Positions 1 through 64,000 of a stretch of DNA of 64,000 nt are shown one piece after another (position 1 is the stretch's first letter; every line of letters starts with the position of its first letter). A model generated the notes under the pieces. The model worked only from the letters and a program-made list of their open reading frames with translations, was not told where the DNA came from and did not search any database. Source of the DNA: Candidatus Adlerbacteria bacterium (GTDB lineage: Bacteria > Patescibacteriota > Minisyncoccia > Phycocordibacterales > SBAW01); contig CAINNF010000012.1 in the NCBI GenBank assembly GCA_903851045.1, positions 37,189 to 101,188 of the forward strand. The letters run 5' to 3'. Made by a program: the position numbers and the translations under genes.

Positions 1-2
1 TT

Positions 3-449
3 ATCGAAGCCGCTCTGCGTTTAGGCGCAGAAGTTGGGATTATAGAGCTGATTGGCTCACGCTCCAGTACACTGAGGTACGAGTTCGAAGCGTTTCGCAC
101 CACTGAAGCTGCACGCCTCGGCCTCGAAGCGCAGTATCGCGAAGTTGTCGACCAAACTCACCTGACTGATTGGCGCGGTCGCGATGTGGTGCGGTTCTAT
201 CAGGATCATTGCCACGACATGGTGATTGATTCTGCTGGGCAGCGGATTGGGTGCAATGCGTGCCGCCGAATCCACCTTCGCGTTGGGCCGATAGCAGACG
301 GACTCGGAGCAATCCCATGTCCGTTTGAAAACCCGCGTAAAATGATTCCAATCACACACGGCGGAACACTCGTGCCTGGCAGCGTGGAAGATGCACTACA
401 CCTCAACGGTCGCGGCCCGTCGTGGGCCATTGGTACAAAATACGAATAA
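3..449 (+). CDS. 5'-truncated CDS (start outside window). The C-terminal region has a Cys cluster (HCHD..GCNACRR..LR) resembling the Zn-binding C-terminus of QueC-like PP-loop ATPases; identity uncertain.
   Basis: Open frame 3 runs from the window edge to TAA at 447-449. The pattern C-x-x-x-hh-x-x-G-C-x-A-C-x-x-x-x-L-R is similar to the QueC C-terminus (TCYNG..GCGxCxAC.LR). ORF-track entry 186..449 lies in the same frame. Confidence 0.35.
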   Translation: MEAALRLGAEVGIIELIGSRSSTLRYEFEAFRTTEAARLGLEAQYREVVDQTHLTDWRGRDVVRFYQDHCHDMVIDSAGQRIGCNACRRIHLRVGPIADGLGAIPCPFENPRKMIPITHGGTLVPGSVEDALHLNGRGPSWAIGTKYE

Positions 450-679
450 GGAAAATAACTTGGAGGAGCACGGAGACAGGTTCCTCCCCTCAACTAGAGC
501 TGCGACCATATCGAACAGTGTCGCTGCTCTTGAGAGTCTGTTCTTCGACACAACAAAAGGGAGACAATTCATATAACGAAAGACGGCCCGCAACGAGCAG
601 AGGCGCTTGAAATACTAATGGAAACGATCCGAAACAACAGACTAGCTGATACGTGCCTATAATTCTTCACATCACACCA

Positions 680-722
680 CCACCCGAGCCATGGAGGCCT
701 CGGGTGGCTTTACTTTTGTATA
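680..722 (+). terminator. Intrinsic terminator after the truncated upstream gene.
   Basis: CCACCCGAG-loop-CTCGGGTGG stem followed by CTTTACTTTTGT. Confidence 0.5.
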
Positions 723-802
723 AAAAATTGAAAGACGTATACAGCATCTTATGTTCCTTAACTGTAACGACCGTTACACACATGGAACATAGAGATTCAT
801 AC

Positions 803-836
803 AAAAACCACTCCGGCTGGCCGGAGTGGTTTTTCT
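803..836 (-). terminator. Bidirectional intrinsic terminator downstream of fusA.
   Basis: AAAAACCACTCCGGC-tgg-CCGGAGTGGTTTTTC: a perfect stem flanked by an A-tract and a T-tract, 20 nt past the fusA stop. Confidence 0.6.
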
Positions 837-858
837 CGTACAGGGGAATGTATTGGAT

Positions 859-3009
859 TTATTTTCTCGATGCGACGATGGCGTCGGCGACGTTCTTTGG
901 CACTACTTCGTAGTGATCGAACTCCATCGTGAAGCCCGCACGGCCCTTGGTCATCGAACGGAGGTCGGTCGTGTAGCCGAACATCTCCTTCAACGGGACC
1001 CGTGCGCGGATCGCTGAGTTCATGCCGCGGTCTTCGGTACCTTCGATACTTCCGCGCTTGCCCGAGAGCGAGCCGGTCACGTCGCCGAGATACTCCGACG
1101 GTGTGACGACCTCGACCTTCATGATCGGCTCAAGGATGACCGGGCGAGCGGCACGCGCCGCTTCCTGGAAGGCCATCGACGCTGCTATCTTGTAGGCGAT
1201 CTCGGAAGAGTCGACATCGTGGTAGGAACCATAGGTGAGCTCACAGGAGACATCAACCATCTTGAAGCCCGCGACGATACCGCGCTCCATAGCTTCTTTG
1301 ACACCCTTCTCGACAGCGGGAATGAATTCCTGCGGAATGACACCGCCCTTGATGCTGTTGATGAACTCGAAGTGGTCGTAGCGACTGACGTTCTTAGAGA
1401 CCTTGGCACCTTCGACGATCGGCTCCAATGGCTTGATCTTGATCTTCACGTGACCATACTGACCCTTGCCGCCCGTCTGCTTGATGTACTTGTTCTCGAC
1501 TTCCGCTTCGCCCATGATCGTCTCGCGATATGCCACTTGCGGCGCGCCGACGTTAGCATCGACATTGAACTCGCGCTTCATGCGGTCGACGATAATCTCG
1601 AGATGAAGTTCGCCCATGCCGGAGATAAGGGTCTCGTTGGTCTCGTTGTCCGAGGTAATTTTAAGTGTTGGATCTTCGTCAGAAAGTTCTTTAAGCGCGA
1701 TACCCATCTTCTCCTGGTCGGCCTTGGTCTTTGGCTCGATGCGCAGACTGATGACCGGCTCTGGAAATTTGATCTGCTCGAGGATGATGGGGTTCGCTTC
1801 GTCACAGAGCGTATGCGAGGTGCGCACTTCTTTGAGACCCACCGCGGCGGCGATCTCTCCCGCGTAGACCTTCTTCACCTCTTCGCGCTTGTCTGCCTGG
1901 AGACGGACGATGCGGCCGATGCGCTCCTTCTGACCGGTCGTGGAGTTGTAGATATAAGAACCCGCCTCGACGGTACCGGAGTAGACGCGGAAGAAGGCGA
2001 GCTTGCCAACGAACTTGTCAGCCTGGAGTTTGAAGGCGAGCGCAGCAAACGGCTCCTCGTCGCTAGCGTGGCGCACGACCTCTTCGCCGGTCACCGGGTT
2101 GATACCCTTCACTGGCGGCATGTCCAAAGGAGACGGGAGGTAGTCGACGACCGCGTCGAGCACGAGCTGCACACCCTTGTTCTTAAGCGCTGAACCGACG
2201 CACACTGGGAAGATCTCGTTGGCGATGACACCCTTGCGCAACATCTTCTTGAGGTCTTCGTAGGATGGCTCCTTACCTTCGAGATATTCGTTCATCATAA
2301 CCTCGTCCTGCTCGACAATCTTCTCGATAAGCTCGGCGCGATACTTCGCAACCTCGGCCTTCATATCCTCAGGAATGTCATAGGGAATAACTTCGTCGCC
2401 CATGTTGCCCTCGAACTTGTATGCCTTCTGGTCGAGAAGGTCGATCACGCCCTTAAAGTTCTCCTCAGCGCCTATCGGGAGCTGGAGACGGATGGCCTTC
2501 TTGGTGAGACGGTCGAGGATAGACTGGTAGGACTTCTCGAACGACGCGCCCATGCGATCCATCTTGTTGATGAAGCACACGCGGGGCACATTGGCCTCGT
2601 CGGCATAGCGCCAGTTGGTCTCGGACTGCGGCTCTACGCCCGCCACCCCGTCAAAGACGACGACTGCACCATCAAGCACACGCATCGAGCGCTTCACCTC
2701 GACGGTAAAGTCGATGTGGCCTGGGGTATCGATGATATTGAAACGATACTTCTTGGAGGCATCCTTTTTGTCTGTCTCCTGCGTCTTAGACCAAAAACAG
2801 GTAATGGCCGCCGCGGTGATGGTGATGCCACGCTCACGCTCCTGCTCCATCCAGTCGGTGGTGGTCTCCCCTTCGTGCACCTCGCCGATCTTGTGCTGCG
2901 AACCCGTGTAGTACAAAACGCGCTCAGACGTGGTCGTCTTACCGGCGTCGATGTGGGCGATGATCCCGAAGTTACGCACCTTCTCTAGTGGATAGTCTCG
3001 TGTTGGCAT
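859..3009 (-). CDS. fusA: Translation elongation factor G.
   Basis: 716 aa. G-domain motifs [17 protein letters not shown] and NKMDR. Full EF-G domain architecture with a short KK-rich insert. Confidence 0.97.
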
Positions 3010-3149
3010 ACGTGATAATTATAAAGTAAAAATCCGCCAGCCGGCGGAGCGCACAGGCGTGCTACTACAATAACGAAAACCTGGCAAAAAGCAAGAACAT
3101 AAAATCCCCGACCACTGGTGTGGTCGGGGACGTTTTGGTCAAACTTCTC

Positions 3150-3329
3150 TTAGAGCACATGACCCACCGCGGGAGAGATCACTGCCGCAATAGCGCTTGT
3201 CGTTGGCCATAGAAGGTACGCAACGACCATAATCAAGCACACGACCATGATCACAATCATTGCGGTTCTTGGCCAGAGCATGACCAGTCCAACCAAGAGC
3301 GCGGGACCGAACTGCAGTCCCACATACAT
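3150..3329 (-). CDS. Small hydrophobic membrane protein (59 aa). Paralog of 6228..6419.
   Basis: Not in the ORF track because it is under 60 aa. MYVGLQFGPALLVGLVMLWPRTAMIVIMVV... closely matches MYMGLSLGPSFLVGMVMLWPKTAATVLKLV... GGAAGG RBS 8 nt upstream of the ATG. Confidence 0.5.
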   Translation of the reverse strand: MYVGLQFGPALLVGLVMLWPRTAMIVIMVVCLIMVVAYLLWPTTSAIAAVISPAVGHVL

Positions 3330-3347
3330 GAGACACCTTCCTTTCGT

Positions 3348-3836
3348 TCATTCAGTGCTTGATTGAGACCAGTTGCCCCACCAAGCGTTGAAGCTACAAC
3401 GTATTTCCACCCCTACGCCACCACGCGATTGTTCGAAGTGGTCATCAAAGAACCCCTCAAGTCCGCAATCGCCGAAACCTCCGGAACTGGGGAGACCGAA
3501 GAAGAATTTGAGGCCTTTACGCAACCTGAAACCCACTCCCACCTGTCCGTAGTGATTCCAAGCGAGACCTGCATAGTCGAAGGTGCCCGCAGTGAACACA
3601 TACGGTCCCCCGCGGAACCCACTACCGAAATCCCACACCTTACCGATTTGCTGGTCGGCACGCCACTGAAGCGTTGGGTTATGCATACCGTCCAGTTTGG
3701 AAATATTAGGAGTACCCAAGAATGGGTATGATCCTCCTACCCATATACTCCCGGGAAGGAACGGGCCGGACGCATGTGCCCCTGGCACGGACCAGAGACA
3801 CAGTGCCATCATGATAGCCAGAGATATCGACTTCAT
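3348..3836 (-). CDS. Secreted hypothetical protein with an N-terminal signal peptide.
   Basis: 162 aa. MKSISLAIMMALCLWSVPGAHA signal peptide. Gly/aromatic-rich, no recognisable catalytic motif. Confidence 0.55.
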   Translation of the reverse strand: MKSISLAIMMALCLWSVPGAHASGPFLPGSIWVGGSYPFLGTPNISKLDGMHNPTLQWRADQQIGKVWDFGSGFRGGPYVFTAGTFDYAGLAWNHYGQVGVGFRLRKGLKFFFGLPSSGGFGDCGLEGFFDDHFEQSRGGVGVEIRCSFNAWWGNWSQSSTE

Positions 3837-3880
3837 CTGAGTCCATCCTTTTTTTCTGTGTTACGGACAGTCGAGTCACC

Positions 3881-4990
3881 CTAGTACCGCTTGACCTTTG
3901 CCCATGCGGTTTTCGTCTTCTTGCGCCACATAACCTGGTACATGGCCCACAGGTAGAGCACGTGGTTGAGATACGCGACCCAAAAGTACATCGGGAATTT
4001 GTACACCACATCAGCTCGTCGCAACTTCACGCCGAACCACAGTGCAACCACAAACGAGACAGCAGCATCCAGCGGGAAGAACCATAACACATCCCACGAG
4101 GGCACGAGAGCGACCCCAACCGCAAGCAACGTAATGCGACTGAAGGCGAGTGCCTCAAAAACGAGATACATCATAAGCGCATCGATACGCTGCTTTCTGA
4201 TGTAGGTAAAACGCCTGACCATCGTCAGGAGGTCGATCGGCTCCTTTCTGAGAGACTCGAAGTTCTCGATGAACGTGAATATCCTCTCGACTCGGTAGAC
4301 CTGGAAACCTCCATAGTACCACCGTAGCACTTGGCGTATATAGTCACGCAAGGTACTCGGGTCTTGAGTAAACACCTTCGCTTTAGGCACATACCTCACT
4401 TCTCCCCCCATTCTATGGCAGGCGATCGTGATGTGCATATCCTCAGCAAGTGTCGCTCCAGAGAAACGAAGTCGGCGCAGTGCGCTAGCAAGATAGGTCG
4501 ACGAGCATCCAGGCGCGACCATGACGACGCCACACCTGGACTGCCCAAGCTTAAAGATCGCTTGGTTTAGGCCGTACTCGGCAGCGCGCGCGGCTGTAAT
4601 CCAGCCCCCACGCAAGTTCATGACCTGGCCAACGAAAATCGCCACATTCGGATGCGCCGTGATCTCATCCACCAACACCTGAAAGTAGTTTGGTGCTGGC
4701 CGAGAATCGGCGTCCAAAAGCGTGATATGTGTGTACCGGTCCCACAGTTGAAAATGTTCGAGAGCTGCATTGAGAGCTTCCGCTTTCCCGCGGTTGCGCT
4801 CGAGCGTGAGAAGATTCACACTCTCGAATCTTCGAACAACCTCAGAAGTGCCATCATCGGAAGCGTCGTCAACTATGAAGATGTCTGCAGGGGCGACCCC
4901 GGCGAGGAACAGCGCTTCGAGCGTACGACCGATCACCTTCCTTTCTTTATACGCGGGCACTAGGACGGCGATCCTGGTATCCACTGTCAC
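3881..4990 (-). CDS. Processive family-2 glycosyltransferase (PgaC/NodC/cellulose-synthase-like) with C-terminal transmembrane helices.
   Basis: DXD motifs (VDDASDDGT and LLDADSRP) and a Q-x-x-R-W motif (QVLRWYYG). The ORF-track start at 5197 overlaps an upstream terminator, so the real start is probably GTG at 4984/4990, downstream of a sigma70-like promoter. Confidence 0.8.
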   Translation of the reverse strand: MTVDTRIAVLVPAYKERKVIGRTLEALFLAGVAPADIFIVDDASDDGTSEVVRRFESVNLLTLERNRGKAEALNAALEHFQLWDRYTHITLLDADSRPAPNYFQVLVDEITAHPNVAIFVGQVMNLRGGWITAARAAEYGLNQAIFKLGQSRCGVVMVAPGCSSTYLASALRRLRFSGATLAEDMHITIACHRMGGEVRYVPKAKVFTQDPSTLRDYIRQVLRWYYGGFQVYRVERIFTFIENFESLRKEPIDLLTMVRRFTYIRKQRIDALMMYLVFEALAFSRITLLAVGVALVPSWDVLWFFPLDAAVSFVVALWFGVKLRRADVVYKFPMYFWVAYLNHVLYLWAMYQVMWRKKTKTAWAKVKRY

Positions 4991-5050
4991 CTCACTCGCT
5001 GGAGTTACAGAAGGATGTCCTTTTTTAGTATGTAAAGAACATTTAACGGC

Positions 5051-5080
5051 ATTATATGCAGGGTGGTGTAGCTGCGTCAA
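5051..5080 (-). promoter_or_regulatory. Sigma70-like promoter for the GT2 gene.
   Basis: On the minus strand: TTGACG, an 18-nt spacer, then TATAAT. It lies between the GH-gene terminator and the GT2 start. Confidence 0.5.
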
Positions 5081-5112
5081 CGTATTACAAAAGCATTTTT
5101 GTGTTGCAGTAT

Positions 5113-5161
5113 ATTGTTTTTTTATACAAAAACCCCTTTGCATGATAGTTGCAAAGGGGTT
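5113..5161 (-). terminator. Intrinsic terminator after the GH26-like gene.
   Basis: On the minus strand: AACCCCTTTGC-loop-GCAAAGGGGTT followed by TTTTGTATAAAAAAAC. Confidence 0.55.
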
Positions 5162-5183
5162 ACAGGGAGGAGCGAGATACTTG

Positions 5184-6080
5184 CTACGGCAAGACACTTT
5201 TGAAGGCGTCGAGGGTGCTGGGATCGTGGTCGATGCGCCAGTTCACACCGTCACCGATCGCATTGAAGTAGACGACCGCTACCACATGTTGGTATGTTCC
5301 AATGTGGGCAAATCCCTGCCGTACCCACTCCGCTTGTTTTGGCCCAGGAGCCGAACCCACGGAGCAGATGCAGATCGGTTTATTGAAAATCTGTATCTGC
5401 CGTACGGGGTCGTCATAGATCTCTGCCAGTGTCTGCCAGACTCCGCCTCGGTTGAAGTTAAAGCCGTCCAGCCCAACCCAGTCGACGTATGCGTCGCCCG
5501 GATAATAGTCAACGAGCTGATTGCCTGGAATGTCGGGAAAGGAACCTGCGTTCATGACCCAAGCGAATCTGACGTTCGGTGCCTCGTTCGCAAATATATC
5601 GTGTATGTGCCTCCAAGCTGTAATGAGTTTGGTGGGAGAGTTCGGATTCTTCGCACCAGACCAGGGAGTCCAGTCGCCATTCATCTCGTGAAAAGGAGCG
5701 AGCACGACCGAGCACTTGTCGCGCGCCGCCTCCTGAGCGAACGAATGGATATAGGCGTCCAGGCGTCCGGCATTGATCCGGTCGACACTATACGGTTCGC
5801 CCGTATTTTCCCAATACACAAGGAGCGTCTGACCTTTGGTACAGGTCGAGGCAAAATTGTACGGAAATTGGTCGAAAAACCCTACGAACTTCACAACAAT
5901 GTTCGGTTGCTTCCCCAGTTCTTCGGTCGTCGTACGTACATCTGACGGCCCTCCAGAAAACAGCCCCCACTGAATGGTAGGGGGGAGCTTCGGCGTCGGC
6001 ACGAGCAGATGGTATACGATGGCCCCGACACAGACAATCCCCGCCGCGACCGCTGCGAGAACACCTATCCAATACCGCAT
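5184..6080 (-). CDS. Membrane-anchored glycoside hydrolase, GH26-like (mannanase-fold, TIM barrel).
   Basis: 298 aa with an N-terminal TM helix. Contains the GH26 acid/base motif APFHEMNGDW and the YPGDAYVDWVGLDGFN block. The expected nucleophile glutamate is not obvious, so it may be divergent or inactive. Confidence 0.6.
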   Translation of the reverse strand: MRYWIGVLAAVAAGIVCVGAIVYHLLVPTPKLPPTIQWGLFSGGPSDVRTTTEELGKQPNIVVKFVGFFDQFPYNFASTCTKGQTLLVYWENTGEPYSVDRINAGRLDAYIHSFAQEAARDKCSVVLAPFHEMNGDWTPWSGAKNPNSPTKLITAWRHIHDIFANEAPNVRFAWVMNAGSFPDIPGNQLVDYYPGDAYVDWVGLDGFNFNRGGVWQTLAEIYDDPVRQIQIFNKPICICSVGSAPGPKQAEWVRQGFAHIGTYQHVVAVVYFNAIGDGVNWRIDHDPSTLDAFKSVLP

Positions 6081-6227
6081 GACCAGTTCCTTTCACTGGT
6101 TGACTCCGAAGAGTAAAGTACATTTAGTTAGAATGTTTGTCAAAAGACCAAAGACAGTAAAAAGGCTCCGGTCATTCGCATGATCGCAGCCTGTATATAG
6201 AAATCGTAGACCGCCTACCCCTCTTTT

Positions 6228-6419
6228 TTAGCTCACCGTACTTACGATGACGTTCGCCACGACCGCCGCAACGGCGATTGTCTTGGGCCACCAAAGGTAC
6301 CCCAGAAGCCAAAGCATGAGCACCAGTTTGAGCACTGTCGCGGCGGTCTTCGGCCAAAGCATCACCATCCCAACTAGGAACGAAGGTCCGAGAGACAACC
6401 CCATATACATGGCAAACAT
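6228..6419 (-). CDS. Small hydrophobic membrane protein (63 aa). Paralog of 3150..3329.
   Basis: Two predicted TM helices. Clear sequence similarity to the 59-aa ORF at 3150..3329. Confidence 0.5.
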   Translation of the reverse strand: MFAMYMGLSLGPSFLVGMVMLWPKTAATVLKLVLMLWLLGYLWWPKTIAVAAVVANVIVSTVS

Positions 6420-6531
6420 CCTCCTTTTGGCACTATAAGTATTTTTTATGTGACATGTGTTTTGAGTGAAGTCGCAAGATGAGAAAAAAGCCTACTGGGG
6501 ACAGTAGGCTGTGTGTACGAATGGTGTGTTG

Positions 6532-7416
6532 TTATATTGGTGGTCTTTTGGTAGCGAGTGCTCGTGCGACCGGAGACCATGGGTAGTCGACGTAGATCTG
6601 GTCCTGGGCTCCCGTCACGGTCATGACACGTATCGCTTTCCCTCTTTGTAGACTCGAAAGATACAAGGCCGTCTCCTTGAACACATCAACTCTCACGGAG
6701 AGATTGTCATCAGCCAGGATCTGGTCAGGCGGCAAGATGTTGTGGTACACGAGGTTCAACCAATAACCCGTTGCCATCGCTTTATCTATGAATCCGAACA
6801 GATCACGAACCGGCGGAATCTTGCCTGTAACTCCGAGACGGCACACCTCGTATGGGTCGATCCTGTTTGGATTACACAGCAGATCAGCCTTCGTAAGAGG
6901 TCCGGCTCCCCACACACCAAAGTGGGACCTGAAACGTTTCTGGATTTCGACGAGCGTCCGATCGTCGTACGCACCGTCCGGCGACGCGAACGCTTGCGGG
7001 ACGATACCGGTATTGCGCGTGATGATATGGCGACAGTCGTCGAGCTCCCAGCATAGTTCCCGGTCAGAAAGGTTGGTCAGTTTTTCATGATGCACCGAGT
7101 GTGCCCCGACCTCCCATCCAGCGTTATGAAACTCGATTATATCGGACCACGAAAACCGTTGCACCCGAAGTATCGTCGGGTCCGATGATGGTGAGGACTC
7201 GGGCGTGGTAGGCGTATTTGGGTCTGCTATGACGAACAAAGTACCGACGAGTCCGAGCTGCTGCATGATCACCAAAGCGTTCTTTTGTGATCGCAGTCCA
7301 TCATCGAACGTGAGGGAGACGATCCCGGGCTTTTTTGGGGCAGCGTGCAGCGCTGATGCGGAGAACAAGGTCGCCGTCACCGCCAAAGGCGACGCGACAA
7401 AGGTACGACGGAACAT
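6532..7416 (-). CDS. Polysaccharide deacetylase (CE4 / NodB homology domain), secreted.
   Basis: Signal peptide plus the TFDDG motif and conserved His residues of the CE4 family. Confidence 0.8.
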   Translation of the reverse strand: MFRRTFVASPLAVTATLFSASALHAAPKKPGIVSLTFDDGLRSQKNALVIMQQLGLVGTLFVIADPNTPTTPESSPSSDPTILRVQRFSWSDIIEFHNAGWEVGAHSVHHEKLTNLSDRELCWELDDCRHIITRNTGIVPQAFASPDGAYDDRTLVEIQKRFRSHFGVWGAGPLTKADLLCNPNRIDPYEVCRLGVTGKIPPVRDLFGFIDKAMATGYWLNLVYHNILPPDQILADDNLSVRVDVFKETALYLSSLQRGKAIRVMTVTGAQDQIYVDYPWSPVARALATKRPPI

Positions 7417-7534
7417 GTGTATTCACTCCTTGACTCTAACCACAGAGGGACTTCCTCTGCTCCGGCGGATACCATATCACACTCGATCGATTAGTTCTAC
7501 AAACCCCACTTCGCTTTGCCTCTCGACAGCGGGA

Positions 7535-8512
7535 CTAGATCTGAACTATTTGGTACGCAAGTGTGTGAGAATCGTGGCGAATTAGACCTTGTTCGACGCC
7601 CGCCCGGTTCAAAAAATTACCGCGAACGATCTTCCCCACCTTGCCGCTGAGTCTCGACTCGATTGCAGGAGAGAAATCGACCGGAAACGACTTGTCCTTC
7701 TCGGCGTACCTTGCGAGAAGCTCTGCCGAAGGGGACGCGGTATTCACGATGACCACGTCGAACCCGTCTCGTCCCACATCGTAGGCCAGGAGCGTCTCGA
7801 CGAGGTCGGCGGCCGTGTACCCTCGCGTCTCTGACCATTTGGTCATAATGTTCGCCACATAGACCAACTTCGCGTTCGAACGCCGTATGGCCTCTTGGAT
7901 ACCCGAGACGAGCAGGTTCGGAATAATAGAGGTATACAGATCGCCCGGCCCGAGCACGACGACATCAGCCGCGATGATAGCGTCGACCGCCTCACGGGTA
8001 ATGAAGGCAGCGGGTTCGAGCCAAATACGCCGTATGGTGCGCTCATCCTCGATGCTGCGCGTATCGATGATACCCTCGCCGCACACGGTCGACCCGTCGG
8101 ACAACTCTGCACAGATGTTGGCGCTATTGATGGACACCGGTAACACATCACCTTGCACACCAAGCAACTTACTTACCCTCCTGATACCCTCGATCGGACC
8201 CCAGTTCTGCTCGGCAGCAAGGAGTAGGAGGTTACCGAGGCTGTGGTCAGACAGCGACGAACCGTTCTTCGCGAAACGATGGTTGAACACCGTGCGCAAC
8301 GTATCGTTAGCGTCGTCCGCCAACGCGAGAAGACATTTTCGTATATCCCCCTGTGGAAGGGACCCGAACTCATCGCGCAGCACACCCGTGCTTCCCCCAC
8401 TATCGAACACGGTACAGATCGCGGTCGGATGGACCGGGTAGCCGTGAAGCCCCCGATTGACGGTAAACCCGCCCGTTCCGCCTCCGATAGTAACTATTCT
8501 TTTTCCTAACAT
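7535..8512 (-). CDS. YvcK/CofD-family protein (gluconeogenesis factor / UPF0052).
   Basis: The N-terminal IVTIGGGTGG glycine loop and overall family pattern. The likely start is MLGKR at 8512; the ORF track extends to 8560. Confidence 0.8.
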   Translation of the reverse strand: MLGKRIVTIGGGTGGFTVNRGLHGYPVHPTAICTVFDSGGSTGVLRDEFGSLPQGDIRKCLLALADDANDTLRTVFNHRFAKNGSSLSDHSLGNLLLLAAEQNWGPIEGIRRVSKLLGVQGDVLPVSINSANICAELSDGSTVCGEGIIDTRSIEDERTIRRIWLEPAAFITREAVDAIIAADVVVLGPGDLYTSIIPNLLVSGIQEAIRRSNAKLVYVANIMTKWSETRGYTAADLVETLLAYDVGRDGFDVVIVNTASPSAELLARYAEKDKSFPVDFSPAIESRLSGKVGKIVRGNFLNRAGVEQGLIRHDSHTLAYQIVQI

Positions 8513-8589
8513 ATAACGTATATAAACATCCAAAGATGACGCAAGGTGACAGTACCACAAAGTAGAAAAAAGAATACCGCCCCGACGAA

Positions 8590-8647
8590 TGTGTCCGAGG
8601 ACACTTCGTCGGGGCGGATCGCTCGTGGGAGATTGTATAACCGTGGT
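8590..8647 (-). terminator. Intrinsic terminator (second of two) downstream of rpsG and upstream of the polysaccharide cassette.
   Basis: A 19-bp perfect inverted repeat, CCGCCCCGACGAATGTGTCC / GGACACTTCGTCGGGGCGG, followed on the minus strand by TATTCTTTTTTCT. Confidence 0.5.
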
Positions 8648-8940
8648 GTGTTAACTACCCCCATCCAAAAAAACTCTGTAAACACCGGGCGACAAAGTGA
8701 CTTGGGCCGTTCCATCATTCTGCCTTCGCAACAGGGCCGTGTCGGGGATGACGACCTCCGAAGTACTATCACTCCCCAAAGACAAGGTGATGTGGAGATT
8801 CCTGTCTCGAACAGTAACTCTTTTTACCACCCCAGAACGACCGCCAGGATAGACCATGGGACAACCGACCACGGCGCTCCACTCGACTGGCCAACCTATG
8901 CCAACCCCTCCAAAGGGCATTGTCTTCGCTCCAAAAAGCT

Positions 8941-8972
8941 AGACGCCCTATTAGCGTCTAGCGTAAAGCACA
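8941..8972 (-). terminator. Intrinsic terminator (first) about 115 nt downstream of the rpsG stop.
   Basis: CTAGACGC-loop-GCGTCTAG stem followed on the minus strand by CTTTTTGG. Confidence 0.45.
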
Positions 8973-9085
8973 TATTACAATAATACAACTATGTCGTCAA
9001 GTATACCCAAAGTGAGTTACAACAAACCGGAGCGAGCACACCTCACGAATATGCGTTCAGTGGTAGCCAGAAGCACTATTGTTGC

Positions 9086-9556
9086 TTACCAGGCGAAGTG
9101 TGCGAACGCCTTGTTCGCCTCGGCCATGCGATGAGTATCTTCGCGCTTTTTGACCGCTGGTCCTTCGTTGTTGGCGGCTGCCATCAGTTCTGCCGCGAGA
9201 CGCTCGTGCATCGGCATACCCTTGCGCGCACGTGCCGCAGTGAGAATCCAACGGTAGGCCAACGCTTGCTTGCGCTCGGGGCGGACTTCACGGGGGACCT
9301 GGTAGTTAGCACCACCGACACGACGTGAGCGGATCTCCATCTGAGGACCAACGTTGCGGATAGCGGTCTCGAAGAGTTCGACCGGGTTATCGGTCTTGGT
9401 CTTCTCCACGATAAGGTCGAAGGCATCATAAACGACCTTGCGCGCGGTCGACTTCTTGCCATCCCACATGACGGAATTGATGAACTTCTCGACGCGCACT
9501 GAACTAAACTTCAGGTCTGGGCCGGCGATATTACGATTTTTTACTGGTCGTCGCAT
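9086..9556 (-). CDS. rpsG: 30S ribosomal protein S7.
   Basis: 156 aa, typical S7 sequence ([10 protein letters not shown]... FAW). Confidence 0.95.
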
Positions 9557-9561
9557 ATAAA

Positions 9562-9975
9562 TTATTTACTCTTCTTGCGCTTCACACCGTACCGACTGCG
9601 AGAGACGTTGCGCTTGTCGACGCCGGAGGCGTCGAGACGACCGCGGACGACCTGGTAGCGGACGTTGATGTCCTTCACGCGGCCGGCGCGCACCATGACC
9701 ACCGAGTGCTCCTGGAGATTGTGACCCTCGCCTGGAATGTACGCGGTAATCTCTTGGCCGTTGGTGAGGCGTACGCGAGCGATCTTGCGGATAGCGGAGT
9801 TCGGCTTGCGAGGGGTCATCGTGGTCACCTTGGTGCACACACCACGCTTGAACGGGGATGGGTAGAAGATCGGGCGGTTCTTAAGTACGTTAAACCCGCG
9901 CTGGAGTGCCGGCGCTTTCGATTTACTCTTCAGTTTTGTGCGTCCCTTGCGGACGAGCTGTGATATGCGTGCCAT
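9562..9975 (-). CDS. rpsL: 30S ribosomal protein S12.
   Basis: 137 aa. Conserved PNSA..K..RV.L and GHNLQEHS motifs. Confidence 0.95.
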
Positions 9976-10044
9976 TAGTACTTAAAAACGCCCTCAGGCG
10001 CTTGTGGGCTACTCTACTATACAGCGGGCAATTGTGCAAACTTT

Positions 10045-10120
10045 ACTACTTGTTCGGACCATACTCCCCGTGGGCTTCGCAGATTTCTTTCATAAGCCCC
10101 GGACCTTCAAAGGTCGTATT
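10045..10120 (-). pseudogene. Diverged remnant of a pyrD 3' end (C-terminal about 23 codons) between the rpsL start and the upstream gene.
   Basis: On the minus strand it encodes TFEGPGLMKEICEAHGEYGPNK*. The authentic pyrD C-terminus is MVFEGPGLMKEICEAYAEEYGGR*. About 70 nt at roughly 80% identity to 11336-11400. Confidence 0.35.
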
Positions 10121-10126
10121 GGCCAT

Positions 10127-10169
10127 ATGGCAAAACGACCCGTCACTCACCAAGGTGAGGACGGGTCGT
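10127..10169 (-). terminator. Intrinsic terminator after the hypothetical gene 10190..10651.
   Basis: ACGACCCGTC-15 nt-GACGGGTCGT stem followed by TTTTG on the minus strand. Confidence 0.45.
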
Positions 10170-10189
10170 GGGTACTCAAACGATCTCGT

Positions 10190-10651
10190 TCATGATGTAC
10201 CGCTCAGCTGCCTGATCGTCGACAGCGTGTCTTCTGCAATGACGAGCGCAGGATCTTGAAGCTTGGCGACCACTCCATCAAGCTGCGGCTTGACCACTGC
10301 CAAACGTTCAGTCGCCCGAGCAATGACCCCTTCGAGCTCGGCCACCTCTCGCTGCAGAGCGGGTAGCTGTTCTCGATACTTACGCGCTTGGTCGACGATT
10401 TGTGAGAGTTTTTTTACCTCCGCAATAAGAAGGTCGCTGGCGACAAGTGATGGTGCCGCAGGGACCGTAGGCTGAGACGGTGCAGTCTTCACAGGCAACT
10501 CCGTTGGCGTATAGGAACTCGCACACAGCCGCTCAAGATGGTGACTGGCGATACAGAGCAACGTATCCGCGCTACCTGGCTCCAAGTAGCCCGCCTCGAT
10601 AAGACCTTGCAGGTCTGTCTCAGAGGACTGTCGGCCAAGCTGCCGTAGCAC
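10190..10651 (-). CDS. Hypothetical protein: Pro-rich linker plus C-terminal coiled coil. Probably the 3' part of a frameshifted gene.
   Basis: 153-aa ORF. Its reading frame stays open upstream across the stop of ORF 10723..11181. Confidence 0.45.
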   Translation of the reverse strand: MLRQLGRQSSETDLQGLIEAGYLEPGSADTLLCIASHHLERLCASSYTPTELPVKTAPSQPTVPAAPSLVASDLLIAEVKKLSQIVDQARKYREQLPALQREVAELEGVIARATERLAVVKPQLDGVVAKLQDPALVIAEDTLSTIRQLSGTS

Positions 10652-10722
10652 ATCGACGCACAGCTCGCGCGATACGACACCCTCTGGCGTAGCAACGGAA
10701 AGTATTTCTCCCAGAAATAGCT

Positions 10723-11181
10723 CTATCTCGTCGTCGCTAGTATCGCCGGGAACGGCTCTGTGTCTGCAGCAGCGTGTGGTAGAGCGTCAGGTGCCGCTTC
10801 GGGCATACCCACATCCTCCATCTCACCGCTCTGCAGAGCAATATCAAGCTGTCTATGGAACTCTATCGGATCCATACCATGCGGAGCGTTTACTAGTACA
10901 CTAAAACGAGTACCATTGTCTCCTGGCTGCCACAGAAACTCCACTAACCGGCGATTGGGGTTAGGGGATCCTAAATGAAAACCTTTCGTATGTGGTCCTC
11001 CTCTTATTTTGGTAGTAACCGTAGCTGTGAACTCGCCCCGGCAGCCACATCGAGCCAATAGGAGCTTAAGCGTGAATAGAAAGTCCTTCTCTTGGCCAAA
11101 GTCTTGCACGAGATTCGCTTTTCCCTTAAGCAAGACCGATACTGGATGGGTGACATCTGGAGCGAGGGCGGCCGCATTCAT
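10723..11181 (-). CDS. Hypothetical protein. Probably the 5' part of the same gene, interrupted by a frameshift near 10.72-10.76 kb.
   Basis: 152-aa ORF ending 72 nt before the next ORF. Two frames are open simultaneously at 10720-10760. Confidence 0.4.
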   Translation of the reverse strand: MNAAALAPDVTHPVSVLLKGKANLVQDFGQEKDFLFTLKLLLARCGCRGEFTATVTTKIRGGPHTKGFHLGSPNPNRRLVEFLWQPGDNGTRFSVLVNAPHGMDPIEFHRQLDIALQSGEMEDVGMPEAAPDALPHAAADTEPFPAILATTR

Positions 11182-11307
11182 TGTGGACTCTCCGTGTGCG
11201 GTTAATGGGTGCAGCAGAGCAGTGTCGAACGTCAGATACTTTTGGAAAGGTACCTCTGCTCAACAGACTACAACCATATACTTAGTGGGTCAAAACGGGC
11301 GTTAGGA

Positions 11308-12369
11308 TCAACGACCTCCATACTCCTCGGCATAGGCCTCACAGATCTCTTTCATAAGCCCTGGACCTTCGAAGACCATACCAGTGATGAGTTGCACAAG
11401 GTCGGCCCCGGCACGGAACTTGGTAAGTGCGTCTTCGCCCGAGAAGATGCCACCTGTGCCTATGATGGTGAAGCGCTTCCCATAGGTCTGACGCGTCTTG
11501 TATATGAGGTCGTTGGAGAGCGCGAAGCAGGGCTTGCCCGAGAGGCCGCCACGGTACTCTTTGGGCGCATCTTCGGGATGATCGAGCGTCGCATACTTCT
11601 TGTTGAGATTGCCGATGATGACCCCTTGATAGGGCGACGCGTCGATGATCTTCAGGAGCTTGTTGAACTCCGACCACTCTAGGTTGATCGGCATCTTAAA
11701 GTACACCGGCTTGGTGGTCGGGATCTTCTGGAGCTCATTAATCATCACCGCGAGGAGGCGCGGGTTGGCGAACGTCTCGCCGTCCTTACCGCTGTAGGAG
11801 TTGGGGCACGAGATGTTGATGGTGTAGTAGTCCCCCACCCCGGCGTCGTTCATCTTCTTGAATGTCGTCAAAAAATCCTTGAGCGCGTCGTCTTCGTTGG
11901 CAACACAGCTATTGTTGGTCGAGGCGATGGAAATGCCGATAACATAGCCAGGCACGCGCTTTTTCGACAAAATATGTTTGATAGTCCTATCCGCGCCGCG
12001 ATTGCGCAGGCCTTTGAAAACAATGAGACTCTTGTTGCGCACTAAACGCGTTTGCCGCGGCCTTGGGTTGCCCTCACACGGGAGTGCAGTGACCGAGCCG
12101 ACCTCTTCGCCACCGAATGAGAGGCTCGCGAGCACCTGGGTCAGCCGCGCATCACAGTCGAAGCCCGCCGAGAGGAGCACGGGCCGCTCGTAGCGTACGC
12201 CATCTATCACCTTGGCGATATTGGGGCCGCGGTAGCCATAGATAAGCCGCAAGAGGTAGCGGGCAGGCGGGATATAGCCAAAGAATTCGCCGAGCACAAG
12301 CACCATCGCATGCATCTTTTCGGGGTGAATAAGAAAGAAGATGGGCTTGAGAACTTTTTTATAGAACAT
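11308..12369 (-). CDS. pyrD: Dihydroorotate dehydrogenase (quinone), class 2.
   Basis: SAGFDCDA (GFDKN-like), NISCPN, IIGTGGI and GADLVQLITG motifs. The likely start is MFYKK at 12369; the ORF track extends to 12450. Confidence 0.85.
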   Translation of the reverse strand: MFYKKVLKPIFFLIHPEKMHAMVLVLGEFFGYIPPARYLLRLIYGYRGPNIAKVIDGVRYERPVLLSAGFDCDARLTQVLASLSFGGEEVGSVTALPCEGNPRPRQTRLVRNKSLIVFKGLRNRGADRTIKHILSKKRVPGYVIGISIASTNNSCVANEDDALKDFLTTFKKMNDAGVGDYYTINISCPNSYSGKDGETFANPRLLAVMINELQKIPTTKPVYFKMPINLEWSEFNKLLKIIDASPYQGVIIGNLNKKYATLDHPEDAPKEYRGGLSGKPCFALSNDLIYKTRQTYGKRFTIIGTGGIFSGEDALTKFRAGADLVQLITGMVFEGPGLMKEICEAYAEEYGGR

Positions 12370-12519
12370 TGCTACATCATACGACACCTGAGTGGGATGG
12401 GGAATGTTTTTGTTCCAGCATCCATTGCAAGTTGCAGTATTCCAGACCACTGGCGCAATGCGGGCATAATGAAGGGCTCCGGACGGCTAGTTACCTAAGG
12501 AGCCCGTTCTATTTCTCAC

Positions 12520-13098
12520 CTACTTATACACCACCACGCCACGACCAGTGAATGATTGAGAAAACAGGCGCATGGGCACAAACCTGCTTACTCCAAGATG
12601 TGCGGGACGCACTGACGTATCATGCACAAAAAATCCCTCCTGCCCTTCGTTTGTACACCCAACAACGAGCACCATATGTCCGCCATATTTTCTCCAAAAC
12701 AATAATCGCTCTTTAAGACTTTTCTTGACTGAGAAGTTGGATTTAACAGAGATAATAACGAATCGTCCGTCCTGTACCAACGCTTGAATCTGCGACATCG
12801 CGAGCGACTCGACCACATACGCCCGCACACCCATGTGTTCTGCCAGCTGTGCGAGACCAGCGTGCACCCACCCGTGCGCGTGCGTGTACGCTCCAACCTC
12901 AGTGCCTTTTCGGATATACTCCACCAGAGTGAGTGCTTCCTCGGTGAGCAGTCCATCGATTGCCATTTTGAGACACTGAATACCGCAGCTCGACACCTCC
13001 CAGTACGCCACATCCTCCGGGCTTGCGAACCCGAGCTCTTTCCAGCTCTCGGGCTTCCATGAATAATTGGAAAATGGGGCGTGTAATGTAATTTGCAT
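12520..13098 (-). CDS. Papain-like cysteine peptidase, C39-like.
   Basis: SSCGIQCLKM motif (catalytic Cys) with a downstream His in GGHMVLVVG. Confidence 0.55.
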   Translation of the reverse strand: MQITLHAPFSNYSWKPESWKELGFASPEDVAYWEVSSCGIQCLKMAIDGLLTEEALTLVEYIRKGTEVGAYTHAHGWVHAGLAQLAEHMGVRAYVVESLAMSQIQALVQDGRFVIISVKSNFSVKKSLKERLLFWRKYGGHMVLVVGCTNEGQEGFFVHDTSVRPAHLGVSRFVPMRLFSQSFTGRGVVVYK

Positions 13099-13113
13099 AA
13101 AAGAAATCGCCCA

Positions 13114-13767
13114 CTAGGTGCGGGCGAGGAGGCGCTGGAGCCGCGAAGGAACGAAGCGAACGCGAAGACTCTTGAACGCGAGCTTCGGGAACAAGGGCGA
13201 CGGCTTATCGAGTTCGATGTTGCGAAAGACAATGAAGTGCAAGTGGTCACGGTCAGTCCAGCCAGTCTTGCCGACTGTGCCAATCCGCTGCCCGCGCTTC
13301 ACCCTCGAACCAACCGTGAGTCGAAAGTCCGCGACCGACCACTGCGCCAAGTGGCAGTACTGCGAATACTCGCCGTTGCTATGGTCGATGGTCACATAGT
13401 TGAGAGTGTTTGCAAACTCTTGCGTCGGCCCCCACTCATCCGACAACTCTTGCACCTCAATAATGACCCCATCGCGTGCAGCAACCACCGGCGTCCCGTC
13501 AGGTACCAGAAAGTCGATGGCGTTCCGCCACGGCCCCGTGTGCGACTGCGGACTCGAGGCGCAGACATACGGTCCAAAGCGATATGTCTCGTGTGGCGGA
13601 TTCCCCACCGCCAGACGAGTACCTGCCGCGAGTGCTTCCCTTCTACCAATGGAAACCGGATAGAAGTACCAGTGCTTTGTCGGTTCTTTGTCGAAGATTG
13701 GATTATGTGCCAACCGTTCGAGTTCGCTCATCTGCACACTCCTAAACTGTCCTCGTTCAGTTTGCAT
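13114..13767 (-). CDS. M23 (LytM-type) metallopeptidase.
   Basis: The HxxxD ... HxH pattern (DHSNGEY...GWTDRDHLHF) typical of M23 peptidases. Confidence 0.8.
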   Translation of the reverse strand: MQTERGQFRSVQMSELERLAHNPIFDKEPTKHWYFYPVSIGRREALAAGTRLAVGNPPHETYRFGPYVCASSPQSHTGPWRNAIDFLVPDGTPVVAARDGVIIEVQELSDEWGPTQEFANTLNYVTIDHSNGEYSQYCHLAQWSVADFRLTVGSRVKRGQRIGTVGKTGWTDRDHLHFIVFRNIELDKPSPLFPKLAFKSLRVRFVPSRLQRLLART

Positions 13768-13828
13768 ACTCTGCTGGTACTATAACCAAGTTTATAGGAA
13801 AAAGTAACCAGCTTGGACGAGTCTACCT

Positions 13829-14518
13829 CTACGCCGCTACACCTGTGATGAGTTTGAAGAGCGTTGTTATGACAACGTCGAAGACCGGTATCAAAAAGAA
13901 GTAAAAGATAAGGAGTAGAAACAGCGTCCCTGACAGTACGCCGAAACGCTCGAAGTTCGCGCGAAAGTTACCGTATATGTGCGCCAAACCACGGGGCAGA
14001 ATGGCGGACAACACTTTGGAGCCATCGAGTGGCGGGATAGGGATGAGATTGAAGAGTCCAAGTACGAGATTCGTGAACACGATGGTCCCGAATGCTGTAA
14101 AAAGCTCTGGACTCATGGAGACACCGCCGAACCGTATCGCGAGTCCGAAGAGGAGCGCGAGCGCGAGATTGGTCGCCGGACCTGCCCCTGCCACTAACGC
14201 CTCGTCGTACTTGCCTGAGAGGTTGTAGGGGTTATATGGCACCGGTTTGGCATACCCTATCATGATGGGCGAGTGAGTGATTACCAGAAGTGCGGGCAAA
14301 ATGATAGAACCCATGGGGTCTATATGTGAAAGTGGATTGAGTGTGAGGCGTCCTTGGAGTCGCGCGGTCGGGTCGCCAAGCCAGTTCGCCATATAGCCGT
14401 GTGCCACTTCGTGGAGAATGACCGACACTATGAGAACGATGAGGGAAAAGATGAGTATTTGCATATCCGAAAATCCATGATACCATGGCCTAGCTTCACA
14501 AGCGTATACATATGGCAA
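13829..14518 (-). CDS. M50 family membrane zinc metalloprotease (site-2 protease-like).
   Basis: HEVAHG HExxH motif inside a TM helix; multiple TM segments. An alternative start MQILIF lies at 14464. Confidence 0.75.
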   Translation of the reverse strand: MPYVYACEARPWYHGFSDMQILIFSLIVLIVSVILHEVAHGYMANWLGDPTARLQGRLTLNPLSHIDPMGSIILPALLVITHSPIMIGYAKPVPYNPYNLSGKYDEALVAGAGPATNLALALLFGLAIRFGGVSMSPELFTAFGTIVFTNLVLGLFNLIPIPPLDGSKVLSAILPRGLAHIYGNFRANFERFGVLSGTLFLLLIFYFFLIPVFDVVITTLFKLITGVAA

Positions 14519-14754
14519 AAGTTTGTCCAGTCACCCAAAAAGGTTCGCAGGTCGGAGGCGGGTACTCCAACCGTATTCGTGCAACCAAATTCAACCCGAC
14601 TGGCAAGGTCCGCCGCCAGCCGAACCTCCAGAAGAAGCGGATTTTCGTCCCTGAGATAAACAAGACCATCACGCTCACCCTCTCGACCCAGGCTATCAAG
14701 ACCATTGCCAAGAACGGCGCGTACAAGACGCTCAAAAAGGCTGGACTGCTCTAA
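14512..14754 (+). CDS. rpmB: 50S ribosomal protein L28.
   Basis: 80 aa. MAKVCPVT...R.PNLQKKR resembles L28. Confidence 0.85.
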   Translation: MAKVCPVTQKGSQVGGGYSNRIRATKFNPTGKVRRQPNLQKKRIFVPEINKTITLTLSTQAIKTIAKNGAYKTLKKAGLL

Positions 14755-14774
14755 ACTCCAAGAACATATAAAGA

Positions 14775-14804
14775 AAATGCCGCTCTCATAAGCGGCATTT
14801 TTTG
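14775..14804. terminator. Bidirectional intrinsic terminator between rpmB (+) and the hypothetical gene at 14811 (-).
   Basis: AAAATGCCGCT-ctcata-AGCGGCATTTTTT. Confidence 0.6.
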
Positions 14805-14810
14805 GCTACA

Positions 14811-15320
14811 CTAAGTCTTTTTTCGCCTAATGGTGAGCGACTGGGTCACGCGCATCCGGACTTTTTCGGCGGACACATCGGTCTGAGGGGAATATATCTC
14901 AGCAAGCACATCAAGGAACGCGGAGTCTTTGTGCGTCCTGAGCGACACGAAACGGATCCGTGCTTGAAATACCATTCCAGTGCGCACTATCGTCAGCGGT
15001 TGCCGCTGTCCCCCCGCATCCACGAGCGTTCCCGCCTCTTCGCACGCCTTGAACAGGTCGGGCATGAGCGCGGGCAACATCGCCGCAAGAAGCGCTCCAG
15101 GCACCACCGCCCGACGCGTCCCGACCGACGTATGTAGAACGTTCCCGTCTTTTACCGCGAGGCAAAAATTGGCCACCTCGAGGTCACCCAGCACACAGGG
15201 CGTATCACACTCGGTCCACTCCCCCCGCGCACTGCGATGGGCAAGATCCCGTAGGATTGATGGGAACCACCCAGGTGGAAACCCAACCAACGCAAGCGGC
15301 AGCGAAAAGCTCGATCCCAT
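14811..15320 (-). CDS. Hypothetical protein.
   Basis: 169-aa ORF with no recognised motif. Confidence 0.4.
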   Translation of the reverse strand: MGSSFSLPLALVGFPPGWFPSILRDLAHRSARGEWTECDTPCVLGDLEVANFCLAVKDGNVLHTSVGTRRAVVPGALLAAMLPALMPDLFKACEEAGTLVDAGGQRQPLTIVRTGMVFQARIRFVSLRTHKDSAFLDVLAEIYSPQTDVSAEKVRMRVTQSLTIRRKKT

Positions 15321-15506
15321 AACCCCTCCTTAAGCAAAGAACGTGAGGCACCTGACCAACAAGTCTATATATGAGATAACACCTACTCTTTCCTTTGTCG
15401 AATCACCGTACCCGTGTAAAAAAGTTGACACACATCATAAATAAGTTACTATAAACCACGGTTTTGTGTTCCAATCAAGGGATGCAGTGGTAGGGAGTAC
15501 AGAGAC

Positions 15507-16301
15507 ATGCGGTTTCGCTGGGTCAAAATCATCGGATTGATGACGACGATAGTGATTTTGGGTGCTATCTACCTGGTACCACGCGCGTATGAGACGTGGC
15601 GTGCGCACCAGCGACTTGCCATCGCAATCGACACGATCAAACGAACACCGGCGACACAGCTGGTGACAGCCGATCTGATCTTCAGTCATGCCGCCAGTAT
15701 ATATACAAACGACGACGACCGGTATCGAGCCATACTGTCTGCCAATCTGTGCGGCCCTCTTCTGAAGACAAGTACTCGTAACGATGACCGGTACCGGTGC
15801 AGCGCTCTAATCGAATTGACCCTCGGGGCAAGTCGCCCTCGCTTACCTGTGTTACCTTGGGACATGTATCTGAGCGATATATATACTGCTGGCCTTTGGA
15901 GCTTTCTCATCTCCGGTGTCCACACTTTCGAGCAAGAAATGGATCGCACCTTAGCGAACGCATTCTACACACCCGAAGGAGCGCGCACGTTCTATCAGGC
16001 TAAGAAACCTGAGATACTCGAGGCGTTTCATCAACAGCAGCTACTGCCGAAAGACCAGTACTATGCGATTCGACCTGAAGAGATGCGACGGATCGACCTC
16101 GACCATCTCCAAGGAATCGTTGAACTCGCCGCACTATATGATGGGTCGAGCCACGAAGACTCGGAGATCGTACGGCACCGCGTGAGCAGTAGATATGCTC
16201 AGGACTTTGTTCAAGAACTTTTCCGTGAAGGAGGGGTGGAACTGGTCAAAGTGTACGCAGAACTCGCACAAGACCTATTCGTCACATTGACCAAGAACTG
16301 A
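15507..16301 (+). CDS. Hypothetical membrane-anchored protein.
   Basis: 264 aa with an N-terminal TM helix. Upstream TTGACA-16-TACTAT promoter-like sequence at about 15426-15455. Confidence 0.5.
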   Translation: MRFRWVKIIGLMTTIVILGAIYLVPRAYETWRAHQRLAIAIDTIKRTPATQLVTADLIFSHAASIYTNDDDRYRAILSANLCGPLLKTSTRNDDRYRCSALIELTLGASRPRLPVLPWDMYLSDIYTAGLWSFLISGVHTFEQEMDRTLANAFYTPEGARTFYQAKKPEILEAFHQQQLLPKDQYYAIRPEEMRRIDLDHLQGIVELAALYDGSSHEDSEIVRHRVSSRYAQDFVQELFREGGVELVKVYAELAQDLFVTLTKN

Positions 16302-16359
16302 ACATTCGATATCCAGACACTCCAAGCCCCGCAGTATACTGCGGGGCATTTTCATTTAC

Positions 16360-17283
16360 CTATCGTATTCGCCTGAAGTGGGTGCCATCGGATGCGAACT
16401 CGATGGTGCCTACCTGGTCGGTACGGAGCACTTCGACACCTGCGGCGTCGAGACGGTCGAGCGTGTCTTGCGTCGGGAGGTGGTACATGTTGTGTGCGCC
16501 AACGGAGATGAGCGCCACCTGCGGGCGCACGAGGTTAAGCAGCGCTTCGCTCGTGGAGGTCTTGGAGCCGTGGTGACCAACCTTCAAGATGTCGCTCGTT
16601 AGTTCGCTCGTCGAGGATGCACTGTCGGCGATGATCTGACTTTCGACACCTTGCGACACATCCGCCATCAGCAACACCGAGGTTGAGCCGTACACGAGAC
16701 GCGTCACTACCCCACCGTCGTTGTCGATGTTCTGGTTGATATGCGATACGTCGTGGTCGGGATACAAGATCTGAAGTTCCGCTCCCCCGCCAAGGTCGAC
16801 GACCTCGCCACGACGTGCGATGTAGCGCGGGATATGCTCATCCAGTATTTCGCTTTCGAGTGTCTGTGCGGTTTTCGAATCTTTGATGATTCCAGGCTCG
16901 ATGAACGCGCCGACGTGGTAGCGCTTAAGGAGGTCGACGAAACCGGAGATATGGTCGGAGTCCGGGTGGGTCTCGATGACCGCATCGAGCGAGTGGCTCA
17001 AAAACGGCATCACCTTGGGCAACGCACGCAAGACAGAGTCGTCCGGGCCGCTGTCGATGAGTACTCGCTCGCCAGTGGGCGACTCGATGTATATAGAGTC
17101 GCCCATGCCGACGTTGAGCATCGCGACCTTCACATGACCCGACGGCGTCTCGGCAATGACCACCACCCATACCCCAACCGCACACAAGATGAGTCCGCTA
17201 AAGATGGCGTACGGAATGTAGCGGAAGTAGGGGCGCAAAAATTCCACAGCGCGACTATACAAGAAACAAGCATACCCCGGCAA
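16360..17283 (-). CDS. MBL-fold metallo-hydrolase, ComEC C-terminal (lactamase_B) domain type, with an N-terminal TM helix.
   Basis: VAMLNVGMGDSIYIE ... ETHPDSDHISG metallo-beta-lactamase motifs. Resembles the C-terminal domain of ComEC/Rec2. Confidence 0.8.
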   Translation of the reverse strand: MPGYACFLYSRAVEFLRPYFRYIPYAIFSGLILCAVGVWVVVIAETPSGHVKVAMLNVGMGDSIYIESPTGERVLIDSGPDDSVLRALPKVMPFLSHSLDAVIETHPDSDHISGFVDLLKRYHVGAFIEPGIIKDSKTAQTLESEILDEHIPRYIARRGEVVDLGGGAELQILYPDHDVSHINQNIDNDGGVVTRLVYGSTSVLLMADVSQGVESQIIADSASSTSELTSDILKVGHHGSKTSTSEALLNLVRPQVALISVGAHNMYHLPTQDTLDRLDAAGVEVLRTDQVGTIEFASDGTHFRRIR

Positions 17284-17346
17284 CTCATGGAAGAAACAGC
17301 AAATAGTGGTATCGTGGAGAGACTAACCACTAAATCATGTATAGTT

Positions 17347-17940
17347 ATGACGTACGAAGAAAAGAAATTTATCATACCCGAACTCGATGGTATCTCAGCT
17401 AAGTCGGTCGAGGAGCACCTTGGACTCTATGCGGGCTATGTGAAGAATTTTAATGCTGTAACCGCGCTTGCTGGCAAGCTCATGAAAGATGATGCTGCAG
17501 GCAATGCGCTCGCCGTGGCAGAGTTGATGCGCCGACGTTCGTTCGAGTTCGGCGGCATGCGGCTGCATGAATATTATTTCGCGCAATTCGAAGATGGTGC
17601 AAAACCACTTACTGATACTTCGTTCGAATCCGCAATCAAAGCGCAGTACGGTGAGGTTGAAAATCTGATACAAGAAGTCCGCCAAGTCGCGCTCATGCGC
17701 GGGCCGGGCTGGTCAATACTGTACTACGACCCGCAGGCGAAACAATTCTTGGTCGGCTTCTCCGAAGAGCAGCACCAGGGCCACTTCGTCGCGCTCCCCA
17801 TCATCCTCGCGCTCGACGTCTGGGAACACGCCTTCCTGCTAGACTACGGCGCCCAAGGCAAAGCGAAGTACGTCGAAGCGTTCTTCAAGAATCTCAACTG
17901 GGGCGTGCTTGAGGCACGGTTCGCAAGTATGCCAAGGTAG
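17347..17940 (+). CDS. Fe/Mn-family superoxide dismutase.
   Basis: 197 aa. DVWEHAF (D-x-W-E-H) motif and metal-ligand His residues in the EEH and RLHEYYF contexts. The ORF-track entry 16741..17940 is an artefactual 5' extension that runs antisense to the MBL gene. Confidence 0.8.
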   Translation: MTYEEKKFIIPELDGISAKSVEEHLGLYAGYVKNFNAVTALAGKLMKDDAAGNALAVAELMRRRSFEFGGMRLHEYYFAQFEDGAKPLTDTSFESAIKAQYGEVENLIQEVRQVALMRGPGWSILYYDPQAKQFLVGFSEEQHQGHFVALPIILALDVWEHAFLLDYGAQGKAKYVEAFFKNLNWGVLEARFASMPR

Positions 17941-18045
17941 CAACAATAAAAGGATTGCCTTGGTTGGGTATGCGTGATATACAGTCTAGTGGTCACTGCG
18001 GCATTACACAGTGACCATTGGCTCTTTTTAGAAAGGAGATACAAA

Positions 18046-18252
18046 ATGAGCTTTATCTCAGAAACGCTACCGGATATGACATCTGCTGTCGAAAAGATAT
18101 CGGTAAAAGAACGATCATCTAAACCATACCTGTCGCCGCCTCAGCTCCAACTGAAGCAACGGGATCAAAAAACCTACAGAAAGATATTCGTTGCTTCTAA
18201 CGGTATTGTGTGTACCTCAAGCTCTGACGCCAGAGAAGCATCTGGTGATTAA
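18046..18252 (+). CDS. Small hypothetical protein (68 aa).
   Basis: AAAGGAGA RBS 6 nt before ATG (MSFISETLPD...). Confidence 0.3.
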   Translation: MSFISETLPDMTSAVEKISVKERSSKPYLSPPQLQLKQRDQKTYRKIFVASNGIVCTSSSDAREASGD

Positions 18253-18292
18253 GGTATAGTCGCACGGACTCATTCGTTTGTGTCATTAGTGC

Positions 18293-18335
18293 CATGGACC
18301 CTATATATCAAAACGATATATAGGGTCCATTTGCG
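18293..18335. repeat. Perfect 15-bp inverted repeat (ATGGACCCTATATAT / ATATATAGGGTCCAT) with a 6-nt spacer.
   Basis: Read directly from the sequence. Sits between the small gene and the comEC stop. Confidence 0.6.
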
Positions 18336-19829
18336 TTATGACTGATGATAGAGCGATCTTGCATACTGTTTCGTGGCGAACCATATGAGCGGTATATATG
18401 CAACGATCAAGAACCAGGGGGAGAATTCACTGATTACAACGGTGCCGAACGGGATGCTTGCTGCAACATTCGCTACCAGCATCATCCATTTTAAGATCAC
18501 GTCAGAGAGGAGCGCGGGGATGAAGCCGAGTGTGGGCGAGATGAATCCAAGGAGGCCAGCGACAAAGCCGAAGAACATCGCTTCGGGGACGAGCGGGAGC
18601 GCTATCACGTTCGCTGGCACACTCAAGAACGAGAGTACGCCCGAGAAATAGAGCAGCGCAGGGAGCGTGAAAATTTGCACCGCTATCGTGCTCGCGGCAG
18701 TTGCGCGGACGTCGCTCCAGCGATTGCCGCGAAAGATTTTGAGACGTGAGAGATAGCCTTCGACCCATGGGGAGAGTGTGATGAGCCCAAAGGTGGCGAG
18801 CACACTAAGGATGAATGACGTGTCATGCAGCATCGACTCCGGATTCCACAGCACCATGCCGACTCCTGCGAGCGCGAGTGCGCGTAGCGCTTCCGTTGGT
18901 CGGCGGAGGTATCGCCCCAAGAGTCCCACGAGCGCCATGATGAGCGCGCGGATGGTCGTCGCACCCGCGCCCGTCATGAGCGCGAAGAGTATCATCACGA
19001 ACCCGCCAACCCCGAGACTTATCGTGCGTGGCAAGAACGCGAACGCGCGGAAGATGCCGTCAGAGACTATCGAGATATTGTATCCGGAAAGCACGACAAC
19101 ATGAACAAGACCACTCGCAATAAATGCCTGAGTAAGATCTTTCGGGATGCCACTTTTCTCGCCGAGCAGAATTCCTTCAAGCAGCGAGGCGTCTGGCTCG
19201 ATGAATATTTTTTCGAGCGATGACTCGAACGCGTGTTTGAAAGTGAACAAAACGCCCATGGGCGACGTCCTGGCCGGGACGTCGCCCACCAACTGAGCTT
19301 TGGGCAACTCAGTCGAGATTCCCTGTGCGCGCAGGTAACCAGGATAGTCGAAGGTGTGGCCCGTGTCTGTCTCGAAGGTTTGGGGCAGCGCGAGTGTGCC
19401 GCGCAGCTCTACTGTGTCACCATATGAAACCTTCTCGTCGCGCTCCAAGAGCACAAGCACCTTGCCCAATGCTTGATGGTCGCCAATCTTCTCAACATCA
19501 ACCGTGACATGCAGCGACGTCTCGCGTCGGTCGGGGTCAGCACTCACTCGCCCCGCAAGCATGACATCCTGACCCACAAAGAGTGGTACCGTCTCGGTCG
19601 CTTCCTGTTGCAGCACGAAGTCGGCGCGTAGCATCCCCAGTGACACGGCCGCGAGCAACGCCACAGCCAAGAATAGTGACGGCACCTTGCGCCAGAGAGC
19701 AACCACCAGAACACCCAGTGAAACAACAAGTAGTGTGGCGATAGTCAGGAACCCAGTATGAAACAGGAGTCCCACTGCGACACCGAGCAGCACCCCCGCG
19801 ACAGTCGCATACAAAAACGCGCCTTGCAT
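18336..19829 (-). CDS. comEC: ComEC/Rec2 competence membrane channel (DUF4131 + competence domain) lacking the MBL domain.
   Basis: 497 aa, polytopic. Conserved GAGATTIRALIMALVGLLGR region. Confidence 0.85.
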   Translation of the reverse strand: MQGAFLYATVAGVLLGVAVGLLFHTGFLTIATLLVVSLGVLVVALWRKVPSLFLAVALLAAVSLGMLRADFVLQQEATETVPLFVGQDVMLAGRVSADPDRRETSLHVTVDVEKIGDHQALGKVLVLLERDEKVSYGDTVELRGTLALPQTFETDTGHTFDYPGYLRAQGISTELPKAQLVGDVPARTSPMGVLFTFKHAFESSLEKIFIEPDASLLEGILLGEKSGIPKDLTQAFIASGLVHVVVLSGYNISIVSDGIFRAFAFLPRTISLGVGGFVMILFALMTGAGATTIRALIMALVGLLGRYLRRPTEALRALALAGVGMVLWNPESMLHDTSFILSVLATFGLITLSPWVEGYLSRLKIFRGNRWSDVRATAASTIAVQIFTLPALLYFSGVLSFLSVPANVIALPLVPEAMFFGFVAGLLGFISPTLGFIPALLSDVILKWMMLVANVAASIPFGTVVISEFSPWFLIVAYIPLIWFATKQYARSLYHQS

Positions 19830-19847
19830 GCCCCACGTTCTACCAAA

Positions 19848-20564
19848 CTATTTGAAATATGAAAACTCTTGCTTGATCACCGCTTCGTCCTCAGGCGAGA
19901 TCGACTTTTTGTATCGCGCCTTCTTTCCCTCGACACGTCGCTTGCACTCATCCCATGTCTTATGCGTCATCACGACACCATCGACGGCGCTCACATACGA
20001 ATACGCCTTGGCCTTGGCATGCGTACGCGAAGCGGACTTCTGCTGCTTCTTCTCTTCATCATGTGCGACGGTCTCGAGGTCGACACCATACGCCGCACGC
20101 GAACCGTGATAGAGCTCGAGCGGCTCCTTGAGCGCAAACGAGGTCGCGATAGTATCCGCTCGTTCATTACCAGGAATATTGATATGGCCGCCGACGTTCT
20201 CCCACGTGACGCGTCGCGCGATAGATTTATATAAAGCAAGGAATGGCTCCCATAATTCGCGGTTCGAGACATCCTTCCCGTCGAGCGTCTTCCATCCGCG
20301 TTTGTGCCACCCATAGCTCCACTTGGTCGCGCCGTTGATAACGTATGCCGAGTCGCTGCGCACGACTATCGGCTGCTCGGGCAGCGTCGCCGCGTAGGTC
20401 AGCGCCTCGCACACCGCCAGTAGCTCCATGCGGTTGTTGGTCGTGTGCGCCTCGAACCCGCCCATTTCGTGCACCGCCTCACTATCGGCGACGATAGACC
20501 CCCACCCACCGGGACCCGGGTTCCCCCTCGACGACCCGTCAGTATAAATAAGTATGCGGCTCAT
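19848..20564 (-). CDS. rnhA: Ribonuclease HI with a C-terminal extension resembling an RNA/DNA hybrid-binding (caulimovirus VI-like) domain.
   Basis: RNase H catalytic motifs: IYTDGSSRGNPGPGGWG, the E in NRMEL, and D in SDS. The C-terminal tail YSYVSAVDGVVMTHKTWDECKRRVEGKKARYKKSISPEDEA matches the HBD pattern. Start taken as MSRIL at 20564. Confidence 0.85.
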   Translation of the reverse strand: MSRILIYTDGSSRGNPGPGGWGSIVADSEAVHEMGGFEAHTTNNRMELLAVCEALTYAATLPEQPIVVRSDSAYVINGATKWSYGWHKRGWKTLDGKDVSNRELWEPFLALYKSIARRVTWENVGGHINIPGNERADTIATSFALKEPLELYHGSRAAYGVDLETVAHDEEKKQQKSASRTHAKAKAYSYVSAVDGVVMTHKTWDECKRRVEGKKARYKKSISPEDEAVIKQEFSYFK

Positions 20565-20653
20565 GTGACTTGTAGTATAGCGCAATTGGAGAGTTGCTTC
20601 TCGGTGGCTGTTTGATACAGTGCTATGAGGAGCAACAAGGAGAGAGGACGCTC

Positions 20654-21325
20654 ATGACTCGAAAACCAAGAGATGGTTCAGAGGATGCGCCGATTAGCGA
20701 CGTACGGATTGCATTAGAATTGCTGACCGACAAGGGAGGTCGGTGGTCATCTGCGCGTCTGCAACGGTTTCGTACGTACGAACCTAACATAATCGTACAA
20801 TACTGCGGCAGGGAGCGAGACCCGGATCCGGAATATTATAGGATAACAACTGACTGCGCTAACGCGCTTATAACGAATCAGTGGGTTCAGGGTCTCAGAC
20901 GACCAGGCTACGTGGACGAATATGAGTTCGAGATCTCACAACCTGGATATGTCCAAGTGCGGAGCTGGGAAGCCGAGGATTCCAAGATGGCGTTGGCGAT
21001 ACTCCTGAGCGAAGGAGGGTTGCCGTCCTCTATCTGGTGTCGCACCTTCAGGCAATATGGCCGCAGATACAAACACTGGAAAGATGAGCGAGACGGCCTA
21101 TACTTTGTCAACGTGACGGGCGAGGGCTTCATCGTCTATCTCGACACCAAAGAAGTGGTGCGACACGATGAGGATCAATTTATCCCACAACCGCTCACCT
21201 CCGCCCGGTTTCAGCCCGCTGACACTGTGTTCTCTGATTACGGACAAGGATTTGTGTTCCGAGATGACAAAACCGGGGAAGAGAAGATCTTCTACCCCGA
21301 CTCGGACATGATTCGAAAAGGTTGA
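20654..21325 (+). CDS. Hypothetical protein.
   Basis: AAGGAGAGAGG RBS before ATG (MTRKPRDG). No recognised motif. Confidence 0.45.
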   Translation: MTRKPRDGSEDAPISDVRIALELLTDKGGRWSSARLQRFRTYEPNIIVQYCGRERDPDPEYYRITTDCANALITNQWVQGLRRPGYVDEYEFEISQPGYVQVRSWEAEDSKMALAILLSEGGLPSSIWCRTFRQYGRRYKHWKDERDGLYFVNVTGEGFIVYLDTKEVVRHDEDQFIPQPLTSARFQPADTVFSDYGQGFVFRDDKTGEEKIFYPDSDMIRKG

Positions 21326-21365
21326 CCCTGTCAATAAAATCCAGCTTCGGCTGGATTTCTTTTGT

Positions 21366-21839
21366 CTACAAATACCCTAACCGCGCAAAAAGTGCTGTCG
21401 ATGGCGGCGTAAGTTTGCACTCATGTAGTTCCGAAATGGTGAACCACCCATACTCGATAAACTCATCTGGATGGAGTTTTATTACTACGTCACTCGCGGG
21501 TTTGTCGAGCATGATTTTGTAAATTGCAAAACGCATCTTCACAAGTACGTGCTCACCGGTATCCTTGAGCACCTTTTCGGACTCACCATGACCACCATCG
21601 TCGACGAGTGTGATGATGAAAGGAGAAATATCAAGACCCAGCTCCTCGTTGATTTCGCGCACGAGCGCATGCACCGGGTCCTCGCCCTCCTCGACTCCCC
21701 CGCCGGGGATATGCCAACAGTCGAGATACACACCACCCTTCTTTGGATCCTTCATCGCCTGCAATAACTTCCCATCACTCGAAAAAATGAGGGCCGACAC
21801 GATCTCCCGCTCGATAGTTCTCATAAGCAGAGTATGCAA
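21366..21839 (-). CDS. NUDIX hydrolase.
   Basis: Nudix box GGGVEEGEDPVHALVREINEELG. Confidence 0.85.
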   Translation of the reverse strand: MHTLLMRTIEREIVSALIFSSDGKLLQAMKDPKKGGVYLDCWHIPGGGVEEGEDPVHALVREINEELGLDISPFIITLVDDGGHGESEKVLKDTGEHVLVKMRFAIYKIMLDKPASDVVIKLHPDEFIEYGWFTISELHECKLTPPSTALFARLGYL

Positions 21840-21845
21840 GGTTTC

Positions 21846-23666
21846 CTAAATAATATCCACGATGCGCAAGCGCGGGCCGCCGCGCCAGTCGGTCTCGACA
21901 TGACCTATCACATCGGCTCGGTCGCCCGCCTTCACCTTCTTTTGATATGAGTCGGGGGTGCTAAAGAATGAGACGCCTCCGATAGTCACACCATCGCGCT
22001 CGCAGGTGACTTCGAGATGATCCTTCTGTTTGCCGAACGTACGGACTGACTGGATCGACACATTGGGGAATATGAAAAGTGGTTTGGTGTTCTCGACACC
22101 AAACGGCGCGAGCGCGGTGAGCTCTTTGTGTGCGCGAGCGACTTCGGCGAGGTCGAGCTGGCGGTCAACCACCACTTCACTCTCCCCGACCTGCTCGGGC
22201 AGGAGCGCAAAGGCAGCGTTGAGTCGCGGCGAAAGTTCGTGGATGCGCTCTTCGAGCACTGAGAATCCGCCCGAAGCTGTGTGTCCGCCGAAACCCGCGA
22301 ACACATCCCCCGCCGCTTGCATCAGCTCCACCACATTCACCTTGCCGTTAGATCGACACGACCCCCGTAAAAGACCTGCGGTCTCACGGGGCAAGCCTCC
22401 AACAACATCTCCCCATTCCCTCCCCCACATAAAGGCGACCTTGCCGGTCGATTGCATCACCGAGTTGGCGACGAGCCCGAGAATGCCCGGGCGCCAGTTG
22501 GGGTTACCCATCACGACAATCGGCGTCTCGACTTCGCTGTTCGCAAGACGCTTGTTGACCTCCTTCACCGTCACCGCGACGGCGCTCTTTCGCTCATCAT
22601 TGATGCCGTTGAGCTTGTGCGCGAGTTCGAACGCCTGACCCAAGTCGTTTGTCGCGAGCAGCTTCGCGGCGACGTCGGGCGAGTCCATGCGTGATGCGGC
22701 ATTGATGCGCGGACTCACCATAAAGCCAATGTCATCCTCGGTGAGCGTGCCGGGTTTTATCTTCAAGATCGAGAGCAACTGCGCAAGACCGGGCCGACGA
22801 TTCTTGCGCATCACCAGCAGTCCAAAACGCGCGAGCATACGATTCTCTCCCACGAGCGGCACCATGTCCGAGAGCGTCGAGATGCCCACGAGGTCGAGGT
22901 ACCATTTTTCTTGGCCTTCGCTAAATCCATCAGGCCGCTTCTTCACCAGAACCGCTTGTACCAACTTCCACGCAACACCACACCCACACAATCCATCGAA
23001 CGGGTACGTACTGTCGGGGCGCTTCGGGTTTATGACAGCAAAAGCATCACGAGGAAGCAATTGCTGAACAAAATAGTCTGGCCCGCCAGGCTGGCCTCCA
23101 GCCGGGACGGGAGACCCGAGGACTTTTTGGGAGGCAATTGCTTCCTCTGATGCTTTTTCCTCATGCACCAAGTGGTGATCGGTCACTATCACATCCACCC
23201 CTTTAGACTTCGCATGCGAAATATTTTCGTGCTCGACGGTGCCGAGGTCGATGGTGATGATGAGCGTCACACCACCACCAATAACATCATCAAGTCCATC
23301 TTTATTGAGCCCATACCCTTCACGGTGACGATGCGGGATATAGTGACGCACATCGAGCCCGAGCTTGCGCAGGAAGTCGGTGAGCATCACGCCGCCTGGG
23401 ATACCGTCGCAGTCGTAGTCGCTCCAGACACACACCTTCTCGTTATGCTTGAGGGCTGAGAGGATGCGGTCAACCGACTTCTCCATGTCAGGCAGAAGGT
23501 AGGGGTCGTGCGAGTCGCGGTCGAACTCCGGCGAGAGGAACTGTGCTGCTAGCTCCCCCGTTGTGACCCCACGCGAGTACAGCAGGTCTTGCAAGAATTC
23601 GGAATGGTTCGAGAGAGCGGAGCGCACCGCTGCCGGAGCACCATCCCGTACCCGGTACGATTTCAT
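21846..23666 (-). CDS. recJ: Single-stranded-DNA-specific exonuclease RecJ.
   Basis: DHH motifs (DYDCDG, IVTDHH) plus a DHHA1 region. Start taken as MKSYR at 23666. Confidence 0.9.
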   Translation of the reverse strand: MKSYRVRDGAPAAVRSALSNHSEFLQDLLYSRGVTTGELAAQFLSPEFDRDSHDPYLLPDMEKSVDRILSALKHNEKVCVWSDYDCDGIPGGVMLTDFLRKLGLDVRHYIPHRHREGYGLNKDGLDDVIGGGVTLIITIDLGTVEHENISHAKSKGVDVIVTDHHLVHEEKASEEAIASQKVLGSPVPAGGQPGGPDYFVQQLLPRDAFAVINPKRPDSTYPFDGLCGCGVAWKLVQAVLVKKRPDGFSEGQEKWYLDLVGISTLSDMVPLVGENRMLARFGLLVMRKNRRPGLAQLLSILKIKPGTLTEDDIGFMVSPRINAASRMDSPDVAAKLLATNDLGQAFELAHKLNGINDERKSAVAVTVKEVNKRLANSEVETPIVVMGNPNWRPGILGLVANSVMQSTGKVAFMWGREWGDVVGGLPRETAGLLRGSCRSNGKVNVVELMQAAGDVFAGFGGHTASGGFSVLEERIHELSPRLNAAFALLPEQVGESEVVVDRQLDLAEVARAHKELTALAPFGVENTKPLFIFPNVSIQSVRTFGKQKDHLEVTCERDGVTIGGVSFFSTPDSYQKKVKAGDRADVIGHVETDWRGGPRLRIVDII

Positions 23667-23683
23667 CGGTGTAGTATATACTA

Positions 23684-23796
23684 AGCCAAGCAAAAGTCCG
23701 CAGAAAAAGTCCTTAGCCCCACTTTTTATAGTCGCTTCGCTCCTTAAAAAGCGGCGCGCCCCCACCTAGACTTTTTGTGCGGACTTTTGCTAAGCT
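23684..23796. repeat. About 27-bp inverted repeats (AAGCcAAGCAAAAGTCCGCAgAAAAAGTC / GACTTTTTgTGCGGACTTTTGCTaAGCTT) flanking a 57-bp spacer, in the recJ-HIT divergent promoter region.
   Basis: Read directly from the sequence. MITE-like, or an operator. Confidence 0.55.
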
Positions 23797-23802
23797 TTAT
23801 TC

Positions 23803-24186
23803 ATGGAAAACTGTATATTTTGCAAGATCGTCGCCAAAGAGATCCCGGCACATGTCGTGTACGAAGATGACGGCTTCATCGCCTTCCTCGACATCCACCC
23901 CCAGTCGCCCGGGCATGTGCAGGTGATACCAAAGAAGCACTACCGCTGGGTATGGGATGTGCCTTCAGACACGAGCGAGCCAGACAATATCGGCACATAC
24001 TTTGCCGTCGCACAAAAGATCGCCCACGCACAACGTATGGCCTTTGGTACCGAATGGATACTTTCCAAAACGGTCGGCGACGAAGTCCCCCACGCGCACC
24101 TATGGGTCTTCCCGAGCAACGAAGTACAAGGAAACAAACACGACCTCGCCAACAATGCGGAGAAGCTGCGCGCAGCGCTTGCTTAG
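23803..24186 (+). CDS. HIT-family (Hint-like) protein.
   Basis: Histidine-triad-like motif PHAHLWVFP. 127 aa. Confidence 0.75.
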   Translation: MENCIFCKIVAKEIPAHVVYEDDGFIAFLDIHPQSPGHVQVIPKKHYRWVWDVPSDTSEPDNIGTYFAVAQKIAHAQRMAFGTEWILSKTVGDEVPHAHLWVFPSNEVQGNKHDLANNAEKLRAALA

Positions 24187-24261
24187 TGTAGCGCTCGCAT
24201 GAAACCACCTTGCTCAATATATGTGAAACGCTGCGCAGAGGTGCGGTGCTAACGATACAGT

Positions 24262-24792
24262 GTGCATTATGCTATCGTTGTAAACGTGACACTTGAACCA
24301 AACAAAGTTGAAATAAAGAATAGCGACATCGAAGGTAAGGGTGTGTTCGCTACCGAACACATACAAAGCGGTGAGATGGTTTTAGATATGGATGACACGC
24401 ACGTTGTTGAAGACAAAAGCACACTCGCCCAATATGAAAGAGAATACGAGTGCGACTGGCTCGGCGATGGCAAGACAGTGCATATGCAGGCCCCCGAAAA
24501 GCACATAAACCATTCGTGCGACCCAAACACCTACGTCAAAACTGTCGACGGCATCAGGAGAGTTGTTGCAATGAAAGATATAAGGGTTGGCGATGAAATC
24601 ACCTACGACTACGCCATCAATGGCTACTACGATTCGGATATTGCATGCCATTGTGGAAGCAAAAATTGCAGAGGAACACTAAGCCCAAACTTCTTCAAAT
24701 TGCCAAGAGAGCGCCAGTTGCAATACCTGCCATACTTAGACATTTGGTTTGTCGAGAAGTTTAAAGATCAACTAGAGGAGATTCGCCAGTGA
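24262..24792 (+). CDS. SET-domain protein (putative lysine methyltransferase).
   Basis: GKGVFA, INHSCDPN and GDEITYDY motifs plus a post-SET CHCGSKNCRG. Confidence 0.85.
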   Translation: MHYAIVVNVTLEPNKVEIKNSDIEGKGVFATEHIQSGEMVLDMDDTHVVEDKSTLAQYEREYECDWLGDGKTVHMQAPEKHINHSCDPNTYVKTVDGIRRVVAMKDIRVGDEITYDYAINGYYDSDIACHCGSKNCRGTLSPNFFKLPRERQLQYLPYLDIWFVEKFKDQLEEIRQ

Positions 24793-24808
24793 TATACCAT
24801 ACCGACAT

Positions 24809-25372
24809 ATGGAGATGAACCAGCCAAACACAAAACCGTTTGCAAAAGTGGTAAAGAAAATCTGTGAGTTTCGCTCGGGCGGGAGCGTGCTTGATGTCGG
24901 CACGGGCGAAGGGACGCACGCACTGTTTCTCGCGTCGCAGGGGTTCGACGTGACAGTGCTCGATGTCACTAACGAGAAGTTTTCGAAGATTGAGGAAGAA
25001 GCAAAACAGCAGGGTGTGGATATTAGGACGGTAGTCGGTGATGTTTTGTCGCTCGACCAGCTTGGCACCACATTCGACATTATTATCTGCACCTCCGTGC
25101 TGCACTTTCTCACTATCGACAAAATCGCTACCGCAGTGGAGCAACTACAAAAGGCAACAAACCCGCACGGGCTCAATGTCGTCTCTGCACACACGACCAA
25201 GAACGAGGGCGAAGTCCGCACCCACCTGTTCGCCGAAGGCGAATTGCAAGCGTACTACAAAGAGTGGCACATGCTCTACGAGTGGGAAGGCCTCGGCGGC
25301 CCATTTGTGACCACAACAGGTGAGATGGTGCAAAAACATCGTGCCGAGCTGATTGCCGAAAAACCAGAGTAA
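24809..25372 (+). CDS. Class I SAM-dependent methyltransferase (TehB-like).
   Basis: VLDVGTGEGTHALFLASQG motif I. Confidence 0.8.
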   Translation: MEMNQPNTKPFAKVVKKICEFRSGGSVLDVGTGEGTHALFLASQGFDVTVLDVTNEKFSKIEEEAKQQGVDIRTVVGDVLSLDQLGTTFDIIICTSVLHFLTIDKIATAVEQLQKATNPHGLNVVSAHTTKNEGEVRTHLFAEGELQAYYKEWHMLYEWEGLGGPFVTTTGEMVQKHRAELIAEKPE

Positions 25373-25409
25373 GAAAACACCCCGACACAAGTTCGGGGCA
25401 AATTTTCCT

Positions 25410-26069
25410 CTACTCTTTTGACTGGAAGATAACAATTCGACGCTCTGCGCGGAAGGTAAAGTTTCGCTCTTCCAAAAATGACCGGATCTGGTTGTGATTC
25501 CGCGTCGGCAGCATAGACTCGATGTAATCATCGACAGAATCAAAGTGGAGCACGGTTTCATTCGGGATCTCTTGCACCAGACGCAGCCCCGGATGCTCCA
25601 TCATCGCACGATACGCTGCCACTTTTTCTTTTTCTTCGTCTTCGTCACCGGTGCCAAAAAGTTTTTCTGCATCAAAGGCCGAACCATCCATCGCGGGCTC
25701 AACAAAAACGATGTATCCATCCTTCTTCACCACACGCAACGCTTCGTCTATCGCCCGAGGCATCAGCTCGAGTGGCACATGATGGAACGAGAGCGAGAAG
25801 AAGATGATATCGAAAGAGTCGTCGGCAAAATCGAGACGCTCCGCACGACCTGCCGCAAAAACAGCGTTGGTGAGCGATCGTTCAAGCAACCGTTGCCGTG
25901 CAGCAGCAATAGAGTCTGAGTTTGGATCAACACCAACCAACGACCCACACCGCTCAGCAATGAGCGCCGACAGCCTCCCCCAACCACAACCAACCTCAAG
26001 CACCCGCTTTTCTCGAAGCGGCACATATTCCTCTAGCTGATCAAGCAGTACCTCCTTTTCTCGTCTCAT
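25410..26069 (-). CDS. Class I SAM-dependent methyltransferase.
   Basis: VLEVGCGWGRLSALIAE motif I. Confidence 0.8.
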   Translation of the reverse strand: MRREKEVLLDQLEEYVPLREKRVLEVGCGWGRLSALIAERCGSLVGVDPNSDSIAAARQRLLERSLTNAVFAAGRAERLDFADDSFDIIFFSLSFHHVPLELMPRAIDEALRVVKKDGYIVFVEPAMDGSAFDAEKLFGTGDEDEEKEKVAAYRAMMEHPGLRLVQEIPNETVLHFDSVDDYIESMLPTRNHNQIRSFLEERNFTFRAERRIVIFQSKE

Positions 26070-26267
26070 AGTTGCAGTGTCCTAACAAGTATAACCCACA
26101 CGAACATACCAGATGCGCGATGGAAAAGAACTCGTCTATTTCTAAGAAAATAGCGACGAATCAGCTCAACTCGTCTTGAAGTTTATCCAACAATCCGTCC
26201 TGGTAACAGGGAAACCAGAGTAACCCTACTTCTTGTAATTCTCATTGATATTCGGTAGCATTCGTGT

Positions 26268-26549
26268 ATGCAAAAGCTTCGCGCGACTCCACGAAAAACC
26301 ACAAAGAAGGCACCAAAAGCTGCCTTTGAGACGTTGCCCGTGCTTATTGAGCAGGATGAAGACGGTATGTATATCGGCACCGTGCCGTCACTGCGCTCGT
26401 GCTATACCCAAGGGGCGACGCTCGCGGAGTTGTACGAAAATCTTCAAGAAGCGGTCGACCTGTCACGCGAAGTCGAGAAGGACTATTTTGGGACCAAACG
26501 CCGCACGAGTCGTATCGTCGGATTTCAAAACATCGACTTCCGCGCCTAG
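26268..26549 (+). CDS. hicB: HicB-like antitoxin.
   Basis: LPVLIEQDEDGMYIGTVPSLRSCYTQGATLAELYENLQEAV is a typical HicB N-terminal domain. The start may be internal. Confidence 0.75.
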   Translation: MQKLRATPRKTTKKAPKAAFETLPVLIEQDEDGMYIGTVPSLRSCYTQGATLAELYENLQEAVDLSREVEKDYFGTKRRTSRIVGFQNIDFRA

Positions 26550-26552
26550 CGT

Positions 26553-26786
26553 ATGCCGCACCTCTCCCCTATTGCTCCCAAACGGTTGATGAAACTCTTG
26601 GAGCGAGAGGGCTTCGTGTGTATACGAATCAAAGGGAGCCACCACTTTTTTATACATGAAGTCGACAAGCGGACGACGAATGTCCCCGTCCACGGCGGTC
26701 GAGACATCGGCGTTGGCCTTCTGCGCCAAATCCTCAAAGACCTCAACTGGTCTGCTGATGAATTCCACAAACGACTACACAGATAA
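26553..26786 (+). CDS. hicA: HicA mRNA-interferase toxin.
   Basis: KGSHHFFIH motif; 77 aa; 4-nt gap after hicB. Confidence 0.8.
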   Translation: MPHLSPIAPKRLMKLLEREGFVCIRIKGSHHFFIHEVDKRTTNVPVHGGRDIGVGLLRQILKDLNWSADEFHKRLHR

Positions 26787-26802
26787 AATACGAAACTCTC
26801 GT

Positions 26803-27936
26803 TTATTTTTTCAACACCTCCAAGGCGGGCAGTGTGCCGCCGTTTGCTAAAAATTCGAGCATCGCGCCGCCGCCAGTGGAGACGAATATTCTCGCTGGGT
26901 CGAAGGTGAATTTTGAGAGGGCTGCTGCCGTGTCGCCGCCGCCGATGACCGCTTTCGTGTTTGACTCGACGAGCGCCTTGGCGAGCACGTCGGTGCCGTC
27001 GACGAATCCTTTTTCATACACACCCATCGGGCCGTTCCATAGGACGAACTCCGAGTCCTCTATCTGTTTGGACCATGCAACTTCGGTGAGTGTACCGATG
27101 TCGACGATATGGTCATCCGCATGTACGTCGGCAGTGTGTGCCACACGGACGGTCTCTCCTTGTACCCGCACATCGTCCGGCATGAGGATACGTTCGTCCC
27201 CTGCCAGATCCTCCGGCACTGGCGCATCCGACGTGAGCGACTCGCCGACTGGCATACCACGTGCTTTCAACAGATCGTTCGCAAGCGCGCCACCGAGCAA
27301 GATGTGCGGATAGACGGTCAGTAGTTTCTCCAGCAAGGGTTGCTTGGTCTCGAACTTCGCGCCGCCGACGATGGCGAGCGACTGTGCGGGAGGCACGAGC
27401 GCGTCCGACAACCGAGCGACCTCTTCTTCAAGCAAGAGACCTGCGTATGCGGGGAGTAGTGACGCGACGCCGACGTTGGAGGCGTACGCACGGTGAGCTT
27501 CGGGGAAGGCGTCGTCGACGAAGACGTCCGCCAGTTTTGCGAGACTCGCGGCGAGTGCTGGATCGTTCTTTTCCTCGCCCGGCTCTTTGCGGATATTCTC
27601 GAGCATCAAACAGGTTCCTTCTTTGAGAGTCGCCACTTCCCCACCAACATCCGCAGCGGGGGTTGTCGTGAAGGTCACCGGTATCGATGGGATGAGCGCC
27701 TGCAAGGCCTTTGCGACCGGTTCGAGCGTACCTCCCTCACGACCGATGTATCCGACTAGAACGATCTTCGCTCCTTTGCCCGCCAGTAGCTCGATCGTGG
27801 CGATATCCTTCTGCAGTCGAAACTGGTCACCCACCGACCCATCCGCCGCTATCGGCACGTTCAAGCTCGTACGGAGCAGTACCCGCTTTCCAGAAACGTC
27901 CGCATCTCGCACCGACCGCAGTGATATGTTCGCCAT
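26803..27936 (-). CDS. pgk: Phosphoglycerate kinase.
   Basis: 377 aa with conserved PGK N- and C-domain motifs. Confidence 0.95.
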   Translation of the reverse strand: MANISLRSVRDADVSGKRVLLRTSLNVPIAADGSVGDQFRLQKDIATIELLAGKGAKIVLVGYIGREGGTLEPVAKALQALIPSIPVTFTTTPAADVGGEVATLKEGTCLMLENIRKEPGEEKNDPALAASLAKLADVFVDDAFPEAHRAYASNVGVASLLPAYAGLLLEEEVARLSDALVPPAQSLAIVGGAKFETKQPLLEKLLTVYPHILLGGALANDLLKARGMPVGESLTSDAPVPEDLAGDERILMPDDVRVQGETVRVAHTADVHADDHIVDIGTLTEVAWSKQIEDSEFVLWNGPMGVYEKGFVDGTDVLAKALVESNTKAVIGGGDTAAALSKFTFDPARIFVSTGGGAMLEFLANGGTLPALEVLKK

Positions 27937-27942
27937 GTTCGA

Positions 27943-28695
27943 TTACGCTAGAGCTGTCAATATTTCGATAAAAGAGTCTATGTCCGCACTCGCGTGTCCG
28001 ACCAAAAAACCACCCACTCCACCATCTGTCAGAAGTTCCTTCGCGTTGGAGCCTTCGACCGAGCCGCCGTATAGGATCGGCACTTTTACGCCCTGTTCAC
28101 GCCCGAGTATATCCGCGAGCGTCTTTCGGATGAAAATGACCATCTCTTGGATCTCCGCCGGCTTTTCAGCGCTCCCGGCCGTCTTCCCTATCGCCCACAC
28201 CGGCTCGTACGCAACGATGAGTTTCCCGGTGGTCTTATCCTTCAATGCTTGCAACAGTTGTCGTTCGATAACGCCGAAGTGCGCACCATGTGGGTCGCGC
28301 TCGACCTCCCCTATGCACAACACCGCCGTCATACCGGCCTCGTGTGTACGTTTGATCTGTTCACGAATCATGTCATCTTTCTCTCCCGCCGCGCGTCGCT
28401 CGGAGTGACCGACGATGACAAAGCCGATACCGAACACTTTGAGCATGCGCGCCGACACCTCCCCCGTGTGCTTCGCCTCCAGGAACGCAGATACCGTCTG
28501 TGCACCAGTGCGGATGGTCTTGGTGGTACCGAGCACCTGTGCGAGCGCCGGAAGGAGCGTGTACGGAGGCGCGACTACGACGTCTGTTTTTGATAGTAAC
28601 TGCGGACGTCGTTTCAATTTCATCACGAACGCCTTCACCGCGTCCGGCTTCTCGACGTACATCTTCCAGTTGCCGATGACGATAGGTTTCTTCAC
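27943..28695 (-). CDS. tpiA: Triose-phosphate isomerase.
   Basis: IGNWKM, catalytic H in VVGHSERR, and AYEPVWAIGTG-like motifs. Confidence 0.95.
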   Translation of the reverse strand: MKKPIVIGNWKMYVEKPDAVKAFVMKLKRRPQLLSKTDVVVAPPYTLLPALAQVLGTTKTIRTGAQTVSAFLEAKHTGEVSARMLKVFGIGFVIVGHSERRAAGEKDDMIREQIKRTHEAGMTAVLCIGEVERDPHGAHFGVIERQLLQALKDKTTGKLIVAYEPVWAIGKTAGSAEKPAEIQEMVIFIRKTLADILGREQGVKVPILYGGSVEGSNAKELLTDGGVGGFLVGHASADIDSFIEILTALA

Positions 28696-28707
28696 TCCAC
28701 CACTATA

Positions 28708-30453
28708 CTACAAGCTTGCCTCGAGCACCTCCTCAATCGAGGTCAGACCAATCGCCGCTTTGAACATACCATCTTCGAGTAACGTCAGTCGTTCGCTTGT
28801 TCGGATCTCCTCCTCCACACGTTCAAAACGTTCGCTCAGGAGCGCATCCTTCACCGTGAGCGTCATGGGCACCACCTCCTGTACCCCCACGACCCCTACG
28901 TACCCGCCCTCACATGCGGAACACTCCTTCGCTCGTCCGAACAGAACATCTTTCCACTGCGCCCCCGCATCTAACGATCCTTCTTCTTTGAGCGCATTGA
29001 GCACCTTCGGCAGTCGAGCGCCGCGCGCTTCCAGCTCATCGAGTTCGGTGCGAGAGAGTTTCGTCTTTTCGTGGGTCGGGCATAGTTTGCGCACCAAGCG
29101 CGTCGTGATGACCCCTCGCAACACCGACGTCAGCAGGGGCAACTCGACGTTCTTGCAAAGGTCCTGCAACCCTTCGAGCGCGGTCTGCGCCGGGACACTG
29201 GTGATTACGAGTCGTCCACGGTTCGCCGCATGCGCCACTTGGGTGGCGACATCCTCGTGGGAACTTTGCGACACCATGAGCACGTCCGCATCCATGCGAA
29301 GTGCGGATTCTAGGCGTGTTCGAAGCGTCGTACCTTCTTGGATGTCGGTCTGTATCTGCACCGCACCCGGAATGGTGTATTCGATGAAGTCTTCAACCGT
29401 GACGACACTTCGGGTCGGATCGACCAATTGGTCGATCAACGAGTACAATAGTGTCGTCGTCCCCGACCGGCTACCTCCACACACGACTATCAGTCCCCCG
29501 CGGGCGTGAAGCAACTCTTGGATCACATCGAGCCCTGCCCCATGGAACCCGAGGGACTCGAGCGTGAACCCTCGTTTCCCTGTCTTCTCTTCAGCGATGC
29601 GGATCAGCACCTTCTCCGGTGCGACATCGCTCACAGTTGGGAGCGTCGAGATACGAAACGCGATATGTTCGGAATCTCTGCCTGACCGCAGCGCGATCTT
29701 AAAGCGCCCATCCTGTGGCTCGTGCGACTCCAGGTCGAGTTGTGCCAACATCTTCAATCGGTCGATGATACTTTTCGCGGCATACGTGGGGAGCTGCATC
29801 GCGTCATAGAGAGCACCACCAAGACGATACCGCACCAGGAGTCCCCCCGGACGAGGTTCGAGGTGGATGTCCGAGGCCGACTGTGACAGTGCATGCTCGA
29901 GCAGTGCATCGATGACATAGGTGACCGACAAACGCTCGGCACTATAGCGAATATCATCAATCGACGGTGACAGGGCAGGATTGATCGCTTGAGATTGCTC
30001 CGGGATAAGTTTTGCGTACCGCTCACGCAGGACTCGTTGATATTTCAAAAGCCCGCGCTTGATGGTCTGACGATCGGTCAGGTTCGGTACGATAGTGAAC
30101 GGCAAGCGCAGACGTTCGATCTGTTCGACGACCGCAAGATCGGTCGTCGCCACCATCAAGCGGTCTCCCTCGAGTCGATACGCGAACACGGTGTGCGTCC
30201 GGCAAAAGGCCTCAGGTAACAGGAACAGTGCTTCGGGAGAGATATCGTCCGGTTGCAGTGTGACGAACGGTATGCCAAGACTGCGAGACAGCGCACGTCG
30301 CGTCTCATCTTCCTCGAGGATCCCACTGCGAAGCAGCACGGTATAAAAAGGTTCTCCGGACGTAGCGGACTCTCGCTCGAGCGTCTCTATCTGCCCACGC
30401 GACAGAAGTCCCGTATCACGAAGAAAATGGATAAGATGATCATCGCCCCGCAT
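28708..30453 (-). CDS. Type IV pilus / type II secretion assembly ATPase (PilB/GspE family).
   Basis: N-terminal GspII-like domain; Walker A GGSRSGTTT; Asp and His boxes. Start taken as MRGDD at 30453; the ORF-track extension to 30600 overlaps the promoter region. Confidence 0.85.
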   Translation of the reverse strand: MRGDDHLIHFLRDTGLLSRGQIETLERESATSGEPFYTVLLRSGILEEDETRRALSRSLGIPFVTLQPDDISPEALFLLPEAFCRTHTVFAYRLEGDRLMVATTDLAVVEQIERLRLPFTIVPNLTDRQTIKRGLLKYQRVLRERYAKLIPEQSQAINPALSPSIDDIRYSAERLSVTYVIDALLEHALSQSASDIHLEPRPGGLLVRYRLGGALYDAMQLPTYAAKSIIDRLKMLAQLDLESHEPQDGRFKIALRSGRDSEHIAFRISTLPTVSDVAPEKVLIRIAEEKTGKRGFTLESLGFHGAGLDVIQELLHARGGLIVVCGGSRSGTTTLLYSLIDQLVDPTRSVVTVEDFIEYTIPGAVQIQTDIQEGTTLRTRLESALRMDADVLMVSQSSHEDVATQVAHAANRGRLVITSVPAQTALEGLQDLCKNVELPLLTSVLRGVITTRLVRKLCPTHEKTKLSRTELDELEARGARLPKVLNALKEEGSLDAGAQWKDVLFGRAKECSACEGGYVGVVGVQEVVPMTLTVKDALLSERFERVEEEIRTSERLTLLEDGMFKAAIGLTSIEEVLEASL

Positions 30454-30623
30454 ATGCTCTATAGTATACGTCACTTTTAGAGGATGGTTGCTTTTTGGTG
30501 GGGAATAGTGTACAGTGCATGCATCCTGGTAACCGCCCCGAGTTGGGCGGTTATTCTTTACCCTACGGATTCCTGGGGGTAGACTAGAAGTACCGGGCAA
30601 TTAGCTAACACAATAAAATATGT

Positions 30624-31781
30624 ATGTTTGACCTTAAAGTCATGAACTCGGTGCTGGGAGAGCTCGAGGAGGAGCGCGGCATACCGCGTGTCAAAGTGCT
30701 CGAAGCTATCGAAGCTGCGCTTGCCACCGCATATAAGAAGGAATACGCCAAGCGCGGGCAGATCATCCGTGCCCACCTCGACCTCTCGACCGGCACGACC
30801 GAATTTCAACAGGTCAAAGAGATCGTCGACGACACTTCGGTCCGTTTCGACGAAGAGGATGCCGAGGACGTATCCCCCGAAGCTTTGGCGAAGGAGGATG
30901 ACCTGCGTCCACGTTTTAATCCCGAGCAACATGTGCGGCTCGAGGATGCGAAACTTATGAAGCGTGATGCGAAGGTGGGTGACGAACTCGTCTTCCCGCT
31001 CGAAACGAAAGACGACTACGGCCGCATAGCGGCTCAAACCGCCAAACAGGTCATCATCCAAAAGATCCGCGAGGCCGAGAAGGTGTCCGTCGTCGCCGAG
31101 TACGGCGCACGACAGGGCGAGATTGTTTCCGGCACCGTCCAGCGCATGGAGCGCGGCAATATATACGTCGACCTCGGTCGCGCCACAGGCATACTCCCCT
31201 ACGACGAACAGATACCGGGCGAACGTTTTCGCCAAGGTGAGCGAGTGCGCGCACTTCTCTACCAGGTAGAAGAGTCCCCGCGTGGCATCTATCTGCGCCT
31301 TTCTCGTGCCAATGGCCAATTCCTCCAGAAACTATTCGAGATGGAAGCCCCCGAAGCTGCGAATGGCGTCGTTGTCTTTAAAGCGGTCGCTCGTGAGGCT
31401 GGCAGTCGCTCAAAGGTTGCGGTCGCATCCAACGACCCACACGTCGACCCGGTCGGTTCGCTCGTCGGCCAGCGCGGTGTCCGCGTCTCGACGGTCACAT
31501 CCGAACTTGGTGGCGAAAAGATCGACATCATCGAGTGGAACGGGGACCCGAAGGCATTCATAGAAGAAGCGCTCTCCCCTGCGCGCATCTCCAAGGTTGA
31601 GCTCGACGAGTCAGAGCACAAGGCGACCATCACAGTTGCGAGCGACCAGCAGTCCCTCGCCATCGGTCGCGGTGGTCAGAACGTCCGCCTTGCCGCCAAG
31701 CTCACCGGTTGGCGCATCGACATCCAATCTGTCGGCGGCGACGCTCAGGCTTCGAAAGATGCCGAGGTTGTAGAAGAATAA
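30624..31781 (+). CDS. nusA: Transcription termination/antitermination factor NusA.
   Basis: N-terminal domain, S1 domain and two KH domains. Confidence 0.9.
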   Translation: MFDLKVMNSVLGELEEERGIPRVKVLEAIEAALATAYKKEYAKRGQIIRAHLDLSTGTTEFQQVKEIVDDTSVRFDEEDAEDVSPEALAKEDDLRPRFNPEQHVRLEDAKLMKRDAKVGDELVFPLETKDDYGRIAAQTAKQVIIQKIREAEKVSVVAEYGARQGEIVSGTVQRMERGNIYVDLGRATGILPYDEQIPGERFRQGERVRALLYQVEESPRGIYLRLSRANGQFLQKLFEMEAPEAANGVVVFKAVAREAGSRSKVAVASNDPHVDPVGSLVGQRGVRVSTVTSELGGEKIDIIEWNGDPKAFIEEALSPARISKVELDESEHKATITVASDQQSLAIGRGGQNVRLAAKLTGWRIDIQSVGGDAQASKDAEVVEE

Positions 31782-31806
31782 TTATCTGCGATAAATCACA
31801 AAGCAT

Positions 31807-32337
31807 ATGAATCTTTGGAAAGAAATTGCACCAGGTACGGCAGGCGAGATGAACGTTATCATCGAGATCAATCGCGGTTCGAACAACAAATACGAACTCG
31901 ACAAGGAGACAGGCCTCATCAAGCTCGACCGCGCCAATTACTCTGCGGCCGCATACCCGTTCGACTACGGCTTCGTCCCCCAGACGCTCTGGCACGACGG
32001 CGACCCGCTGGATGTCATCGTCCTGACCACCTATCCGCTTCTTCCTGGGATCCTCGTGACCGTACGCCCGGTGGCAGTGATGGAGATGATTGACAGCGGC
32101 GACTCGGACTACAAGATCATCGCGGTACCGACCGAGGACAAGCGTTGGGATGATGTGCAAGATCTTGCCGACATCAACAAACACACGCTCAAGGAGTTCC
32201 GTCACTTCTTCGAAACCTACAAATTGCTCAAGGGCAAGCCTGCACCGGTCGAGGTTGGTGAGGTACAAGGTAAGGAGGCTGCTGTCGCTGCATTCAACGA
32301 AAGTCTCGACCTCTACAAAAAGAAATTTGCTAAGTAA
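31807..32337 (+). CDS. ppa: Inorganic pyrophosphatase.
   Basis: DGDPLDV and YGFVPQT motifs. Confidence 0.9.
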   Translation: MNLWKEIAPGTAGEMNVIIEINRGSNNKYELDKETGLIKLDRANYSAAAYPFDYGFVPQTLWHDGDPLDVIVLTTYPLLPGILVTVRPVAVMEMIDSGDSDYKIIAVPTEDKRWDDVQDLADINKHTLKEFRHFFETYKLLKGKPAPVEVGEVQGKEAAVAAFNESLDLYKKKFAK

Positions 32338-32371
32338 TCGCACGAGGTATACCTCCTGCTAGTATCGCCAC

Positions 32372-33661
32372 ATGACACACAACGAGCATTTAGACGAGCT
32401 CGCGAGATCCTTCGCGCTCAAAACGCTTCCCGACTCCGAGGTCGAACTCGAGGGGGACATACCCTTTGCCGACATAGAGCCGCTCCAGGAGCGCGCACTC
32501 AGGCACTTTGCCGAAGAGGTGGAGTTGCCCGGCTTTCGCAAAGGGCATGTACCGCTCGACATGGTCAAGAAGCGCGTCGGCGACATCGCGATCCTCGAGG
32601 AGGCGGTGGAGTTCTTCATGCGAGACTTCTATCCCGCACTCGTCACGGTACGCGAGGTAGAGGCCATCGGCCGCCCCGAGATCCGCATCACGAAATTGGC
32701 ACCCGGCAATCCGATCGGCATCGTCATCAAGACCGCCGTCTACCCTACCATCGAACTCCCCAAGGGATGGAAGACGCTCCACGAGTCTATCCCCCAGGAA
32801 GATGCGTCGGTCGTAACCGACACTGAGATCGACGACGCACTCACCTCGATCCGTCGCGCATATGCGAAGGCGAACATGACGACCGCAGCAGGAAAGTCGG
32901 ATTCTGCAGCGTCCCCTAGCAGTCCTGCAGCGGAGGAGTCCGACTTTCCTGCTGCGGATACACAAATCCCCACCCAGGCAGCGGCAGCATCTGCTTCTTC
33001 CGCTGCAGGTCATAACGGGGACGCTGCAGAAGCAGATGCTGCCGCTGCCTCCCCCATCACCAAAATTCCCGCAGAGGACACGCTTCCTTCGCTCGATGAC
33101 GCGTTCGCGCAGTCGCTCGGACCGTTCGCGAACCTTGCGGACCTCAAGGACAAGATGCGTCAAAATCTTTTGACGGAGAAGGAGCAAAAAGCTCGCGACG
33201 CTCGCCGCGGTAAGGTAATCGAAGCGCTTCTCGCGAAAGCCGACTTTTCTGTCCCGACCATCTTCGTCGACAGCGAGCTCGAGAAGATCCTTGGTCAGAT
33301 GGGCGAGGATGTGCAGCGCTACGGCATGACGATGGAGGACTATCTCAAGCGCATCAACAAGACCGAGACGGATGTGCGCAACGAGCTTCACGACCAAGCG
33401 ACCAAGCGCGCTCGACTCCAGCTGATACTCAACAAGATCGCTGGCGAAGAGAAGATCGAACCCGACCAAGCGGCGGTAGATGAGGAGATGAAGCACGCGC
33501 TCGAGCACTTCCCCGAAGCGCGCCCCGACCTCCTCAAGATTCACATCGAGACCATCATCCGCAACGACAAAGTCCTCCAGATGCTCGAGGGCAAAGAGGT
33601 CGAAAAGGCAAAAGCACCCGACCACCACAACCACGAAGAGCACGACCATTCACACGGGTAA
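32372..33661 (+). CDS. tig: Trigger factor with an Ala/Ser-rich low-complexity insert and a His-rich C-terminal tail.
   Basis: GFRKGHVP signature. Insert AAGKSDSAASPSSPAAEE... and tail DHHNHEEHDHSHG. Confidence 0.85.
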   Translation: MTHNEHLDELARSFALKTLPDSEVELEGDIPFADIEPLQERALRHFAEEVELPGFRKGHVPLDMVKKRVGDIAILEEAVEFFMRDFYPALVTVREVEAIGRPEIRITKLAPGNPIGIVIKTAVYPTIELPKGWKTLHESIPQEDASVVTDTEIDDALTSIRRAYAKANMTTAAGKSDSAASPSSPAAEESDFPAADTQIPTQAAAASASSAAGHNGDAAEADAAAASPITKIPAEDTLPSLDDAFAQSLGPFANLADLKDKMRQNLLTEKEQKARDARRGKVIEALLAKADFSVPTIFVDSELEKILGQMGEDVQRYGMTMEDYLKRINKTETDVRNELHDQATKRARLQLILNKIAGEEKIEPDQAAVDEEMKHALEHFPEARPDLLKIHIETIIRNDKVLQMLEGKEVEKAKAPDHHNHEEHDHSHG

Positions 33662-33681
33662 TCACCTTTTTAGAAACACAA

Positions 33682-33713
33682 AAACACCACCCAACTCGGA
33701 TGGTGTTTTTTTG
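33682..33713 (+). terminator. Intrinsic terminator after tig.
   Basis: AACACCA-loop-TGGTGTTTTTTTG. Confidence 0.6.
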
Positions 33714-33978
33714 TTATTGTAACCCCAGCGCTACGGGCGCAAGATGCGCGAGGAGAGAGATTTGTGAGCGCCTCGCTTCCGCCTAGTATGACCTAGTACG
33801 AAGCCAAGCGCTCAACACACCTCACACCCGCAGCGCCGGGGGTACAATGTTTCGAAACATTCCTGTCTCTTGAGACACCACACAATGTGTTAGTGTGACG
33901 TCCCCAGTAGACAGAGCGAGGTGTCGGCACTGATGCAACCACGCATCCAACCGATACTCGCCCATAAACCATAAGAAC

Positions 33979-35532
33979 TTACTTACAAAGCCGCTCCCGC
34001 AGCTCAGCAAGTTTGGCGAATGGACTATCCGAGTTGGTTTCACCAACCCGGCCATCCTCCGAAGTATCGTCCACCTTGGGAGCTTGTGGCTCCCGTTTGG
34101 GTTTTACAGGAACAGTAGGTGACACCTGCTCCTGCCTTGCGGAAGCGACGCGAACGCCGCTTTCCGTCACCCACGAGCAGCCGTGAAGCTGCCCGAGCCG
34201 AGCGAGGGTTTCCCTTTGTTCGGGCGTGAGCCCGTCAACAGGAAGTTTGTGCACCACACCATCGCGCTCGGCATGCTCGCGGAACCCCTCCCACGAGAGA
34301 GACGCCTCCCTTGGGTACACATAGTCCCAGTGACGGGTATGTGTCCCCCGCTGGTGCGACCGAGAGTATTCGTCTCGGTCGTGCTCGCGCAGCGATCCGT
34401 CTGGACGGATAACGTACCCGCCCCCGTCGCCGCGCTGACTGCTCGTATGCACAAAAGCGGAGAAATCCGCGAGAGCACGACCAGACGCAACTGCTGCAGC
34501 CATCTGCTCGGCCTCTTCGGCTTTGCGTCTAGCTTCAGCTTCTTCTGCAGCCTGACGCCTTGCCTGCTCCTCGGCACGAACGCGAGCAGTCTCGAGCTGT
34601 TCGCGGAACTTCACCAGCTCCGCGACCGCATGGTTGCATACCTGTTCCGCCTCACTGCGCTGCCGTTTCCAGGAAAGCACGAAATAGGTCCGAGACCAGG
34701 ATGTATTTGCCTCGACCACGCCGTATACCTTGAGGTCGCGGCCATTTATGTCGCGGCCGTAGACAAACTCAACCAGTGGCGGAATCGTCGCCGTATGATT
34801 GGACGCAAAATCCGGCACAGAAACTTCCGGAAACTTCGCAGCCCGCCACACAGCATCATTCCATCCAGCAGACGTGAGTCCGCCAGATAAATCAACCTCA
34901 ACCAACGGGGCTGAAAGAAGCAACTCACCGTTCGCAACGCGAGTTGTGATGCTCGCGACCGCTTCGTCGGTGAGCTGCGGAACAGGGAAATTATATTCCA
35001 AGTCCCTGCCCTCTTGCCGCCGCGAGTAGAGATCGCCCACGAACGGCTTCACACCACCCGCAATCCAGATGAGTGGTTCGACCATACCCTTTGCGGGGGC
35101 ATGGTCGAACTGCTCGAAAACGAGCAGTGCAGCGGGCGAAAAGCGACTCGCATAGACTGAACCGTTAGAATGGAAGTAGTACGTCGAATACCCCTTCCAT
35201 GCATCGGGCACTAGCCCGAAACGAGCGGTAAGAAGCGCAGACGCTTCTTGTTCGCCGAACAGTGCACACGAGCGGAGGACCTCCGCTTCATGTGCAATTG
35301 CCTGTCGGACGGCCTTGCCCAGATCGAACCATGCATGGTTCGCCTGGTACATTGCTCTGCCCCGCGCGTCGCGCTTCTCTACCGGGACGAGCTCGACCCG
35401 GACGATCTGCCCAGGATCAACATCGCGCGGCAAGAAGACGATGCTTCCGCCGTGCGACGAGATGCACTGACGCGTCTCGTCGTACTTTTTCCCCTTCTCT
35501 GCAAGAAGGGTCGCAATAGGTGTGTCGGCCAT
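33979..35532 (-). CDS. Hypothetical 517-aa protein. N-terminal TRAM-like beta-barrel domain (paralogous to 38585..39322), a central coiled coil and an uncharacterised C-terminus. Last gene of the island operon.
   Basis: GGSIVFLPRDVDPGQIVRVELV resembles a TRAM domain (G.V.F.P...PGE.V.V.I). GAGGGAGGG RBS. ARRQAAEEAEARRKAEEAEQ coiled coil. Confidence 0.6.
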   Translation of the reverse strand: MADTPIATLLAEKGKKYDETRQCISSHGGSIVFLPRDVDPGQIVRVELVPVEKRDARGRAMYQANHAWFDLGKAVRQAIAHEAEVLRSCALFGEQEASALLTARFGLVPDAWKGYSTYYFHSNGSVYASRFSPAALLVFEQFDHAPAKGMVEPLIWIAGGVKPFVGDLYSRRQEGRDLEYNFPVPQLTDEAVASITTRVANGELLLSAPLVEVDLSGGLTSAGWNDAVWRAAKFPEVSVPDFASNHTATIPPLVEFVYGRDINGRDLKVYGVVEANTSWSRTYFVLSWKRQRSEAEQVCNHAVAELVKFREQLETARVRAEEQARRQAAEEAEARRKAEEAEQMAAAVASGRALADFSAFVHTSSQRGDGGGYVIRPDGSLREHDRDEYSRSHQRGTHTRHWDYVYPREASLSWEGFREHAERDGVVHKLPVDGLTPEQRETLARLGQLHGCSWVTESGVRVASARQEQVSPTVPVKPKREPQAPKVDDTSEDGRVGETNSDSPFAKLAELRERLCK

Positions 35533-35656
35533 GTCGGCCCTCCCTCAGAGGAATCATTCCTCAACGGCCCAATCTCCCCCATGGAGACAAGGCCGATAAA
35601 GGAGGCCTCGGACACACCAACCACGGTGCGCCCGAGACCAAACCAGAAAAGAACTG

Positions 35657-37261
35657 TCAGAGGCGGTTGAATACCTCTTGTGCGTCGGCGTCGGAGAACG
35701 ACGAGGCACGAAGAATGTCGCCATCGCAGAACCTCTTGAGCGTGGCGTCGCTCGTATGGCCAACGTCGCAGAGAATCCCCACGACATTGACCCCACGCAG
35801 ACGCTTTTCTGCAAGAAATTCCGCCAGAAACGCCTCCGTGACATGGGCGTCGCCATCGGTGATGAAGGCAATGTCCGCTTTTTTGAGACCCTCAATCCGA
35901 ATCGTATTCATCGCGTCGGTGAGCGGACGCTCAAAGTCCGTACCCGATGCTTTGAGAAACGTTTCGGCGATCTCAAGGGTCTCTCTGGGCGAGAGTCGTC
36001 CACCTTTATACACACGGGTCACGTTTTTGGAATCACGTGCTCCGTAATGTATCCAAACGAACGATCTTTTGCGGAGTTTTGCATAGTATGCAAGTGCGAG
36101 CACTGTCGCCTTCGCCCACACCTGCTTCGCCCCTTCCATAGAACCGGAGCCATCTTCGCAGACCACCACCGGCCCCTCGCCCATTTTTTGCTTCGCCTCT
36201 TCGCCACGCAGACGAAGCTCGCCCCTGCTCCAGCGCGTGAGAGCTTTCGTACGGAGTGCAGGATGCGCGAGCGCAACAAGCTCGGAGGAGACCGCGCGTT
36301 TGATGTCGCGGCCCGTCTCAAACTTCGTCACGCGCACACCCTCGGCCTGCTCCTTGGACCGCGCCTTGCGAGCAGCGATCTTTTTGATTCGGCCGAGGAT
36401 TTTAGCGAAGTCCTTGAACGCTTTATTATTTTGTATGCGTTCAAGAAGGGCGAGAGCTTCGGGGATACCCTCACGGGTCAACTCCCCTTCCTCAAAGCCC
36501 CATGTCTGGAGGGTCTCCGACACCTCCTCGACCTTCTCTTTGGCTCGCTTCGCTGCGGCGAGGCCGAGGCGTGCGAGCTCTTGCAGTTTCTTTGCCGCTG
36601 CTTCGCTCCCGGGTTTCCCCATCAGCGATTCGGCGGCGGCATCGGCTTGCGCCTGCGCAGTATCAGCTGCCGCACGAGCAGCTTGCGCCTGTGCACGTGC
36701 CTCTGCCGCTTGCGCGGAGAGACCGGCTGCTTGTGAAGAGGGTTGCCCCGCCCCGCCAGCAGATTGTGCTTGCTCGGCCAATTCGCCGAGCATATCAGCC
36801 TCAGCTTCGGCCTTTTGAGCTTCGGCCTCTGTCTCGTCCGCCGTATTTTGCGCGTCGGCGGACTCTTGAAGCTTTTTTGCATCCCCTTTCGACACATTCG
36901 CGACGATGGTGTCACCCATCGTGAGCGTGCCAAGGATGGACGCGAGCTCCGAGAACCGCGTCTGCGCATGGAGCCCCTCGTAGGCGGATGTCGCCATCGC
37001 GCCTTTGAGAATCTCCGCGAAGAAGCTCCGGTCGCTCGGCGCATCATCGCGCACCACAGGCGTTGCCGCCCAAAGCACGTGATAGATGTCGGCGAGCGCG
37101 CCGGCAGTGCCGGGGAGCTTCTGCTCCCCGGCAGCCTCGAGTTCGGCAAGTGCGGGCATACGCTCGCGTTGCCGGAGGAAGCGGAGCGCCGTGAAGGCGT
37201 CCGCGTCTGTCACGAGCAGCTTTTGCAAGTCTGCCCGCGACAGTGTCTTCGGTGCCTTCAT
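35657..37261 (-). CDS. vWA-domain protein (CoxE-like; C-terminal von Willebrand A domain with MIDAS). Partner of the upstream MoxR ATPase.
   Basis: VVVCEDGSGSM (DxSxS) ... ITDGD MIDAS motif. Ala/Gln-rich coiled-coil N-terminal half. The start is 8 nt after the MoxR stop, with a GGTAGGAGGGG RBS. Confidence 0.8.
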   Translation of the reverse strand: MKAPKTLSRADLQKLLVTDADAFTALRFLRQRERMPALAELEAAGEQKLPGTAGALADIYHVLWAATPVVRDDAPSDRSFFAEILKGAMATSAYEGLHAQTRFSELASILGTLTMGDTIVANVSKGDAKKLQESADAQNTADETEAEAQKAEAEADMLGELAEQAQSAGGAGQPSSQAAGLSAQAAEARAQAQAARAAADTAQAQADAAAESLMGKPGSEAAAKKLQELARLGLAAAKRAKEKVEEVSETLQTWGFEEGELTREGIPEALALLERIQNNKAFKDFAKILGRIKKIAARKARSKEQAEGVRVTKFETGRDIKRAVSSELVALAHPALRTKALTRWSRGELRLRGEEAKQKMGEGPVVVCEDGSGSMEGAKQVWAKATVLALAYYAKLRKRSFVWIHYGARDSKNVTRVYKGGRLSPRETLEIAETFLKASGTDFERPLTDAMNTIRIEGLKKADIAFITDGDAHVTEAFLAEFLAEKRLRGVNVVGILCDVGHTSDATLKRFCDGDILRASSFSDADAQEVFNRL

Positions 37262-37269
37262 AGCCCCTC

Positions 37270-38472
37270 CTACCGGCGGACGCCCGTCGCCTTCGCGACG
37301 AACTCCGCCTTCTTTTTGCCAACCTCTTTCCGCAGGTCGGCGATTGCGGTCTTATCGACCCCGCTTGCCTCACCTTCGAGACGACCGAGCTCGCGCTCGG
37401 TCTCCTCGAACTGCGCGAGCGCGGGAACCAGCTTGTTGCGGTCGCCGCCCTCGACGAGAGCGACCATGCCACCCGGCGCAAAAAGCGCGTCCACCTGCTC
37501 CTGCGCATCCGAGAGAGGCGTGCGCACGAGCGGGGCAATCTTCGCCTTCACGACCGGGATCTGCTCGGGAGTGTCCCAGAGCAGGTACTCGAGCACGCGC
37601 AGATCGGCAGAGCCGACCTGCGCACGCCCGTCGAGTATCGCCGACGCTTGCAAGACGTCGAATACCCGCCCGAATCGCCGATCGTCGTCCCAGAGCCACT
37701 GGAAACCGGCCGTGTCCTCGTCGAGCAGCTGCTGATACAAGTCGAGAACGAGCTCGACCATATCGTCAGCAACCTCGACGAACGGCCGCGCTTCCCGCAG
37801 CGTCTCGACTTCCGCGAGCGAAAGCCGAGCAGCGGCAGACACAGCAGCACCACGGTCGCGAACAAGTCGCGCCGCAACGAGCGACAGCTTTCCACCGCGA
37901 TCCAGCGGGTCCACCTGCACGCGGAGGGTCATTCGCGACCACATCGCGCCCAGGTTTCCTTCTGGGTCGGGCGGCTCGTTGCTGGCCGCGAGAAACGCGA
38001 GAAGCGGCGGCTTGAAGTCGCGCCCCTCGTGCCGGATTGCGTCCCCGTTCGCGAAGTCGAGAACGGTCTGGAGAACGCGCGGGTCCCCCTTCCATATCTC
38101 GTCCGCGAAGAAGAAATGTGCGTTCGCGGCGCGCCCGATCGAGTCACGCGTGCGAATGAGCTTGCGCCCCTCCGCGTCGACTGACTCCTCGATCGCGGTC
38201 TCTTCGACGAAGAGTCCCTCGAACGAGGTCATGGTCGGCATGAGAGCCCCGTAGTAGCGGGCACCCTCGATCACGCGCGACAAGTCCTTCACGGTGCCCG
38301 TTTTGTTGATACCGGGCGATCCGAGAAAGAACGCGGGGTGGCCGGCGACCGTCGCGAGCATCGTTGCCCGCACGATTGCCTCGCGTCCGATGTTGCGCGA
38401 AGCAACGTCGGCCCCGACAATCGCCACTTTCGGCGCGAGGCCTGTGGCGAGATTGAGAATTTCCTTATTCAT
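37270..38472 (-). CDS. MoxR-family AAA+ ATPase.
   Basis: Walker A GSPGINKT, Walker B FFFADEIWKG and sensor-1 AASNEPP in MoxR-type spacing. 400 aa. Confidence 0.85.
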   Translation of the reverse strand: MNKEILNLATGLAPKVAIVGADVASRNIGREAIVRATMLATVAGHPAFFLGSPGINKTGTVKDLSRVIEGARYYGALMPTMTSFEGLFVEETAIEESVDAEGRKLIRTRDSIGRAANAHFFFADEIWKGDPRVLQTVLDFANGDAIRHEGRDFKPPLLAFLAASNEPPDPEGNLGAMWSRMTLRVQVDPLDRGGKLSLVAARLVRDRGAAVSAAARLSLAEVETLREARPFVEVADDMVELVLDLYQQLLDEDTAGFQWLWDDDRRFGRVFDVLQASAILDGRAQVGSADLRVLEYLLWDTPEQIPVVKAKIAPLVRTPLSDAQEQVDALFAPGGMVALVEGGDRNKLVPALAQFEETERELGRLEGEASGVDKTAIADLRKEVGKKKAEFVAKATGVRR

Positions 38473-38486
38473 CAGTCTGTCCCTTT

Positions 38487-38590
38487 CTTGCCCGTGACCT
38501 TCGACTTCGCTCAGGTCGTGGGCGTGGGTGCCGCGAGCGTCCTCGCAGCTTGTTTGAAGATTTCATCGCCATAATCCCGTCGGATTATGG
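38487..38590 (-). repeat. Leader repeat copy 1 (about 104 nt) immediately upstream of the MoxR start. Contains the palindrome CCATAATCC-gacg-GGATTATGG.
   Basis: About 90% identical to 39347..39428. Both copies end 25-30 nt before a start codon, with GGTCACGGGCAAG then an RBS then ATG. The palindrome overlaps the TAA stop of the upstream gene. Confidence 0.7.
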
Positions 38591-39322
38591 TTCGCGGAGT
38601 ATTCTGTCTGCCTCCGCGTCGGACATCCCTACAGTGAGACGCGTGCTTAGCGCCTCATTGCGTGTGGATGCCCGCTCGACACTCTCAAGCCATGCATCCG
38701 AAATCTGTACACGCCGATACTCCTTACCGGCCTGCACAGCATCTGCGATAGACGGATTAGCCATCCACTGCAGACACTCTTCCAGCTGGAGCTGGTCTGC
38801 GCTTGGCAGAAGCTCGAACACAAGGAGCATCTGCCGCGAGAGAGTCGTGTGACGTATCTCCCCCGAGGCGAATATGACGCGACCGTACTCAATACTAGGT
38901 GCGCCACTCCACTCACGCGCCAGACTGAAGAGCAGAGCTCGACGCTTTATCCAAGAAAGCGACCGAGCGAACCCAGTCCCCTCTTGGAGCATGCGAGAAA
39001 AAGCCTGCTCCATTGGGAGCGACTCTCCATCACGCTCCATGCGGAGAAGCATGCTTGCTTCTTCCGCAATTGCTCGCCTGCACTCTTGCGATAGGGTTGG
39101 AGGTGCGAGCTCGCCACGGTACATGAATGCCCCGGTAGCACTTCTTTTCGCCAAAACTTGTAGTCTGGCTCGTACAACCGAGCCAATTTTCAGACTTGGC
39201 GGCAAAAATACAATGGGTCCGCGACGAATCCTCCCGCCGATGAAGCCGACGCGGTCGGCGTCACTTCTTCGGCCTCGCTCGACAGCGAGGTATTCCACCT
39301 TGCCGTCCCTGTTTTCATCCAT
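38585..39322 (-). CDS. Hypothetical 246-aa protein with an N-terminal TRAM-like domain (paralog of the N-terminus of 33979..35532).
   Basis: GRIRRGPIVFLPPSLKIGSVVRARL aligns with GGSIVFLPRDVDPGQIVRVEL, and RRAIAEEA aligns with RQAIAHEAE. The ORF track starts at 39436; the ATG at 39322 (MDENRDGK), preceded by GGAGAGGATGGAGAT, is the likelier start. Confidence 0.55.
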   Translation of the reverse strand: MDENRDGKVEYLAVERGRRSDADRVGFIGGRIRRGPIVFLPPSLKIGSVVRARLQVLAKRSATGAFMYRGELAPPTLSQECRRAIAEEASMLLRMERDGESLPMEQAFSRMLQEGTGFARSLSWIKRRALLFSLAREWSGAPSIEYGRVIFASGEIRHTTLSRQMLLVFELLPSADQLQLEECLQWMANPSIADAVQAGKEYRRVQISDAWLESVERASTRNEALSTRLTVGMSDAEADRILREP

Positions 39323-39346
39323 ATCTCCATCCTCTCCTTGCCCGTG

Positions 39347-39428
39347 ACCTAAGTCGTGGGCGTGGGTGCTGCGAACGTCCTTGCAGCTTGGTTGAAGATG
39401 TCCTCGCCATAATCCCGTCGAATCATGG
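39347..39428 (-). repeat. Leader repeat copy 2 (about 82 nt) upstream of the TRAM-like gene. Contains the imperfect palindrome CCATGATTC-gacg-GGATTATGG.
   Basis: Alignment with copy 1 shows a 12-15-nt indel and about 8 substitutions. Confidence 0.7.
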
Positions 39429-39627
39429 CGAGCCAACGCGTCGCTTTCGCGACACCGGTAGCCTGCATGCCTCCGATGCCGTGCTTGTGCGCCGCGATGG
39501 AGGCAAGGTCGAACGCGGCCGAAGGCGACTTATCCCGCGCAATGCCAATGCACTCCATACGGAGCGCCTCGGGCACCTGCGCGAGCACACCGGCACGAAG
39601 CTGGAGCTCATGCAGTGGACGAGACAT
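39349..39627 (-). CDS. Possible small ORF (92 aa) overlapping the HD-gene stop and reading through leader repeat copy 2. Doubtful.
   Basis: Start overlaps the HD stop by 20 nt. GC-rich region. The corresponding frame in copy 1 is closed. Confidence 0.25.
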   Translation of the reverse strand: MSRPLHELQLRAGVLAQVPEALRMECIGIARDKSPSAAFDLASIAAHKHGIGGMQATGVAKATRWLAMIRRDYGEDIFNQAARTFAAPTPTT

Positions 39628-40132
39628 GCTCGACCTCCCGCAAAAGCTCCTCGATTAAGGGCGCGCCATCCGGATCGATCTCGTACCACAGCGGCAGCGC
39701 AGACCGAATCTCCGCAAGCTTGCGCTCACGGAACTCAGGTGGCGCGTGCCGCAGAGTGTTGAGATTGTCCAGGCGGTCGGACCGCTTCACAGTGACCGCT
39801 AAGCAGCCACCGACGGCCACGCGACGAAGATACACTGCATCCGGCTCCTCTTCCTCCTCGTGGCTTAATGCACGAACGACCCGCGCCACTCGCTCGCCGA
39901 ACTGCTCGGCAAGCGCAGCATCCGTCGTGTCCGTATCCTCGAGCACATCGTGCAAGAGGGCGGACACAATGAGATCCTCAGCATCACTGCCGAGGAGCCC
40001 GTTGTCGCACGCGAATTGCGCGGCAATAAGCGCCACGCGCATCACGTGCTCAATCTGGGACTCGCCGCCGGGGCGGGTTTGTCCCTTATGTCCCACTTGC
40101 GCGAACGCAAGCGCTGCGGGAATTTTATTCAT
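39608..40132 (-). CDS. Stand-alone HD-domain hydrolase of Rel/SpoT type (small-alarmone-hydrolase-like), 174 aa.
   Basis: HVMRVALIAA...ALLHDVLEDTDTT...EQFGERVARVVRALSH matches the ppGpp-hydrolase HD domain of RelA/SpoT/Mesh1 (RVA...ALLHDVVEDT...FG..VA.LV.GVTK). Start MNKIPAAL at 40132 with a GGAGA RBS; the ORF track over-extends to 40519. Confidence 0.7.
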   Translation of the reverse strand: MNKIPAALAFAQVGHKGQTRPGGESQIEHVMRVALIAAQFACDNGLLGSDAEDLIVSALLHDVLEDTDTTDAALAEQFGERVARVVRALSHEEEEEPDAVYLRRVAVGGCLAVTVKRSDRLDNLNTLRHAPPEFRERKLAEIRSALPLWYEIDPDGAPLIEELLREVEHVSSTA

Positions 40133-40241
40133 AGGTCTCCTCGTCCCTATCAACCCGCGAATGATCCGCGAGCTGAATAAGTCTGGCGAACGCACACGGT
40201 ACCACCGCGCACGCTCGCCAAAAAACCAAGAACCAGTTACT

Positions 40242-41975
40242 TCACCACGGGCACCGTGTCGTTTCGGTGCCCGAGATGACCTCTTCTGCGTCCCATATAA
40301 GGGCGTTTTCGTTCCAGAACGTGGCGGAAGTCTTGTCCGCGTTCCGGTCCCACGGCTCAGCGGGACACCGTGTCCCGATGAAAGCCGTGAGGAGAACGTA
40401 GGCACCGCCGGTGGTGCGCTTGACCAGCACCACCACCCGCGAGCACGGCTCGGGCTTCCGGTTTTTGACGAACCGGGTGAGCCCGCGACGATTCGGCCGC
40501 TGGGCATAGACGATTTCATCCGCGCTAGTTGTCGCGACGCGGATGTTTTCGCCGACGACTCGCCCCATGTCGAGTTCGGCGATAACGACCTCGCGGCTGT
40601 CCGAACTCATCATACTGAGTGCCTCAGCGAGGCACGGAAGCACGCTCGAGTGCGTGGCGACGTGACTATCTTTCACGTCGACCACAAATTCACCCGACGC
40701 AAGCCGTCCCAAAATGGGGACGCCCCAGCGCAAAAGATCGAACGAAACCGGGAAGATTTCCCCGACCTTTTCGTCCGGGCCGGCGACGACAACCGCCGGT
40801 CCAGCGAAGGGGTACGCCTCGTCCCACAGCCGCCCGCCGAGGGTAGGCTGCGCCCGGCCGGACTCAACCGGCCAGAACTGCCCCACCCACGGACAGCCCG
40901 CGCGCGCGTAGGCACGCACGAGTGTCGCATGGAGCCACATCGGCGGGCCGTCGTTTGCGACGACGGCCGGCCGTGAGGTGTCCACACCGGGCGGCACCAG
41001 TTGCCGCAGGTCATCCACCGTGATGAAGCGCGTATTGCGCCACTTCACCAAAGTGAATTCGGGAAGTGCGAGCACTTCCCACTCGACACCCGGACAAAAG
41101 CCCGAGCCCGACGGCGTCACTTCGGGGATACGGATGTACCCCTTGCTGACGTCGTAGAGCTCGACTGCGCCCGAGAGTCGGGCGGCGTAGGCCGAGGCCA
41201 GAATCGCCGCGCGGGCGTTGTACACTCGCACGGTTTCGAGTTTGTTTGCCGCACGCGCCAAGACGAGTGCCGGACGCAGATGCGCCGGACGCACGCCAAG
41301 AAATGGATCGTGCGCATCGTCAACGCCAAGCCGCGTCAACAGTGACGCGACATTAATGTTGGCGATGAGCTCTCCATTCGTGATCTCTCCGTTTTCACGG
41401 ATGATCTCACGAAGACGATTCACAACCGCGTCGAGCGTGGGCGACTGGATAGTCTGCCCACGCTCGAGTCCCGAGATCCGCCCGCGGACGACGCCGTCGC
41501 CGCGGTCGACATACAGCTCGCAGGTGCCGTGAAGCACACTGTCGAGCTCGGCGAGCACGGCGACATTGCGCGCAGCAGCAAATTGCCGCCACGCAACGAC
41601 TTCATCCTGCTTGGACGAGAGGATGATGCACGCGTCGCATGCATCAAAAATCCTCTCGTTCGCCTCGGAGCGAACGCCGCCGGTGTCTACCAACACCAGC
41701 GGTTGTTCGTTGGCTTTGATGGCCTCCACCATCGAGCCAACGAAGTTTTCCGTGAATTTTCCCTTTTGCCGCACCGCGGCGACCAAGACTTGGTCGCCAA
41801 AGTTACTCCAGTGCCACTCCCCATCGGGGGCGGCAAAGGCCAGATAGAAGCTGTCTGGCGGCAGCTGGCACATCAACTGCGCCAAGAATACGGACTTGCC
41901 GCTGTGCGGCGGCCCGCAGACGATGACACGCCGCATGGCGCTTCTCCTCTCTTTGTTTGTGTGAACCTTTATCAA
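40242..41975 (-). CDS. 577-aa protein: an N-terminal P-loop NTPase/kinase-like domain (about 150 aa) fused to a large uncharacterised C-terminal domain.
   Basis: Walker A VIVCGPPHSGKSV and LVLVDTGG (Walker B/G3-like). The C-terminal 400 aa have no recognised motif; the ELD..K / VVLVK stretch could be nuclease-like. GAGAGGAGAAG RBS. Confidence 0.6.
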   Translation of the reverse strand: MIKVHTNKERRSAMRRVIVCGPPHSGKSVFLAQLMCQLPPDSFYLAFAAPDGEWHWSNFGDQVLVAAVRQKGKFTENFVGSMVEAIKANEQPLVLVDTGGVRSEANERIFDACDACIILSSKQDEVVAWRQFAAARNVAVLAELDSVLHGTCELYVDRGDGVVRGRISGLERGQTIQSPTLDAVVNRLREIIRENGEITNGELIANINVASLLTRLGVDDAHDPFLGVRPAHLRPALVLARAANKLETVRVYNARAAILASAYAARLSGAVELYDVSKGYIRIPEVTPSGSGFCPGVEWEVLALPEFTLVKWRNTRFITVDDLRQLVPPGVDTSRPAVVANDGPPMWLHATLVRAYARAGCPWVGQFWPVESGRAQPTLGGRLWDEAYPFAGPAVVVAGPDEKVGEIFPVSFDLLRWGVPILGRLASGEFVVDVKDSHVATHSSVLPCLAEALSMMSSDSREVVIAELDMGRVVGENIRVATTSADEIVYAQRPNRRGLTRFVKNRKPEPCSRVVVLVKRTTGGAYVLLTAFIGTRCPAEPWDRNADKTSATFWNENALIWDAEEVISGTETTRCPW

Positions 41976-42110
41976 GCCAACCCCGTTTCACTGGGACGAG
42001 CTTGAGCAAGGTCTCGAGCCGGTTACCAACCAGCTCGAGGACCAAACCGAGTGAGCGTGCCGTGCCACGCTCACCAAACCGTTAACACCTACAACACGGG
42101 CAAGTGAAGA

Positions 42111-42536
42111 TTACGATTTCTGGAGGATCTTCACCTCCACCCGCGTGTACGTGACGTACACGCGGAACTGTTCGAAGCGCTCGCCGAGCTTGGCGGCGTA
42201 CGATTCGACGAGCACGGCCCAGTCCTCGTCGGACAGATTCGCCGCGTAGAGCGGCGACTTGTCGGACGTCAAGACGAGCGCCGGCTCGTGCTCGCCGTGC
42301 CAGCCGTCGCCAGTCGGGTAGGCGTAGGTGATCACCGAGTCGGTGACGATGAACGGAACGAACGGCTTGCCGGCAGCGCCGTCCTGCTTGTACAGGTCGG
42401 TCAGAAAGGCGAGGACCTCGCCCTTCTCCTGCGCGAATCCGGTGTAACCCTTCTTCAGACCGAGGTTGATCTCGGCCCGAATCGTGTTCCTGGCATGACC
42501 GACGTTGCCGTTCTCGGTCGGGATCGAATAAACCAT
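42111..42536 (-). CDS. Hypothetical protein (141 aa from the MVYSIPTEN start).
   Basis: Perfect AAGGAGG SD 7 nt before the ATG at 42536. The ORF track starts at 42572. Confidence 0.5.
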   Translation of the reverse strand: MVYSIPTENGNVGHARNTIRAEINLGLKKGYTGFAQEKGEVLAFLTDLYKQDGAAGKPFVPFIVTDSVITYAYPTGDGWHGEHEPALVLTSDKSPLYAANLSDEDWAVLVESYAAKLGERFEQFRVYVTYTRVEVKILQKS

Positions 42537-42731
42537 GAGTGTCCTCCTTAAGGACGTTTGGGGTATTGGCATGATTGCCTCACCCTTTCAAACAGTCGTG
42601 TATATGCAACGACACACAACAACTTGAAAGGGTGCACGAATGGGTACCAGCCATTCGTGCGAAAACCTGTACCAACGCGCCATACCGCGCTGATGCTATT
42701 AACCTTGCTCCTTATATGGAGGAGTTTGCCG

Positions 42732-43130
42732 TCAGGCCCGGACGAGCCGGGTGACGGCGTAGACCTGGCCGTCCGCCGTGCGGACGACTCCGTCCCGCGG
42801 GCCGGTGCCGGGGATGAAGACATCCTCGCGTGCGGCCACTTCGGGCCGCCCGCCGACGAGGGCGGAGACCAAGTAGACGGTCCCCTCCTCGGGCTCGGGC
42901 AGCCCCTCCACCGCACCATACGCGGTGCGGTCGAAGGTGGGCACACCGCCCAGGTCGGGCAGGCGCCCGCCTGGCGTGGTCGAAACCCGCGCGGGCGCGG
43001 GCCTGCCGTCCGCGCCAAGGCGCGGCAGGACGACGATGTCGGTCTCGTCCGGCTTCGGCGCCGTATTGGCGGCGTTCATCCGCAACCGGAGCGGGTGCGG
43101 GTTCAGGTTGAGGAACTTGACGTCGATCAT
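42732..43130 (-). CDS. Hypothetical protein (132 aa), Pro/Gly-rich. First gene of the island operon.
   Basis: GAGGGGG RBS before ATG (MIDVKFLNL). Confidence 0.5.
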   Translation of the reverse strand: MIDVKFLNLNPHPLRLRMNAANTAPKPDETDIVVLPRLGADGRPAPARVSTTPGGRLPDLGGVPTFDRTAYGAVEGLPEPEEGTVYLVSALVGGRPEVAAREDVFIPGTGPRDGVVRTADGQVYAVTRLVRA

Positions 43131-43336
43131 TTTTTAAAACCCCCTCGCATAACGGGAGCCCTTTCTCGCTTGGCGCTACTCAAGCAGAGTCCTGTATTTT
43201 TCCACTATGGGCCGCAGGACGCGGATGTTGATGATCGGGAATCAGCCCGCCTTCGCCACAGTGGCTACGGTCGAGCAAGAATGATCCCCGTGCAAAGACT
43301 TATGCATCGGTCTTCGCACGGGAAACACTCGGTTTG

Positions 43337-43425
43337 GTATGCGACCCCTCTTTCCAGCACGATGGGGCGAGCGCAATATATTTGTGCTGCTCGCATGCCG
43401 GCATAGTGCGGAAAAGAGGGGTCAC
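43337..43425. repeat. Nested-hairpin element: outer inverted repeat ATGCGACCCCTCTTTCC / GGAAAAGAGGGGTCACAT enclosing the GCGAGC..GCTCGC and ATGCCGGCAT palindromes.
   Basis: Read directly. The GCGACCCCTC core recurs at about 44207 and 49487. Confidence 0.5.
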
Positions 43426-43644
43426 ATCTGTGGATTTCCTTTCTCCTCGTTTGAAACCGCTATTCGATTAGCTCGAAGTGAGTCATCAGATACTGGTTTC
43501 AAGTAGGAGGACGAGCGCATAACCAAGCGCTCGCCTCAAGTTTGGAGAGTTTATACCCAGGCACTCCCCTGCCTGTTGCGAACGCTGCCGTGTCAGCGTT
43601 CGCGATGAACTATTCCCCTGCACGGAGGGGTTTGGAGGCGAATC

Positions 43645-44019
43645 TCACAAATCGTTGAGGTTCACCTCCACCGCCCCATCCTCCGGCCACTGCCGGAGTA
43701 CAAAACGTTTGCGATAGAGAGAGTACATCTCCCCACCGCGTCCGACGGCAACCTCGCCCTCAACCCCCACGAAGAGGGTCCGGGTGCCGTCGGAAGACCA
43801 AGTCACGACCAACCCCGGCATAGTGCCCGCCTTGGCATTTAGCCAAGGCGTGCAACCGGGATTGTCGACGAGCTGGGCGTAGCCAAGCTCTGGGAATTCC
43901 TCCCAGAGCCCTTTGGTACCCCACAGGGGACCCATCGAAACCCCAACCCACTTCCCAATCTGGCCGGAGAAGGCCAAAAAAGTAAGAGAGTTGTCGGAGT
44001 TCCGCATAATTTTTTTCAT
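43645..44019 (-). CDS. Hypothetical protein (124 aa from the MKKIM start).
   Basis: GGAGGA RBS before ATG. The ORF track extends to 44115. Confidence 0.45.
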   Translation of the reverse strand: MKKIMRNSDNSLTFLAFSGQIGKWVGVSMGPLWGTKGLWEEFPELGYAQLVDNPGCTPWLNAKAGTMPGLVVTWSSDGTRTLFVGVEGEVAVGRGGEMYSLYRKRFVLRQWPEDGAVEVNLNDL

Positions 44020-44949
44020 GTAATCCTCCATTTGGAGACCTCGTCCATCCCACACCCATGACAGTGCGGCGAGGCGGCCTTGCGGCCATGTTTGTGTGCC
44101 CGGGCAACGTGACACTGCACGAATTGGCGCGATGAAGGCGCCAACGGCCCGGTTTTAGTCAGCGTGACACTGCACGCGGGATCGCTCTTCTTTCGAAGTG
44201 CACATGCGACCCCTCTTTCCGGTTCGACTTCCCTCGATAAATCTCGGGATAAATCGCTCACCGTAAACGGCAAACGAACATTCAAGCCGGAGAAGAGGAA
44301 TAACATTGTGATTATCTGCTTTCGCAGAAAGTTTTTTCACGTTTTCCTGTTCTACCTATGGCATCCAGACACACTGTTTAGGAGCGATCTGGAAGAATTT
44401 TGTCAAAGACCTTTCCTTCAGGCGGCCGTGGCCTTGGCGAAGGAGCCCTCTCTATGAGGACATTTCTAAGCATGAAAGCTGGTTTAGGTCTTTCGTGCTC
44501 AGCCGATGTCTCCCCGAGCCTTTGGCTCGGGACCCCGCAAAGCTCGTGAGAGCGCAGTGGGGCCAAAACAACGTTCGATACAGCTGGCTTCTCGCCCTAC
44601 TCTCACGGCTGGGGACCCATTTGCGGAGGTGCCATGCCCGAGAGACCGTATCTGCAAATAGAGATTTATTTCGAGCCGCCTCTCATCCCCACTCTCTCCT
44701 CTTTCTACGCTTAGCCGCTTTGCAGCAGGGGCCGTAGTACCCTCCCGGCGAGCCGGGACTAGAGGTGGGGGACGATTCGAATGAAACCTCCCGTCTATGA
44801 TGAACTCTTGCTTCGGGCTATTCCCTCGGCATCTGACAACATCTTAGCATTTTCATTGCCAAGTGTCAAGCCATGTGTGGCAAATAATCGTTCTCGTGTC
44901 ACGCAAAATACCCTTGATTTGTATGTATTTTATACGAAATAAGGTTTTA

Positions 44950-44991
44950 TTTGTCACAGAAGCTTGACAAATCAACCCCTACGAGTATACT
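44950..44991 (+). promoter_or_regulatory. Promoter plus palindromic operator of TrmB paralog 1.
   Basis: TTTGTCA-cagaagct-TGACAAA palindrome overlapping the -35 TTGACA. A 16-nt spacer, then -10 TATACT, then 6 nt to the ATG (near-leaderless). Confidence 0.55.
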
Positions 44992-44997
44992 GGCAGT

Positions 44998-45840
44998 ATG
45001 GATACCAAAGAACTTTCGTATGGTCAGAGCTTGGTCGAGGCAGGTTTGACGAAGGACGAGGCGCTCGTCTACGAGACCCTCGTGCTGCGCGGCCCACTCC
45101 AAGCTGGCGTATTAAAGCGGCATGTTCCTCTCTCCCGCCCGCTGGTATATAAGGTGCTAGGGACACTTGAGGCGGCTGGGTTAGTCGAAAAAAGGGATGA
45201 ACCCGGCAAAGTCGCCGTCTTCGCCCCCGCGCATCCGCTGAAGTTACAGGAGTTGGTCGAGAGGCGCTTCGACGACGCTCAAAATGCAAAGTCCTCTCTC
45301 GAGGGAGCAATCTCGCGACTCATCTCCGACTTCAACCTCGTTTCGGGTAAGTCGGGTATACGGTTTTATGAGGGTACAGACGGCGTGCGTGAAGTACTTA
45401 ATGACGCACTCACAGCAAAGACCGAGATACTCGCCTATATAGACATCGAGACGGTGGAGCGCGAGATGGGGGAGGCAAGCAAAGCGTTTGGTATCGCTCG
45501 CAAAAAACGCGGCCTCCACAAGCGCAACATCGCCGTCGACACACTCGCTAACCGAGCACTCGTTGACCAAGAATATCTTGATGACATAACTAAAGAGCGG
45601 CTTATCCCTTGGTCAACGCCCACATTCAGTGTCTCGACGCAGATATACGACGATCGTGTGTCATATCTCACATTCGGCGCCCAGAAGATCGGCGTCATCG
45701 TCAACGACCCAGCAATTGCCGCCATGCATCGCGGGTTATTTGAGTTGGCGTGGAGTCACCCGAGCGCATATGTACCAAAGACTCACGCAGCTAAGGCAAG
45801 CGGCTCAGCTACTGACGACAACCGCTCGAATGCAGCATAA
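44998..45840 (+). CDS. TrmB-family transcriptional regulator (paralog 1).
   Basis: N-terminal winged HTH (LTKDEALVYETLVLRGPLQAGVLKR...LVYKVLGTLEAAGLVEK) plus a TrmB-like C-terminal domain. Confidence 0.8.
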   Translation: MDTKELSYGQSLVEAGLTKDEALVYETLVLRGPLQAGVLKRHVPLSRPLVYKVLGTLEAAGLVEKRDEPGKVAVFAPAHPLKLQELVERRFDDAQNAKSSLEGAISRLISDFNLVSGKSGIRFYEGTDGVREVLNDALTAKTEILAYIDIETVEREMGEASKAFGIARKKRGLHKRNIAVDTLANRALVDQEYLDDITKERLIPWSTPTFSVSTQIYDDRVSYLTFGAQKIGVIVNDPAIAAMHRGLFELAWSHPSAYVPKTHAAKASGSATDDNRSNAA

Positions 45841-46694
45841 TACTTTTGTGTACCCGACTCGTCCTGCTCCATGAAATAGCGCGTTAATACCATCCTGTCG
45901 TGCAATAAAGTTGGAAAATCTGGTACAGTCTCGCTCGCCACAAACTGCGTGAGCACAGAGCGCTCGCCGCGAGCAGCTCGCTCCATGATGTCTTTCCTCG
46001 ACAAACGTTTTGTTGCGAACAGATTGCCTTCGCGCCGCTCTAGAGCAAGTGTTGGCTCGCCCTGGTCTTCGAAACGGTGCGTAGCGTAAAAGTTGTAGTC
46101 CTCGAAGTATTTGCTCACGATAGGGGTGCGCACAATGTCGATGTCCGACTCTGCGACCAATACCGAACCCTTTTGTTCTTGGTCGATGCCTTGCTCCATC
46201 ACCGCCTGACCAAGCATGCCTCCCTCGAATGACTGACTGGTGAGAAACGAGGCGAGATGCTTCTTGGGGAGTTCGTCTTCACTGGTGCCGACTTGCTCGG
46301 CTGAAAAGTAACAAGCGATCTGCCCTTTATAGCGGTAGATATAGAACGTGGTTTGCTCACTCCCGAGCGCCTTTTCAAATTGTGCTCGCAACTCATGCTC
46401 CAACTCTGCGCCATACTTCCCCGCGTAGCGATATTCCCAAATGTGCCGCATATCTGTACGATTAACCTCCTGAAGCTGTGCCGCGTTGACACTTTCGAGC
46501 GTACCATCTCGCACTTGCTCGAGCGATAATTGGTTGCGTGTTTTGAGCACACGACACGCGTCGGTAAACAGCGCAATGTCTGCTTGCACCGACTGCGCGA
46601 GCGCCACCAGTCGCTCGGGTTCGTCTTTGTACGTGTGCGCATCAGCAAGTAGCTTGCGTGCGCGGTTAAGTTGTCGCTCAACTACCGCACCCAC
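45783..46694 (-). CDS. Hypothetical protein (303 aa). Its 3' end overlaps the TrmB-1 3' end by 58 nt.
   Basis: Long ORF with lower GC than its surroundings. Its start overlaps the upstream gene's stop by 13 nt, suggesting translational coupling. Confidence 0.55.
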   Translation of the reverse strand: MGAVVERQLNRARKLLADAHTYKDEPERLVALAQSVQADIALFTDACRVLKTRNQLSLEQVRDGTLESVNAAQLQEVNRTDMRHIWEYRYAGKYGAELEHELRAQFEKALGSEQTTFYIYRYKGQIACYFSAEQVGTSEDELPKKHLASFLTSQSFEGGMLGQAVMEQGIDQEQKGSVLVAESDIDIVRTPIVSKYFEDYNFYATHRFEDQGEPTLALERREGNLFATKRLSRKDIMERAARGERSVLTQFVASETVPDFPTLLHDRMVLTRYFMEQDESGTQKYYAAFERLSSVAEPLALAA

Positions 46695-48385
46695 GACGCC
46701 TGTGTCCTGCGCACCAAACGACTCGGCAAATAAGTACCCATAGTATCAACAGACTCTATGAGCGAACTGTACGCCGCAAAGACCGCGTGCGCCTGCTCGG
46801 GTGCTGTCGTGTGTGCAAACTCAAACACTTTATCCCGTAATGTCGGATCTTGTTCAGTGACGAGAAAGGTACGCAGACCATCTACGCCGAATGAGTGGGT
46901 GAATTCTTTTGTCGATTCAGCGTCCTGTACAGATACGGTCTTTAAATACTGCAACATGCGGAACTGTTCATGTAGTGTGAGGTCAGCGAGCGTACACCCA
47001 AATTCGTTTTCTATCGTCTTTCGCACTGGCCTCGTGAGCATATACTCAAAGTCGTGCTCGGCGATCTTCGCTTGCTCTAAATCCATCTCCCCATCCTTGG
47101 TCTGAAGTACGAGATCACGAGCATCTACTTTATAGGTAAAAAGTGCCGCAATCGCAGTTTGCGTCTCTTGATACTGATCCCATAATTGTCTATTTGGTGT
47201 CCAAATTATTTCGTGTTCACCCTGTGCTATAGCCGCATCAACCAACTCTTGTGGAGGCTGGAGTTGCCCACGCAACTCACGGAGTCGAAACAAGAGCCCC
47301 TCTACTTTTCCACGCGTCTCTCCTTCAATTATGTATAATCCATCTGACTTATGAAACCCAAGAACTCCATTCGATACCTCGAACGGTTCACCATCATTAT
47401 CAGGCAACGTGTCGTGCTTCTCCATGCGATCATATAGTTGGCGAGCACGCATATTGAGTAGGTAACTACCTTCCCTGTGTTCGACTGCGCGACGCAGCGA
47501 AGACGATATCGCTCGCGGGACAGCTTCTTCCGAAAAACTCCAGTGCGAACCCTCGCGATGTAGATGTCGCAACAACTCGAGAAAGTGGCCAGTCTGTGAG
47601 TAATTCTGTGGATTGTTAAAATCAAGACTACGAAGTATTGCGGCTTCATACCGTGGACCCCAATGAAATGAAAAAATATAATTTAGTGATGCAACGCCGC
47701 TAGTTCGTAGTGAAGGATGTACATCATTTCTCCAATATATGTCAGCCACTTCCTCGATAAGTACGTTTGGGTCGATCAGTTGGCCGTTCTGACCAATAGC
47801 ATCATCCATCTGCTGCATAGCCCATACCGCACGACGGTCTTTAGAAAAATGCGGATCTTTCATTGCGGCATACAAAGCGCGATACGCCTTTGAAGTAAAC
47901 GAGTCTCGGGATATCTTCCCTCCGCGAGCAAGGTTAAACCCAACATGATGCGCATCGGCACTATGTTCTGTACAAAACTCTATTGCTTTGTGCACCATCG
48001 TGTCTACCTCTTCTTGAGAAAGGTGGTTGAGAAACTCGCCGCTGTATGGCAACCCACGAAATAATTTCTGTGTAATTTCTTCTGGTGAACTGTCAACAAT
48101 CCACTCACGAACTATGTTCAATTGTTCGCGTTCTACTTTCGTTAATTCGGGTTCTACCTCTTCTTGTCGTTGAGACTCCTGCTGTACTAATTCGTGATTA
48201 CGAGGAGGGACGAGTTGTTTCTCCAACAACGTCTTTGACTTCTTCGGCGCTCCACCAGGCATTTTCATATCCTCTATGCTACCGCGAAATGATGAGGTGC
48301 AAAATAGTTCTTTCTTGCTTTCGTCCTTTCCTTGTCCGCCGAAGTCTCGACGAAGGGGGTTAGACTCATCAGCATAGATACACAT
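46682..48385 (-). CDS. Hypothetical protein (567 aa, or about 527 aa from the internal MKMPGG start).
   Basis: Long ORF of about 47% GC with no recognised motif. Confidence 0.55.
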   Translation of the reverse strand: MCIYADESNPLRRDFGGQGKDESKKELFCTSSFRGSIEDMKMPGGAPKKSKTLLEKQLVPPRNHELVQQESQRQEEVEPELTKVEREQLNIVREWIVDSSPEEITQKLFRGLPYSGEFLNHLSQEEVDTMVHKAIEFCTEHSADAHHVGFNLARGGKISRDSFTSKAYRALYAAMKDPHFSKDRRAVWAMQQMDDAIGQNGQLIDPNVLIEEVADIYWRNDVHPSLRTSGVASLNYIFSFHWGPRYEAAILRSLDFNNPQNYSQTGHFLELLRHLHREGSHWSFSEEAVPRAISSSLRRAVEHREGSYLLNMRARQLYDRMEKHDTLPDNDGEPFEVSNGVLGFHKSDGLYIIEGETRGKVEGLLFRLRELRGQLQPPQELVDAAIAQGEHEIIWTPNRQLWDQYQETQTAIAALFTYKVDARDLVLQTKDGEMDLEQAKIAEHDFEYMLTRPVRKTIENEFGCTLADLTLHEQFRMLQYLKTVSVQDAESTKEFTHSFGVDGLRTFLVTEQDPTLRDKVFEFAHTTAPEQAHAVFAAYSSLIESVDTMGTYLPSRLVRRTQASWVR

Positions 48386-48397
48386 CTATGGAGCAAG

Positions 48398-48430
48398 CCG
48401 CACGGAGTCGAACCGTGCGGGTTTTTTTGT
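48398..48430 (+). terminator. Orphan plus-strand intrinsic terminator. Its complement has a tRNA T-arm-like sequence.
   Basis: CCGCACGG-agtcgaa-CCGTGCGG followed by GTTTTTTTGTG. The complement reads CACGG-TTCGACT-CCGTG. Confidence 0.45.
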
Positions 48431-48473
48431 GTCTGTCGCCAAGCGGTGTTGTCCTTGTTGCTGCCTAAGAAAC

Positions 48474-48701
48474 TCACTTTCGCTCTCGTTCGAGCATCTC
48501 CCCGAGTGTCAGTTCGTTGGCTCGAATACCGAGAACTACGAGGATTTCAGCGACCCCCTTGCGCCCCAGGTTAGGGACACGAAGCAGATCTTGTACCGTT
48601 TGTTTCAGCAGGTCGTCGCGCGTGAGGACACCTGCCTCCTTGAGAGCATTCCTGACGCGCACCGGCAGCGACAGTGCGTCGATGTCTATAGTCATGACCA
48701 T
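48474..48701 (-). CDS. Stand-alone RNA polymerase alpha-subunit C-terminal-domain (alphaCTD)-like protein, 75 aa.
   Basis: LPVRVRNALKEAGVLTRDDLLKQTVQDLLRVPNLGRKGVAEI matches the alphaCTD helix-hairpin-helix consensus. GGTGAGGA RBS. Confidence 0.6.
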   Translation of the reverse strand: MVMTIDIDALSLPVRVRNALKEAGVLTRDDLLKQTVQDLLRVPNLGRKGVAEILVVLGIRANELTLGEMLERERK

Positions 48702-48889
48702 TCCTCACCCCAGAACCCAGAGGAGCAGGTGTGCGCATGTGGCGCGATAACACGATGAATCCGCGAAACTATTTTCACAGACTCAATAGTGTCCACCATC
48801 TTACAGTCAAAGATGGTGGAGGTGTCTCTGTAACGCGGGCAGAGACGACCCAGCGATTGAGTTACGGAGTTCGCCACACTCCGGCGCCA

Positions 48890-49090
48890 CTAGTGCAAAC
48901 AGCCCGACACGCACCAACGCTCGAGAAGATCTTCAGCCTCCTCGACATGTCCGGTGCGACTGAGCCGCAAGCACTCCGCCAGGACGACCGTGTCGTCCAC
49001 TGGCACGCGCGCGAAGAGGCGCGGTGCACATCCAGACACGAAGTCTGGAGTGACGGCGCGCGCGATAGGCACGATTAACTCACAGTTCAT
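48890..49090 (-). CDS. Small hypothetical protein (66 aa).
   Basis: GGAGGAAG RBS 8 nt before the ATG. A 14-bp perfect hairpin (49120-49160) lies in its 5' region. Confidence 0.4.
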   Translation of the reverse strand: MNCELIVPIARAVTPDFVSGCAPRLFARVPVDDTVVLAECLRLSRTGHVEEAEDLLERWCVSGCLH

Positions 49091-50086
49091 TAGTCACTTC
49101 CTCCGTTTGTTGGTGAGCAGTGTGCGAGGTATGCATCGCTCGCACACTGCTCAACCCAAAATGAGGTCTACAACTTTTTGAATCCACAACGTGACCACAA
49201 CCTGTTTTGTCAGCCACATATGCGAACTCAATAAAGTGGACGATGCATGGCTCGTCCAGACCCTGACAGCTGATGTTCACACCGCCCGAGAGTATCCTTT
49301 CTCGGCTTGCGTCCTCAACTGGAGCCCCAGTTGAAGAACGGTGTAAGCACCTTCGCCCCTACCGGGCGTGGCTGGGGTCAAACAGCCACCTCCCTCTCCG
49401 TGACTCGGAGTCCCCTCCCGTCGTGGGATGGGGCGTCTGGGAGCAGACGCATCACGGTGACCAGCCGCGATACTGTGGACCGTATTTGCATACGACCCCT
49501 CGCACCTTGCCGACGTTCGCGCAAAACCCAATATATTTTGCGGGTTGGCTCAAGGCCTGAAGCGCTTATTCAGCAAGGTGAAGGAATCACATACGATGTA
49601 CCGTATTGAGTTGTCAACGATCCGCGCCCCTTGGACTTCCTTTCGTCCGCCCAAAGACCGTGTCAAAACTCATTGACAGCGGCAGTATAGTCGAATCTTA
49701 ATTTTTGTCAAGTCCTAGTGACATAACTAAATATAAAATACTAAAAAAGGCCTTATATATAGCCATAATATGTATTATATAAATCAATACACATTGACGT
49801 ACAATAGTCCAATGCGCGTATAGTATTGACTTAGAGCTTTGACTATGTTAATCTCTTGACAAGAGCTCCTTGGAGTTCTGGATTGATAGGCTTTCTTGCC
49901 CAGCTGCAATCCGCTGGACTAAAAACGCTGAAAACTGGGCAAATTTTTCGCGGCACAACATGCCGCAAAAAGGAAGATCATGAGAAACCCAGGTGATGGC
50001 GGCGGCATCTGACACCTGTCGGATGTCGACGTCATGAAAATCGGTCAGGAATTCCTGGCCTGAACATCGTGTGATTGGTAGACTAG

Positions 50087-50138
50087 GGGCGGTTCACGAG
50101 GTGCATGCCGCACCCCGAGAACCGCCTTTCAATATTTT
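50087..50138 (+). terminator. Plus-strand intrinsic terminator closing a promoter-rich AT region (49.6-50.1 kb).
   Basis: GGGGCGGTTC-23 nt-GAACCGCC followed by TTTCAATATTTTA. Confidence 0.4.
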
Positions 50139-50889
50139 ACCCCTCCTGCCCCATGTCCCATAAAAGAGAAAACAGTGCGTTCATACTTTGGGCTATTTCC
50201 TCACTTTCAATGACAACTCCGAATATCTTTTTTCGTAGAGCCATAATGGCGACCGTGTGGTCATATATGTAGATATCCGAACTGATGGGCATTTTTTCAT
50301 ATGGGATAAATCGCCTCTCAGTATTCGACACTATGTCCGTAGGCGCCAGCGGTCTATCTTTTCGTGTATATACAGTCTTTACTTGAATACCTTTTGCAGC
50401 TCTCTTCTTGGCATACTCGGTTCGCTCTTCCTCACTAAAAACCTGTTCAAGCGCATCATGTGCATATATCGACCTTAGTTCTGTCCCGGCAGGAAGCTGC
50501 AAAAAACCTTCCCGCATAGCGGTAATTCCTTCCTTACCGCTAAAAAAACGTACGAGCGGCTTGTCACCAGCACTTGCGAACTGACGCAGCAGATCAGGCA
50601 ACAATACATTAAGCTCCTTCTCCTTCACGTCAAACTCTTGGCGCTTTAGTTCGAACGTGCGCTTGAGATATTCGGGTGACTCTGGTGCAAAATAGGTTTT
50701 TTTTCCCTCTTCGTAGGTGCTCATGAGTCCCTTCTTCATAAGCGACTCGAGCTGTACATAGGTCGTCGAGCGGACGATCTTGGCGTGTTTGGCAAGTTGG
50801 TCGGCCGTCGCGCGCCCTATCTCCAGGGCAGCGAGATATACTCGCGCCTCTTTATCCGAGAGTCCAAAATCCTGCAACTCTTGTAGCAT
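50137..50889 (-). CDS. TrmB-family transcriptional regulator (paralog 2).
   Basis: N-terminal wHTH (LSDKEARVYLAALEIGRATADQLAKHAKIVRSTTYVQLESLMKKGLM). Confidence 0.8.
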   Translation of the reverse strand: MLQELQDFGLSDKEARVYLAALEIGRATADQLAKHAKIVRSTTYVQLESLMKKGLMSTYEEGKKTYFAPESPEYLKRTFELKRQEFDVKEKELNVLLPDLLRQFASAGDKPLVRFFSGKEGITAMREGFLQLPAGTELRSIYAHDALEQVFSEEERTEYAKKRAAKGIQVKTVYTRKDRPLAPTDIVSNTERRFIPYEKMPISSDIYIYDHTVAIMALRKKIFGVVIESEEIAQSMNALFSLLWDMGQEG

Positions 50890-50949
50890 GGTCTTAATTG
50901 TATACGATATTTTAGCCGTAAAGTATACTTTCTCTGGTACGTATAAAAA

Positions 50950-51906
50950 CTACTCTTGCGATTCCTTTCCCTCACTCGCGCTCCTTGCTATCCGGGCTTT
51001 CGTCATCTTCAAACTCCTGTCGATCTGTTCGCAGACCCTGTCCCCTCTGAACATCCCAAGGGGGAGCGATGATTTTTCCTCAAGCATCTTCTGGAGCACA
51101 AGTCGAGCCTTCTGGCAGAATGCGGCAACATTTCGTTGACCTTGTGTTGGATGCTCTCCTCGAAGGGCATACGCTTCGTACACCTCGAGCTGCTCGACCA
51201 CCTGCTTCAAGATCATGTGTTGGATGGGGTGTGTGCGCAATTTCTCTTTTTTTACTCTATGTGTCTCCTTCTCCAACCAGAGGTCCGCCAACTCTTCCAC
51301 TACACCACGTTCGACCCCCACCACGGTTCGGGGAACGTTTCGTAACGTCTCTTTCGTTCCTGCCGACTCATAGTATTTAATTTTTGCAGCCTCTCCCCTA
51401 TCGATTTCCTCTAAGATGCGACGAAATTTATTCGGTACTGCCCACTCGCCGAACGAGACGTCTACCGCGAGCGCCAAGTGGCGACGCCCTCCGGACGGGT
51501 CGGTCATTTCTATGACTATATCGACACCGTTCACTATGTCGTCATAGGGAGTGGTCCGTACCGCCACTACCCCCTCACCTAACCATCCAGACTCGTTCAC
51601 TTCGTCATATACCACACCCTCAAACACGTCTGCTGCAAACTTTGCCTCACGATGTTCGGCGCGCTCCCTCGGTGAAAGTCTTTGCTCGTCCGATGCGAAT
51701 CTTTTCTTACACTCCTCGACCGTTCGTTTGTCTGCTTCTACTGTGTTGCCGGGTGATGCCCCGAAAGAATCCATATCGACACCGGTTTTAAATACGGTCG
51801 CCGACATGCGGCCGTGGGCGTCACGTAGCGTCTTTTGCGCGCGTTCCCGATCCTCCCGAGCAAACACATCCGCAAGGGTCGCTCTCCGTGGTCCTTCTCT
51901 AAACAT
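50950..51906 (-). CDS. Hypothetical protein (318 aa), immediately upstream of and co-oriented with TrmB-2.
   Basis: Long ORF with no recognised motif. Confidence 0.5.
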   Translation of the reverse strand: MFREGPRRATLADVFAREDRERAQKTLRDAHGRMSATVFKTGVDMDSFGASPGNTVEADKRTVEECKKRFASDEQRLSPRERAEHREAKFAADVFEGVVYDEVNESGWLGEGVVAVRTTPYDDIVNGVDIVIEMTDPSGGRRHLALAVDVSFGEWAVPNKFRRILEEIDRGEAAKIKYYESAGTKETLRNVPRTVVGVERGVVEELADLWLEKETHRVKKEKLRTHPIQHMILKQVVEQLEVYEAYALRGEHPTQGQRNVAAFCQKARLVLQKMLEEKSSLPLGMFRGDRVCEQIDRSLKMTKARIARSASEGKESQE

Positions 51907-51977
51907 ATCCTATATGCTACCGCACAACAGCGCAGGATAAAAATTGCGCGCAGTGGCCAATTTGGTAGTATGTTTGT

Positions 51978-52619
51978 ATGCAAGATAAGACGATCTACAA
52001 CCAACTGGTGCCCATGGTCATCGAAAAGTCGCCGTATGGTGAGCGGGCTTTCGATATTTATTCACGACTGCTCAAAGACCGTATCGTGTTCCTCGGTGGA
52101 CCGATCGACGACAATGTGGCCAATTTAACCATTGCCCAGCTCCTTTTTTTGGCCTCCGAAGACCCCAAGAAGGACATTATGCTCTACATCAATTCCCCTG
52201 GCGGCTCAGTGACCTCGGCACTCGCGATGCTCGACACCATGTCCTACATCAAGCCGGATGTCGCGACGATCTGTGTCGGCATGGCAGCGTCGGCTGCGGC
52301 CATCCTCTTGGCGTGCGGTACGAAGGGCAAACGCTTTGCACTCCCGAACGCCGAAGTGATGATCCATCAGCCGTGGGGCGGTGCTCAGGGCCAGGCGACC
52401 GATATCGAGATCACGGCTCGCCACATCCTCGGTACCCGTGACCGTCTCAACAAGATCCTCTCAAAGGCGACTGGGCAAACCCTTGCCAAGATCGAGAGTG
52501 ACGTCGAGCGCGACTACTTCATGAGCGCGGAAGAAGCCAAAAAATATGGTATCGTCGATGATGTTTTTTCGACCAAACATTCTTTGACTCCGACCGTGAC
52601 TCCAAAAAGTACTAAGTAA
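51978..52619 (+). CDS. clpP: ATP-dependent Clp protease proteolytic subunit.
   Basis: Catalytic Ser in GMAASAAA, His in MIHQP and Asp in the ClpP fold. 213 aa. Confidence 0.9.
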
Positions 52620-52734
52620 ACGACCCAAGTAGCACAGAAGCCCAAAAAATTGCCCCATAAGGGGTTTTTTGGTATTGTTGAAGGCGTTCAAGAGCCTATT
52701 TTGAACCACATTAACTTTATGTCCACTTTCACAT

Positions 52735-54264
52735 ATGTCATTAAAAGTATTACTCTCGCTACTGGCACTAGCGGGGCTGGTGGGAGGCGTCATTGGATAC
52801 GTCTTCCGATTGCTCCTTTCGCTCGGTCGTAAGGGTTCGATAGAAGTAGAGGTCAAACAACTCTTACTGGATGCTCGGGAGGAGGCGAAGAACATCACCT
52901 CTCAAGCTGAGGAGGAGACGAAGCAGAAAATAGCGGTCGTTGAAGCGGAACTGCGCGAAAAAGAAGAGAAGACATCACGCGCCGAGGATCGCGTTTTTAA
53001 ACGTGAGGAGGCGCTCGACAGGAAACAGTTGGAGCTTGATAAGGAGATCAGCGCGGTCAAGGCGAAGATCGAAGAGATCCGATCCATCAAGGAGCGTGCC
53101 GACACATTACTTAGTGAGCGCAGCAACGAACTCGCGCGAGTCGCTGGCCTCACCAAGGAAGAGGCGCGTGAGCGGCTCTATGCGGAAATGAAGCGTGAGG
53201 CTGATGAGGACCTCATGGTGCGCCTCGCCAAACTTGAACGAGACGGGATGGACCGCCTCGAGCGTCGTGCTAAGGAGATCCTCACGACCGCTATACACCG
53301 TCTCGGCAACTCGGTCGCATCTGACACTATGGCGACCGCGGTCACTATCCCTAATGATGAGCTGAAGGGAAAGATCATCGGCAAAGAGGGCCGCAACATC
53401 AAAGCGCTTGAACGTGCGACCGGCGTCGAGATTATTATCGATGACACTCCCGGCTCGATACTTCTCTCCTCGTTCGATCCGATACGACGCGCCATCGCTC
53501 GCGTGTCGCTAGAGAACCTCATCGTCGACGGTCGTATCCAACCTGCCAAGATTGAGGAAACGGTAGAGAAAGCGAAGAGCGAAATAAACAAGATCATCAA
53601 GGAAAAGGCCGAGGCTGCCGCTTTTGAGGCAGGTGTACTCAATCTTGATCCGCGACTCTTGATGATCCTTGGACGACTGCACTTCCGAACCTCTTATGGT
53701 CAGTCGGTCCTCCAGCACTCAGTCGAAATGGCACACATTGCGGGTATGATCGCAGAGGAGGTCGGTGCGAATCCTTCGATAGCCCGAGCCGGAGCACTGC
53801 TTCACGACATAGGTAAGGCGCTCGACCACGAGGTACAGGGCACCCACGTCGAGATTGGCCGTCGTATACTCCAAAAATTCGGTGTTTCAGAGGAGGTGGT
53901 CAAGGCGATGCAGGCCCACCACGAAGAGTATCCATACGAGACTGTCGAGTCGGTCATCGTCCAGGTCGCCGACGCTATCTCTGGCGGCCGCCCAGGCGCA
54001 CGCCGCGACTCGGTCGAACAATATCTTAAGCGCCTTGCGGATATCGAAGAAATTGCAATGTCCTTCCCTGGTGTCGAGAAATGCTATGCCATTTCAGCCG
54101 GTCGTGAAGTGCGAGTATTCGTGAAACCAGACGAAATGAGCGACTTCGCCGCTCGCGAATTGGCACGCAACATCGCTCTGCGTATCGAAAACGAGCTCAA
54201 ATACCCAGGAGAGATCAAGGTTGCCGTCATCCGCGAGACACGAGCGATCGAGTTCGCCCGCTAG
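52735..54264 (+). CDS. rny: Ribonuclease Y.
   Basis: N-terminal TM helix, coiled coil, KH domain (GKIIGKEGRNIK) and HD domain (LLHDIGK). Confidence 0.9.
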   Translation: MSLKVLLSLLALAGLVGGVIGYVFRLLLSLGRKGSIEVEVKQLLLDAREEAKNITSQAEEETKQKIAVVEAELREKEEKTSRAEDRVFKREEALDRKQLELDKEISAVKAKIEEIRSIKERADTLLSERSNELARVAGLTKEEARERLYAEMKREADEDLMVRLAKLERDGMDRLERRAKEILTTAIHRLGNSVASDTMATAVTIPNDELKGKIIGKEGRNIKALERATGVEIIIDDTPGSILLSSFDPIRRAIARVSLENLIVDGRIQPAKIEETVEKAKSEINKIIKEKAEAAAFEAGVLNLDPRLLMILGRLHFRTSYGQSVLQHSVEMAHIAGMIAEEVGANPSIARAGALLHDIGKALDHEVQGTHVEIGRRILQKFGVSEEVVKAMQAHHEEYPYETVESVIVQVADAISGGRPGARRDSVEQYLKRLADIEEIAMSFPGVEKCYAISAGREVRVFVKPDEMSDFAARELARNIALRIENELKYPGEIKVAVIRETRAIEFAR

Positions 54265-54317
54265 TCCCATCAACTAACGTAGTCTGACTGCGTTAGAACA
54301 TACAAGGAAATTGCGCC

Positions 54318-54350
54318 GGCGGGGGACATGTCCCCCGCCAGCGCTTTTGG
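54318..54350 (+). terminator. Intrinsic terminator after rny.
   Basis: GGCGGGGGAC-at-GTCCCCCGCC stem followed by AGCGCTTTTGG. Confidence 0.5.
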
Positions 54351-54367
54351 CACCCTACAGAATTTCA

Positions 54368-54724
54368 CTACGGAATCGGCACTTCCTCAAACCGCGACTC
54401 CCATTCTGGATTGATAAGTTCAACCCGCACCATCTTCTCCCCGACAGCAATAACTCCAATTCTACGTATAAACAGGTGGGGTTGATCAAAACCAGCATAG
54501 CTCTCGTGTCGCCACTTCCACTCTTGCGTTACATGTTTGCCACCAGTGACAACATAGAGCCGCGAGAAGTAGGCTACTCCACGACCTAACCTTGAGTCAG
54601 ACCTCTCACCCAGAAGAACAGCGACGTCCCCAACTTCCCTCATTGACTCAACATCAACAGAAGCGTTCCGAAGAAGTTCTGTGGGTCGCAGCGTCTCCAA
54701 CACATACGCTCTATTGTTGTTCAT
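54368..54724 (-). CDS. Hypothetical protein (about 118 aa from MNNNRAY), divergent from TrmB-3.
   Basis: The ORF track extends to 54856. The intergenic region shared with TrmB-3 contains TGTCGACA and TTTGACAA motifs. Confidence 0.35.
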   Translation of the reverse strand: MNNNRAYVLETLRPTELLRNASVDVESMREVGDVAVLLGERSDSRLGRGVAYFSRLYVVTGGKHVTQEWKWRHESYAGFDQPHLFIRRIGVIAVGEKMVRVELINPEWESRFEEVPIP

Positions 54725-54838
54725 AACGAACACTTCTCCTGTTACGAGAACGCTGGATAAAATACACCAATATCTTATATCTGTCGACAAAATATGTCGT
54801 TCTTTGACAACATATAAACCAGTACTTTGCTTAATTTG

Positions 54839-54866
54839 TTGACTACTCACCAACAACCTCTATACT
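54839..54866 (+). promoter_or_regulatory. Promoter of TrmB paralog 3.
   Basis: TTGACT, a 16-nt spacer, TATACT, then 7 nt to the ATG. Same architecture as TrmB-1. Upstream TGTCGACA / TTTGACAAC operator-like motifs. Confidence 0.5.
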
Positions 54867-54873
54867 GTACCGT

Positions 54874-55632
54874 ATGTTGGAGAAGGAGTTTCAGGCACTT
54901 GGGTTCAATATGAACGAGAAAGATGTATATCTAGCGCTTGTGCAGCTGGGTAAAGCGTCGCCGGTACGTATCGCCAAAGAGACGGGCATTAATCGCACCA
55001 CTGTCTACAGCATCTCGCGCAAGCTCATCTCGCTCGGACTTGTTGGCGAGGACTTGAGCGCGAAAGCCGCCTACCTCTATGCCGAAAGACCCGAGGCGCT
55101 TAGACACATGTTCGCGAAAGAAGAGACCGCTTTACATACACGAAAAGCTCTCGCTGAGACCATCGCCCACGAAATCGCCGCATTACCATCAGCGGGCGCC
55201 TACTCTGTCCCACGTATCAAATTTGTAGAAGAAACCGACTTGAGTGAGTACCTGTACAGCGCGACCGAGCAGTGGGTCACGAGCGGCATGCAACGCGACA
55301 ACCTATGGTGGGGCTACCACGACGACTCGTTCACGAGCGAATACCGCGAGTGGATTGAGTGGTGTTGGAAGCGTTGGCCAGAGACGCACGTACGCCTCCT
55401 CAGCAACAAAGCCGAGGTCGAAGAACGACTATCCGAGAAATATGCACAGCGCATTACACGTACCCTGCCTGACACGCACGACTTCGATTCGAGCTTGTGG
55501 GTAATTGGCGACTATGTGCTCATGGTGCAGACGCGCGAGCGGCCACACTATCTCGTCGAGATCCATGACGCTGTCTTTGCTCGCAACCAACGTCAATTAT
55601 TCAAAAGTTTATGGAACCTTTCCTCACAATAA
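54874..55632 (+). CDS. TrmB-family transcriptional regulator (paralog 3).
   Basis: N-terminal wHTH (MNEKDVYLALVQLGKASPVRIAKETGINRTTVYSISRKLISLGLV). Confidence 0.8.
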   Translation: MLEKEFQALGFNMNEKDVYLALVQLGKASPVRIAKETGINRTTVYSISRKLISLGLVGEDLSAKAAYLYAERPEALRHMFAKEETALHTRKALAETIAHEIAALPSAGAYSVPRIKFVEETDLSEYLYSATEQWVTSGMQRDNLWWGYHDDSFTSEYREWIEWCWKRWPETHVRLLSNKAEVEERLSEKYAQRITRTLPDTHDFDSSLWVIGDYVLMVQTRERPHYLVEIHDAVFARNQRQLFKSLWNLSSQ

Positions 55633-55776
55633 GGAGGCGGTCTAGGCGCAGCCAACTGAGTTTGTGTCACCCATGGACACAAGACACTATCCCCGTGGCT
55701 CTATTGCAAGGTTTTTTGGAGGCGGTATACTGCTGTGGCAGGGCAAACTCTTTTATCAGTTATATTCATAGCTATG

Positions 55777-56046
55777 AATAAACAAGAAATCGCAGAAAAA
55801 GTGCACGGCGTTCTTGGCACCACCAAAGCAGATGCTGAACGGGCAGTCGAGACGGTGGTTGAGTCTATTGTATCAGCCCTCAAAAAGGGCGACGAGGTCT
55901 CTATCGCAGGACTTGGTATCTTCAAGACCAAGGTCCGTGCAGCACGAGCCGCTCGCAATCCTCGTACTGGCGAGACGGTGCAGGTACCTTCGATGCGAGT
56001 GCCAAAGTTCCAACCAGCTAAAGCTCTTAAGGAGGCGGTCAAATAA
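55777..56046 (+). CDS. hup: DNA-binding protein HU.
   Basis: MNKQEIAEKV... GLGIFKTKVRAARAARNPRTGE arm motif. Start taken as M at 55777. Confidence 0.9.
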   Translation, partial: NKQEIAEKVHGVLGTTKADAERAVETVVESIVSALKKGDEVSIAGLGIFKTKVRAARAARNPRTGETVQVPSMRVPKFQPAKALKEAVK

Positions 56047-56068
56047 GTGTTGATAGATTCACAAAAAC

Positions 56069-56104
56069 AAAATCCCGCCAATATGGAGGCGGGATTTTGT
56101 TTTA
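56069..56104. terminator. Bidirectional intrinsic terminator between hup and tRNA-Trp.
   Basis: AAAATCCCGCC-aatatggag-GGCGGGATTTTGTTTT. Confidence 0.6.
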
Positions 56105-56109
56105 ACCTG

Positions 56110-56180
56110 TGCGGGATGGGAGAATCGAACTCCCCACCTCAGTTTGGAAAACTGATGTTTTACCAATAAACTAATCCCGC
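56110..56180 (-). tRNA. tRNA-Trp (anticodon CCA). The 3' CCA is not encoded.
   Basis: Manual cloverleaf: GCGGGAT acceptor, anticodon stem CAGTT/AACTG with loop TTCCAAA, T-arm GGGGAGTTCGATTCTCCC. Confidence 0.8.
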
Positions 56181-56219
56181 AGCGCCCATCGTAGCCTTGG
56201 CGAAGAAGGGCCTTCGCTC

Positions 56220-56267
56220 GCCATAGCGAGCTTCGGCGGGCAAGCCCGCTAAGTTCGCGACGATGAG
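56220..56267 (-). promoter_or_regulatory. Conserved 48-nt element upstream of tRNA-Trp containing a GCGGGC-tt-GCCCGC hairpin (copy 1).
   Basis: Nearly identical to 59886..59934 upstream of tRNA-Pro. Confidence 0.5.
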
Positions 56268-56335
56268 TTACGTTAGAGTACCAGAGAACGGGTAGTACCT
56301 GCAATATCGCACGATTTCGATATACTAAAGGTGCT

Positions 56336-57511
56336 GTGTCGCTTCTAACCTCTACCCTCTCGATCTGTATGCATGTCTTACTTACCCTTGTCATGACGGT
56401 AGGTACATTTTGGCACACTGACAAACAACCAAACACTCTTACACCACCAAGACTTATCACTTCAACTACCACCACATCGTCGTCTGTGGTAATGCACACA
56501 ACCAGTGTGCCGTCCGTCGCCACAACAACCACAGCAAAAGCATCAGGAACATCGACAACGTATATCCCACCAAAGGCAGCTACTGTGCCTTCACACGCCA
56601 CAACCGCTCCTTTAGTAACTCAGACACCACTACCAACCAAAAAAGCTTCCTATCGCGACCCGGAGGCGGTAAACAATGAATTACGTCAAAACTTGGTCAA
56701 TATTTTATGCACCACCAAGGGTGGAGGGTATTTTCAGCCGCTGAGCGGCAGCGGAATCATAATAGGAGGTCAGGGTGTAATTCTTACGAACGCTCACGTT
56801 GCGCAATTCTTTTTGTTACGAGATTATCTTGTGACAGATAATGTCGACTGTATAGTGCGCACCGGGAGTCCTGCTACCGCGACATACCAAGCAACCTTGC
56901 TGTATCTTCCTCCTGCTTGGATTGCCGCAAATGCGAATCAGATCAAGGGCGGCGAAGCGGTAGGAAGTGGCGAGGATGACTATGCTTTTCTGCTTATTAC
57001 AGGCCGCATAGACGGGTCTACACAACCCCCAAGCTTTTCTAACCTGCTGTTCACCGCTGATACGCCAGACGTGGGTGAGCCGGTAGTACTCGACTCGTAC
57101 CCGGCACAATTTTTGGGTGGCAACGATATCCAGACGAATCTGTACGCAAGCGCATCGGTCTCGACCGTGCAAAAACTGTACACTTTTTCGAGCACAACTA
57201 AAACGGTAGATGCGGTGTCTTTAGGGAATCCGATCGTTTCGCAGTCTGGCTCTTCCGGTGGCCCCGTTGCAAGACTCACCGATGGCGCCCTATTCGGTAT
57301 CATTTCGACCGCAACCGCAGGAACGACGACCAGTAGTCGCGAACTTCGAGCCATAACACTTGCGCACATTGACCGTAGCCTTGCTGCATATGGCCAAGGA
57401 GGCCTCGTTTCTTTCCTGACAAGCGGCGACCTCGTCGAAAAGGCAAACGATTTCAATACCAACATCGCACCGAAACTCTCCAAACAACTTGAGGATGTGC
57501 TTGGAAACTAA
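56336..57511 (+). CDS. Membrane-anchored trypsin-like (S1 family) serine protease with a Thr/Ser-rich linker.
   Basis: GVILTNAHV (His), an Asp, and GSSGGPV (Ser) catalytic motifs. N-terminal TM helix. 391 aa. Confidence 0.8.
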   Translation: MSLLTSTLSICMHVLLTLVMTVGTFWHTDKQPNTLTPPRLITSTTTTSSSVVMHTTSVPSVATTTTAKASGTSTTYIPPKAATVPSHATTAPLVTQTPLPTKKASYRDPEAVNNELRQNLVNILCTTKGGGYFQPLSGSGIIIGGQGVILTNAHVAQFFLLRDYLVTDNVDCIVRTGSPATATYQATLLYLPPAWIAANANQIKGGEAVGSGEDDYAFLLITGRIDGSTQPPSFSNLLFTADTPDVGEPVVLDSYPAQFLGGNDIQTNLYASASVSTVQKLYTFSSTTKTVDAVSLGNPIVSQSGSSGGPVARLTDGALFGIISTATAGTTTSSRELRAITLAHIDRSLAAYGQGGLVSFLTSGDLVEKANDFNTNIAPKLSKQLEDVLGN

Positions 57512-58245
57512 CGAACGATACGATCTATAAAATTTGGTATCAAGGACGATGCCTCTGGGGATTGTTTTATGATTGCATCAATATCGACTCCTTCTGGCAA
57601 CAATCCTGGCGAATTAAGCAGGCGTGACTTCATGTCCTCACCCGACAATTCGGGATGAAACTGTACCGTGTAGCCCGATGTGCCGTAGCGTAACGCGCTA
57701 GCTCGGCAAATAGCGCTATTTGCGAGCAATACTGCACCATCCGGCACTCCAGACAAACTGTCTTTATGCCCATATTGACCTACAAAAGTCTCTGGCAACG
57801 AACCAAACACCGCATCCTCTACACCTGCTTGTGTCAATATGACGGGAAATGAGCCTCGCTTTGTCTGCTCTTTGTCATGCAACACGGCCGTACCCTTCAC
57901 CTCCGCGACAATCTGGTGGCCATAACACACGCCAAAAAGAGGTAGGTCTTGAGACAGCAGGTGTTCGACCAACGGCCGCACACGTTCCAGGATGATCTTA
58001 GACGTCACTCGAGCAGGATCGCTCATTTCTCGCCCCCCATCAAAGTCGAAATCCCCCGATCCGCCGAAAATAACGCCATCCACACCCTCAAGCATACGTG
58101 GGGGTTCATGCCAAGGACGATTTTCGTCAAGCGATGAGATAAAATGGACTTCTGCCTTATCGCTAATAGTTCGCTGATACTTCTCTCGTTCAGACTCAAC
58201 AACCTCAACCCGCATGCGGGATTGTATGATAAGTATTCTTTTCAT
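57508..58245 (-). CDS. Class I glutamine amidotransferase-like protein.
   Basis: GVCYGHQ nucleophile-elbow motif plus an HPE His-Glu pair. Confidence 0.75.
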   Translation of the reverse strand: MKRILIIQSRMRVEVVESEREKYQRTISDKAEVHFISSLDENRPWHEPPRMLEGVDGVIFGGSGDFDFDGGREMSDPARVTSKIILERVRPLVEHLLSQDLPLFGVCYGHQIVAEVKGTAVLHDKEQTKRGSFPVILTQAGVEDAVFGSLPETFVGQYGHKDSLSGVPDGAVLLANSAICRASALRYGTSGYTVQFHPELSGEDMKSRLLNSPGLLPEGVDIDAIIKQSPEASSLIPNFIDRIVR

Positions 58246-58394
58246 AGTATTTTTTAGTATACATAAAAATTTGTAACCCTATACAAGCAAAGAAAAAGCT
58301 TGCGCAGTCAGCTCAGGACGGTGCGCAAGCTTATGTGGAACAAGAACGTGCTCGTGTGGTCGTTGGAGCAGAGCCGAGCTTAGCCGGAAACCTC

Positions 58395-58577
58395 TCAACT
58401 TGTTCTCTTGTTTCCTTCTACTTGTGTCGTGTGTGGCAGATCACCACCGGTCTGACCTTTGGGTTGCTGATTATCCACCACAGCGACAGGAACAGGCATG
58501 GTTGACTCGCCACAAACATCCCAATCTATCGGACCTGGACGTCCAGCCAAAAAGGGCCATGGTTTACTTGGAGTCAT
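58395..58577 (-). CDS. Small hypothetical protein (60 aa).
   Basis: Strong GAGGAGG SD 7 nt before the ATG. Confidence 0.35.
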   Translation of the reverse strand: MTPSKPWPFLAGRPGPIDWDVCGESTMPVPVAVVDNQQPKGQTGGDLPHTTQVEGNKRTS

Positions 58578-58691
58578 ATGAGACCTCCTCTGTACGGTGT
58601 ACGATCCCCTCCTCCCGCTCCAACCCCTGTGGGTTGGTTCAGGTGGCGGTGTAAAAAAGAATCTTATATTCCTTACATCGACACCCGAACG

Positions 58692-58734
58692 AAAACAAAC
58701 AGAGCCCCCGTGGGAGCTCTGTTTGTTTTTTGCT
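58692..58734. terminator. Strong, probably bidirectional intrinsic terminator downstream of the MTase gene.
   Basis: AACAAACAGAGC-ccccgtgg-GAGCTCTGTTTGTTTTTTGC. Confidence 0.55.
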
Positions 58735-58894
58735 TTCCTAAGTTTATTTAGAAGACTAGCAACCTACAAAACTCCCTCTGGTAAAGGTGGTGTCAGTAAA
58801 CCAGAAGAAATATGTATTCGCTCGCAATCTCACATTCCTACAATAATCAACGCGATCTGTTCAGTCAAGCTTTCCTGTTGTGGAAAGCAGCGTC

Positions 58895-59788
58895 TCATCT
58901 CGTCCACCGTGCATAGATACCGCATGGGAGTTCCCGTTTAGTGTTCTTTTCCCGTATAGAAAGCTCACCACATTCGACGGATCCACCGAACCTCCTCTCA
59001 AATCGTTCTAGATTATAAGCGAACGCAAGTGGGGAATATCCGGCAGCATATCCGCTCATGAGGACGAATAAGGGATCGTCAGACAAAACCTCGTTACATA
59101 AAGCAATGAGAGTAAGGAGATCGTCCTCTATCTTCCACAGCTCGTCTTTCGGTCCGTGCCCAAAAGCAGGAGGGTCCATAATTATGGCATCATATTTGTT
59201 ACCCCGTTTTACTTCCCTCTTGAGGAACACGAGCACATCCTCGGTTATCCAACGAATCGGCTTATTACTGAGACCTGATAATGCAGCATTCTCTCGTGCC
59301 CAAGCGACAGCCGTCTTCGACGCATCAACATGTGTGACTTCGGCCCCCATCTGTGCAGCTGCCAAAGTTGCTCCACCCGTATAAGCAAACAGATTAAGGA
59401 CCCGTGGCGGCATCCCAAGACCCCCTACCCTATCCCTGATCCAGTCCCAATTCGAAAGCTGTTCTGGGAATAGGCCGGTGTGTTTAAAAGACGTGGCACG
59501 GATCTGGAACTTGAGTCCACCAAACTCGACTTCCCACTGTCGAGGAAAGCCCTTCTTTGTCTTCCAATCCCCTTGTCCACGAGAAACAGTACTCCCCTGC
59601 CCCTTTGACCTCACATACAAACCATCAGCACTATTCCAGTCAGTTTTTGACAAATACTTCTCCCACAGTGCTTGAGGATCTGGCCGCGCCAACACTACTG
59701 AACCATATCGCTCAAGCTTCTCCTCTTCGCCTGAGTCAAGAAGCTCATAGTGCTGTTGAGGCAGCAAAGTTAGGGTTGCTCTTTTCAT
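58895..59788 (-). CDS. Class I SAM-dependent RNA methyltransferase (RlmI/YccW-like).
   Basis: LNLFAYTGGATLAAAQMGA motif I. Start MKRATL at 59788; the ORF-track TTG start is at 59797. Confidence 0.7.
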   Translation of the reverse strand: MKRATLTLLPQQHYELLDSGEEEKLERYGSVVLARPDPQALWEKYLSKTDWNSADGLYVRSKGQGSTVSRGQGDWKTKKGFPRQWEVEFGGLKFQIRATSFKHTGLFPEQLSNWDWIRDRVGGLGMPPRVLNLFAYTGGATLAAAQMGAEVTHVDASKTAVAWARENAALSGLSNKPIRWITEDVLVFLKREVKRGNKYDAIIMDPPAFGHGPKDELWKIEDDLLTLIALCNEVLSDDPLFVLMSGYAAGYSPLAFAYNLERFERRFGGSVECGELSIREKNTKRELPCGIYARWTR

Positions 59789-59805
59789 TATTAGCAATAT
59801 ATCTG

Positions 59806-59876
59806 TCGGGCCGCCGAGAATCGAACTCGGTCAACCTGCTCCCAAAGCAGGTGTACTACCGGTATACTACGGCCCG
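59806..59876 (-). tRNA. tRNA-Pro (anticodon TGG). CCA not encoded.
   Basis: Manual cloverleaf: CGGGCCG acceptor, anticodon stem CCTGC/GCAGG with loop TTTGGGA, T-arm CCGAGTTCGATTCTCGG. Confidence 0.75.
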
Positions 59877-59885
59877 CCTTCGTCC

Positions 59886-59934
59886 GCCATAGTGGACTTC
59901 GGCGGGCAAGCCCGCGTAAGTTCGCGACGGAGGA
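59886..59934 (-). promoter_or_regulatory. Conserved element upstream of tRNA-Pro (copy 2) with the GCGGGC-aa-GCCCGC hairpin.
   Basis: GCCATAGTGGACTTCGGCGGGCAAGCCCGCGTAAGTTCGCGACGGAGGA versus copy 1 GCCATAGCGAGCTTCGGCGGGCAAGCCCGCTAAGTTCGCGACGATGAG. Confidence 0.5.
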
Positions 59935-59971
59935 TAACATCGACTACTGTATCACAGATCTCGAAATATCT

Positions 59972-60355
59972 TTACAGCACTATATTTTCTATAATCTCCA
60001 CTCGAGCCTGCCTATTAACTAGGCTTATATAAACACATGCGAGATCAATTTGCCACGGCGTCTCTTCGCTCATCCTCTTTTGTAACATGTATGTCTGAAT
60101 AGCCCGATGCAGTCGATGGAGTTTTTGGGCATGCATATTCTCCTCTGGACGATAGCCTGCTCCCCTACCTGGTTCACGTGTAACACTCTTTACTTCAACA
60201 AAATGGATCTGATTTCCTTTCTGGGCAACTATGTCCAACTCGCCCCACGGTCGTAAATAATTACGATCAATCACCTCAAACCCTTTGTTTTCAAGGTATC
60301 TACACACTATTCCTTCTCCAAGGTCACCTATTTTTCTTTTTTTAGTCGTCGCCAT
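59972..60355 (-). CDS. YraN-family (UPF0102) endonuclease-like protein.
   Basis: GE.IV..YL...GF.V..RN...P.GELDIVA pattern. 127 aa. Confidence 0.85.
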   Translation of the reverse strand: MATTKKRKIGDLGEGIVCRYLENKGFEVIDRNYLRPWGELDIVAQKGNQIHFVEVKSVTREPGRGAGYRPEENMHAQKLHRLHRAIQTYMLQKRMSEETPWQIDLACVYISLVNRQARVEIIENIVL

Positions 60356-60420
60356 ACTTGAGTGTTACACAAGAAACGATTTGCATATTCTGGAATTGAA
60401 TTTGACTGTCTTTAATACAC

Positions 60421-60518
60421 ATGTCCCCAACGTTATCCACAGGTATTCCGAAAAAACCTTTATTTTACAACAACATGACCTTTAACCCTGTCCCTGACTT
60501 TGTGGATAGGGGACACAA
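60421..60518. promoter_or_regulatory. Inverted repeat GTCCCC..TTATCCACA / TGTGGATAGGGGAC containing a perfect DnaA-box 9-mer (60433-60441) and a reverse box with one mismatch (60501-60509).
   Basis: Read directly. Located upstream of yraN and downstream of tRNA-Gly. Confidence 0.4.
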
Positions 60519-60553
60519 CTTATCAAACTGCAAACAATGAACTTGTTTGAATG

Positions 60554-60624
60554 TGCGGCCAGGGAGAATCGAACTCCCGTCTACTCCTTGGCAAGGAGTC
60601 GTCATACCACTAAACTACGGCCGC
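60554..60624 (-). tRNA. tRNA-Gly (anticodon GCC). CCA not encoded.
   Basis: Manual cloverleaf: GCGGCCG acceptor, anticodon stem ACTCC/GGAGT with loop TTGCCAA, T-arm GGGAGTTCGATTCTCCC. Confidence 0.75.
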
Positions 60625-60656
60625 ATTTTGAACTATCTGAATATATCACATTTTTG

Positions 60657-60729
60657 TGCGCCCGGCAGGACTCGAACCCACAACCCCTTGGTTCGAAGCC
60701 AAGTGCTCTATCCATTGAGCTACGGGCGC
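60657..60729 (-). tRNA. tRNA-Arg (anticodon TCG). CCA not encoded.
   Basis: GCGCCCGTAGCTCAATGGATAGAGC 5' half; anticodon stem CTTGG/CCAAG with loop CTTCGAA; T-arm GTGGGTTCGAGTCC. Confidence 0.75.
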
Positions 60730-60769
60730 ATATGCACCAATATTTGCTGCCTAATGGTAGAATTGCCCT

Positions 60770-62245
60770 ATGCAAATCTCACGCAGCCAAATACCTAGGG
60801 AGATAATACAGGTAACTGACACACTTGAAAAGGCCGGGTTCGAAGCCTGGATAGTCGGAGGCTGTGTGCGCGACCTATTCATCGGTCGAAAACCGAAAGA
60901 CTGGGATATTACCACCAATGCCAAGCCCGAGGATATACAAGCATTATTCGAAAACACTTTCTATACCAACGAATTTGGGACCGTCGGCATAGTCAACGAG
61001 GGCGTAGCGGACGAATCGCTTAAAATCGTTGAGGCAACACCGTATCGCACTGAAGGGGAGTACTCGGACGCACGCCGTCCGAGTAGTGTCGTGTTTAGTC
61101 CTCATGTTGAGGATGATCTTAAACGTCGAGATTTCACGATTAACGCACTCGCCTTTAACCCATCCAAGGGCACCTTGCTCGATCTGTACGACGGGACAGG
61201 GGATATGTCAAAGGGTGTTCTCAAGGCTGTAGGTGAGCCCCAGGAGCGTTTTATGGAGGACGCACTACGAATATTACGGGCAGTGCGCATAGCTGCCGAA
61301 CTCGACTTCGCTATAGATCCAAAGACCGAATCGGCAATGGAACAGTGCGCCAAACAACTTGGGAAGATCTCTCAGGAGCGTATTCGGGACGAGTTTGTTC
61401 GTATTATAAACTCACCACAACCAAAGAAGGCGCTCGAACTCGCTCAAAAGCTAGGAATTTTGTCCTTTATTGTCCCTGAGCTCGAGCAGGGGAGGGGGGT
61501 AGACCAAAACCAAGCTCACAGCTTCGATGTCCTTGAGCACAATTTACGTGCCCTACAGCATGCCGCAGACAAAAACTGGAGCTTTATTGTCAGAATATCG
61601 GCTCTACTGCACGATATAGGAAAGCCAGCTTCAAGACGGTGGTCCAACGAGAAACATGACTGGACCTTCCACGGACATGAAGTAGTAGGTGCCAGAATGA
61701 CTAAGGTAATACTCCAAAGGTTGAAGTTTCCACGTGAAACAATAGAGACCGTGCAAAATCTAGTCCGTTGGCACATGTTCTTTTCTGACCCCGACAAGGT
61801 TACCTTGTCGGCCGTTCGACGCATTATACGAAACGTTGGACGTGAAAACATTGAATATCTTGTAAACCTTCGTGTTTGTGATCGTATTGGCACAGGTAGG
61901 CCAAAAGAACAGCCATTTAGGCTCCGAAAGTACCAGGCAATGATAGAACAGGCGTTACACGACCCAATATCTGTCACAATGCTTGAAATCAATGGTAAGC
62001 AGCTTATGGACGTTACACGTGAAAGTCCCGGACCACGTCTTGGATGGATGTTACATGCTCTGCTTGAAGAGGTTATTGATGATCCATCAAGAAACACTTT
62101 AGAATACTTGGGGAATCGAGCAAAAGAACTTTCAAGACTCGATGATAGGGAGCTGCTCGCACTCGGGAAAGAGGGGAAGGAGCGGAAAGAAGAAGCTGAA
62201 CAAGAAAACACTAAAGAAATTCAGAAGAAATACTTTGTAAACTAA
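60770..62245 (+). CDS. cca: CCA-adding tRNA nucleotidyltransferase with an HD domain.
   Basis: GGCVRD...DWD pol-beta head, HD domain (LLHDIGK), 491 aa. TGgTAGAAT extended -10 sits 7 nt before the ATG (leaderless-like), only 40 bp from the tRNA-Arg 5' end. Confidence 0.85.
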   Translation: MQISRSQIPREIIQVTDTLEKAGFEAWIVGGCVRDLFIGRKPKDWDITTNAKPEDIQALFENTFYTNEFGTVGIVNEGVADESLKIVEATPYRTEGEYSDARRPSSVVFSPHVEDDLKRRDFTINALAFNPSKGTLLDLYDGTGDMSKGVLKAVGEPQERFMEDALRILRAVRIAAELDFAIDPKTESAMEQCAKQLGKISQERIRDEFVRIINSPQPKKALELAQKLGILSFIVPELEQGRGVDQNQAHSFDVLEHNLRALQHAADKNWSFIVRISALLHDIGKPASRRWSNEKHDWTFHGHEVVGARMTKVILQRLKFPRETIETVQNLVRWHMFFSDPDKVTLSAVRRIIRNVGRENIEYLVNLRVCDRIGTGRPKEQPFRLRKYQAMIEQALHDPISVTMLEINGKQLMDVTRESPGPRLGWMLHALLEEVIDDPSRNTLEYLGNRAKELSRLDDRELLALGKEGKERKEEAEQENTKEIQKKYFVN

Positions 62246-62251
62246 GACGTT

Positions 62252-62290
62252 GTCCTTTATAAAGGACGTTATCCACAGATTGTCCTTTAC
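62252..62290. promoter_or_regulatory. Perfect 16-bp palindrome GTCCTTTATAAAGGAC, then a DnaA-box 9-mer TTATCCACA, then a TTGTCCTTTA direct repeat, in an AT-rich 410-bp intergenic region.
   Basis: Read directly. Lies between the convergent cca and xth genes. Confidence 0.45.
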
Positions 62291-62655
62291 AATGTCTTTT
62301 ATAAGAATATAGTTATATCAGAGCTAGCGAGACAAAAGTAGAAAAAGTTGCATCTGCCCTGTTGCAACCAGAGTCTGCACTCACTAGCAAAAGTTCGATT
62401 AAGTTCTTTTGAGAACACACCGGTGGTGTGCAATCTTCCAAGTCAATTTCAGGAACAGTACGAGTCCTCCTCAAACAAAAATAAAAATAAAAAGAGGTAC
62501 TCTGATGAATTTCTAAATTCATTTAGAAGATACATGCACACAAAAATAGAAGCCTTCGCCTAAAATTTGAGGATAAATATATCTCCAACCCTCACCTATT
62601 GAAGCGAAGGCTTTATCGTACCCAAAATTTATAAAACACATGAATCAAGGAGAGG

Positions 62656-63468
62656 CTATTCTTTTGAATATTCGAGTTCTAGGGTAACAGGGCAATGGTC
62701 GGAACCTGTGACGTTAGATAGGATCTGAGCCTTGACCACCTTTTCTCTTAGTGCCCGGGAGATGAAGAAGTAATCTATGCGCCAGCCAACGTTTCGCTCT
62801 CTAGCGTTCGCCCAATGCGACCACCAAGAATAGTGACCATTACCATTGGTGAATAGGCGAAAAGTGTCCACAAACCCTACTTTGATCATCGCGTTGATGC
62901 CTTCGCGCTCCTCCATAGTGAAGCCGTGCTCGCCCTCGTTATCTTTCGGGTTTGCGAGATCGTCGGGAGTATGGGCAACATTAAGATCGCCACAGAAAAT
63001 CACTGGCTTATCCTCCTCAAGCTGCTTCATGTAGGCCAAGAATGCTGGGTCCCACTGCTCGTGTCGCAGCTTTAGGCGACTAAGGTCGGGCTTGGCATTA
63101 GGTGTATAAGAAGTAACGACGTAGAAATCATCGAGTTCGACCGCAATAATGCGTCCTTCCTCGTTCGGGTCACCGTAGCCATCATTTTCGAATCCAAAAT
63201 CCTTATATATTTCATCAGGAAAGCCGAACATGACCCAGTGTACCGGAATGTCTTTTTTCACAAAGATAGCGGTGCCGCTGTAGCCCTTCTTCTTGGCGGA
63301 GTTCCAGTACTCCTCGTACTCGGGCAAATCGATAGCCGCTTGCCCACGCTCAGCCTTGGTCTCCTGCAAACAAAGCACATCCGGTTTGTACTTCTCAATA
63401 AAAGGCAAAAAAAGCCCCTTTTTATGCACCGCGCGTATGCCGTTCACGTTCCATGAGATGAGTTTCAT
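62656..63468 (-). CDS. xth: Exodeoxyribonuclease III (AP endonuclease, EEP family).
   Basis: MKLISWNVNG N-terminus, LCLQETK, NVAHT and SDHCPV motifs. Start taken at 63468; the ORF track extends to 63579. Confidence 0.9.
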   Translation of the reverse strand: MKLISWNVNGIRAVHKKGLFLPFIEKYKPDVLCLQETKAERGQAAIDLPEYEEYWNSAKKKGYSGTAIFVKKDIPVHWVMFGFPDEIYKDFGFENDGYGDPNEEGRIIAVELDDFYVVTSYTPNAKPDLSRLKLRHEQWDPAFLAYMKQLEEDKPVIFCGDLNVAHTPDDLANPKDNEGEHGFTMEEREGINAMIKVGFVDTFRLFTNGNGHYSWWSHWANARERNVGWRIDYFFISRALREKVVKAQILSNVTGSDHCPVTLELEYSKE

Positions 63469-63527
63469 TTCCACATCATACCAAAAGAAAAGGCGGCCAT
63501 TACTGACCGCCCAGGCTATGATATTGC

Positions 63528-64000
63528 TTATGTCGCTACGATGAGCAGAAACGGGGGACACATCCGCTCCATTGCCCACTCGTTACCCCAGTCATCGCCC
63601 GGCACTGGTTCTTCCATGGCCTCGACGGAGAACCCTGCTTCCTCGAGCAACTGGCGATAGTCGACGTGGCGGCGGTACACATCGTTCGTAATAAGAATGG
63701 CGTTTTCGCCGGACCCGAGCATCACGCTGACGTAATCCCCGGCCTGTACATCCTCCTTGGAGAGGTAGTGAAGCTCGCGGTATTTAACGCCATGCGCCTT
63801 CTCTTGGTTCGGGTCAGCTATGACCAGCCTCCCGCCTTTCGAGAGAATACTTCGCATATCTCGCAGGATATACCTGATTTCTCTATCGGGGATAGTACAA
63901 AATGAGAAGCTCATCAAAATAAGGTCGACGTGCTCACTTCGCAACGCTTCAGCGAGCAAACCGTTATAAACACGGTAATCGCTGTACGGATCATGTCGGC
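63528..64000 (-). CDS. Class I SAM-dependent methyltransferase, 5'-truncated (N-terminus beyond the window end).
   Basis: The frame stays open to 64000. C-terminal MTase fold motifs (GGRLVIADP). Confidence 0.55.
   Translation of the reverse strand, partial: RHDPYSDYRVYNGLLAEALRSEHVDLILMSFSFCTIPDREIRYILRDMRSILSKGGRLVIADPNQEKAHGVKYRELHYLSKEDVQAGDYVSVMLGSGENAILITNDVYRRHVDYRQLLEEAGFSVEAMEEPVPGDDWGNEWAMERMCPPFLLIVAT

What the first reader, a model, noticed from the sequence alone, without database searches (positions are those of the whole stretch)
40242..41975. 577-aa protein combining a kinase/GTPase-like P-loop domain with a 400-aa domain of unknown function.
The N-terminus has GPPHSGKS (Walker A) and LVLVDTGG (a Walker B/G3-like motif), which reads as a polynucleotide-kinase or small-GTPase-like module. 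The C-terminal 400 residues (...VVVAGPDEKVGEIFPVSFDLL...AELDMGRVVGENIRVATTSADEIVYAQRPNRRGLTRFVKNRKPEPCSRVVVLVK...) match nothing I recognise. Within a MoxR/vWA/HD neighbourhood it is the most likely effector or sensor of the putative system.
Basis: inference. Interest (0 to 1): 0.55.

Follow-up and report, generated by a model that had tools for sequence, protein, structure and literature searches.

The report
P-loop, dead Csx3, unknown RNA-linked domain
This gene from a tiny-genome (CPR) bacterium fuses an NTP-binding switch, a CRISPR-type Csx3 domain that has lost its catalytic residues, and an unannotated domain also found in giant phages next to their tRNA genes, which points to an undescribed RNA-directed system rather than a CRISPR accessory or a housekeeping enzyme.

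Summary
The ORF is real. It lies on the minus strand and starts at the ATG at 41936, giving 564 aa rather than 577. The "400-aa unknown domain" is three domains, so the protein has four:
- aa 1-175: GTPase-like P-loop.
- aa 176-282: small alpha/beta domain.
- aa 283-403: Csx3/Crn3-fold domain (TM 0.83-0.87 to AfCsx3).
- aa 404-564: domain "X".

The first three domains match the CRISPR type III accessory family AAA-Csx3 (C3a67, E=1e-44). However, the Csx3 domain lacks all three family-invariant histidines and the cA4-binding loop. The 64-kb window holds no CRISPR array, cas gene or cyclase.

X matches phrog_23674 and has no Pfam or NCBIfam family. At least 1,324 protein clusters carry it, mostly as stand-alone 160-aa proteins in Patescibacteria. 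It also occurs in jumbo phages inside their tRNA clusters. Elsewhere X is fused to a tRNA-binding domain, a cold-shock domain or a 2H phosphodiesterase.

Across CPR genomes X travels with a divergent TrmB regulator, a GNAT-containing protein and a MoxR-vWA pair. AAA-Csx3 and X occur fused, split or reordered.

Best reading: an NTPase-gated, RNA/tRNA-directed component of an undescribed CPR system, not a ring nuclease. The fold and chemistry of X remain unresolved.

The parts
40242..41936 (-). Target gene, 564 aa plus stop: P-loop / mid / Csx3-like / X fusion protein
   Evidence: ORF; ATG start supported by the SD motif, homolog N-termini and independent gene calls; AF2 model pLDDT 91.8, pTM 0.86
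41944..41948 (-). Shine-Dalgarno AGGAG, 7 nt before the ATG at 41936
   Evidence: read directly from the sequence
41412..41936 (-). aa 1-175: P-loop NTPase, GTPase/SIMIBI-like. Walker A G8-S15; invariant P37-D38-G39-E40, R56, K58; Walker B/G3 D84-x-G86-G87; R159
   Evidence: PADLOC PDLC01515 E=1.2e-37; Foldseek hits to MinD, MeaB, HypB and SRP; profile nearest FtsY, G-alpha and UreG, none significant; invariants
41091..41411 (-). aa 176-282: small alpha/beta 'mid' domain shared with all AAA-Csx3 proteins; function unknown
   Evidence: covered by PADLOC C3a67 profile positions 7-351; confident AF2 secondary structure; found with the local HMM in split-gene homologs
40728..41090 (-). aa 283-403: Csx3/Crn3-fold domain that is catalytically degenerate. 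H57->R341, H60->A344, H80->Gly/gap, SGRG loop->NDGPP, ~22-aa insertion at the D69-P-R71 site
   Evidence: Pfam PF09620 22.3 bits (cut-off 21); PDB 6yud/3wzg E=4e-4; Foldseek TM 0.83-0.87, rmsd 2.0; residue columns against the definitions in PMC7371418
40245..40727 (-). aa 404-564: domain X (phrog_23674 family, no Pfam/NCBIfam). Invariant in 45/45 family members: D420 S424 H425 H429 T469 R480 R483 T487 R488 K491 T517 E527 D530. H544 is kept in 40/45 and is Asn here
   Evidence: boundary from where the 400-aa AAA-Csx3 proteins end; phrog_23674 E=3.7e-23; 1,324 cluster representatives; invariants
39608..40132 (-). HD_4/HD phosphohydrolase, 174 aa, immediately downstream of the target
   Evidence: Pfam PF13328 E=1.2e-13; gene call; conserved after the target in L001, L003, L010 and L023
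39349..39627 (-). 92-aa ORF, unknown
   Evidence: gene call; a small ORF occupies the same position in L001 and L003
38585..39322 (-). 245-aa protein, unknown; paralogous to the N-terminus of the 517-aa protein
   Evidence: gene call; BLASTP E=1e-11; no Pfam, PADLOC or PDB hit
37270..38472 (-). MoxR-type AAA+ ATPase (bpMoxR clade), 400 aa
   Evidence: Pfam PF20030 E=1.1e-17, AAA_lid_8, AAA_5
35657..37261 (-). vWA-domain partner of MoxR, 534 aa
   Evidence: weak VWA_CoxE E=5e-4, below the cut-off; 41-62% identical homologs carry VWA_CoxE/VWA_2 hits
33979..35532 (-). 517-aa protein, unknown; last gene of the cassette
   Evidence: gene call; homologs in L001, L003, L010, L014 and L061; no Pfam, PADLOC or PDB hit
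33680..33710 (-). terminator-like hairpin (14 pairs plus T-run) after the last cassette gene
   Evidence: consensus scan only
42111..42536 (-). 141-aa ORF upstream of the target, unknown
   Evidence: gene call; weak homologs in L003 and L014
42732..43130 (-). 132-aa protein matching PADLOC 'Unk_01: unknown small protein, sometimes fused to CARF'
   Evidence: PDLC01138 E=6.3e-11; 68% identical homologs in L001 and L010
43645..44031 (-). 128-aa ORF, first gene after the promoter-like site; unknown
   Evidence: gene call
44841..44869 (-). sigma-70-like promoter site (TTGACA-17-TAAGAT, TG) pointing into the cassette
   Evidence: consensus scan only
44964..44991 (+). sigma-70-like promoter site (TTGACA-16-TATACT, 11/12) just before the TrmB gene
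   Evidence: consensus scan only
44998..45840 (+). TrmB-family transcription regulator, divergent from the cassette
   Evidence: Pfam PF01978 E=5.4e-12; a TrmB homolog lies upstream of X in 20/32 loci
45783..48385 (-). Protein 'A', split here into 567-aa (46682-48385) and 303-aa (45783-46694) ORFs. The 303-aa part carries a GNAT-like acetyltransferase region
   Evidence: family profile vs PDB 4mbu E=1.5e-5; profile coordinates of the two ORFs; upstream of X in 16/32 loci; L074 homolog has a weak Acetyltransf_1 hit

Best explanation
The gene encodes a four-domain protein specific to Patescibacteria (CPR). The domains are a GTPase-like P-loop NTPase, a small alpha/beta domain, a Csx3/Crn3-fold domain that has lost the ring-nuclease active site, and a C-terminal domain X that belongs to a large unannotated family.

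It is the Rosetta-stone fusion of modules that other CPR genomes encode as separate adjacent genes. It is one component of a TrmB-controlled operon with an HD phosphohydrolase and a MoxR-vWA chaperone-type pair.

Most likely mechanism (inferred): X is the working end and acts on RNA, probably on tRNA or RNA ends. The Csx3-like domain no longer cleaves cyclic tetra-adenylate. It serves as a ligand or RNA-end sensor and/or as an oligomerisation platform. The P-loop domain hydrolyses NTP to switch or load the assembly. MoxR-vWA remodels or gates the complex.

I lean towards an RNA-damage response, repair or quality-control role over a suicide (abortive-infection) role.

Shown: the domain composition, the loss of Csx3 catalytic residues, the absence of CRISPR context, the operon conservation, the fused/split variants, and the RNA-related fusions and phage tRNA-cluster position of X.

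Inferred: the substrate, the chemistry, the direction of signalling and the biological role.
For: Architecture:
- PADLOC AAA-Csx3, E=1.3e-44 over aa 4-352.
- AfCsx3 fold, TM 0.83-0.87.
- Confident AF2 model, pLDDT 91.8, pTM 0.86.
- X matches phrog_23674, E=3.7e-23.

Not a ring nuclease:
- H57->Arg, H60->Ala, H80->Gly/gap; the cA4-contact loop SGRG is replaced by NDGPP; an insertion sits at D69-P-R71 (against PMC7371418).
- No repeat array and no cas or cyclase Pfam hit anywhere in the 64 kb.

Functional linkage of the modules:
- Fused in L001-4, L010, L011 and L014.
- Split as [P-loop-mid-Csx3][X] in L020, L022 and L032.
- Reversed order in L028.
- [X][AAA-Csx3][X-fusion] in L061.

Conserved neighbours of X over 47 loci: TrmB 20/32, protein A 16/32, MoxR 19/42, vWA-type partner 19/42. 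The same core carries Pfam labels in L074.

RNA link of X:
- Fusions to tRNA_bind (E=1.5e-27), a cold-shock domain (27.8 bits, cut-off 27) and tRNA-ligase-type 2H CPD (26.4 bits, cut-off 23).
- In three phage groups the gene lies 24-900 bp from tRNA genes, inside the tRNA cluster.

Enzyme-like conservation in X: H425, H429, D473, R480, R483, R488 and E527 are invariant from phages to CPR.

Operon signals: divergent promoter-like sites between TrmB and the cassette, and a terminator-like hairpin after the last gene.
Against: - No fold or family assignment was obtained for X. There was no PDB hit by sequence profile, no Foldseek PDB hit for that domain among matches with E<0.01, and HHalign probabilities below 1% against barnase, RNase A, RNase T1 and RelE.
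- The RNA link rests on a few fusion proteins (1 + 3 + 2 of 149 representatives) and on gene position in phages, not on any assay.
- In CPR genomes X is not tightly linked to tRNA genes.
- The window protein has Asn at H544, a position that is His in >=90% of the wider family, so this particular X domain could have altered or reduced activity.
- The Csx3-like domain might still bind cA4 or another cyclic nucleotide made elsewhere in the genome, and I could not scan the whole genome.
- bpMoxR-type MoxR-vWA pairs were described in conflict systems (PMC7159879), which favours a defence reading over repair.
Confidence: 0.4

Rival explanations
1. Anti-phage (abortive-infection type) effector. A nucleotide or RNA signal is sensed by the Csx3-like domain. 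The P-loop and MoxR-vWA act as a threshold switch. X is a toxic RNase-like effector that shuts down translation by cutting tRNA or RNA. Phage copies of X would be decoys, competitors or co-opted enzymes.
For: - The AAA-Csx3 and Unk_01 families are known from type III CRISPR accessory sets (PMC6546367).
- The MoxR belongs to the bpMoxR clade, described in NTP-dependent conflict systems where MoxR-vWA gates variable effectors, and Csx3 itself was seen there as an effector domain (PMC7159879).
- The cassette shows modular shuffling and sits in different chromosomal contexts.
- GC is raised over the cassette.
- PF18431 (CdiA-CT RNase A) is the only Pfam family hit weakly by several X members: 6/94 plus P0122, all below the cut-off.
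Against: - No signal-generating enzyme (Cas10, CD-NTase, other cyclase) lies in the locus or the window.
- Stand-alone X without any obvious immunity partner is very common and syntenic in small CPR genomes, which is unusual for a toxin.
- Phages carry stand-alone X inside their tRNA clusters, where repair and maintenance genes are typical.
- Fusions to tRNA_bind, CSD and 2H CPD resemble processing or repair enzymes.
- The RNase A-like signal is sub-threshold and HHalign does not support it.
Confidence: 0.25
2. Metal-centre or protein-complex maturation system. The P-loop is a G3E/SIMIBI-type metallochaperone GTPase. X, rich in invariant His, Asp, Glu and Cys, is a metal-binding or client domain. 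MoxR-vWA inserts the cofactor, as CoxD/E, NorQ/D and CbbQ/O do.
For: - Foldseek's nearest P-loop neighbours include MeaB, HypB and Cfd1, and the profile touches UreG.
- MoxR-vWA pairs are classical maturation chaperones (established knowledge; the CoxD/E origin is noted in PMC7159879).
- X has invariant D420, H425, H429, D473, E527, D530, a near-invariant E558, and a C-terminal C-P-W motif.
Against: - No G3E signature motifs or significant matches; the best E-value is 0.02.
- There is no candidate metalloenzyme client in the operon.
- The RNA-related fusions and the phage tRNA-cluster position of X are unexplained by this model.
- The C-terminal Cys motif is absent from phage X.
Confidence: 0.08
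3. Ordinary type III CRISPR accessory: an AAA-Csx3 ring nuclease (Crn3) that degrades cA4 to switch off CRISPR signalling, as several source databases label homologs.
For: - PADLOC C3a67, E=1.3e-44.
- Pfam Cas_csx3 just above the gathering score.
- Csx3 fold confirmed.
- Some homologs are named 'CRISPR-associated protein Csx3' or 'ring nuclease Crn3/Csx3' by JGI or NCBI.
Against: - The three histidines reported as absolutely conserved in the family (H57, H60, H80) are all absent, and the cA4-binding loop is replaced.
- NCBIfam TIGR02579 scores 22 bits against a cut-off of 55.4.
- No CRISPR array or cas gene lies in 64 kb.
- Homologous loci show MoxR/vWA/HD, not cas genes.
- The extra X domain and the CPR-wide X-MoxR-vWA core are unexplained.
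Confidence: 0.04

Closest known systems
C3a67 'AAA-Csx3' type III CRISPR accessory family (Shah et al. 2018, PMC6546367; exemplar Caur_2269; PADLOC PDLC01059)
   Same: The same N-terminal P-loop, mid and Csx3 domains in the same order, covering aa 4-352 at E=1.3e-44. About 57 shorter (~400-aa) relatives at 28-43% identity end exactly where X begins.
   Different: - Carries an extra 160-aa C-terminal domain X.
- The cA4-contact loop SGRG, kept by the ~400-aa relatives, is replaced by NDGPP.
- Not next to CRISPR-Cas; instead in a TrmB/HD/MoxR/vWA operon in CPR genomes.
- The family itself has no experimentally known function, only the hypothesis of a cOA-regulated ATPase.
Crn3/Csx3 ring nuclease (AfCsx3, AF_1864; PDB 3wzg, 6yud)
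   Same: The fold of residues ~283-400 (Foldseek TM 0.83-0.87, rmsd ~2 A, 24% identity) and the conserved 'P-x-W-L' helix start.
   Different: - H57, H60 and H80 (the Mn2+/'H60 face') are absent.
- The S44-G45-R46 loop is replaced.
- A ~22-aa insertion interrupts the D69-P-R71 segment.
- It is embedded in a 564-aa multidomain protein rather than being a ~100-aa stand-alone dimer.
MoxR-vWA-centred NTP-dependent conflict systems (Kaur, Burroughs, Iyer, Aravind 2020, PMC7159879)
   Same: A bpMoxR-clade AAA+ ATPase (PF20030, E=1e-17) directly followed by a CoxE-type vWA protein, in a variable, modular gene neighbourhood. That study recorded Csx3 as an occasional effector domain.
   Different: - None of the described third components (VMAP, iSTAND, FtsH, beta-propeller fused to vWA) was detected by Pfam in the cassette.
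- Here the constant partner is X, with or without AAA-Csx3.
- The hosts are unicellular, reduced-genome CPR bacteria, whereas three of the paper's four MoxR-vWA classes are significantly associated with multicellular lineages (its Table 1).
phrog_23674 (PHROGs v4; e.g. GAP32_368 of Cronobacter phage GAP32, CDS0166 of Pseudomonas phage Milchi)
   Same: Homologous to domain X over nearly its whole length (E=3.7e-23; 37-41% identity by tblastn) with the same invariant H, H, D, R, R, R, E, H set.
   Different: - The phage proteins are stand-alone, lack the C-terminal G-T-E-T-x2-C-P-W tail, and sit in tRNA clusters.
- Their function is unknown; they are 'hypothetical protein' in every record.

Membership tests
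Crn3/Csx3 ring nuclease | Csx3 fold (sequence and structure match to AfCsx3) | tested here: met
   Pfam PF09620 22.3 bits vs cut-off 21; PDB 6yud E=4.4e-4; Foldseek TM 0.83-0.87, rmsd 2.0-2.3. NCBIfam equivalog TIGR02579 scores only 22.1 vs cut-off 55.4.
Crn3/Csx3 ring nuclease | Histidines H57, H60, H80, 'absolutely conserved' and needed for Mn2+-dependent cA4 cleavage (PMC7371418) | tested here: not met
   Aligned positions are R341 (near-invariant Arg), A344 and Gly/gap in all 45 full-length family members.
Crn3/Csx3 ring nuclease | D69 / R71 catalytic pair on the cA4-binding face | tested here: inconclusive
   The segment is interrupted by a ~22-aa insertion (F-W-P-V-E-S-G-R...). A near-invariant E358 and a mostly conserved R361 lie in it, but equivalence cannot be decided without a structural superposition of side chains.
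Crn3/Csx3 ring nuclease | cA4-contacting loop S44-G45-R46-G-P-I49 | tested here: not met
   Replaced by N-D-G-P-P-M in the window family. The ~400-aa AAA-Csx3 relatives keep S-G-R-G-P-H.
Crn3/Csx3 ring nuclease | Genomic association with type III CRISPR-Cas | tested here: not met
   No repeat array. No cas or cyclase Pfam hit in the 64-kb window or in +/-10 kb of homologs. The rest of the genome could not be scanned.
Crn3/Csx3 ring nuclease | cA4 cleavage activity | not testable with these tools
   Needs biochemistry.
C3a67 AAA-Csx3 (PADLOC PDLC01059) | Profile match across P-loop, mid and Csx3 domains in that order | tested here: met
   E=1.3e-44, protein 4-352 against profile 7-351/382.
C3a67 AAA-Csx3 (PADLOC PDLC01059) | Encoded adjacent to type III-B/A cas cassettes (the basis on which the family was defined) | tested here: not met
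   As above. Even the ring-nuclease-annotated relative P0081 sits among housekeeping genes.
P-loop NTPase (GTPase-like, SIMIBI-type) | Walker A GxxxxGK[ST] plus Walker B/G3 hhhhDxxG, conserved in the family | tested here: met
   In G8-PPHSGK14-S15 and LVLVD84-T-G86-G87, residues G8, S12, G13, K14, S15, D84, G86 and G87 are invariant or >=90% conserved. Foldseek hits MinD, MeaB, HypB, SRP and FtsY with TM 0.3-0.46.
P-loop NTPase (GTPase-like, SIMIBI-type) | Guanine-specificity motif [NT]KxD | tested here: not met
   The 'SKQD' at aa 108-111 is not conserved in the family; the consensus is 'SSxxEE'. Nucleotide preference is therefore open.
   No PNK among PDB Foldseek hits with E<0.01 or profile hits with E<1. 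The only PNK was a BFVD hit at E=0.27.
(D/E)xK catalytic motif | tested here: not met
   D456 is conserved in 26/45 members and K506 in 29/45, with non-conservative replacements. No Pfam hit.
phrog_23674 / domain X family | Profile match over the whole ~157-aa domain, with the invariant H-H-D-R-R-R-E(-H) set | tested here: met
   E=3.7e-23, protein 19-147 against profile 14-149/157. Invariants. The last His (H544) is Asn in the window protein.
MoxR-vWA ternary conflict systems (PMC7159879) | bpMoxR-type MoxR adjacent to a vWA protein | tested here: met
   PF20030 64.2 bits vs cut-off 27. The vWA hit is weak in the window but clear in homologs at 41-62% identity.
MoxR-vWA ternary conflict systems (PMC7159879) | A defining third component (VMAP, iSTAND, FtsH, or beta-propeller fused to vWA) | tested here: inconclusive
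   No such Pfam family hits any cassette protein. The 245-aa, 517-aa and small ORFs remain unassigned and were not modelled.

The most novel reading that the evidence does not exclude
Domain X is a previously unrecognised RNA/tRNA-processing or repair enzyme fold shared by Patescibacteria and jumbo phages. X with MoxR-vWA, plus TrmB, a GNAT protein and optionally a degenerate AAA-Csx3 sensor and an HD phosphohydrolase, is a new class of RNA-damage sensing/repair or RNA-targeting conflict system. In it a CRISPR-type Csx3 fold has been exapted as a non-catalytic sensor outside any CRISPR context.
Probability: 0.3. Interest if true: 0.8.

Novelty: new variant of a known kind. Interest (0 to 1): 0.6.

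Why it matters
- **Annotation.** Databases label these proteins 'CRISPR-associated Csx3 / ring nuclease'. Here the Csx3 fold has lost the ring-nuclease residues and sits in genomes and loci without CRISPR-Cas. Such labels, and any inference of cOA signalling in CPR bacteria, would be misleading.
- **An uncharacterised domain.** The fusion and its split-gene variants point to a large domain family with no Pfam or NCBIfam model (>=1,324 clusters at 50% identity). It has an enzyme-like invariant residue set, is shared by reduced-genome CPR bacteria and jumbo phages, and has circumstantial links to tRNA. That gives a concrete, testable candidate for new RNA biology. The phage copies come from cultivable phages of Cronobacter, Erwinia, Serratia, Pectobacterium, Yersinia and Pseudomonas.
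- **A system rather than a gene.** X recurs in about half of the sampled loci with a TrmB regulator, a MoxR-vWA pair and a GNAT-containing protein. This suggests a conserved multi-component system in a phylum where most conserved unknowns have no functional hypothesis at all.

Tried and rejected
- **Single-sequence AF2**: pLDDT 37, discarded.
- **Foldseek vs BFVD**: nothing significant, and not even the phage X homologs, so it is uninformative for X.
- **X profile vs PDB sequences**: only a motif-level match (S-x2-FW-x2-HA-[LIV]-V) to two apicomplexan proteins of unknown function, 4fbd (E=0.04) and 2pd0 (E=0.7). The one paper found on 2pd0 offers only a pocket-similarity guess of purine binding. 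Kept as a lead, not evidence.
- **PF18431 (bacterial RNase A-like CdiA-CT)**: hits 7 X proteins weakly, all below the cut-off. HHalign to RNase A, barnase, RNase T1 and RelE gave probabilities below 1%. Not adopted.
- **X as a diverged copy of the protein's own domains**: rejected.
- **PD-(D/E)xK and polynucleotide kinase**: rejected.
- **CRISPR arrays or tandem repeats in the window**: none.
- **Rfam on 33-50 kb**: only a sub-threshold hammerhead hit.
- **Tight tRNA linkage of X in CPR loci**: not seen, only shared synteny.
- **The search for related loci with the full-length alignment**: failed for lack of a conserved stretch, so the X alignment was used instead.
- **Literature**: no hits for phrog_23674 or Csx3+Patescibacteria. 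Burroughs & Aravind 2016 on RNA repair is not held.
- **Protein A, the 245-aa and the 517-aa proteins**: only a GNAT-like region in A was found.


Full report
**1. The observation**

The ORF at 40242-41975 exists, but on the minus strand. The 577-aa length counts from an upstream TTG. The real start is the ATG at 41936, which gives 564 aa. Three things support this:
- An AGGAG Shine-Dalgarno sits 7 nt upstream.
- All full-length homologs begin 'MRRxxVCGPPHSGKS'.
- Independent gene calls on identical contigs from an NCBI MAG (GCA_903945565.1), an ENA assembly and two SRA runs give 564 aa.

It is a real gene. GC3 is 0.75 against GC2 0.47, and 45 aligned full-length homologs at 52-91% identity cover it end to end.

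**2. Anatomy**

An alignment-based AlphaFold2 model is confident (pLDDT 91.8, pTM 0.86). The single-sequence model was useless. The protein has four parts.

(a) Residues 1-175 are a P-loop NTPase. Foldseek places it nearest SIMIBI-type proteins such as MinD, MeaB, HypB and SRP/FtsY. A profile of the domain touches FtsY, G-alpha, Der and UreG through Walker A plus D-x-G-G, none significantly. No polynucleotide kinase appears. PADLOC knows this domain as the 'Csx3-associated AAA' (E=1e-37).

(b) Residues 176-282 are a small alpha/beta domain present in all AAA-Csx3 proteins.

(c) Residues 283-403 have the Csx3/Crn3 fold. The evidence is Pfam (22.3 bits, cut-off 21), PDB AfCsx3 (E=4e-4), and Foldseek (TM 0.83-0.87, rmsd about 2 A). 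Parts a-c together match the type III CRISPR accessory family C3a67 'AAA-Csx3' at E=1.3e-44. Shah et al. defined that family by adjacency to type III-B cassettes and offered only a hypothesis of a cOA-regulated ATPase.

(d) Residues 404-564 ('X') begin exactly where the ~400-aa AAA-Csx3 relatives end.

**3. The Csx3 domain is not a ring nuclease by the family's own criteria**

Athukoralage et al. (PMC7371418) report H57, H60 and H80 as absolutely conserved. H60 and D69 are essential, the R71A and H80A variants are strongly impaired, and S44, G45, R46 and I49 contact cA4.

In the window family the aligned positions differ:
- H57 is a near-invariant Arg.
- H60 is Ala.
- H80 is Gly or a gap.
- The S-G-R-G loop is N-D-G-P-P.
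- A ~22-residue insertion interrupts the D69-P-R71 segment.

The shorter AAA-Csx3 relatives keep S-G-R-G but also lack H57 and H60. NCBI's equivalog model scores 22 bits against a cut-off of 55.

There is no repeat array in the window. No cas or cyclase family appears in the precomputed Pfam annotation of the whole 64 kb, which is otherwise housekeeping: ribosomal proteins, EF-G, PGK/TIM, RecJ, ComEC, RNase Y, ClpP and the CCA-adding enzyme. Homologous loci likewise show no cas genes.

**4. Domain X**

X has no Pfam or NCBIfam family and no sequence relative in the PDB. It matches phrog_23674, a 157-aa phage family of unknown function, at E=3.7e-23.

A profile search of 1.84 billion cluster representatives finds 1,324 members, 960 of them at E<1e-10. 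Of the 149 listed hits other than the query family's own representative, 145 carry a single X domain and 4 are tandem X-X. About 93 are stand-alone 140-200-aa proteins. A second search lists only ~155-165-aa 'hypothetical proteins' with no Pfam domain.

By organism, 46 genome loci are almost all Patescibacteria/CPR: Kaiser-, Sacchari-, Parcu-, Pacei-, Levyi-, Harrison-, Wolfe-, Moranii- and Nomurabacteria, among others.

Conservation looks enzymatic or like a tight ligand pocket. H425, H429, D473, R480, R483, R488 and E527 (protein numbering) are invariant from phages to CPR. H544 is kept in >=90% of the family, but the window protein and its two closest relatives have Asn there.

Fusion partners within the family are:
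- a Trbp111-type tRNA-binding domain (E=1.5e-27);
- a cold-shock domain, in three proteins;
- a tRNA-ligase-type 2H cyclic phosphodiesterase, in two proteins.

In phages, X occurs in GAP32/CBB/BF-like jumbo phages, in ~175-kb Pseudomonas phages, and on a third kind of IMG/VR contig. In every case a tRNA gene lies within 24-900 bp, inside the phage's tRNA cluster.

Attempts to name the fold failed. PF18431 (RNase A-like CdiA-CT) is the only family hit by several members, always below the cut-off. HHalign gives no support for RNase A, barnase, RNase T1, RelE or the protein's own domains. A motif-level match to two uncharacterised apicomplexan structures, 4fbd and 2pd0, is only a lead.

**5. Context**

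In the window all cassette genes are on the minus strand, in this order:
- a promoter-like site at 44869-44841;
- a 128-aa ORF;
- a 132-aa protein matching PADLOC 'Unk_01, sometimes fused to CARF';
- a 141-aa ORF;
- the target;
- an HD_4 phosphohydrolase;
- a 92-aa ORF;
- a 245-aa protein;
- a bpMoxR AAA+ ATPase;
- a vWA protein;
- a 517-aa protein;
- a terminator-like hairpin at 33710-33680.

A TrmB-family regulator is transcribed divergently from its own strong promoter-like site. Beyond it lies a large protein 'A', split here into 567-aa and 303-aa ORFs. Its C-terminal part has a GNAT-like region.

The target-HD-MoxR-vWA block recurs at 56-70% identity in different chromosomal settings. The same modules also occur in other arrangements:
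- split as [P-loop-mid-Csx3][X] in L020, L022 and L032;
- in reverse order in L028;
- as a stand-alone P-loop plus X in L021 and L023;
- as [X][AAA-Csx3][X-fusion]-MoxR-vWA in L061.

The window protein is therefore a Rosetta-stone fusion.

Around stand-alone X, BLAST with two exemplars gives lower-bound counts: a TrmB homolog upstream in 20/32 loci, protein A in 16/32, a MoxR in 19/42 and its vWA-type partner in 19/42. The commoner MoxR there is a RavA-like variant. L074 reproduces A(GNAT)-TrmB-X-bpMoxR with Pfam labels, next to the CCA-adding enzyme and UPF0102 as in the window. X also occurs without these neighbours.

**6. Mechanism**

What is shown: the domain composition, the degenerate Csx3 site, the absence of CRISPR context, the operon conservation, the gene fusion/fission, and the RNA-flavoured associations of X.

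What I infer is this. X is the working domain and acts on RNA, most likely tRNA or RNA ends. The Csx3-like domain has been exapted as a non-catalytic sensor or oligomerisation module. The P-loop supplies an NTP-driven switch. MoxR-vWA remodels or gates the assembly, as such pairs do in other systems. The HD enzyme may process a nucleotide or RNA end. TrmB controls expression.

I lean to an RNA-damage response, repair or quality-control role (0.40) for three reasons:
- Phages keep stand-alone X among their tRNA genes.
- X is fused to tRNA-binding, cold-shock and 2H domains.
- Stand-alone X without an obvious immunity partner is widespread and syntenic in reduced genomes.

The main rival (0.25) is an abortive-infection-type system with X as a toxic RNase-like effector. 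It is favoured by the bpMoxR clade, the two CRISPR-accessory families (AAA-Csx3, Unk_01), the modular shuffling and the raised GC of the cassette. A metallocentre-maturation reading (0.08) and the database label 'ring nuclease' (0.04) are less likely. The remaining probability is 'something else'.

**7. Novelty and verdict**

The N-terminal three domains belong to a known, though uncharacterised, family. The rest I could not find in the literature available here:
- the fourth domain;
- the loss of the Csx3 active site together with the CRISPR-free context;
- the CPR-wide X/MoxR/vWA/TrmB/GNAT association.

I file this as a new variant of a known kind. There is a 0.3 chance that X and its cassette represent a new kind of RNA-directed system.

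Noticed in passing
window 45783-48385 (-): The large conserved protein 'A', found next to TrmB and X in at least 16/32 loci, is split here into overlapping 567-aa and 303-aa ORFs. The 303-aa part holds a GNAT-like acetyltransferase region (profile vs PDB 4mbu, E=1.5e-5). The same split appears in independent assemblies. Elsewhere it is one ORF of 560-970 aa with no Pfam hit except a weak Acetyltransf_1 in L074.
   Followed up: partly
window 38585-39322 (-) and 33979-35532 (-): The 245-aa and 517-aa cassette proteins share a paralogous N-terminal ~190 aa (29% identity, E=1e-11). The N-terminal stretch 'G.IVFLP...PG..VRV.L....KR.A.G' looks like a TRAM-type RNA-binding barrel by eye, but Pfam, PADLOC and PDB sequence searches found nothing.
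   Followed up: partly
window 42732-43130 (-): A 132-aa protein matches PADLOC 'Unk_01: unknown small protein, sometimes fused to CARF' (E=6e-11). It is a second family known from type III CRISPR accessory sets, here without CRISPR. 68% identical copies lie upstream of the target homologs in L001 and L010.
   Followed up: partly
window ~34000-44000: GC content is 0.59-0.63 across the cassette against 0.47-0.57 in the rest of the window, although the core arrangement looks syntenic with other CPR genomes. Unexplained.
   Followed up: no
window 41937-42110 (-): The 174-nt leader before the target folds into three GC-rich hairpins (MFE -70 kcal/mol, z = -2.8 against shuffles). The sequence is not conserved in the equivalent gaps of L001, L003, L010 and L014.
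   Followed up: partly
window 48313-48398 (-): A weak Rfam Hammerhead_3 match (25.8 bits, gathering score 48.5, E=0.097) lies at the 5' end of the protein A gene. Probably chance.
   Followed up: no
window 56109-60729; L013, L014, L023, L027, L054: The same tRNA set, Gly(tcc)-Pro(tgg)-Gly(gcc)-Arg(tcg), recurs within 5-8 kb of X in five other CPR loci and 14-19 kb away in the window. It looks like conserved synteny, not a tight functional link.
   Followed up: partly
L061 7325-7972 and 9420-11234: In a Candidatus Uhrbacteria contig two X copies flank a 410-aa AAA-Csx3 gene. One of them is fused to a ~380-aa C-terminal extension with no Pfam hit. bpMoxR and vWA follow.
   Followed up: partly
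L003 8583-9233 and 9385-9726; L021, L023, L028: Some loci carry an extra stand-alone ~215-aa P-loop paralog of the target's N-terminal domain. L003 also has a stand-alone 113-aa Csx3 (weak Pfam hit) just upstream of the fused gene.
   Followed up: no
window 44998-45840, 50137-50889, 54874-55632: Three TrmB-family regulators lie within about 11 kb. Only the first is the one conserved next to X.
   Followed up: no
L008 1183-4575 (phage GAP32) and L007 4455-4955, 9123-10444 (phage Milchi): The neighbours of phage X are an R2K ATP-grasp protein and a generic AAA ATPase in GAP32, and an RNaseH_like (PF04308) protein and a DUF2828/DUF7788 'RNA-binding protein' in Milchi. No MoxR-vWA pair was detected there.
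   Followed up: partly
PDB 4fbd_A, 2pd0_A: The C-terminal X motif S-x2-F-W-x2-H-A-[LIV]-V also ends two apicomplexan structural-genomics proteins of unknown function (profile E=0.04 and 0.7). This may be remote homology and is worth a structural comparison.
   Followed up: partly

Follow-up and report, generated by a model that had tools for sequence, protein, structure and literature searches.

Three TrmB-family genes and their products

The window, by which we mean the whole 64-kb stretch of DNA that was analyzed, comes from a freshwater Adlerbacteria/Kaiserbacteria-like MAG and carries three genes of the TrmB family: TrmB-1 (44998-45840, plus strand; 280 aa), TrmB-2 (50137-50889, minus strand; 250 aa), and TrmB-3 (54874-55632, plus strand; 252 aa), the last of these in a variable interval between RNase Y and HU. 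A first-pass annotation of the sequence had called all three as TrmB paralogs, and each does exceed the gathering score of PF01978 (45.8, 53.4, and 48.2 bits, respectively, against a cutoff of 25.6; E values of 5e-12, 2e-14, and 1e-12), with the match covering the N-terminal winged helix-turn-helix (wHTH). The three proteins align co-linearly from end to end, with 25-26% identity. An AF2 model of TrmB-1 (pLDDT of 86) finds its best PDB matches among TrmBL2 chains, at full length (267-277 columns; E values from 5e-15 to 3e-13); in addition, its C-terminal part matches PLD-fold proteins and its wHTH part matches MarR-family structures. The TrmBL2-type architecture, comprising a wHTH, a long helix, and a PLD-like C-terminal domain, is therefore assigned to TrmB-1 from a structure model and to TrmB-2 and TrmB-3 by co-linear alignment only.

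The closest described counterpart is TrmBL2 of Pyrococcus and Thermococcus (PDB entries 5bqt, 5bpd, 5bpi, and 5box), with which TrmB-1 shares the PF01978 wHTH, the long helix, and the PLD-like C terminus. The sizes also agree (264 aa for TrmBL2 versus about 260 aa here), and both lack the sugar-binding subdomain. Tyr50 is reported to be important for DNA recognition by TrmBL2 (PMC4158304), and TrmB-1 likewise has an invariant Tyr in its recognition helix. TrmB-1 differs from TrmBL2 and from archaeal TrmB in being bacterial (Patescibacteria), at about 20% identity, and the paralogs score far below the cutoffs of the NCBIfam TrmB, TrmBL1, and TrmBL2 equivalogs. Assignment to the sugar-sensing TrmB/TrmBL1 group was rejected: the equivalogs NF040851 and NF047390 give 17-26 bits against cutoffs of 600-650, with the HTH region alone aligning, and those regulators are about 340 aa long with a C-terminal sugar-binding domain, compared to 250-280 aa for the paralogs here.

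TrmB-1 and TrmB-2 each belong to a widely conserved orthogroup. We retrieved 81 homologs of TrmB-1, named as Kaiserbacteria or Adlerbacteria, and 364 of TrmB-2, many of them at 55-77% identity. In a literature search, we found no paper in which TrmB is mentioned alongside Patescibacteria or the candidate phyla radiation (CPR).

A conserved candidate operator over the TrmB-1 promoter

The TrmB-1 promoter (44964-44991, plus strand) is of the leaderless type, with TTGACA at 44964-44969, a 16-nt spacer, TATACT at 44986-44991, and the ATG 6 nt farther on, and matches the consensus at 11 of 12 positions. Superimposed on it is a perfect TTTGTCA-N8-TGACAAA palindrome, read directly from the sequence (operator O1, 44950-44971; core TGTCA-N8-TGACA at 44952-44969; PWM score of 33.5), the right half of which is the -35 element itself. 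The first-pass annotation had proposed autoregulation through this palindrome, combined with a near-leaderless start, and had named conservation at orthologous loci as a point on which the proposal would stand or fall. In 42 of 80 species-level loci, the 150 nt preceding the TrmB-1 ortholog contain an exact TGTCA-N8-TGACA, and 49 of 80 have it with at most one mismatch. The remaining 783 kb of these loci contain 10 exact sites, most of which also lie 150-750 nt upstream of the regulator gene and are accompanied by a promoter. In most leaderless TrmB-1 loci, the operator begins 46-47 nt before the ATG. Among half-site spacings of 4-13, only a spacing of 8 is strongly enriched, accounting for 42 of the 46 exact occurrences, compared to 0-3 loci for each other spacing (3 for a spacing of 9 and 1 for a spacing of 10). 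Within 800 nt, the site was not found in about a third of the TrmB-1 loci. Autoregulation of TrmB-1 through the palindrome, with near-leaderless translation, is a prediction from sequence that conservation among orthologs strongly supports.

The same proposal had been extended to the other two paralogs, each of which was said to have a TTGAC(A/T)-16-TATACT promoter close to its ATG. That description fits TrmB-1 and TrmB-3 only, and the promoters of TrmB-2 and TrmB-3 are without the operator. TrmB-2 has a leaderless -10 element (TACAAT at 50902-50897, minus strand, 7 nt before the ATG) and no TTGAC(A/T) -35, and its orthologs are alike in this respect, with the -10 placed 6-9 nt before the ATG; an exact operator is found at the gene's own promoter in only 2 of 65. 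The TrmB-3 promoter (54839-54866, plus strand) consists of TTGACT, a 16-nt spacer, and TATACT, with the ATG 7 nt on. The palindromes noted upstream of it, TGTCGACA (54782-54789) and TTTGACAAC (54803-54811), do exist, in a position that overlaps the -35 of the divergent promoter of p118; as operators they fare poorly, with a PWM score of about 2 compared to 30-33 at the real sites, and about 0.6 palindromes of 8 bp are expected by chance in every 150 nt.

A second promoter with two candidate operators

Exact operator copies number three in the 64-kb window (O1, O2, and O3) against an expectation of 0.05. O2 and O3 both fall on a promoter at 49.7 kb that reads the minus strand (49684-49723), in which O2 (49706-49723; PWM score of 30.2) overlies the -35 (TTGACA, 49711-49706), followed by a 16-nt spacer and TATACT (49689-49684). 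O3, another exact TGTCA-N8-TGACA (49661-49678), comes directly after the -10, over the predicted transcription start; its flanks are GC rich and its PWM score is low (2.6). With an 11/12 consensus match, this promoter and that of TrmB-1 tie for the best sigma-70-like match in 12.5 kb. An nhmmer comparison found weak similarity between the O2 promoter region and TrmB-1-type upstream regions (best E value of 1e-4, in locus L011).

The arrangement recurs. The dual-site promoter is found 1000-1250 nt past the start of the TrmB-2 ortholog, 250-500 nt downstream of the gene, and the O2-O3 distance of 45 nt is identical in the window and in loci L089, L099, L110, L111, L121, and L125; the promoter is also present in the Adlerbacteria locus L169, where the gene backbone matches that of the window. 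Overall, an operator-bearing promoter lies downstream of TrmB-2 in about 30 of 65 loci, and in the L150-L168 group it lies upstream, in divergent orientation. TrmB control of the genes between the regulators, as proposed earlier, gains support from these sites, since the sole other operator copies in 64 kb sit on a promoter reading into those genes.

The symmetry could also reflect promoter architecture, that is, back-to-back -35 elements or an upstream element for RNA polymerase, with O3 being merely a 5' hairpin of the transcript. TGTCAA on the opposite strand is indeed TTGACA, and several TrmB-2 loci have an opposite-strand -10 at the right distance from the palindrome; in the window, an opposite-strand TGACAA, 16 nt, TATAAA bears some resemblance by eye to a divergent promoter, but no such promoter is evident in the orthologs. 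Likewise, O3 in RNA would form a 5' hairpin of 5-6 bp, and because position 6/13 switches jointly from A-U to G-C across species (one covarying pair), O3 is perhaps relevant only in that form. Its outer bases, however, are kept as sequence rather than as pairs, with both AGTCA...TGACA and TGTCA...TGACG being found. Further counts argue against promoter architecture: among 181 promoter-like sites in the TrmB-1 loci, the left half-site occurs at 39, of which 37 are at the regulator gene, leaving it at only 2 of the 127 other sites. The spacing is nearly always 8, and half-site symmetry at TrmB-1 promoters reaches 7 nt (TTTGTCA/TGACAAA). We hold promoter architecture to be a very unlikely explanation. 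The right half-site, for its part, is inseparable from an ordinary -35.

A covarying RNA behind the dual-site promoter

Directly behind this promoter lies a previously undescribed, uncatalogued RNA of about 0.58 kb (49095-49677, minus strand; boundaries as predicted), either a long 5' leader or an sRNA released by processing, whose structure is supported by covariation. No ORF was called at 49095-49677. The conserved core (49484-49624) carries a boxA-like GTTGACAACTCAATA at 49618-49604 and a 22-bp helix (49594-49571 paired with 49511-49488) around a hairpin whose loop is AAAUAUAU. The fold has a z-score of -7.7. In an alignment of only 10 distinct sequences, 89% of cells are paired, compared to 39-47% with slid partners, and 14 pairs show double changes, compared to 5-6; the observed covariation score was reached by 0 of 500 shuffles. 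A covariance model (R1) finds the RNA at 96-141 bits in L092, L169, and other loci. Searches with the Rfam 15 covariance models, which cover RNase P, tmRNA, SRP, 6S, rRNA, riboswitches, and large ncRNAs, gave no relevant match at an E value of ≤1 in the interval 48700-50140 and none in 31 related loci, and ARAGORN found no tmRNA.

In layout, the RNA recalls rRNA operon leaders, which have a boxA antitermination element, bound by NusB/NusE, and a long RNase III processing stalk flanking the rRNA; here, a strong consensus promoter leads into a 5' hairpin, then CTTTGACAATTTAATA, then a 22-bp helix. We take CTTTGACAATTTAATA in the RNA to resemble boxA, which reads GCUCUUUAACAA in Escherichia coli and UUCUUUGAAAACU in Firmicutes. 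The RNA differs from such leaders in that its helix spans a mere 70 nt or so and small ORFs lie downstream; no rRNA is enclosed or follows, and Rfam detected none in the window or the 31 scanned loci.

Genes downstream of the RNA

The first ORF past the RNA encodes a small protein, p66 (48890-49090, minus strand), preceded by a GGAGGA Shine-Dalgarno sequence; homologs follow the RNA in L100, L102, L107, and L111, in the last of these at the same distance of ~550 nt. Next comes a free alpha-CTD mini-protein of 73-75 aa (48474-48701, minus strand). The first-pass annotation had described it as alphaCTD-like, and its match to PF03118 bears this out (E value of 3e-15; 56 bits against a cutoff of 23.8). 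Residues 2-57 align with alpha 248-302 of solved RNA polymerase alpha chains, keeping the VRxxN and NLGRK motifs, and a homolog is encoded downstream of the same RNA in L100. A full RpoA was considered and rejected: the ORF spans 75 aa without the N-terminal assembly domain (about 230 aa), and the NCBIfam rpoA equivalogs give 16-41 bits against cutoffs of 228-1437. Compared to RNA polymerase alpha, the mini-protein stands alone, in a putatively operator-controlled unit rather than in the ribosomal-protein/rpoA cluster.

Beyond it, what had been read as a coupled pair of 303-aa and 567-aa genes is one gene broken by a 1-nt deletion at about 46725-46726 (minus strand), where TGC-CGAG stands in place of the TGCGCGAG of a sister species; two further assemblies (L001 and L002) show the same sequence at this site. 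The N-terminal fragment, p567 (46682-48268, minus strand), probably starts at ATG 48268, which a leaderless -10 (GGTAGCATAGAGGAT-ATG) precedes, while the mechanical ORF extends to 48385. It has 410 homologs, mostly of 700-850 aa, that match across the N-terminal 500 residues. The C-terminal fragment, p303 (45783-46694, minus strand), which is convergent with TrmB-1 and overlaps its 3' end, aligns with residues 458-734 of a 742-aa homolog (P0082) and shares 85% identity with residues 530-831 of the intact ORF in the sister species. To the protein of that species, the N-terminal 440 aa of p567 are unrelated. By itself, p303 has no match in Pfam or the PDB and falls below every Pfam threshold. 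The C-terminal part of the family does match GNAT acetyltransferases (PF00583, PF13508, and PF13673): GNAT models hit 16 of 40 members, and the family profile matches solved GNAT chains with E values down to 6e-5. It differs from those enzymes in its fusion to an ~500-aa N-terminal region that is swapped between close species and, in the window, in being frameshifted. Ordinary metabolic homologues of the hypothetical proteins had been named as a refuting point, and one of these proteins, p303, does have an ordinary relative, as the C-terminal, probably GNAT-type part of the broken gene.

The large GNAT gene is a conserved convergent partner of TrmB-1, with a homolog in 42 of 80 TrmB-1 loci, downstream and on the opposite strand in 41 of these. 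In the sister species (L086) it is under its own promoter without an operator, and in the window it has its own leaderless promoter with a hairpin before it; the operon may therefore end after the alpha-CTD gene.

A candidate repression circuit

These observations can be joined into a single circuit, which we consider fairly probable as an explanation of the whole, in which a TrmB-1-type repressor regulates itself through TGTCA-N8-TGACA and acts through the same operator on the promoter of the structured RNA. TrmB-1, a predicted TrmBL2-like winged-helix repressor conserved across Patescibacteria, would most likely bind the inverted repeat as a dimer. Because the right half-site of O1 is the -35 of a leaderless promoter, bound protein would exclude RNA polymerase, giving negative autoregulation. 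At the 49.7-kb promoter, one operator would cover the -35 and the other the transcription start, and transcription would proceed along the minus strand through the RNA, p66, and the alpha-CTD gene, towards the large GNAT gene that lies tail-to-tail with TrmB-1.

Assigning the 49.7-kb site to TrmB-1 is uncertain, since the RNA promoter is a conserved neighbor of TrmB-2 and not of TrmB-1. In many species this promoter comes immediately after TrmB-2, so that the operator may be shared with, or belong to, TrmB-2. An alternative is accordingly that TrmB-2, or both paralogs, recognizes TGTCA-N8-TGACA, with TrmB-2 serving as a constitutively made repressor of the RNA promoter and also controlling TrmB-1. 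The operator-bearing promoter adjoins TrmB-2-type genes in both the downstream and the divergent arrangement described above, 6 of 65 TrmB-2 orthologs have the motif or a one-mismatch form over their own -35, and the recognition helix keeps an R...Y pattern in both families. On the other hand, TrmB-2 promoters are mostly without the motif, whereas in most species it covers the -35 at TrmB-1-type genes, a classic signature of self-regulation, and the recognition helices differ (SRPLxYK in TrmB-1 versus VRSTTYVQ in TrmB-2). We judge this alternative, in either form, rather unlikely, and retain TrmB-1 as the candidate.

Inverted-repeat operators and autoregulation have been reported for members of the TrmB family, whose known operators are TACT-N3-AGTA, the TGM (TATCAC-N5-GTGATA), and TACT-N7-8-GAGTA (PMC4158304). 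The conserved site here is unlike all three, which were rejected as descriptions of it. TrmBL2 is, moreover, described as an abundant chromatin protein on coding and intergenic DNA, whereas we find few specific sites (3 in 64 kb). Another parallel is offered by autoregulated MarR/wHTH repressors, which have a palindromic operator across the -35/-10 of their own promoter. Here, similarly, a palindrome with half-sites of 5-7 bp lies over the -35, a target promoter has a second site where transcription starts, and the binder would be a dimeric winged-helix protein. They differ in using the MarR dimerization fold rather than a PLD-like C-terminal domain, and the promoters here are leaderless.

As a further and quite doubtful extension, the operator-gated promoter beside TrmB-2 may express a transcription control module specific to Patescibacteria, made up of a new structured RNA of ~0.5 kb with an rrn-like boxA leader and a free alpha-CTD and switched by TrmBL2-like repressors via two operators spaced by 45 nt. 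The RNA would possibly be directed at RNA polymerase or be 6S-like, and the free alpha-CTD could be a decoy for UP elements or activator contacts. If true, the module would amount to a device for global regulation in CPR bacteria with reduced genomes, without a described counterpart.

CPR bacteria cannot be grown alone, and to our knowledge almost nothing is known of their transcription regulation. TGTCA-N8-TGACA is a phylum-wide cis-element tied to one of the most widespread regulator families of the CPR, and it could be used for regulon mapping over thousands of CPR MAGs. The locus supplies a predicted minimal regulon and, with it, a first testable regulatory circuit for Patescibacteria.

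Variable genes, base composition, and leaderless starts

The first-pass annotation had interpreted the region as a low-GC, horizontally variable island, in which three TrmBs, each autoregulated by its own palindrome, jointly control hypothetical genes. Variation between related species is indeed seen, but only in p318, in TrmB-3/p118, in which small ORFs are present, and in the first 440 aa of the large protein. p318 (50950-51906, minus strand), between the ClpP-divergent promoter and TrmB-2, has no match in Pfam, NCBIfam, PHROGs, PADLOC, or the PDB and no homolog among the fetched loci, being absent from L086 and L169; its single-sequence AF2 model is poor. Among the fetched loci, TrmB-3 has a single relative, a protein of 39% identity in L086, and TrmB-3 too is absent from L169. 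Both p318 and TrmB-3 are additions specific to this lineage, and none of these results ties either of them to the operator.

The backbone of ClpP, TrmB-2, RNA, small ORFs, and large GNAT gene, converging on TrmB-1, is conserved, being common to the window and L169, with TrmB-1 and TrmB-2 in the same syntenic positions. GC content is lowered in p567 (47.3%), TrmB-2 (47.5%), and the spacer (43.8%), but it is 53-55% in TrmB-1, p303, p318, and TrmB-3, like that of ClpP and RNase Y, and higher still in p66 (61.7%) and the alpha-CTD gene (56.6%). The synteny with L169 largely refutes the island interpretation, which we regard as highly improbable given also that TrmB-1 and TrmB-2 are widely conserved, that most genes share the GC content of ClpP and RNase Y, that no operator was found at the TrmB-2 or TrmB-3 promoter, and that leaderless starts occur genome-wide. 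On this last point, a -10 element abuts the ATG in 11 of the 35 ATG genes in the window, compared to 4-6% by chance, so leaderless starts specific to the TrmB genes are unsupported; the leaderless layout characterizes the genome as a whole rather than the regulators.

Regulator family and gene content of the region

Pfam TrmB was matched above threshold by all three regulators, which align co-linearly as paralogs at 25 to 26% identity, in agreement with the first-pass annotation of three TrmB-family members. They are encoded at 44998 to 45840 (TrmB-1, plus strand), 50137 to 50889 (TrmB-2, minus strand), and 54874 to 55632 (TrmB-3, plus strand). Between TrmB-1 and TrmB-2 lie, all on the minus strand, p303 and p567 (45783 to 48385; p-numbers denote proteins by length in amino acids), an alpha-CTD mini-protein (48474 to 48701), and p66 (48890 to 49090), followed by an interval of ∼1 kb without called genes. 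Beyond TrmB-2 are p318 (50950 to 51906, minus strand), ClpP and RNase Y (plus strand), and p118 (minus strand), which separates RNase Y from TrmB-3; HU follows TrmB-3. The GC content of the region is not uniformly low, and the lower GC originally ascribed to all of it was not reproduced by per-gene values. The exact TrmB-1 sequence also occurs on freshwater metagenome contigs and in MAG GCA_903945565.1, and the names carried by TrmB-1 homologs are those of Candidatus Kaiserbacteria/Adlerbacteria, which places the window in a Patescibacteria (CPR) genome.

When TrmB-1 was modeled with AlphaFold from 31 homologs (pLDDT 86), the best PDB match, over the full length, was archaeal TrmBL2 (E 5e-15); the C-terminal domain of the model is also similar to PLD-fold proteins. 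The regulators score far short of the cutoffs of the NCBIfam equivalogs for TrmB, TrmBL1, and TrmBL2. Together, the structural match and the equivalog scores place TrmB-1, as modeled, in a TrmBL2-like bacterial branch that lacks the sugar-binding subdomain. No paper in the literature searched mentions both TrmB and either Patescibacteria or the candidate phyla radiation.

A conserved predicted operator at the TrmB-1 promoter

The palindrome TGTCA-N8-TGACA over the TrmB-1 promoter is a predicted operator conserved at orthologous loci. Loci encoding a TrmB-1-type protein (31 to 92% identity, best segment) were fetched from 80 GTDB species, one per species. In 42 of them an exact copy lies no more than 150 nt before the regulator gene, and in 49 a copy with at most one mismatch does. 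Lack of such conservation had been named beforehand as refuting the operator proposal, which withstood this check. When spacings of 4 to 13 were scanned, the 42 loci fell at spacing 8, compared to 0 to 3 at each other spacing (3 at spacing 9 and 1 at spacing 10). The other 783 kb of these loci contain 10 exact sites. Most of these, too, come with a promoter and are positioned 150 to 750 nt before the regulator, where they apparently precede a small leading ORF. In the usual ortholog layout, which is also that of the window, the right half-site forms the −35 element, the −10 element follows 16 to 17 nt on, and the ATG comes 6 to 7 nt later, so that the site starts 46 to 47 nt before the ATG. 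A second subgroup of orthologs keeps site and promoter with a leader of 30 to 45 nt. In extended form, the consensus reads TTTGTCA(Y)A...T(T)GACAAA, and tabulated operator motifs of archaeal TrmB proteins differ from TGTCA-N8-TGACA (PMC4158304).

The left half-site is no general promoter feature. Of 181 promoter-like sites in these loci (TTGACA-N16-18-TANNNT), 39 carry it, 37 of them at the regulator gene; among the 127 other promoter-like sites, it is found in only 2.

Promoters adjoining start codons

A promoter of the form TTGAC(A/T)-16-TATACT close to the ATG, proposed for all three regulators, was recovered for two: TrmB-1 has TTGACA, a 16-nt spacer, TATACT, and 6 nt to the ATG, and TrmB-3 has TTGACT, the same spacer, TATACT, and 7 nt. 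TrmB-2 has only a −10 element (TACAAT, 7 nt before the ATG), with no −35 element. A −10 element adjoining the start codon is not peculiar to regulators: TANNNT ends 5 to 9 nt before the ATG in 11 of the 35 ATG-start genes in the window, compared to 4 to 6% by chance, and these genes include ClpP, p318, and the putative GNAT-domain gene that is split here into p567 and p303. The near-leaderless layout can therefore no longer be regarded as a regulator trait. A Shine-Dalgarno sequence is present in 13 of the 35, and extended TGnTAGTAT/TAGAAT boxes recur (ClpP, 51978; 18336 to 19829; 60770 to 62245).

A dual-operator promoter adjoining TrmB-2

The window holds three exact TGTCA-N8-TGACA sites, where 0.05 are expected. 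One (44952) is that of TrmB-1; the others, at 49706 and 49661, flank a minus-strand TTGACA-16-TATACT (49711 to 49684). Among promoter matches in 12.5 kb, this 49.7-kb promoter and that of TrmB-1 rank as the top two. The first of the paired sites overlies the −35 element; the second begins 5 nt past the −10 element and so overlies the predicted transcription start. A PWM built from operator sites of orthologs scored the TrmB-1 site at 33.5, the site at 49723 at 30.2, and the GC-flanked second site at 2.6. The same scan found no operator at the TrmB-2 and TrmB-3 promoters, where palindromes had also been expected, and gave none for the TGTCGACA/TTTGACAAC elements put forward as the TrmB-3 operator. 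TrmB-3 itself has no TGTCA/TGACA site over its promoter; its one relative in all fetched DNA (39% identical) has TGTCA-N9-TGACA over its −35 element.

TrmB-2 has 364 homologs, many of them 55 to 77% identical, and 80 metagenome loci were fetched for it, 65 of them unique. Leaderless promoters of their own precede the orthologous genes and for the most part carry no operator (an exact operator in 2 of 65). Exact sites in these loci concentrate on the TrmB-2 strand, 1,000 to 1,250 nt past the start of that gene. Six loci (L089, L099, L110, L111, L121, and L125) have a matching promoter with a pair of sites spaced exactly 45 nt apart. On this comparative sequence evidence, the 49.7-kb promoter is part of a conserved module adjoining TrmB-2. 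In remoter TrmB-2-like loci, two divergent operator-bearing promoters lie upstream of the regulator gene instead. In L150 to L168 (e.g., L161, 4520 to 4700, and L165, 4481 to 4660), two TGTCA-N8-TGACA sites ∼115 to 125 nt apart serve divergent promoters 350 to 520 nt upstream of the regulator; the regulator-facing promoter is followed by a conserved-looking untranslated stretch of ∼350 nt (GAAACAGUGGCAGAAC...) with no Rfam match.

In the model favored here, a TrmB-family dimer would bind TGTCA-N8-TGACA, repress TrmB-1's own leaderless promoter, and gate the RNA/p66/alpha-CTD promoter via the two sites. Operator position argues for TrmB-1 as the putative binding paralog, and conserved adjacency argues for TrmB-2.

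A phage origin of the 48.7- to 50.1-kb block was rejected, as blastn gave 0 matches in 50,697 phage records. A search of viral contigs for the dual-operator pattern returned one match (L088, 216 to 279; IMGVR_UViG_3300045988_123889), with the same geometry but inside a serine-recombinase mobile element, before a small membrane protein; it was judged unrelated, probably belonging to a regulator with a similar half-site. For the spacer at 49,724 to 50,136, blastn and tblastx against the TrmB-2 loci found no conserved element or ORF.

A structured RNA downstream of the dual-operator promoter

No ORF is called for ∼580 nt downstream of the 49.7-kb promoter, and this stretch (49095 to 49677, minus strand) folds far better than its shuffles (z = −7.7). 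An alignment of eight species shows, 5′ to 3′, a 5′ hairpin that coincides with the second operator site, a CTTTGACAATTTAATA element, which we take to resemble boxA, and a 22-bp helix with a AAAUAUAU-loop hairpin inside it. On this structure 88.8% of cells are paired, compared to 40 to 48% with partners slid, and 14 pairs have changes on both sides, compared to 4 to 6; the covariation score was reached by 0 of 500 shuffles, and these statistics hold at ten sequences. The covariance model scored 96 to 141 bits in its training sequences and in L092 and L169, which lay outside training. In L169 the likeness continues, by eye, through more hairpins with compensatory changes.

Known identities were considered for the stretch at 49.1 to 49.7 kb. 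A decayed TrmB gene was rejected, as the 31-homolog TrmB-1 profile gave no match to the six-frame translation with filters off. Rfam gave no match at E ≤ 1 here and none in 31 related loci, and ARAGORN found no tmRNA; RNase P, tmRNA, SRP, 6S, and rRNA were discarded on these grounds. Nor could GAAAGGAAGUCC be retained as RNase P P4, its hairpin not being conserved in other species. Since no terminator was found between the RNA and p66, the simplest reading of the sequence is that the ∼0.58-kb RNA would be a long structured leader or a processed RNA. Homologs of p66 follow the RNA in L111, L100, L102, and L107, and an alpha-CTD mini-protein follows it in L100. The mini-protein of the window aligns to alpha residues 248 to 302, with VRxxN and NLGRK kept.

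Immediately upstream of the p66 Shine-Dalgarno sequence is a 14-bp perfect hairpin (49099 to 49170; GAGCAGUGUGCGAG...CUCGCACACUGCUC), with a possible role in processing or translational control; L169 has a hairpin in the corresponding place (about 10800 to 10850). The RNA model also matched weakly (22 bits, E 0.05) at 43333 to 43467 on the minus strand, where the layout is the same and a long helix (GACCCCUCUUUUCC...GGAAAGAGGGGUC) encloses a AAAUAUAUU-loop hairpin. This stretch is 88% identical in the sister locus L006 (4354 to 4660) and lies directly upstream of p132 (42732 to 43130, minus strand), a homolog of which is also found downstream of the RNA in L128. The p132 gene has 72.9% GC, at the edge of a 60 to 66% GC block (36000 to 43000) compared to a window average of 54%; for its product, PADLOC gave Unk_01 (E 6e-11; described there as "unknown small protein, sometimes fused to CARF"), and two functionally uncharacterized PHROGs were also matched.

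A split and probably recombined gene with a GNAT-like region

A word-index homolog search with p567 returned no relatives, and an exhaustive search returned 410, mostly of 700 to 850 amino acids, to whose C-terminal part p303 aligns. At this position, the sister species (L006/L086; TrmB-1 92% identical) has one ORF, as does L007/L169, of 831 to 903 amino acids. Relative to the intact gene, the window has a 1-nt deletion at ∼46725/46726, which is shared by two further assemblies. The C-terminal region of the family is GNAT-like (Pfam GNAT in 16 of 40 members; the profile matches solved GNAT chains). Of the 80 TrmB-1 loci, 42 contain a homolog, which in 41 cases lies downstream of the regulator on the opposite strand.

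Compared to the sister species, the C-terminal 300 amino acids of the protein are 85% identical and the N-terminal ∼440 amino acids are unrelated; at 46840 to 47050, 84% nucleotide identity to L086 ends abruptly inside the gene. The abrupt stop and the unrelated N terminus point to a recombination breakpoint, with a putative replacement of the N-terminal domain. The probable start of the gene is 48268, preceded by a leaderless −10 element of its own. A nearly identical start cassette, GGTAGCATA(G/T)AGGAT-ATG, precedes this gene (48268 to 48290) and p318 (51906 to 51925), and GGTAGTATAGAGGGT-ATG precedes the intact sister gene (L086, 13281 to 13300). This similarity suggests duplication or reuse of the ClpP-divergent promoter during block rearrangement. 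Between the alpha-CTD gene and the GNAT-domain gene, a GC-rich hairpin (48398 to 48420) precedes T7 on the plus strand but has no U tract on the minus (coding) strand; it may act as a terminator of antisense or read-through transcription or mark the boundary of the RNA/p66/alpha-CTD unit.

Conserved backbone and variable inserts

In L169, the order is HU, RNase Y, ClpP, and TrmB-2, then the promoter and RNA, seven small ORFs, the GNAT-domain gene, and, facing it, TrmB-1, which is the backbone of the window. The window additionally has p318 between ClpP and TrmB-2, and TrmB-3 with p118 between RNase Y and HU, and its small ORFs differ from those of L169. Because L169 shares the backbone without these inserts, the proposal of a variable accessory island is limited to p318, TrmB-3/p118, and the small ORFs, and does not extend to the backbone. 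In the sister species L086, the whole block of TrmB-2, RNA, and small ORFs is absent, and other TrmB paralogs lie around HU. No match to p318 was found in Pfam, NCBIfam, PHROGs, PADLOC, or PDB, and its single-sequence AlphaFold model (pLDDT 43) was unusable.

The interval between RNase Y and HU (54265 to 55735 in the window) varies in content. L169 has no genes there, and the window has p118 and TrmB-3; in L086 the interval is occupied by NYN, a 109-amino-acid gene, a TrmB paralog, and prephenate dehydratase, and another TrmB paralog lies beyond HU.
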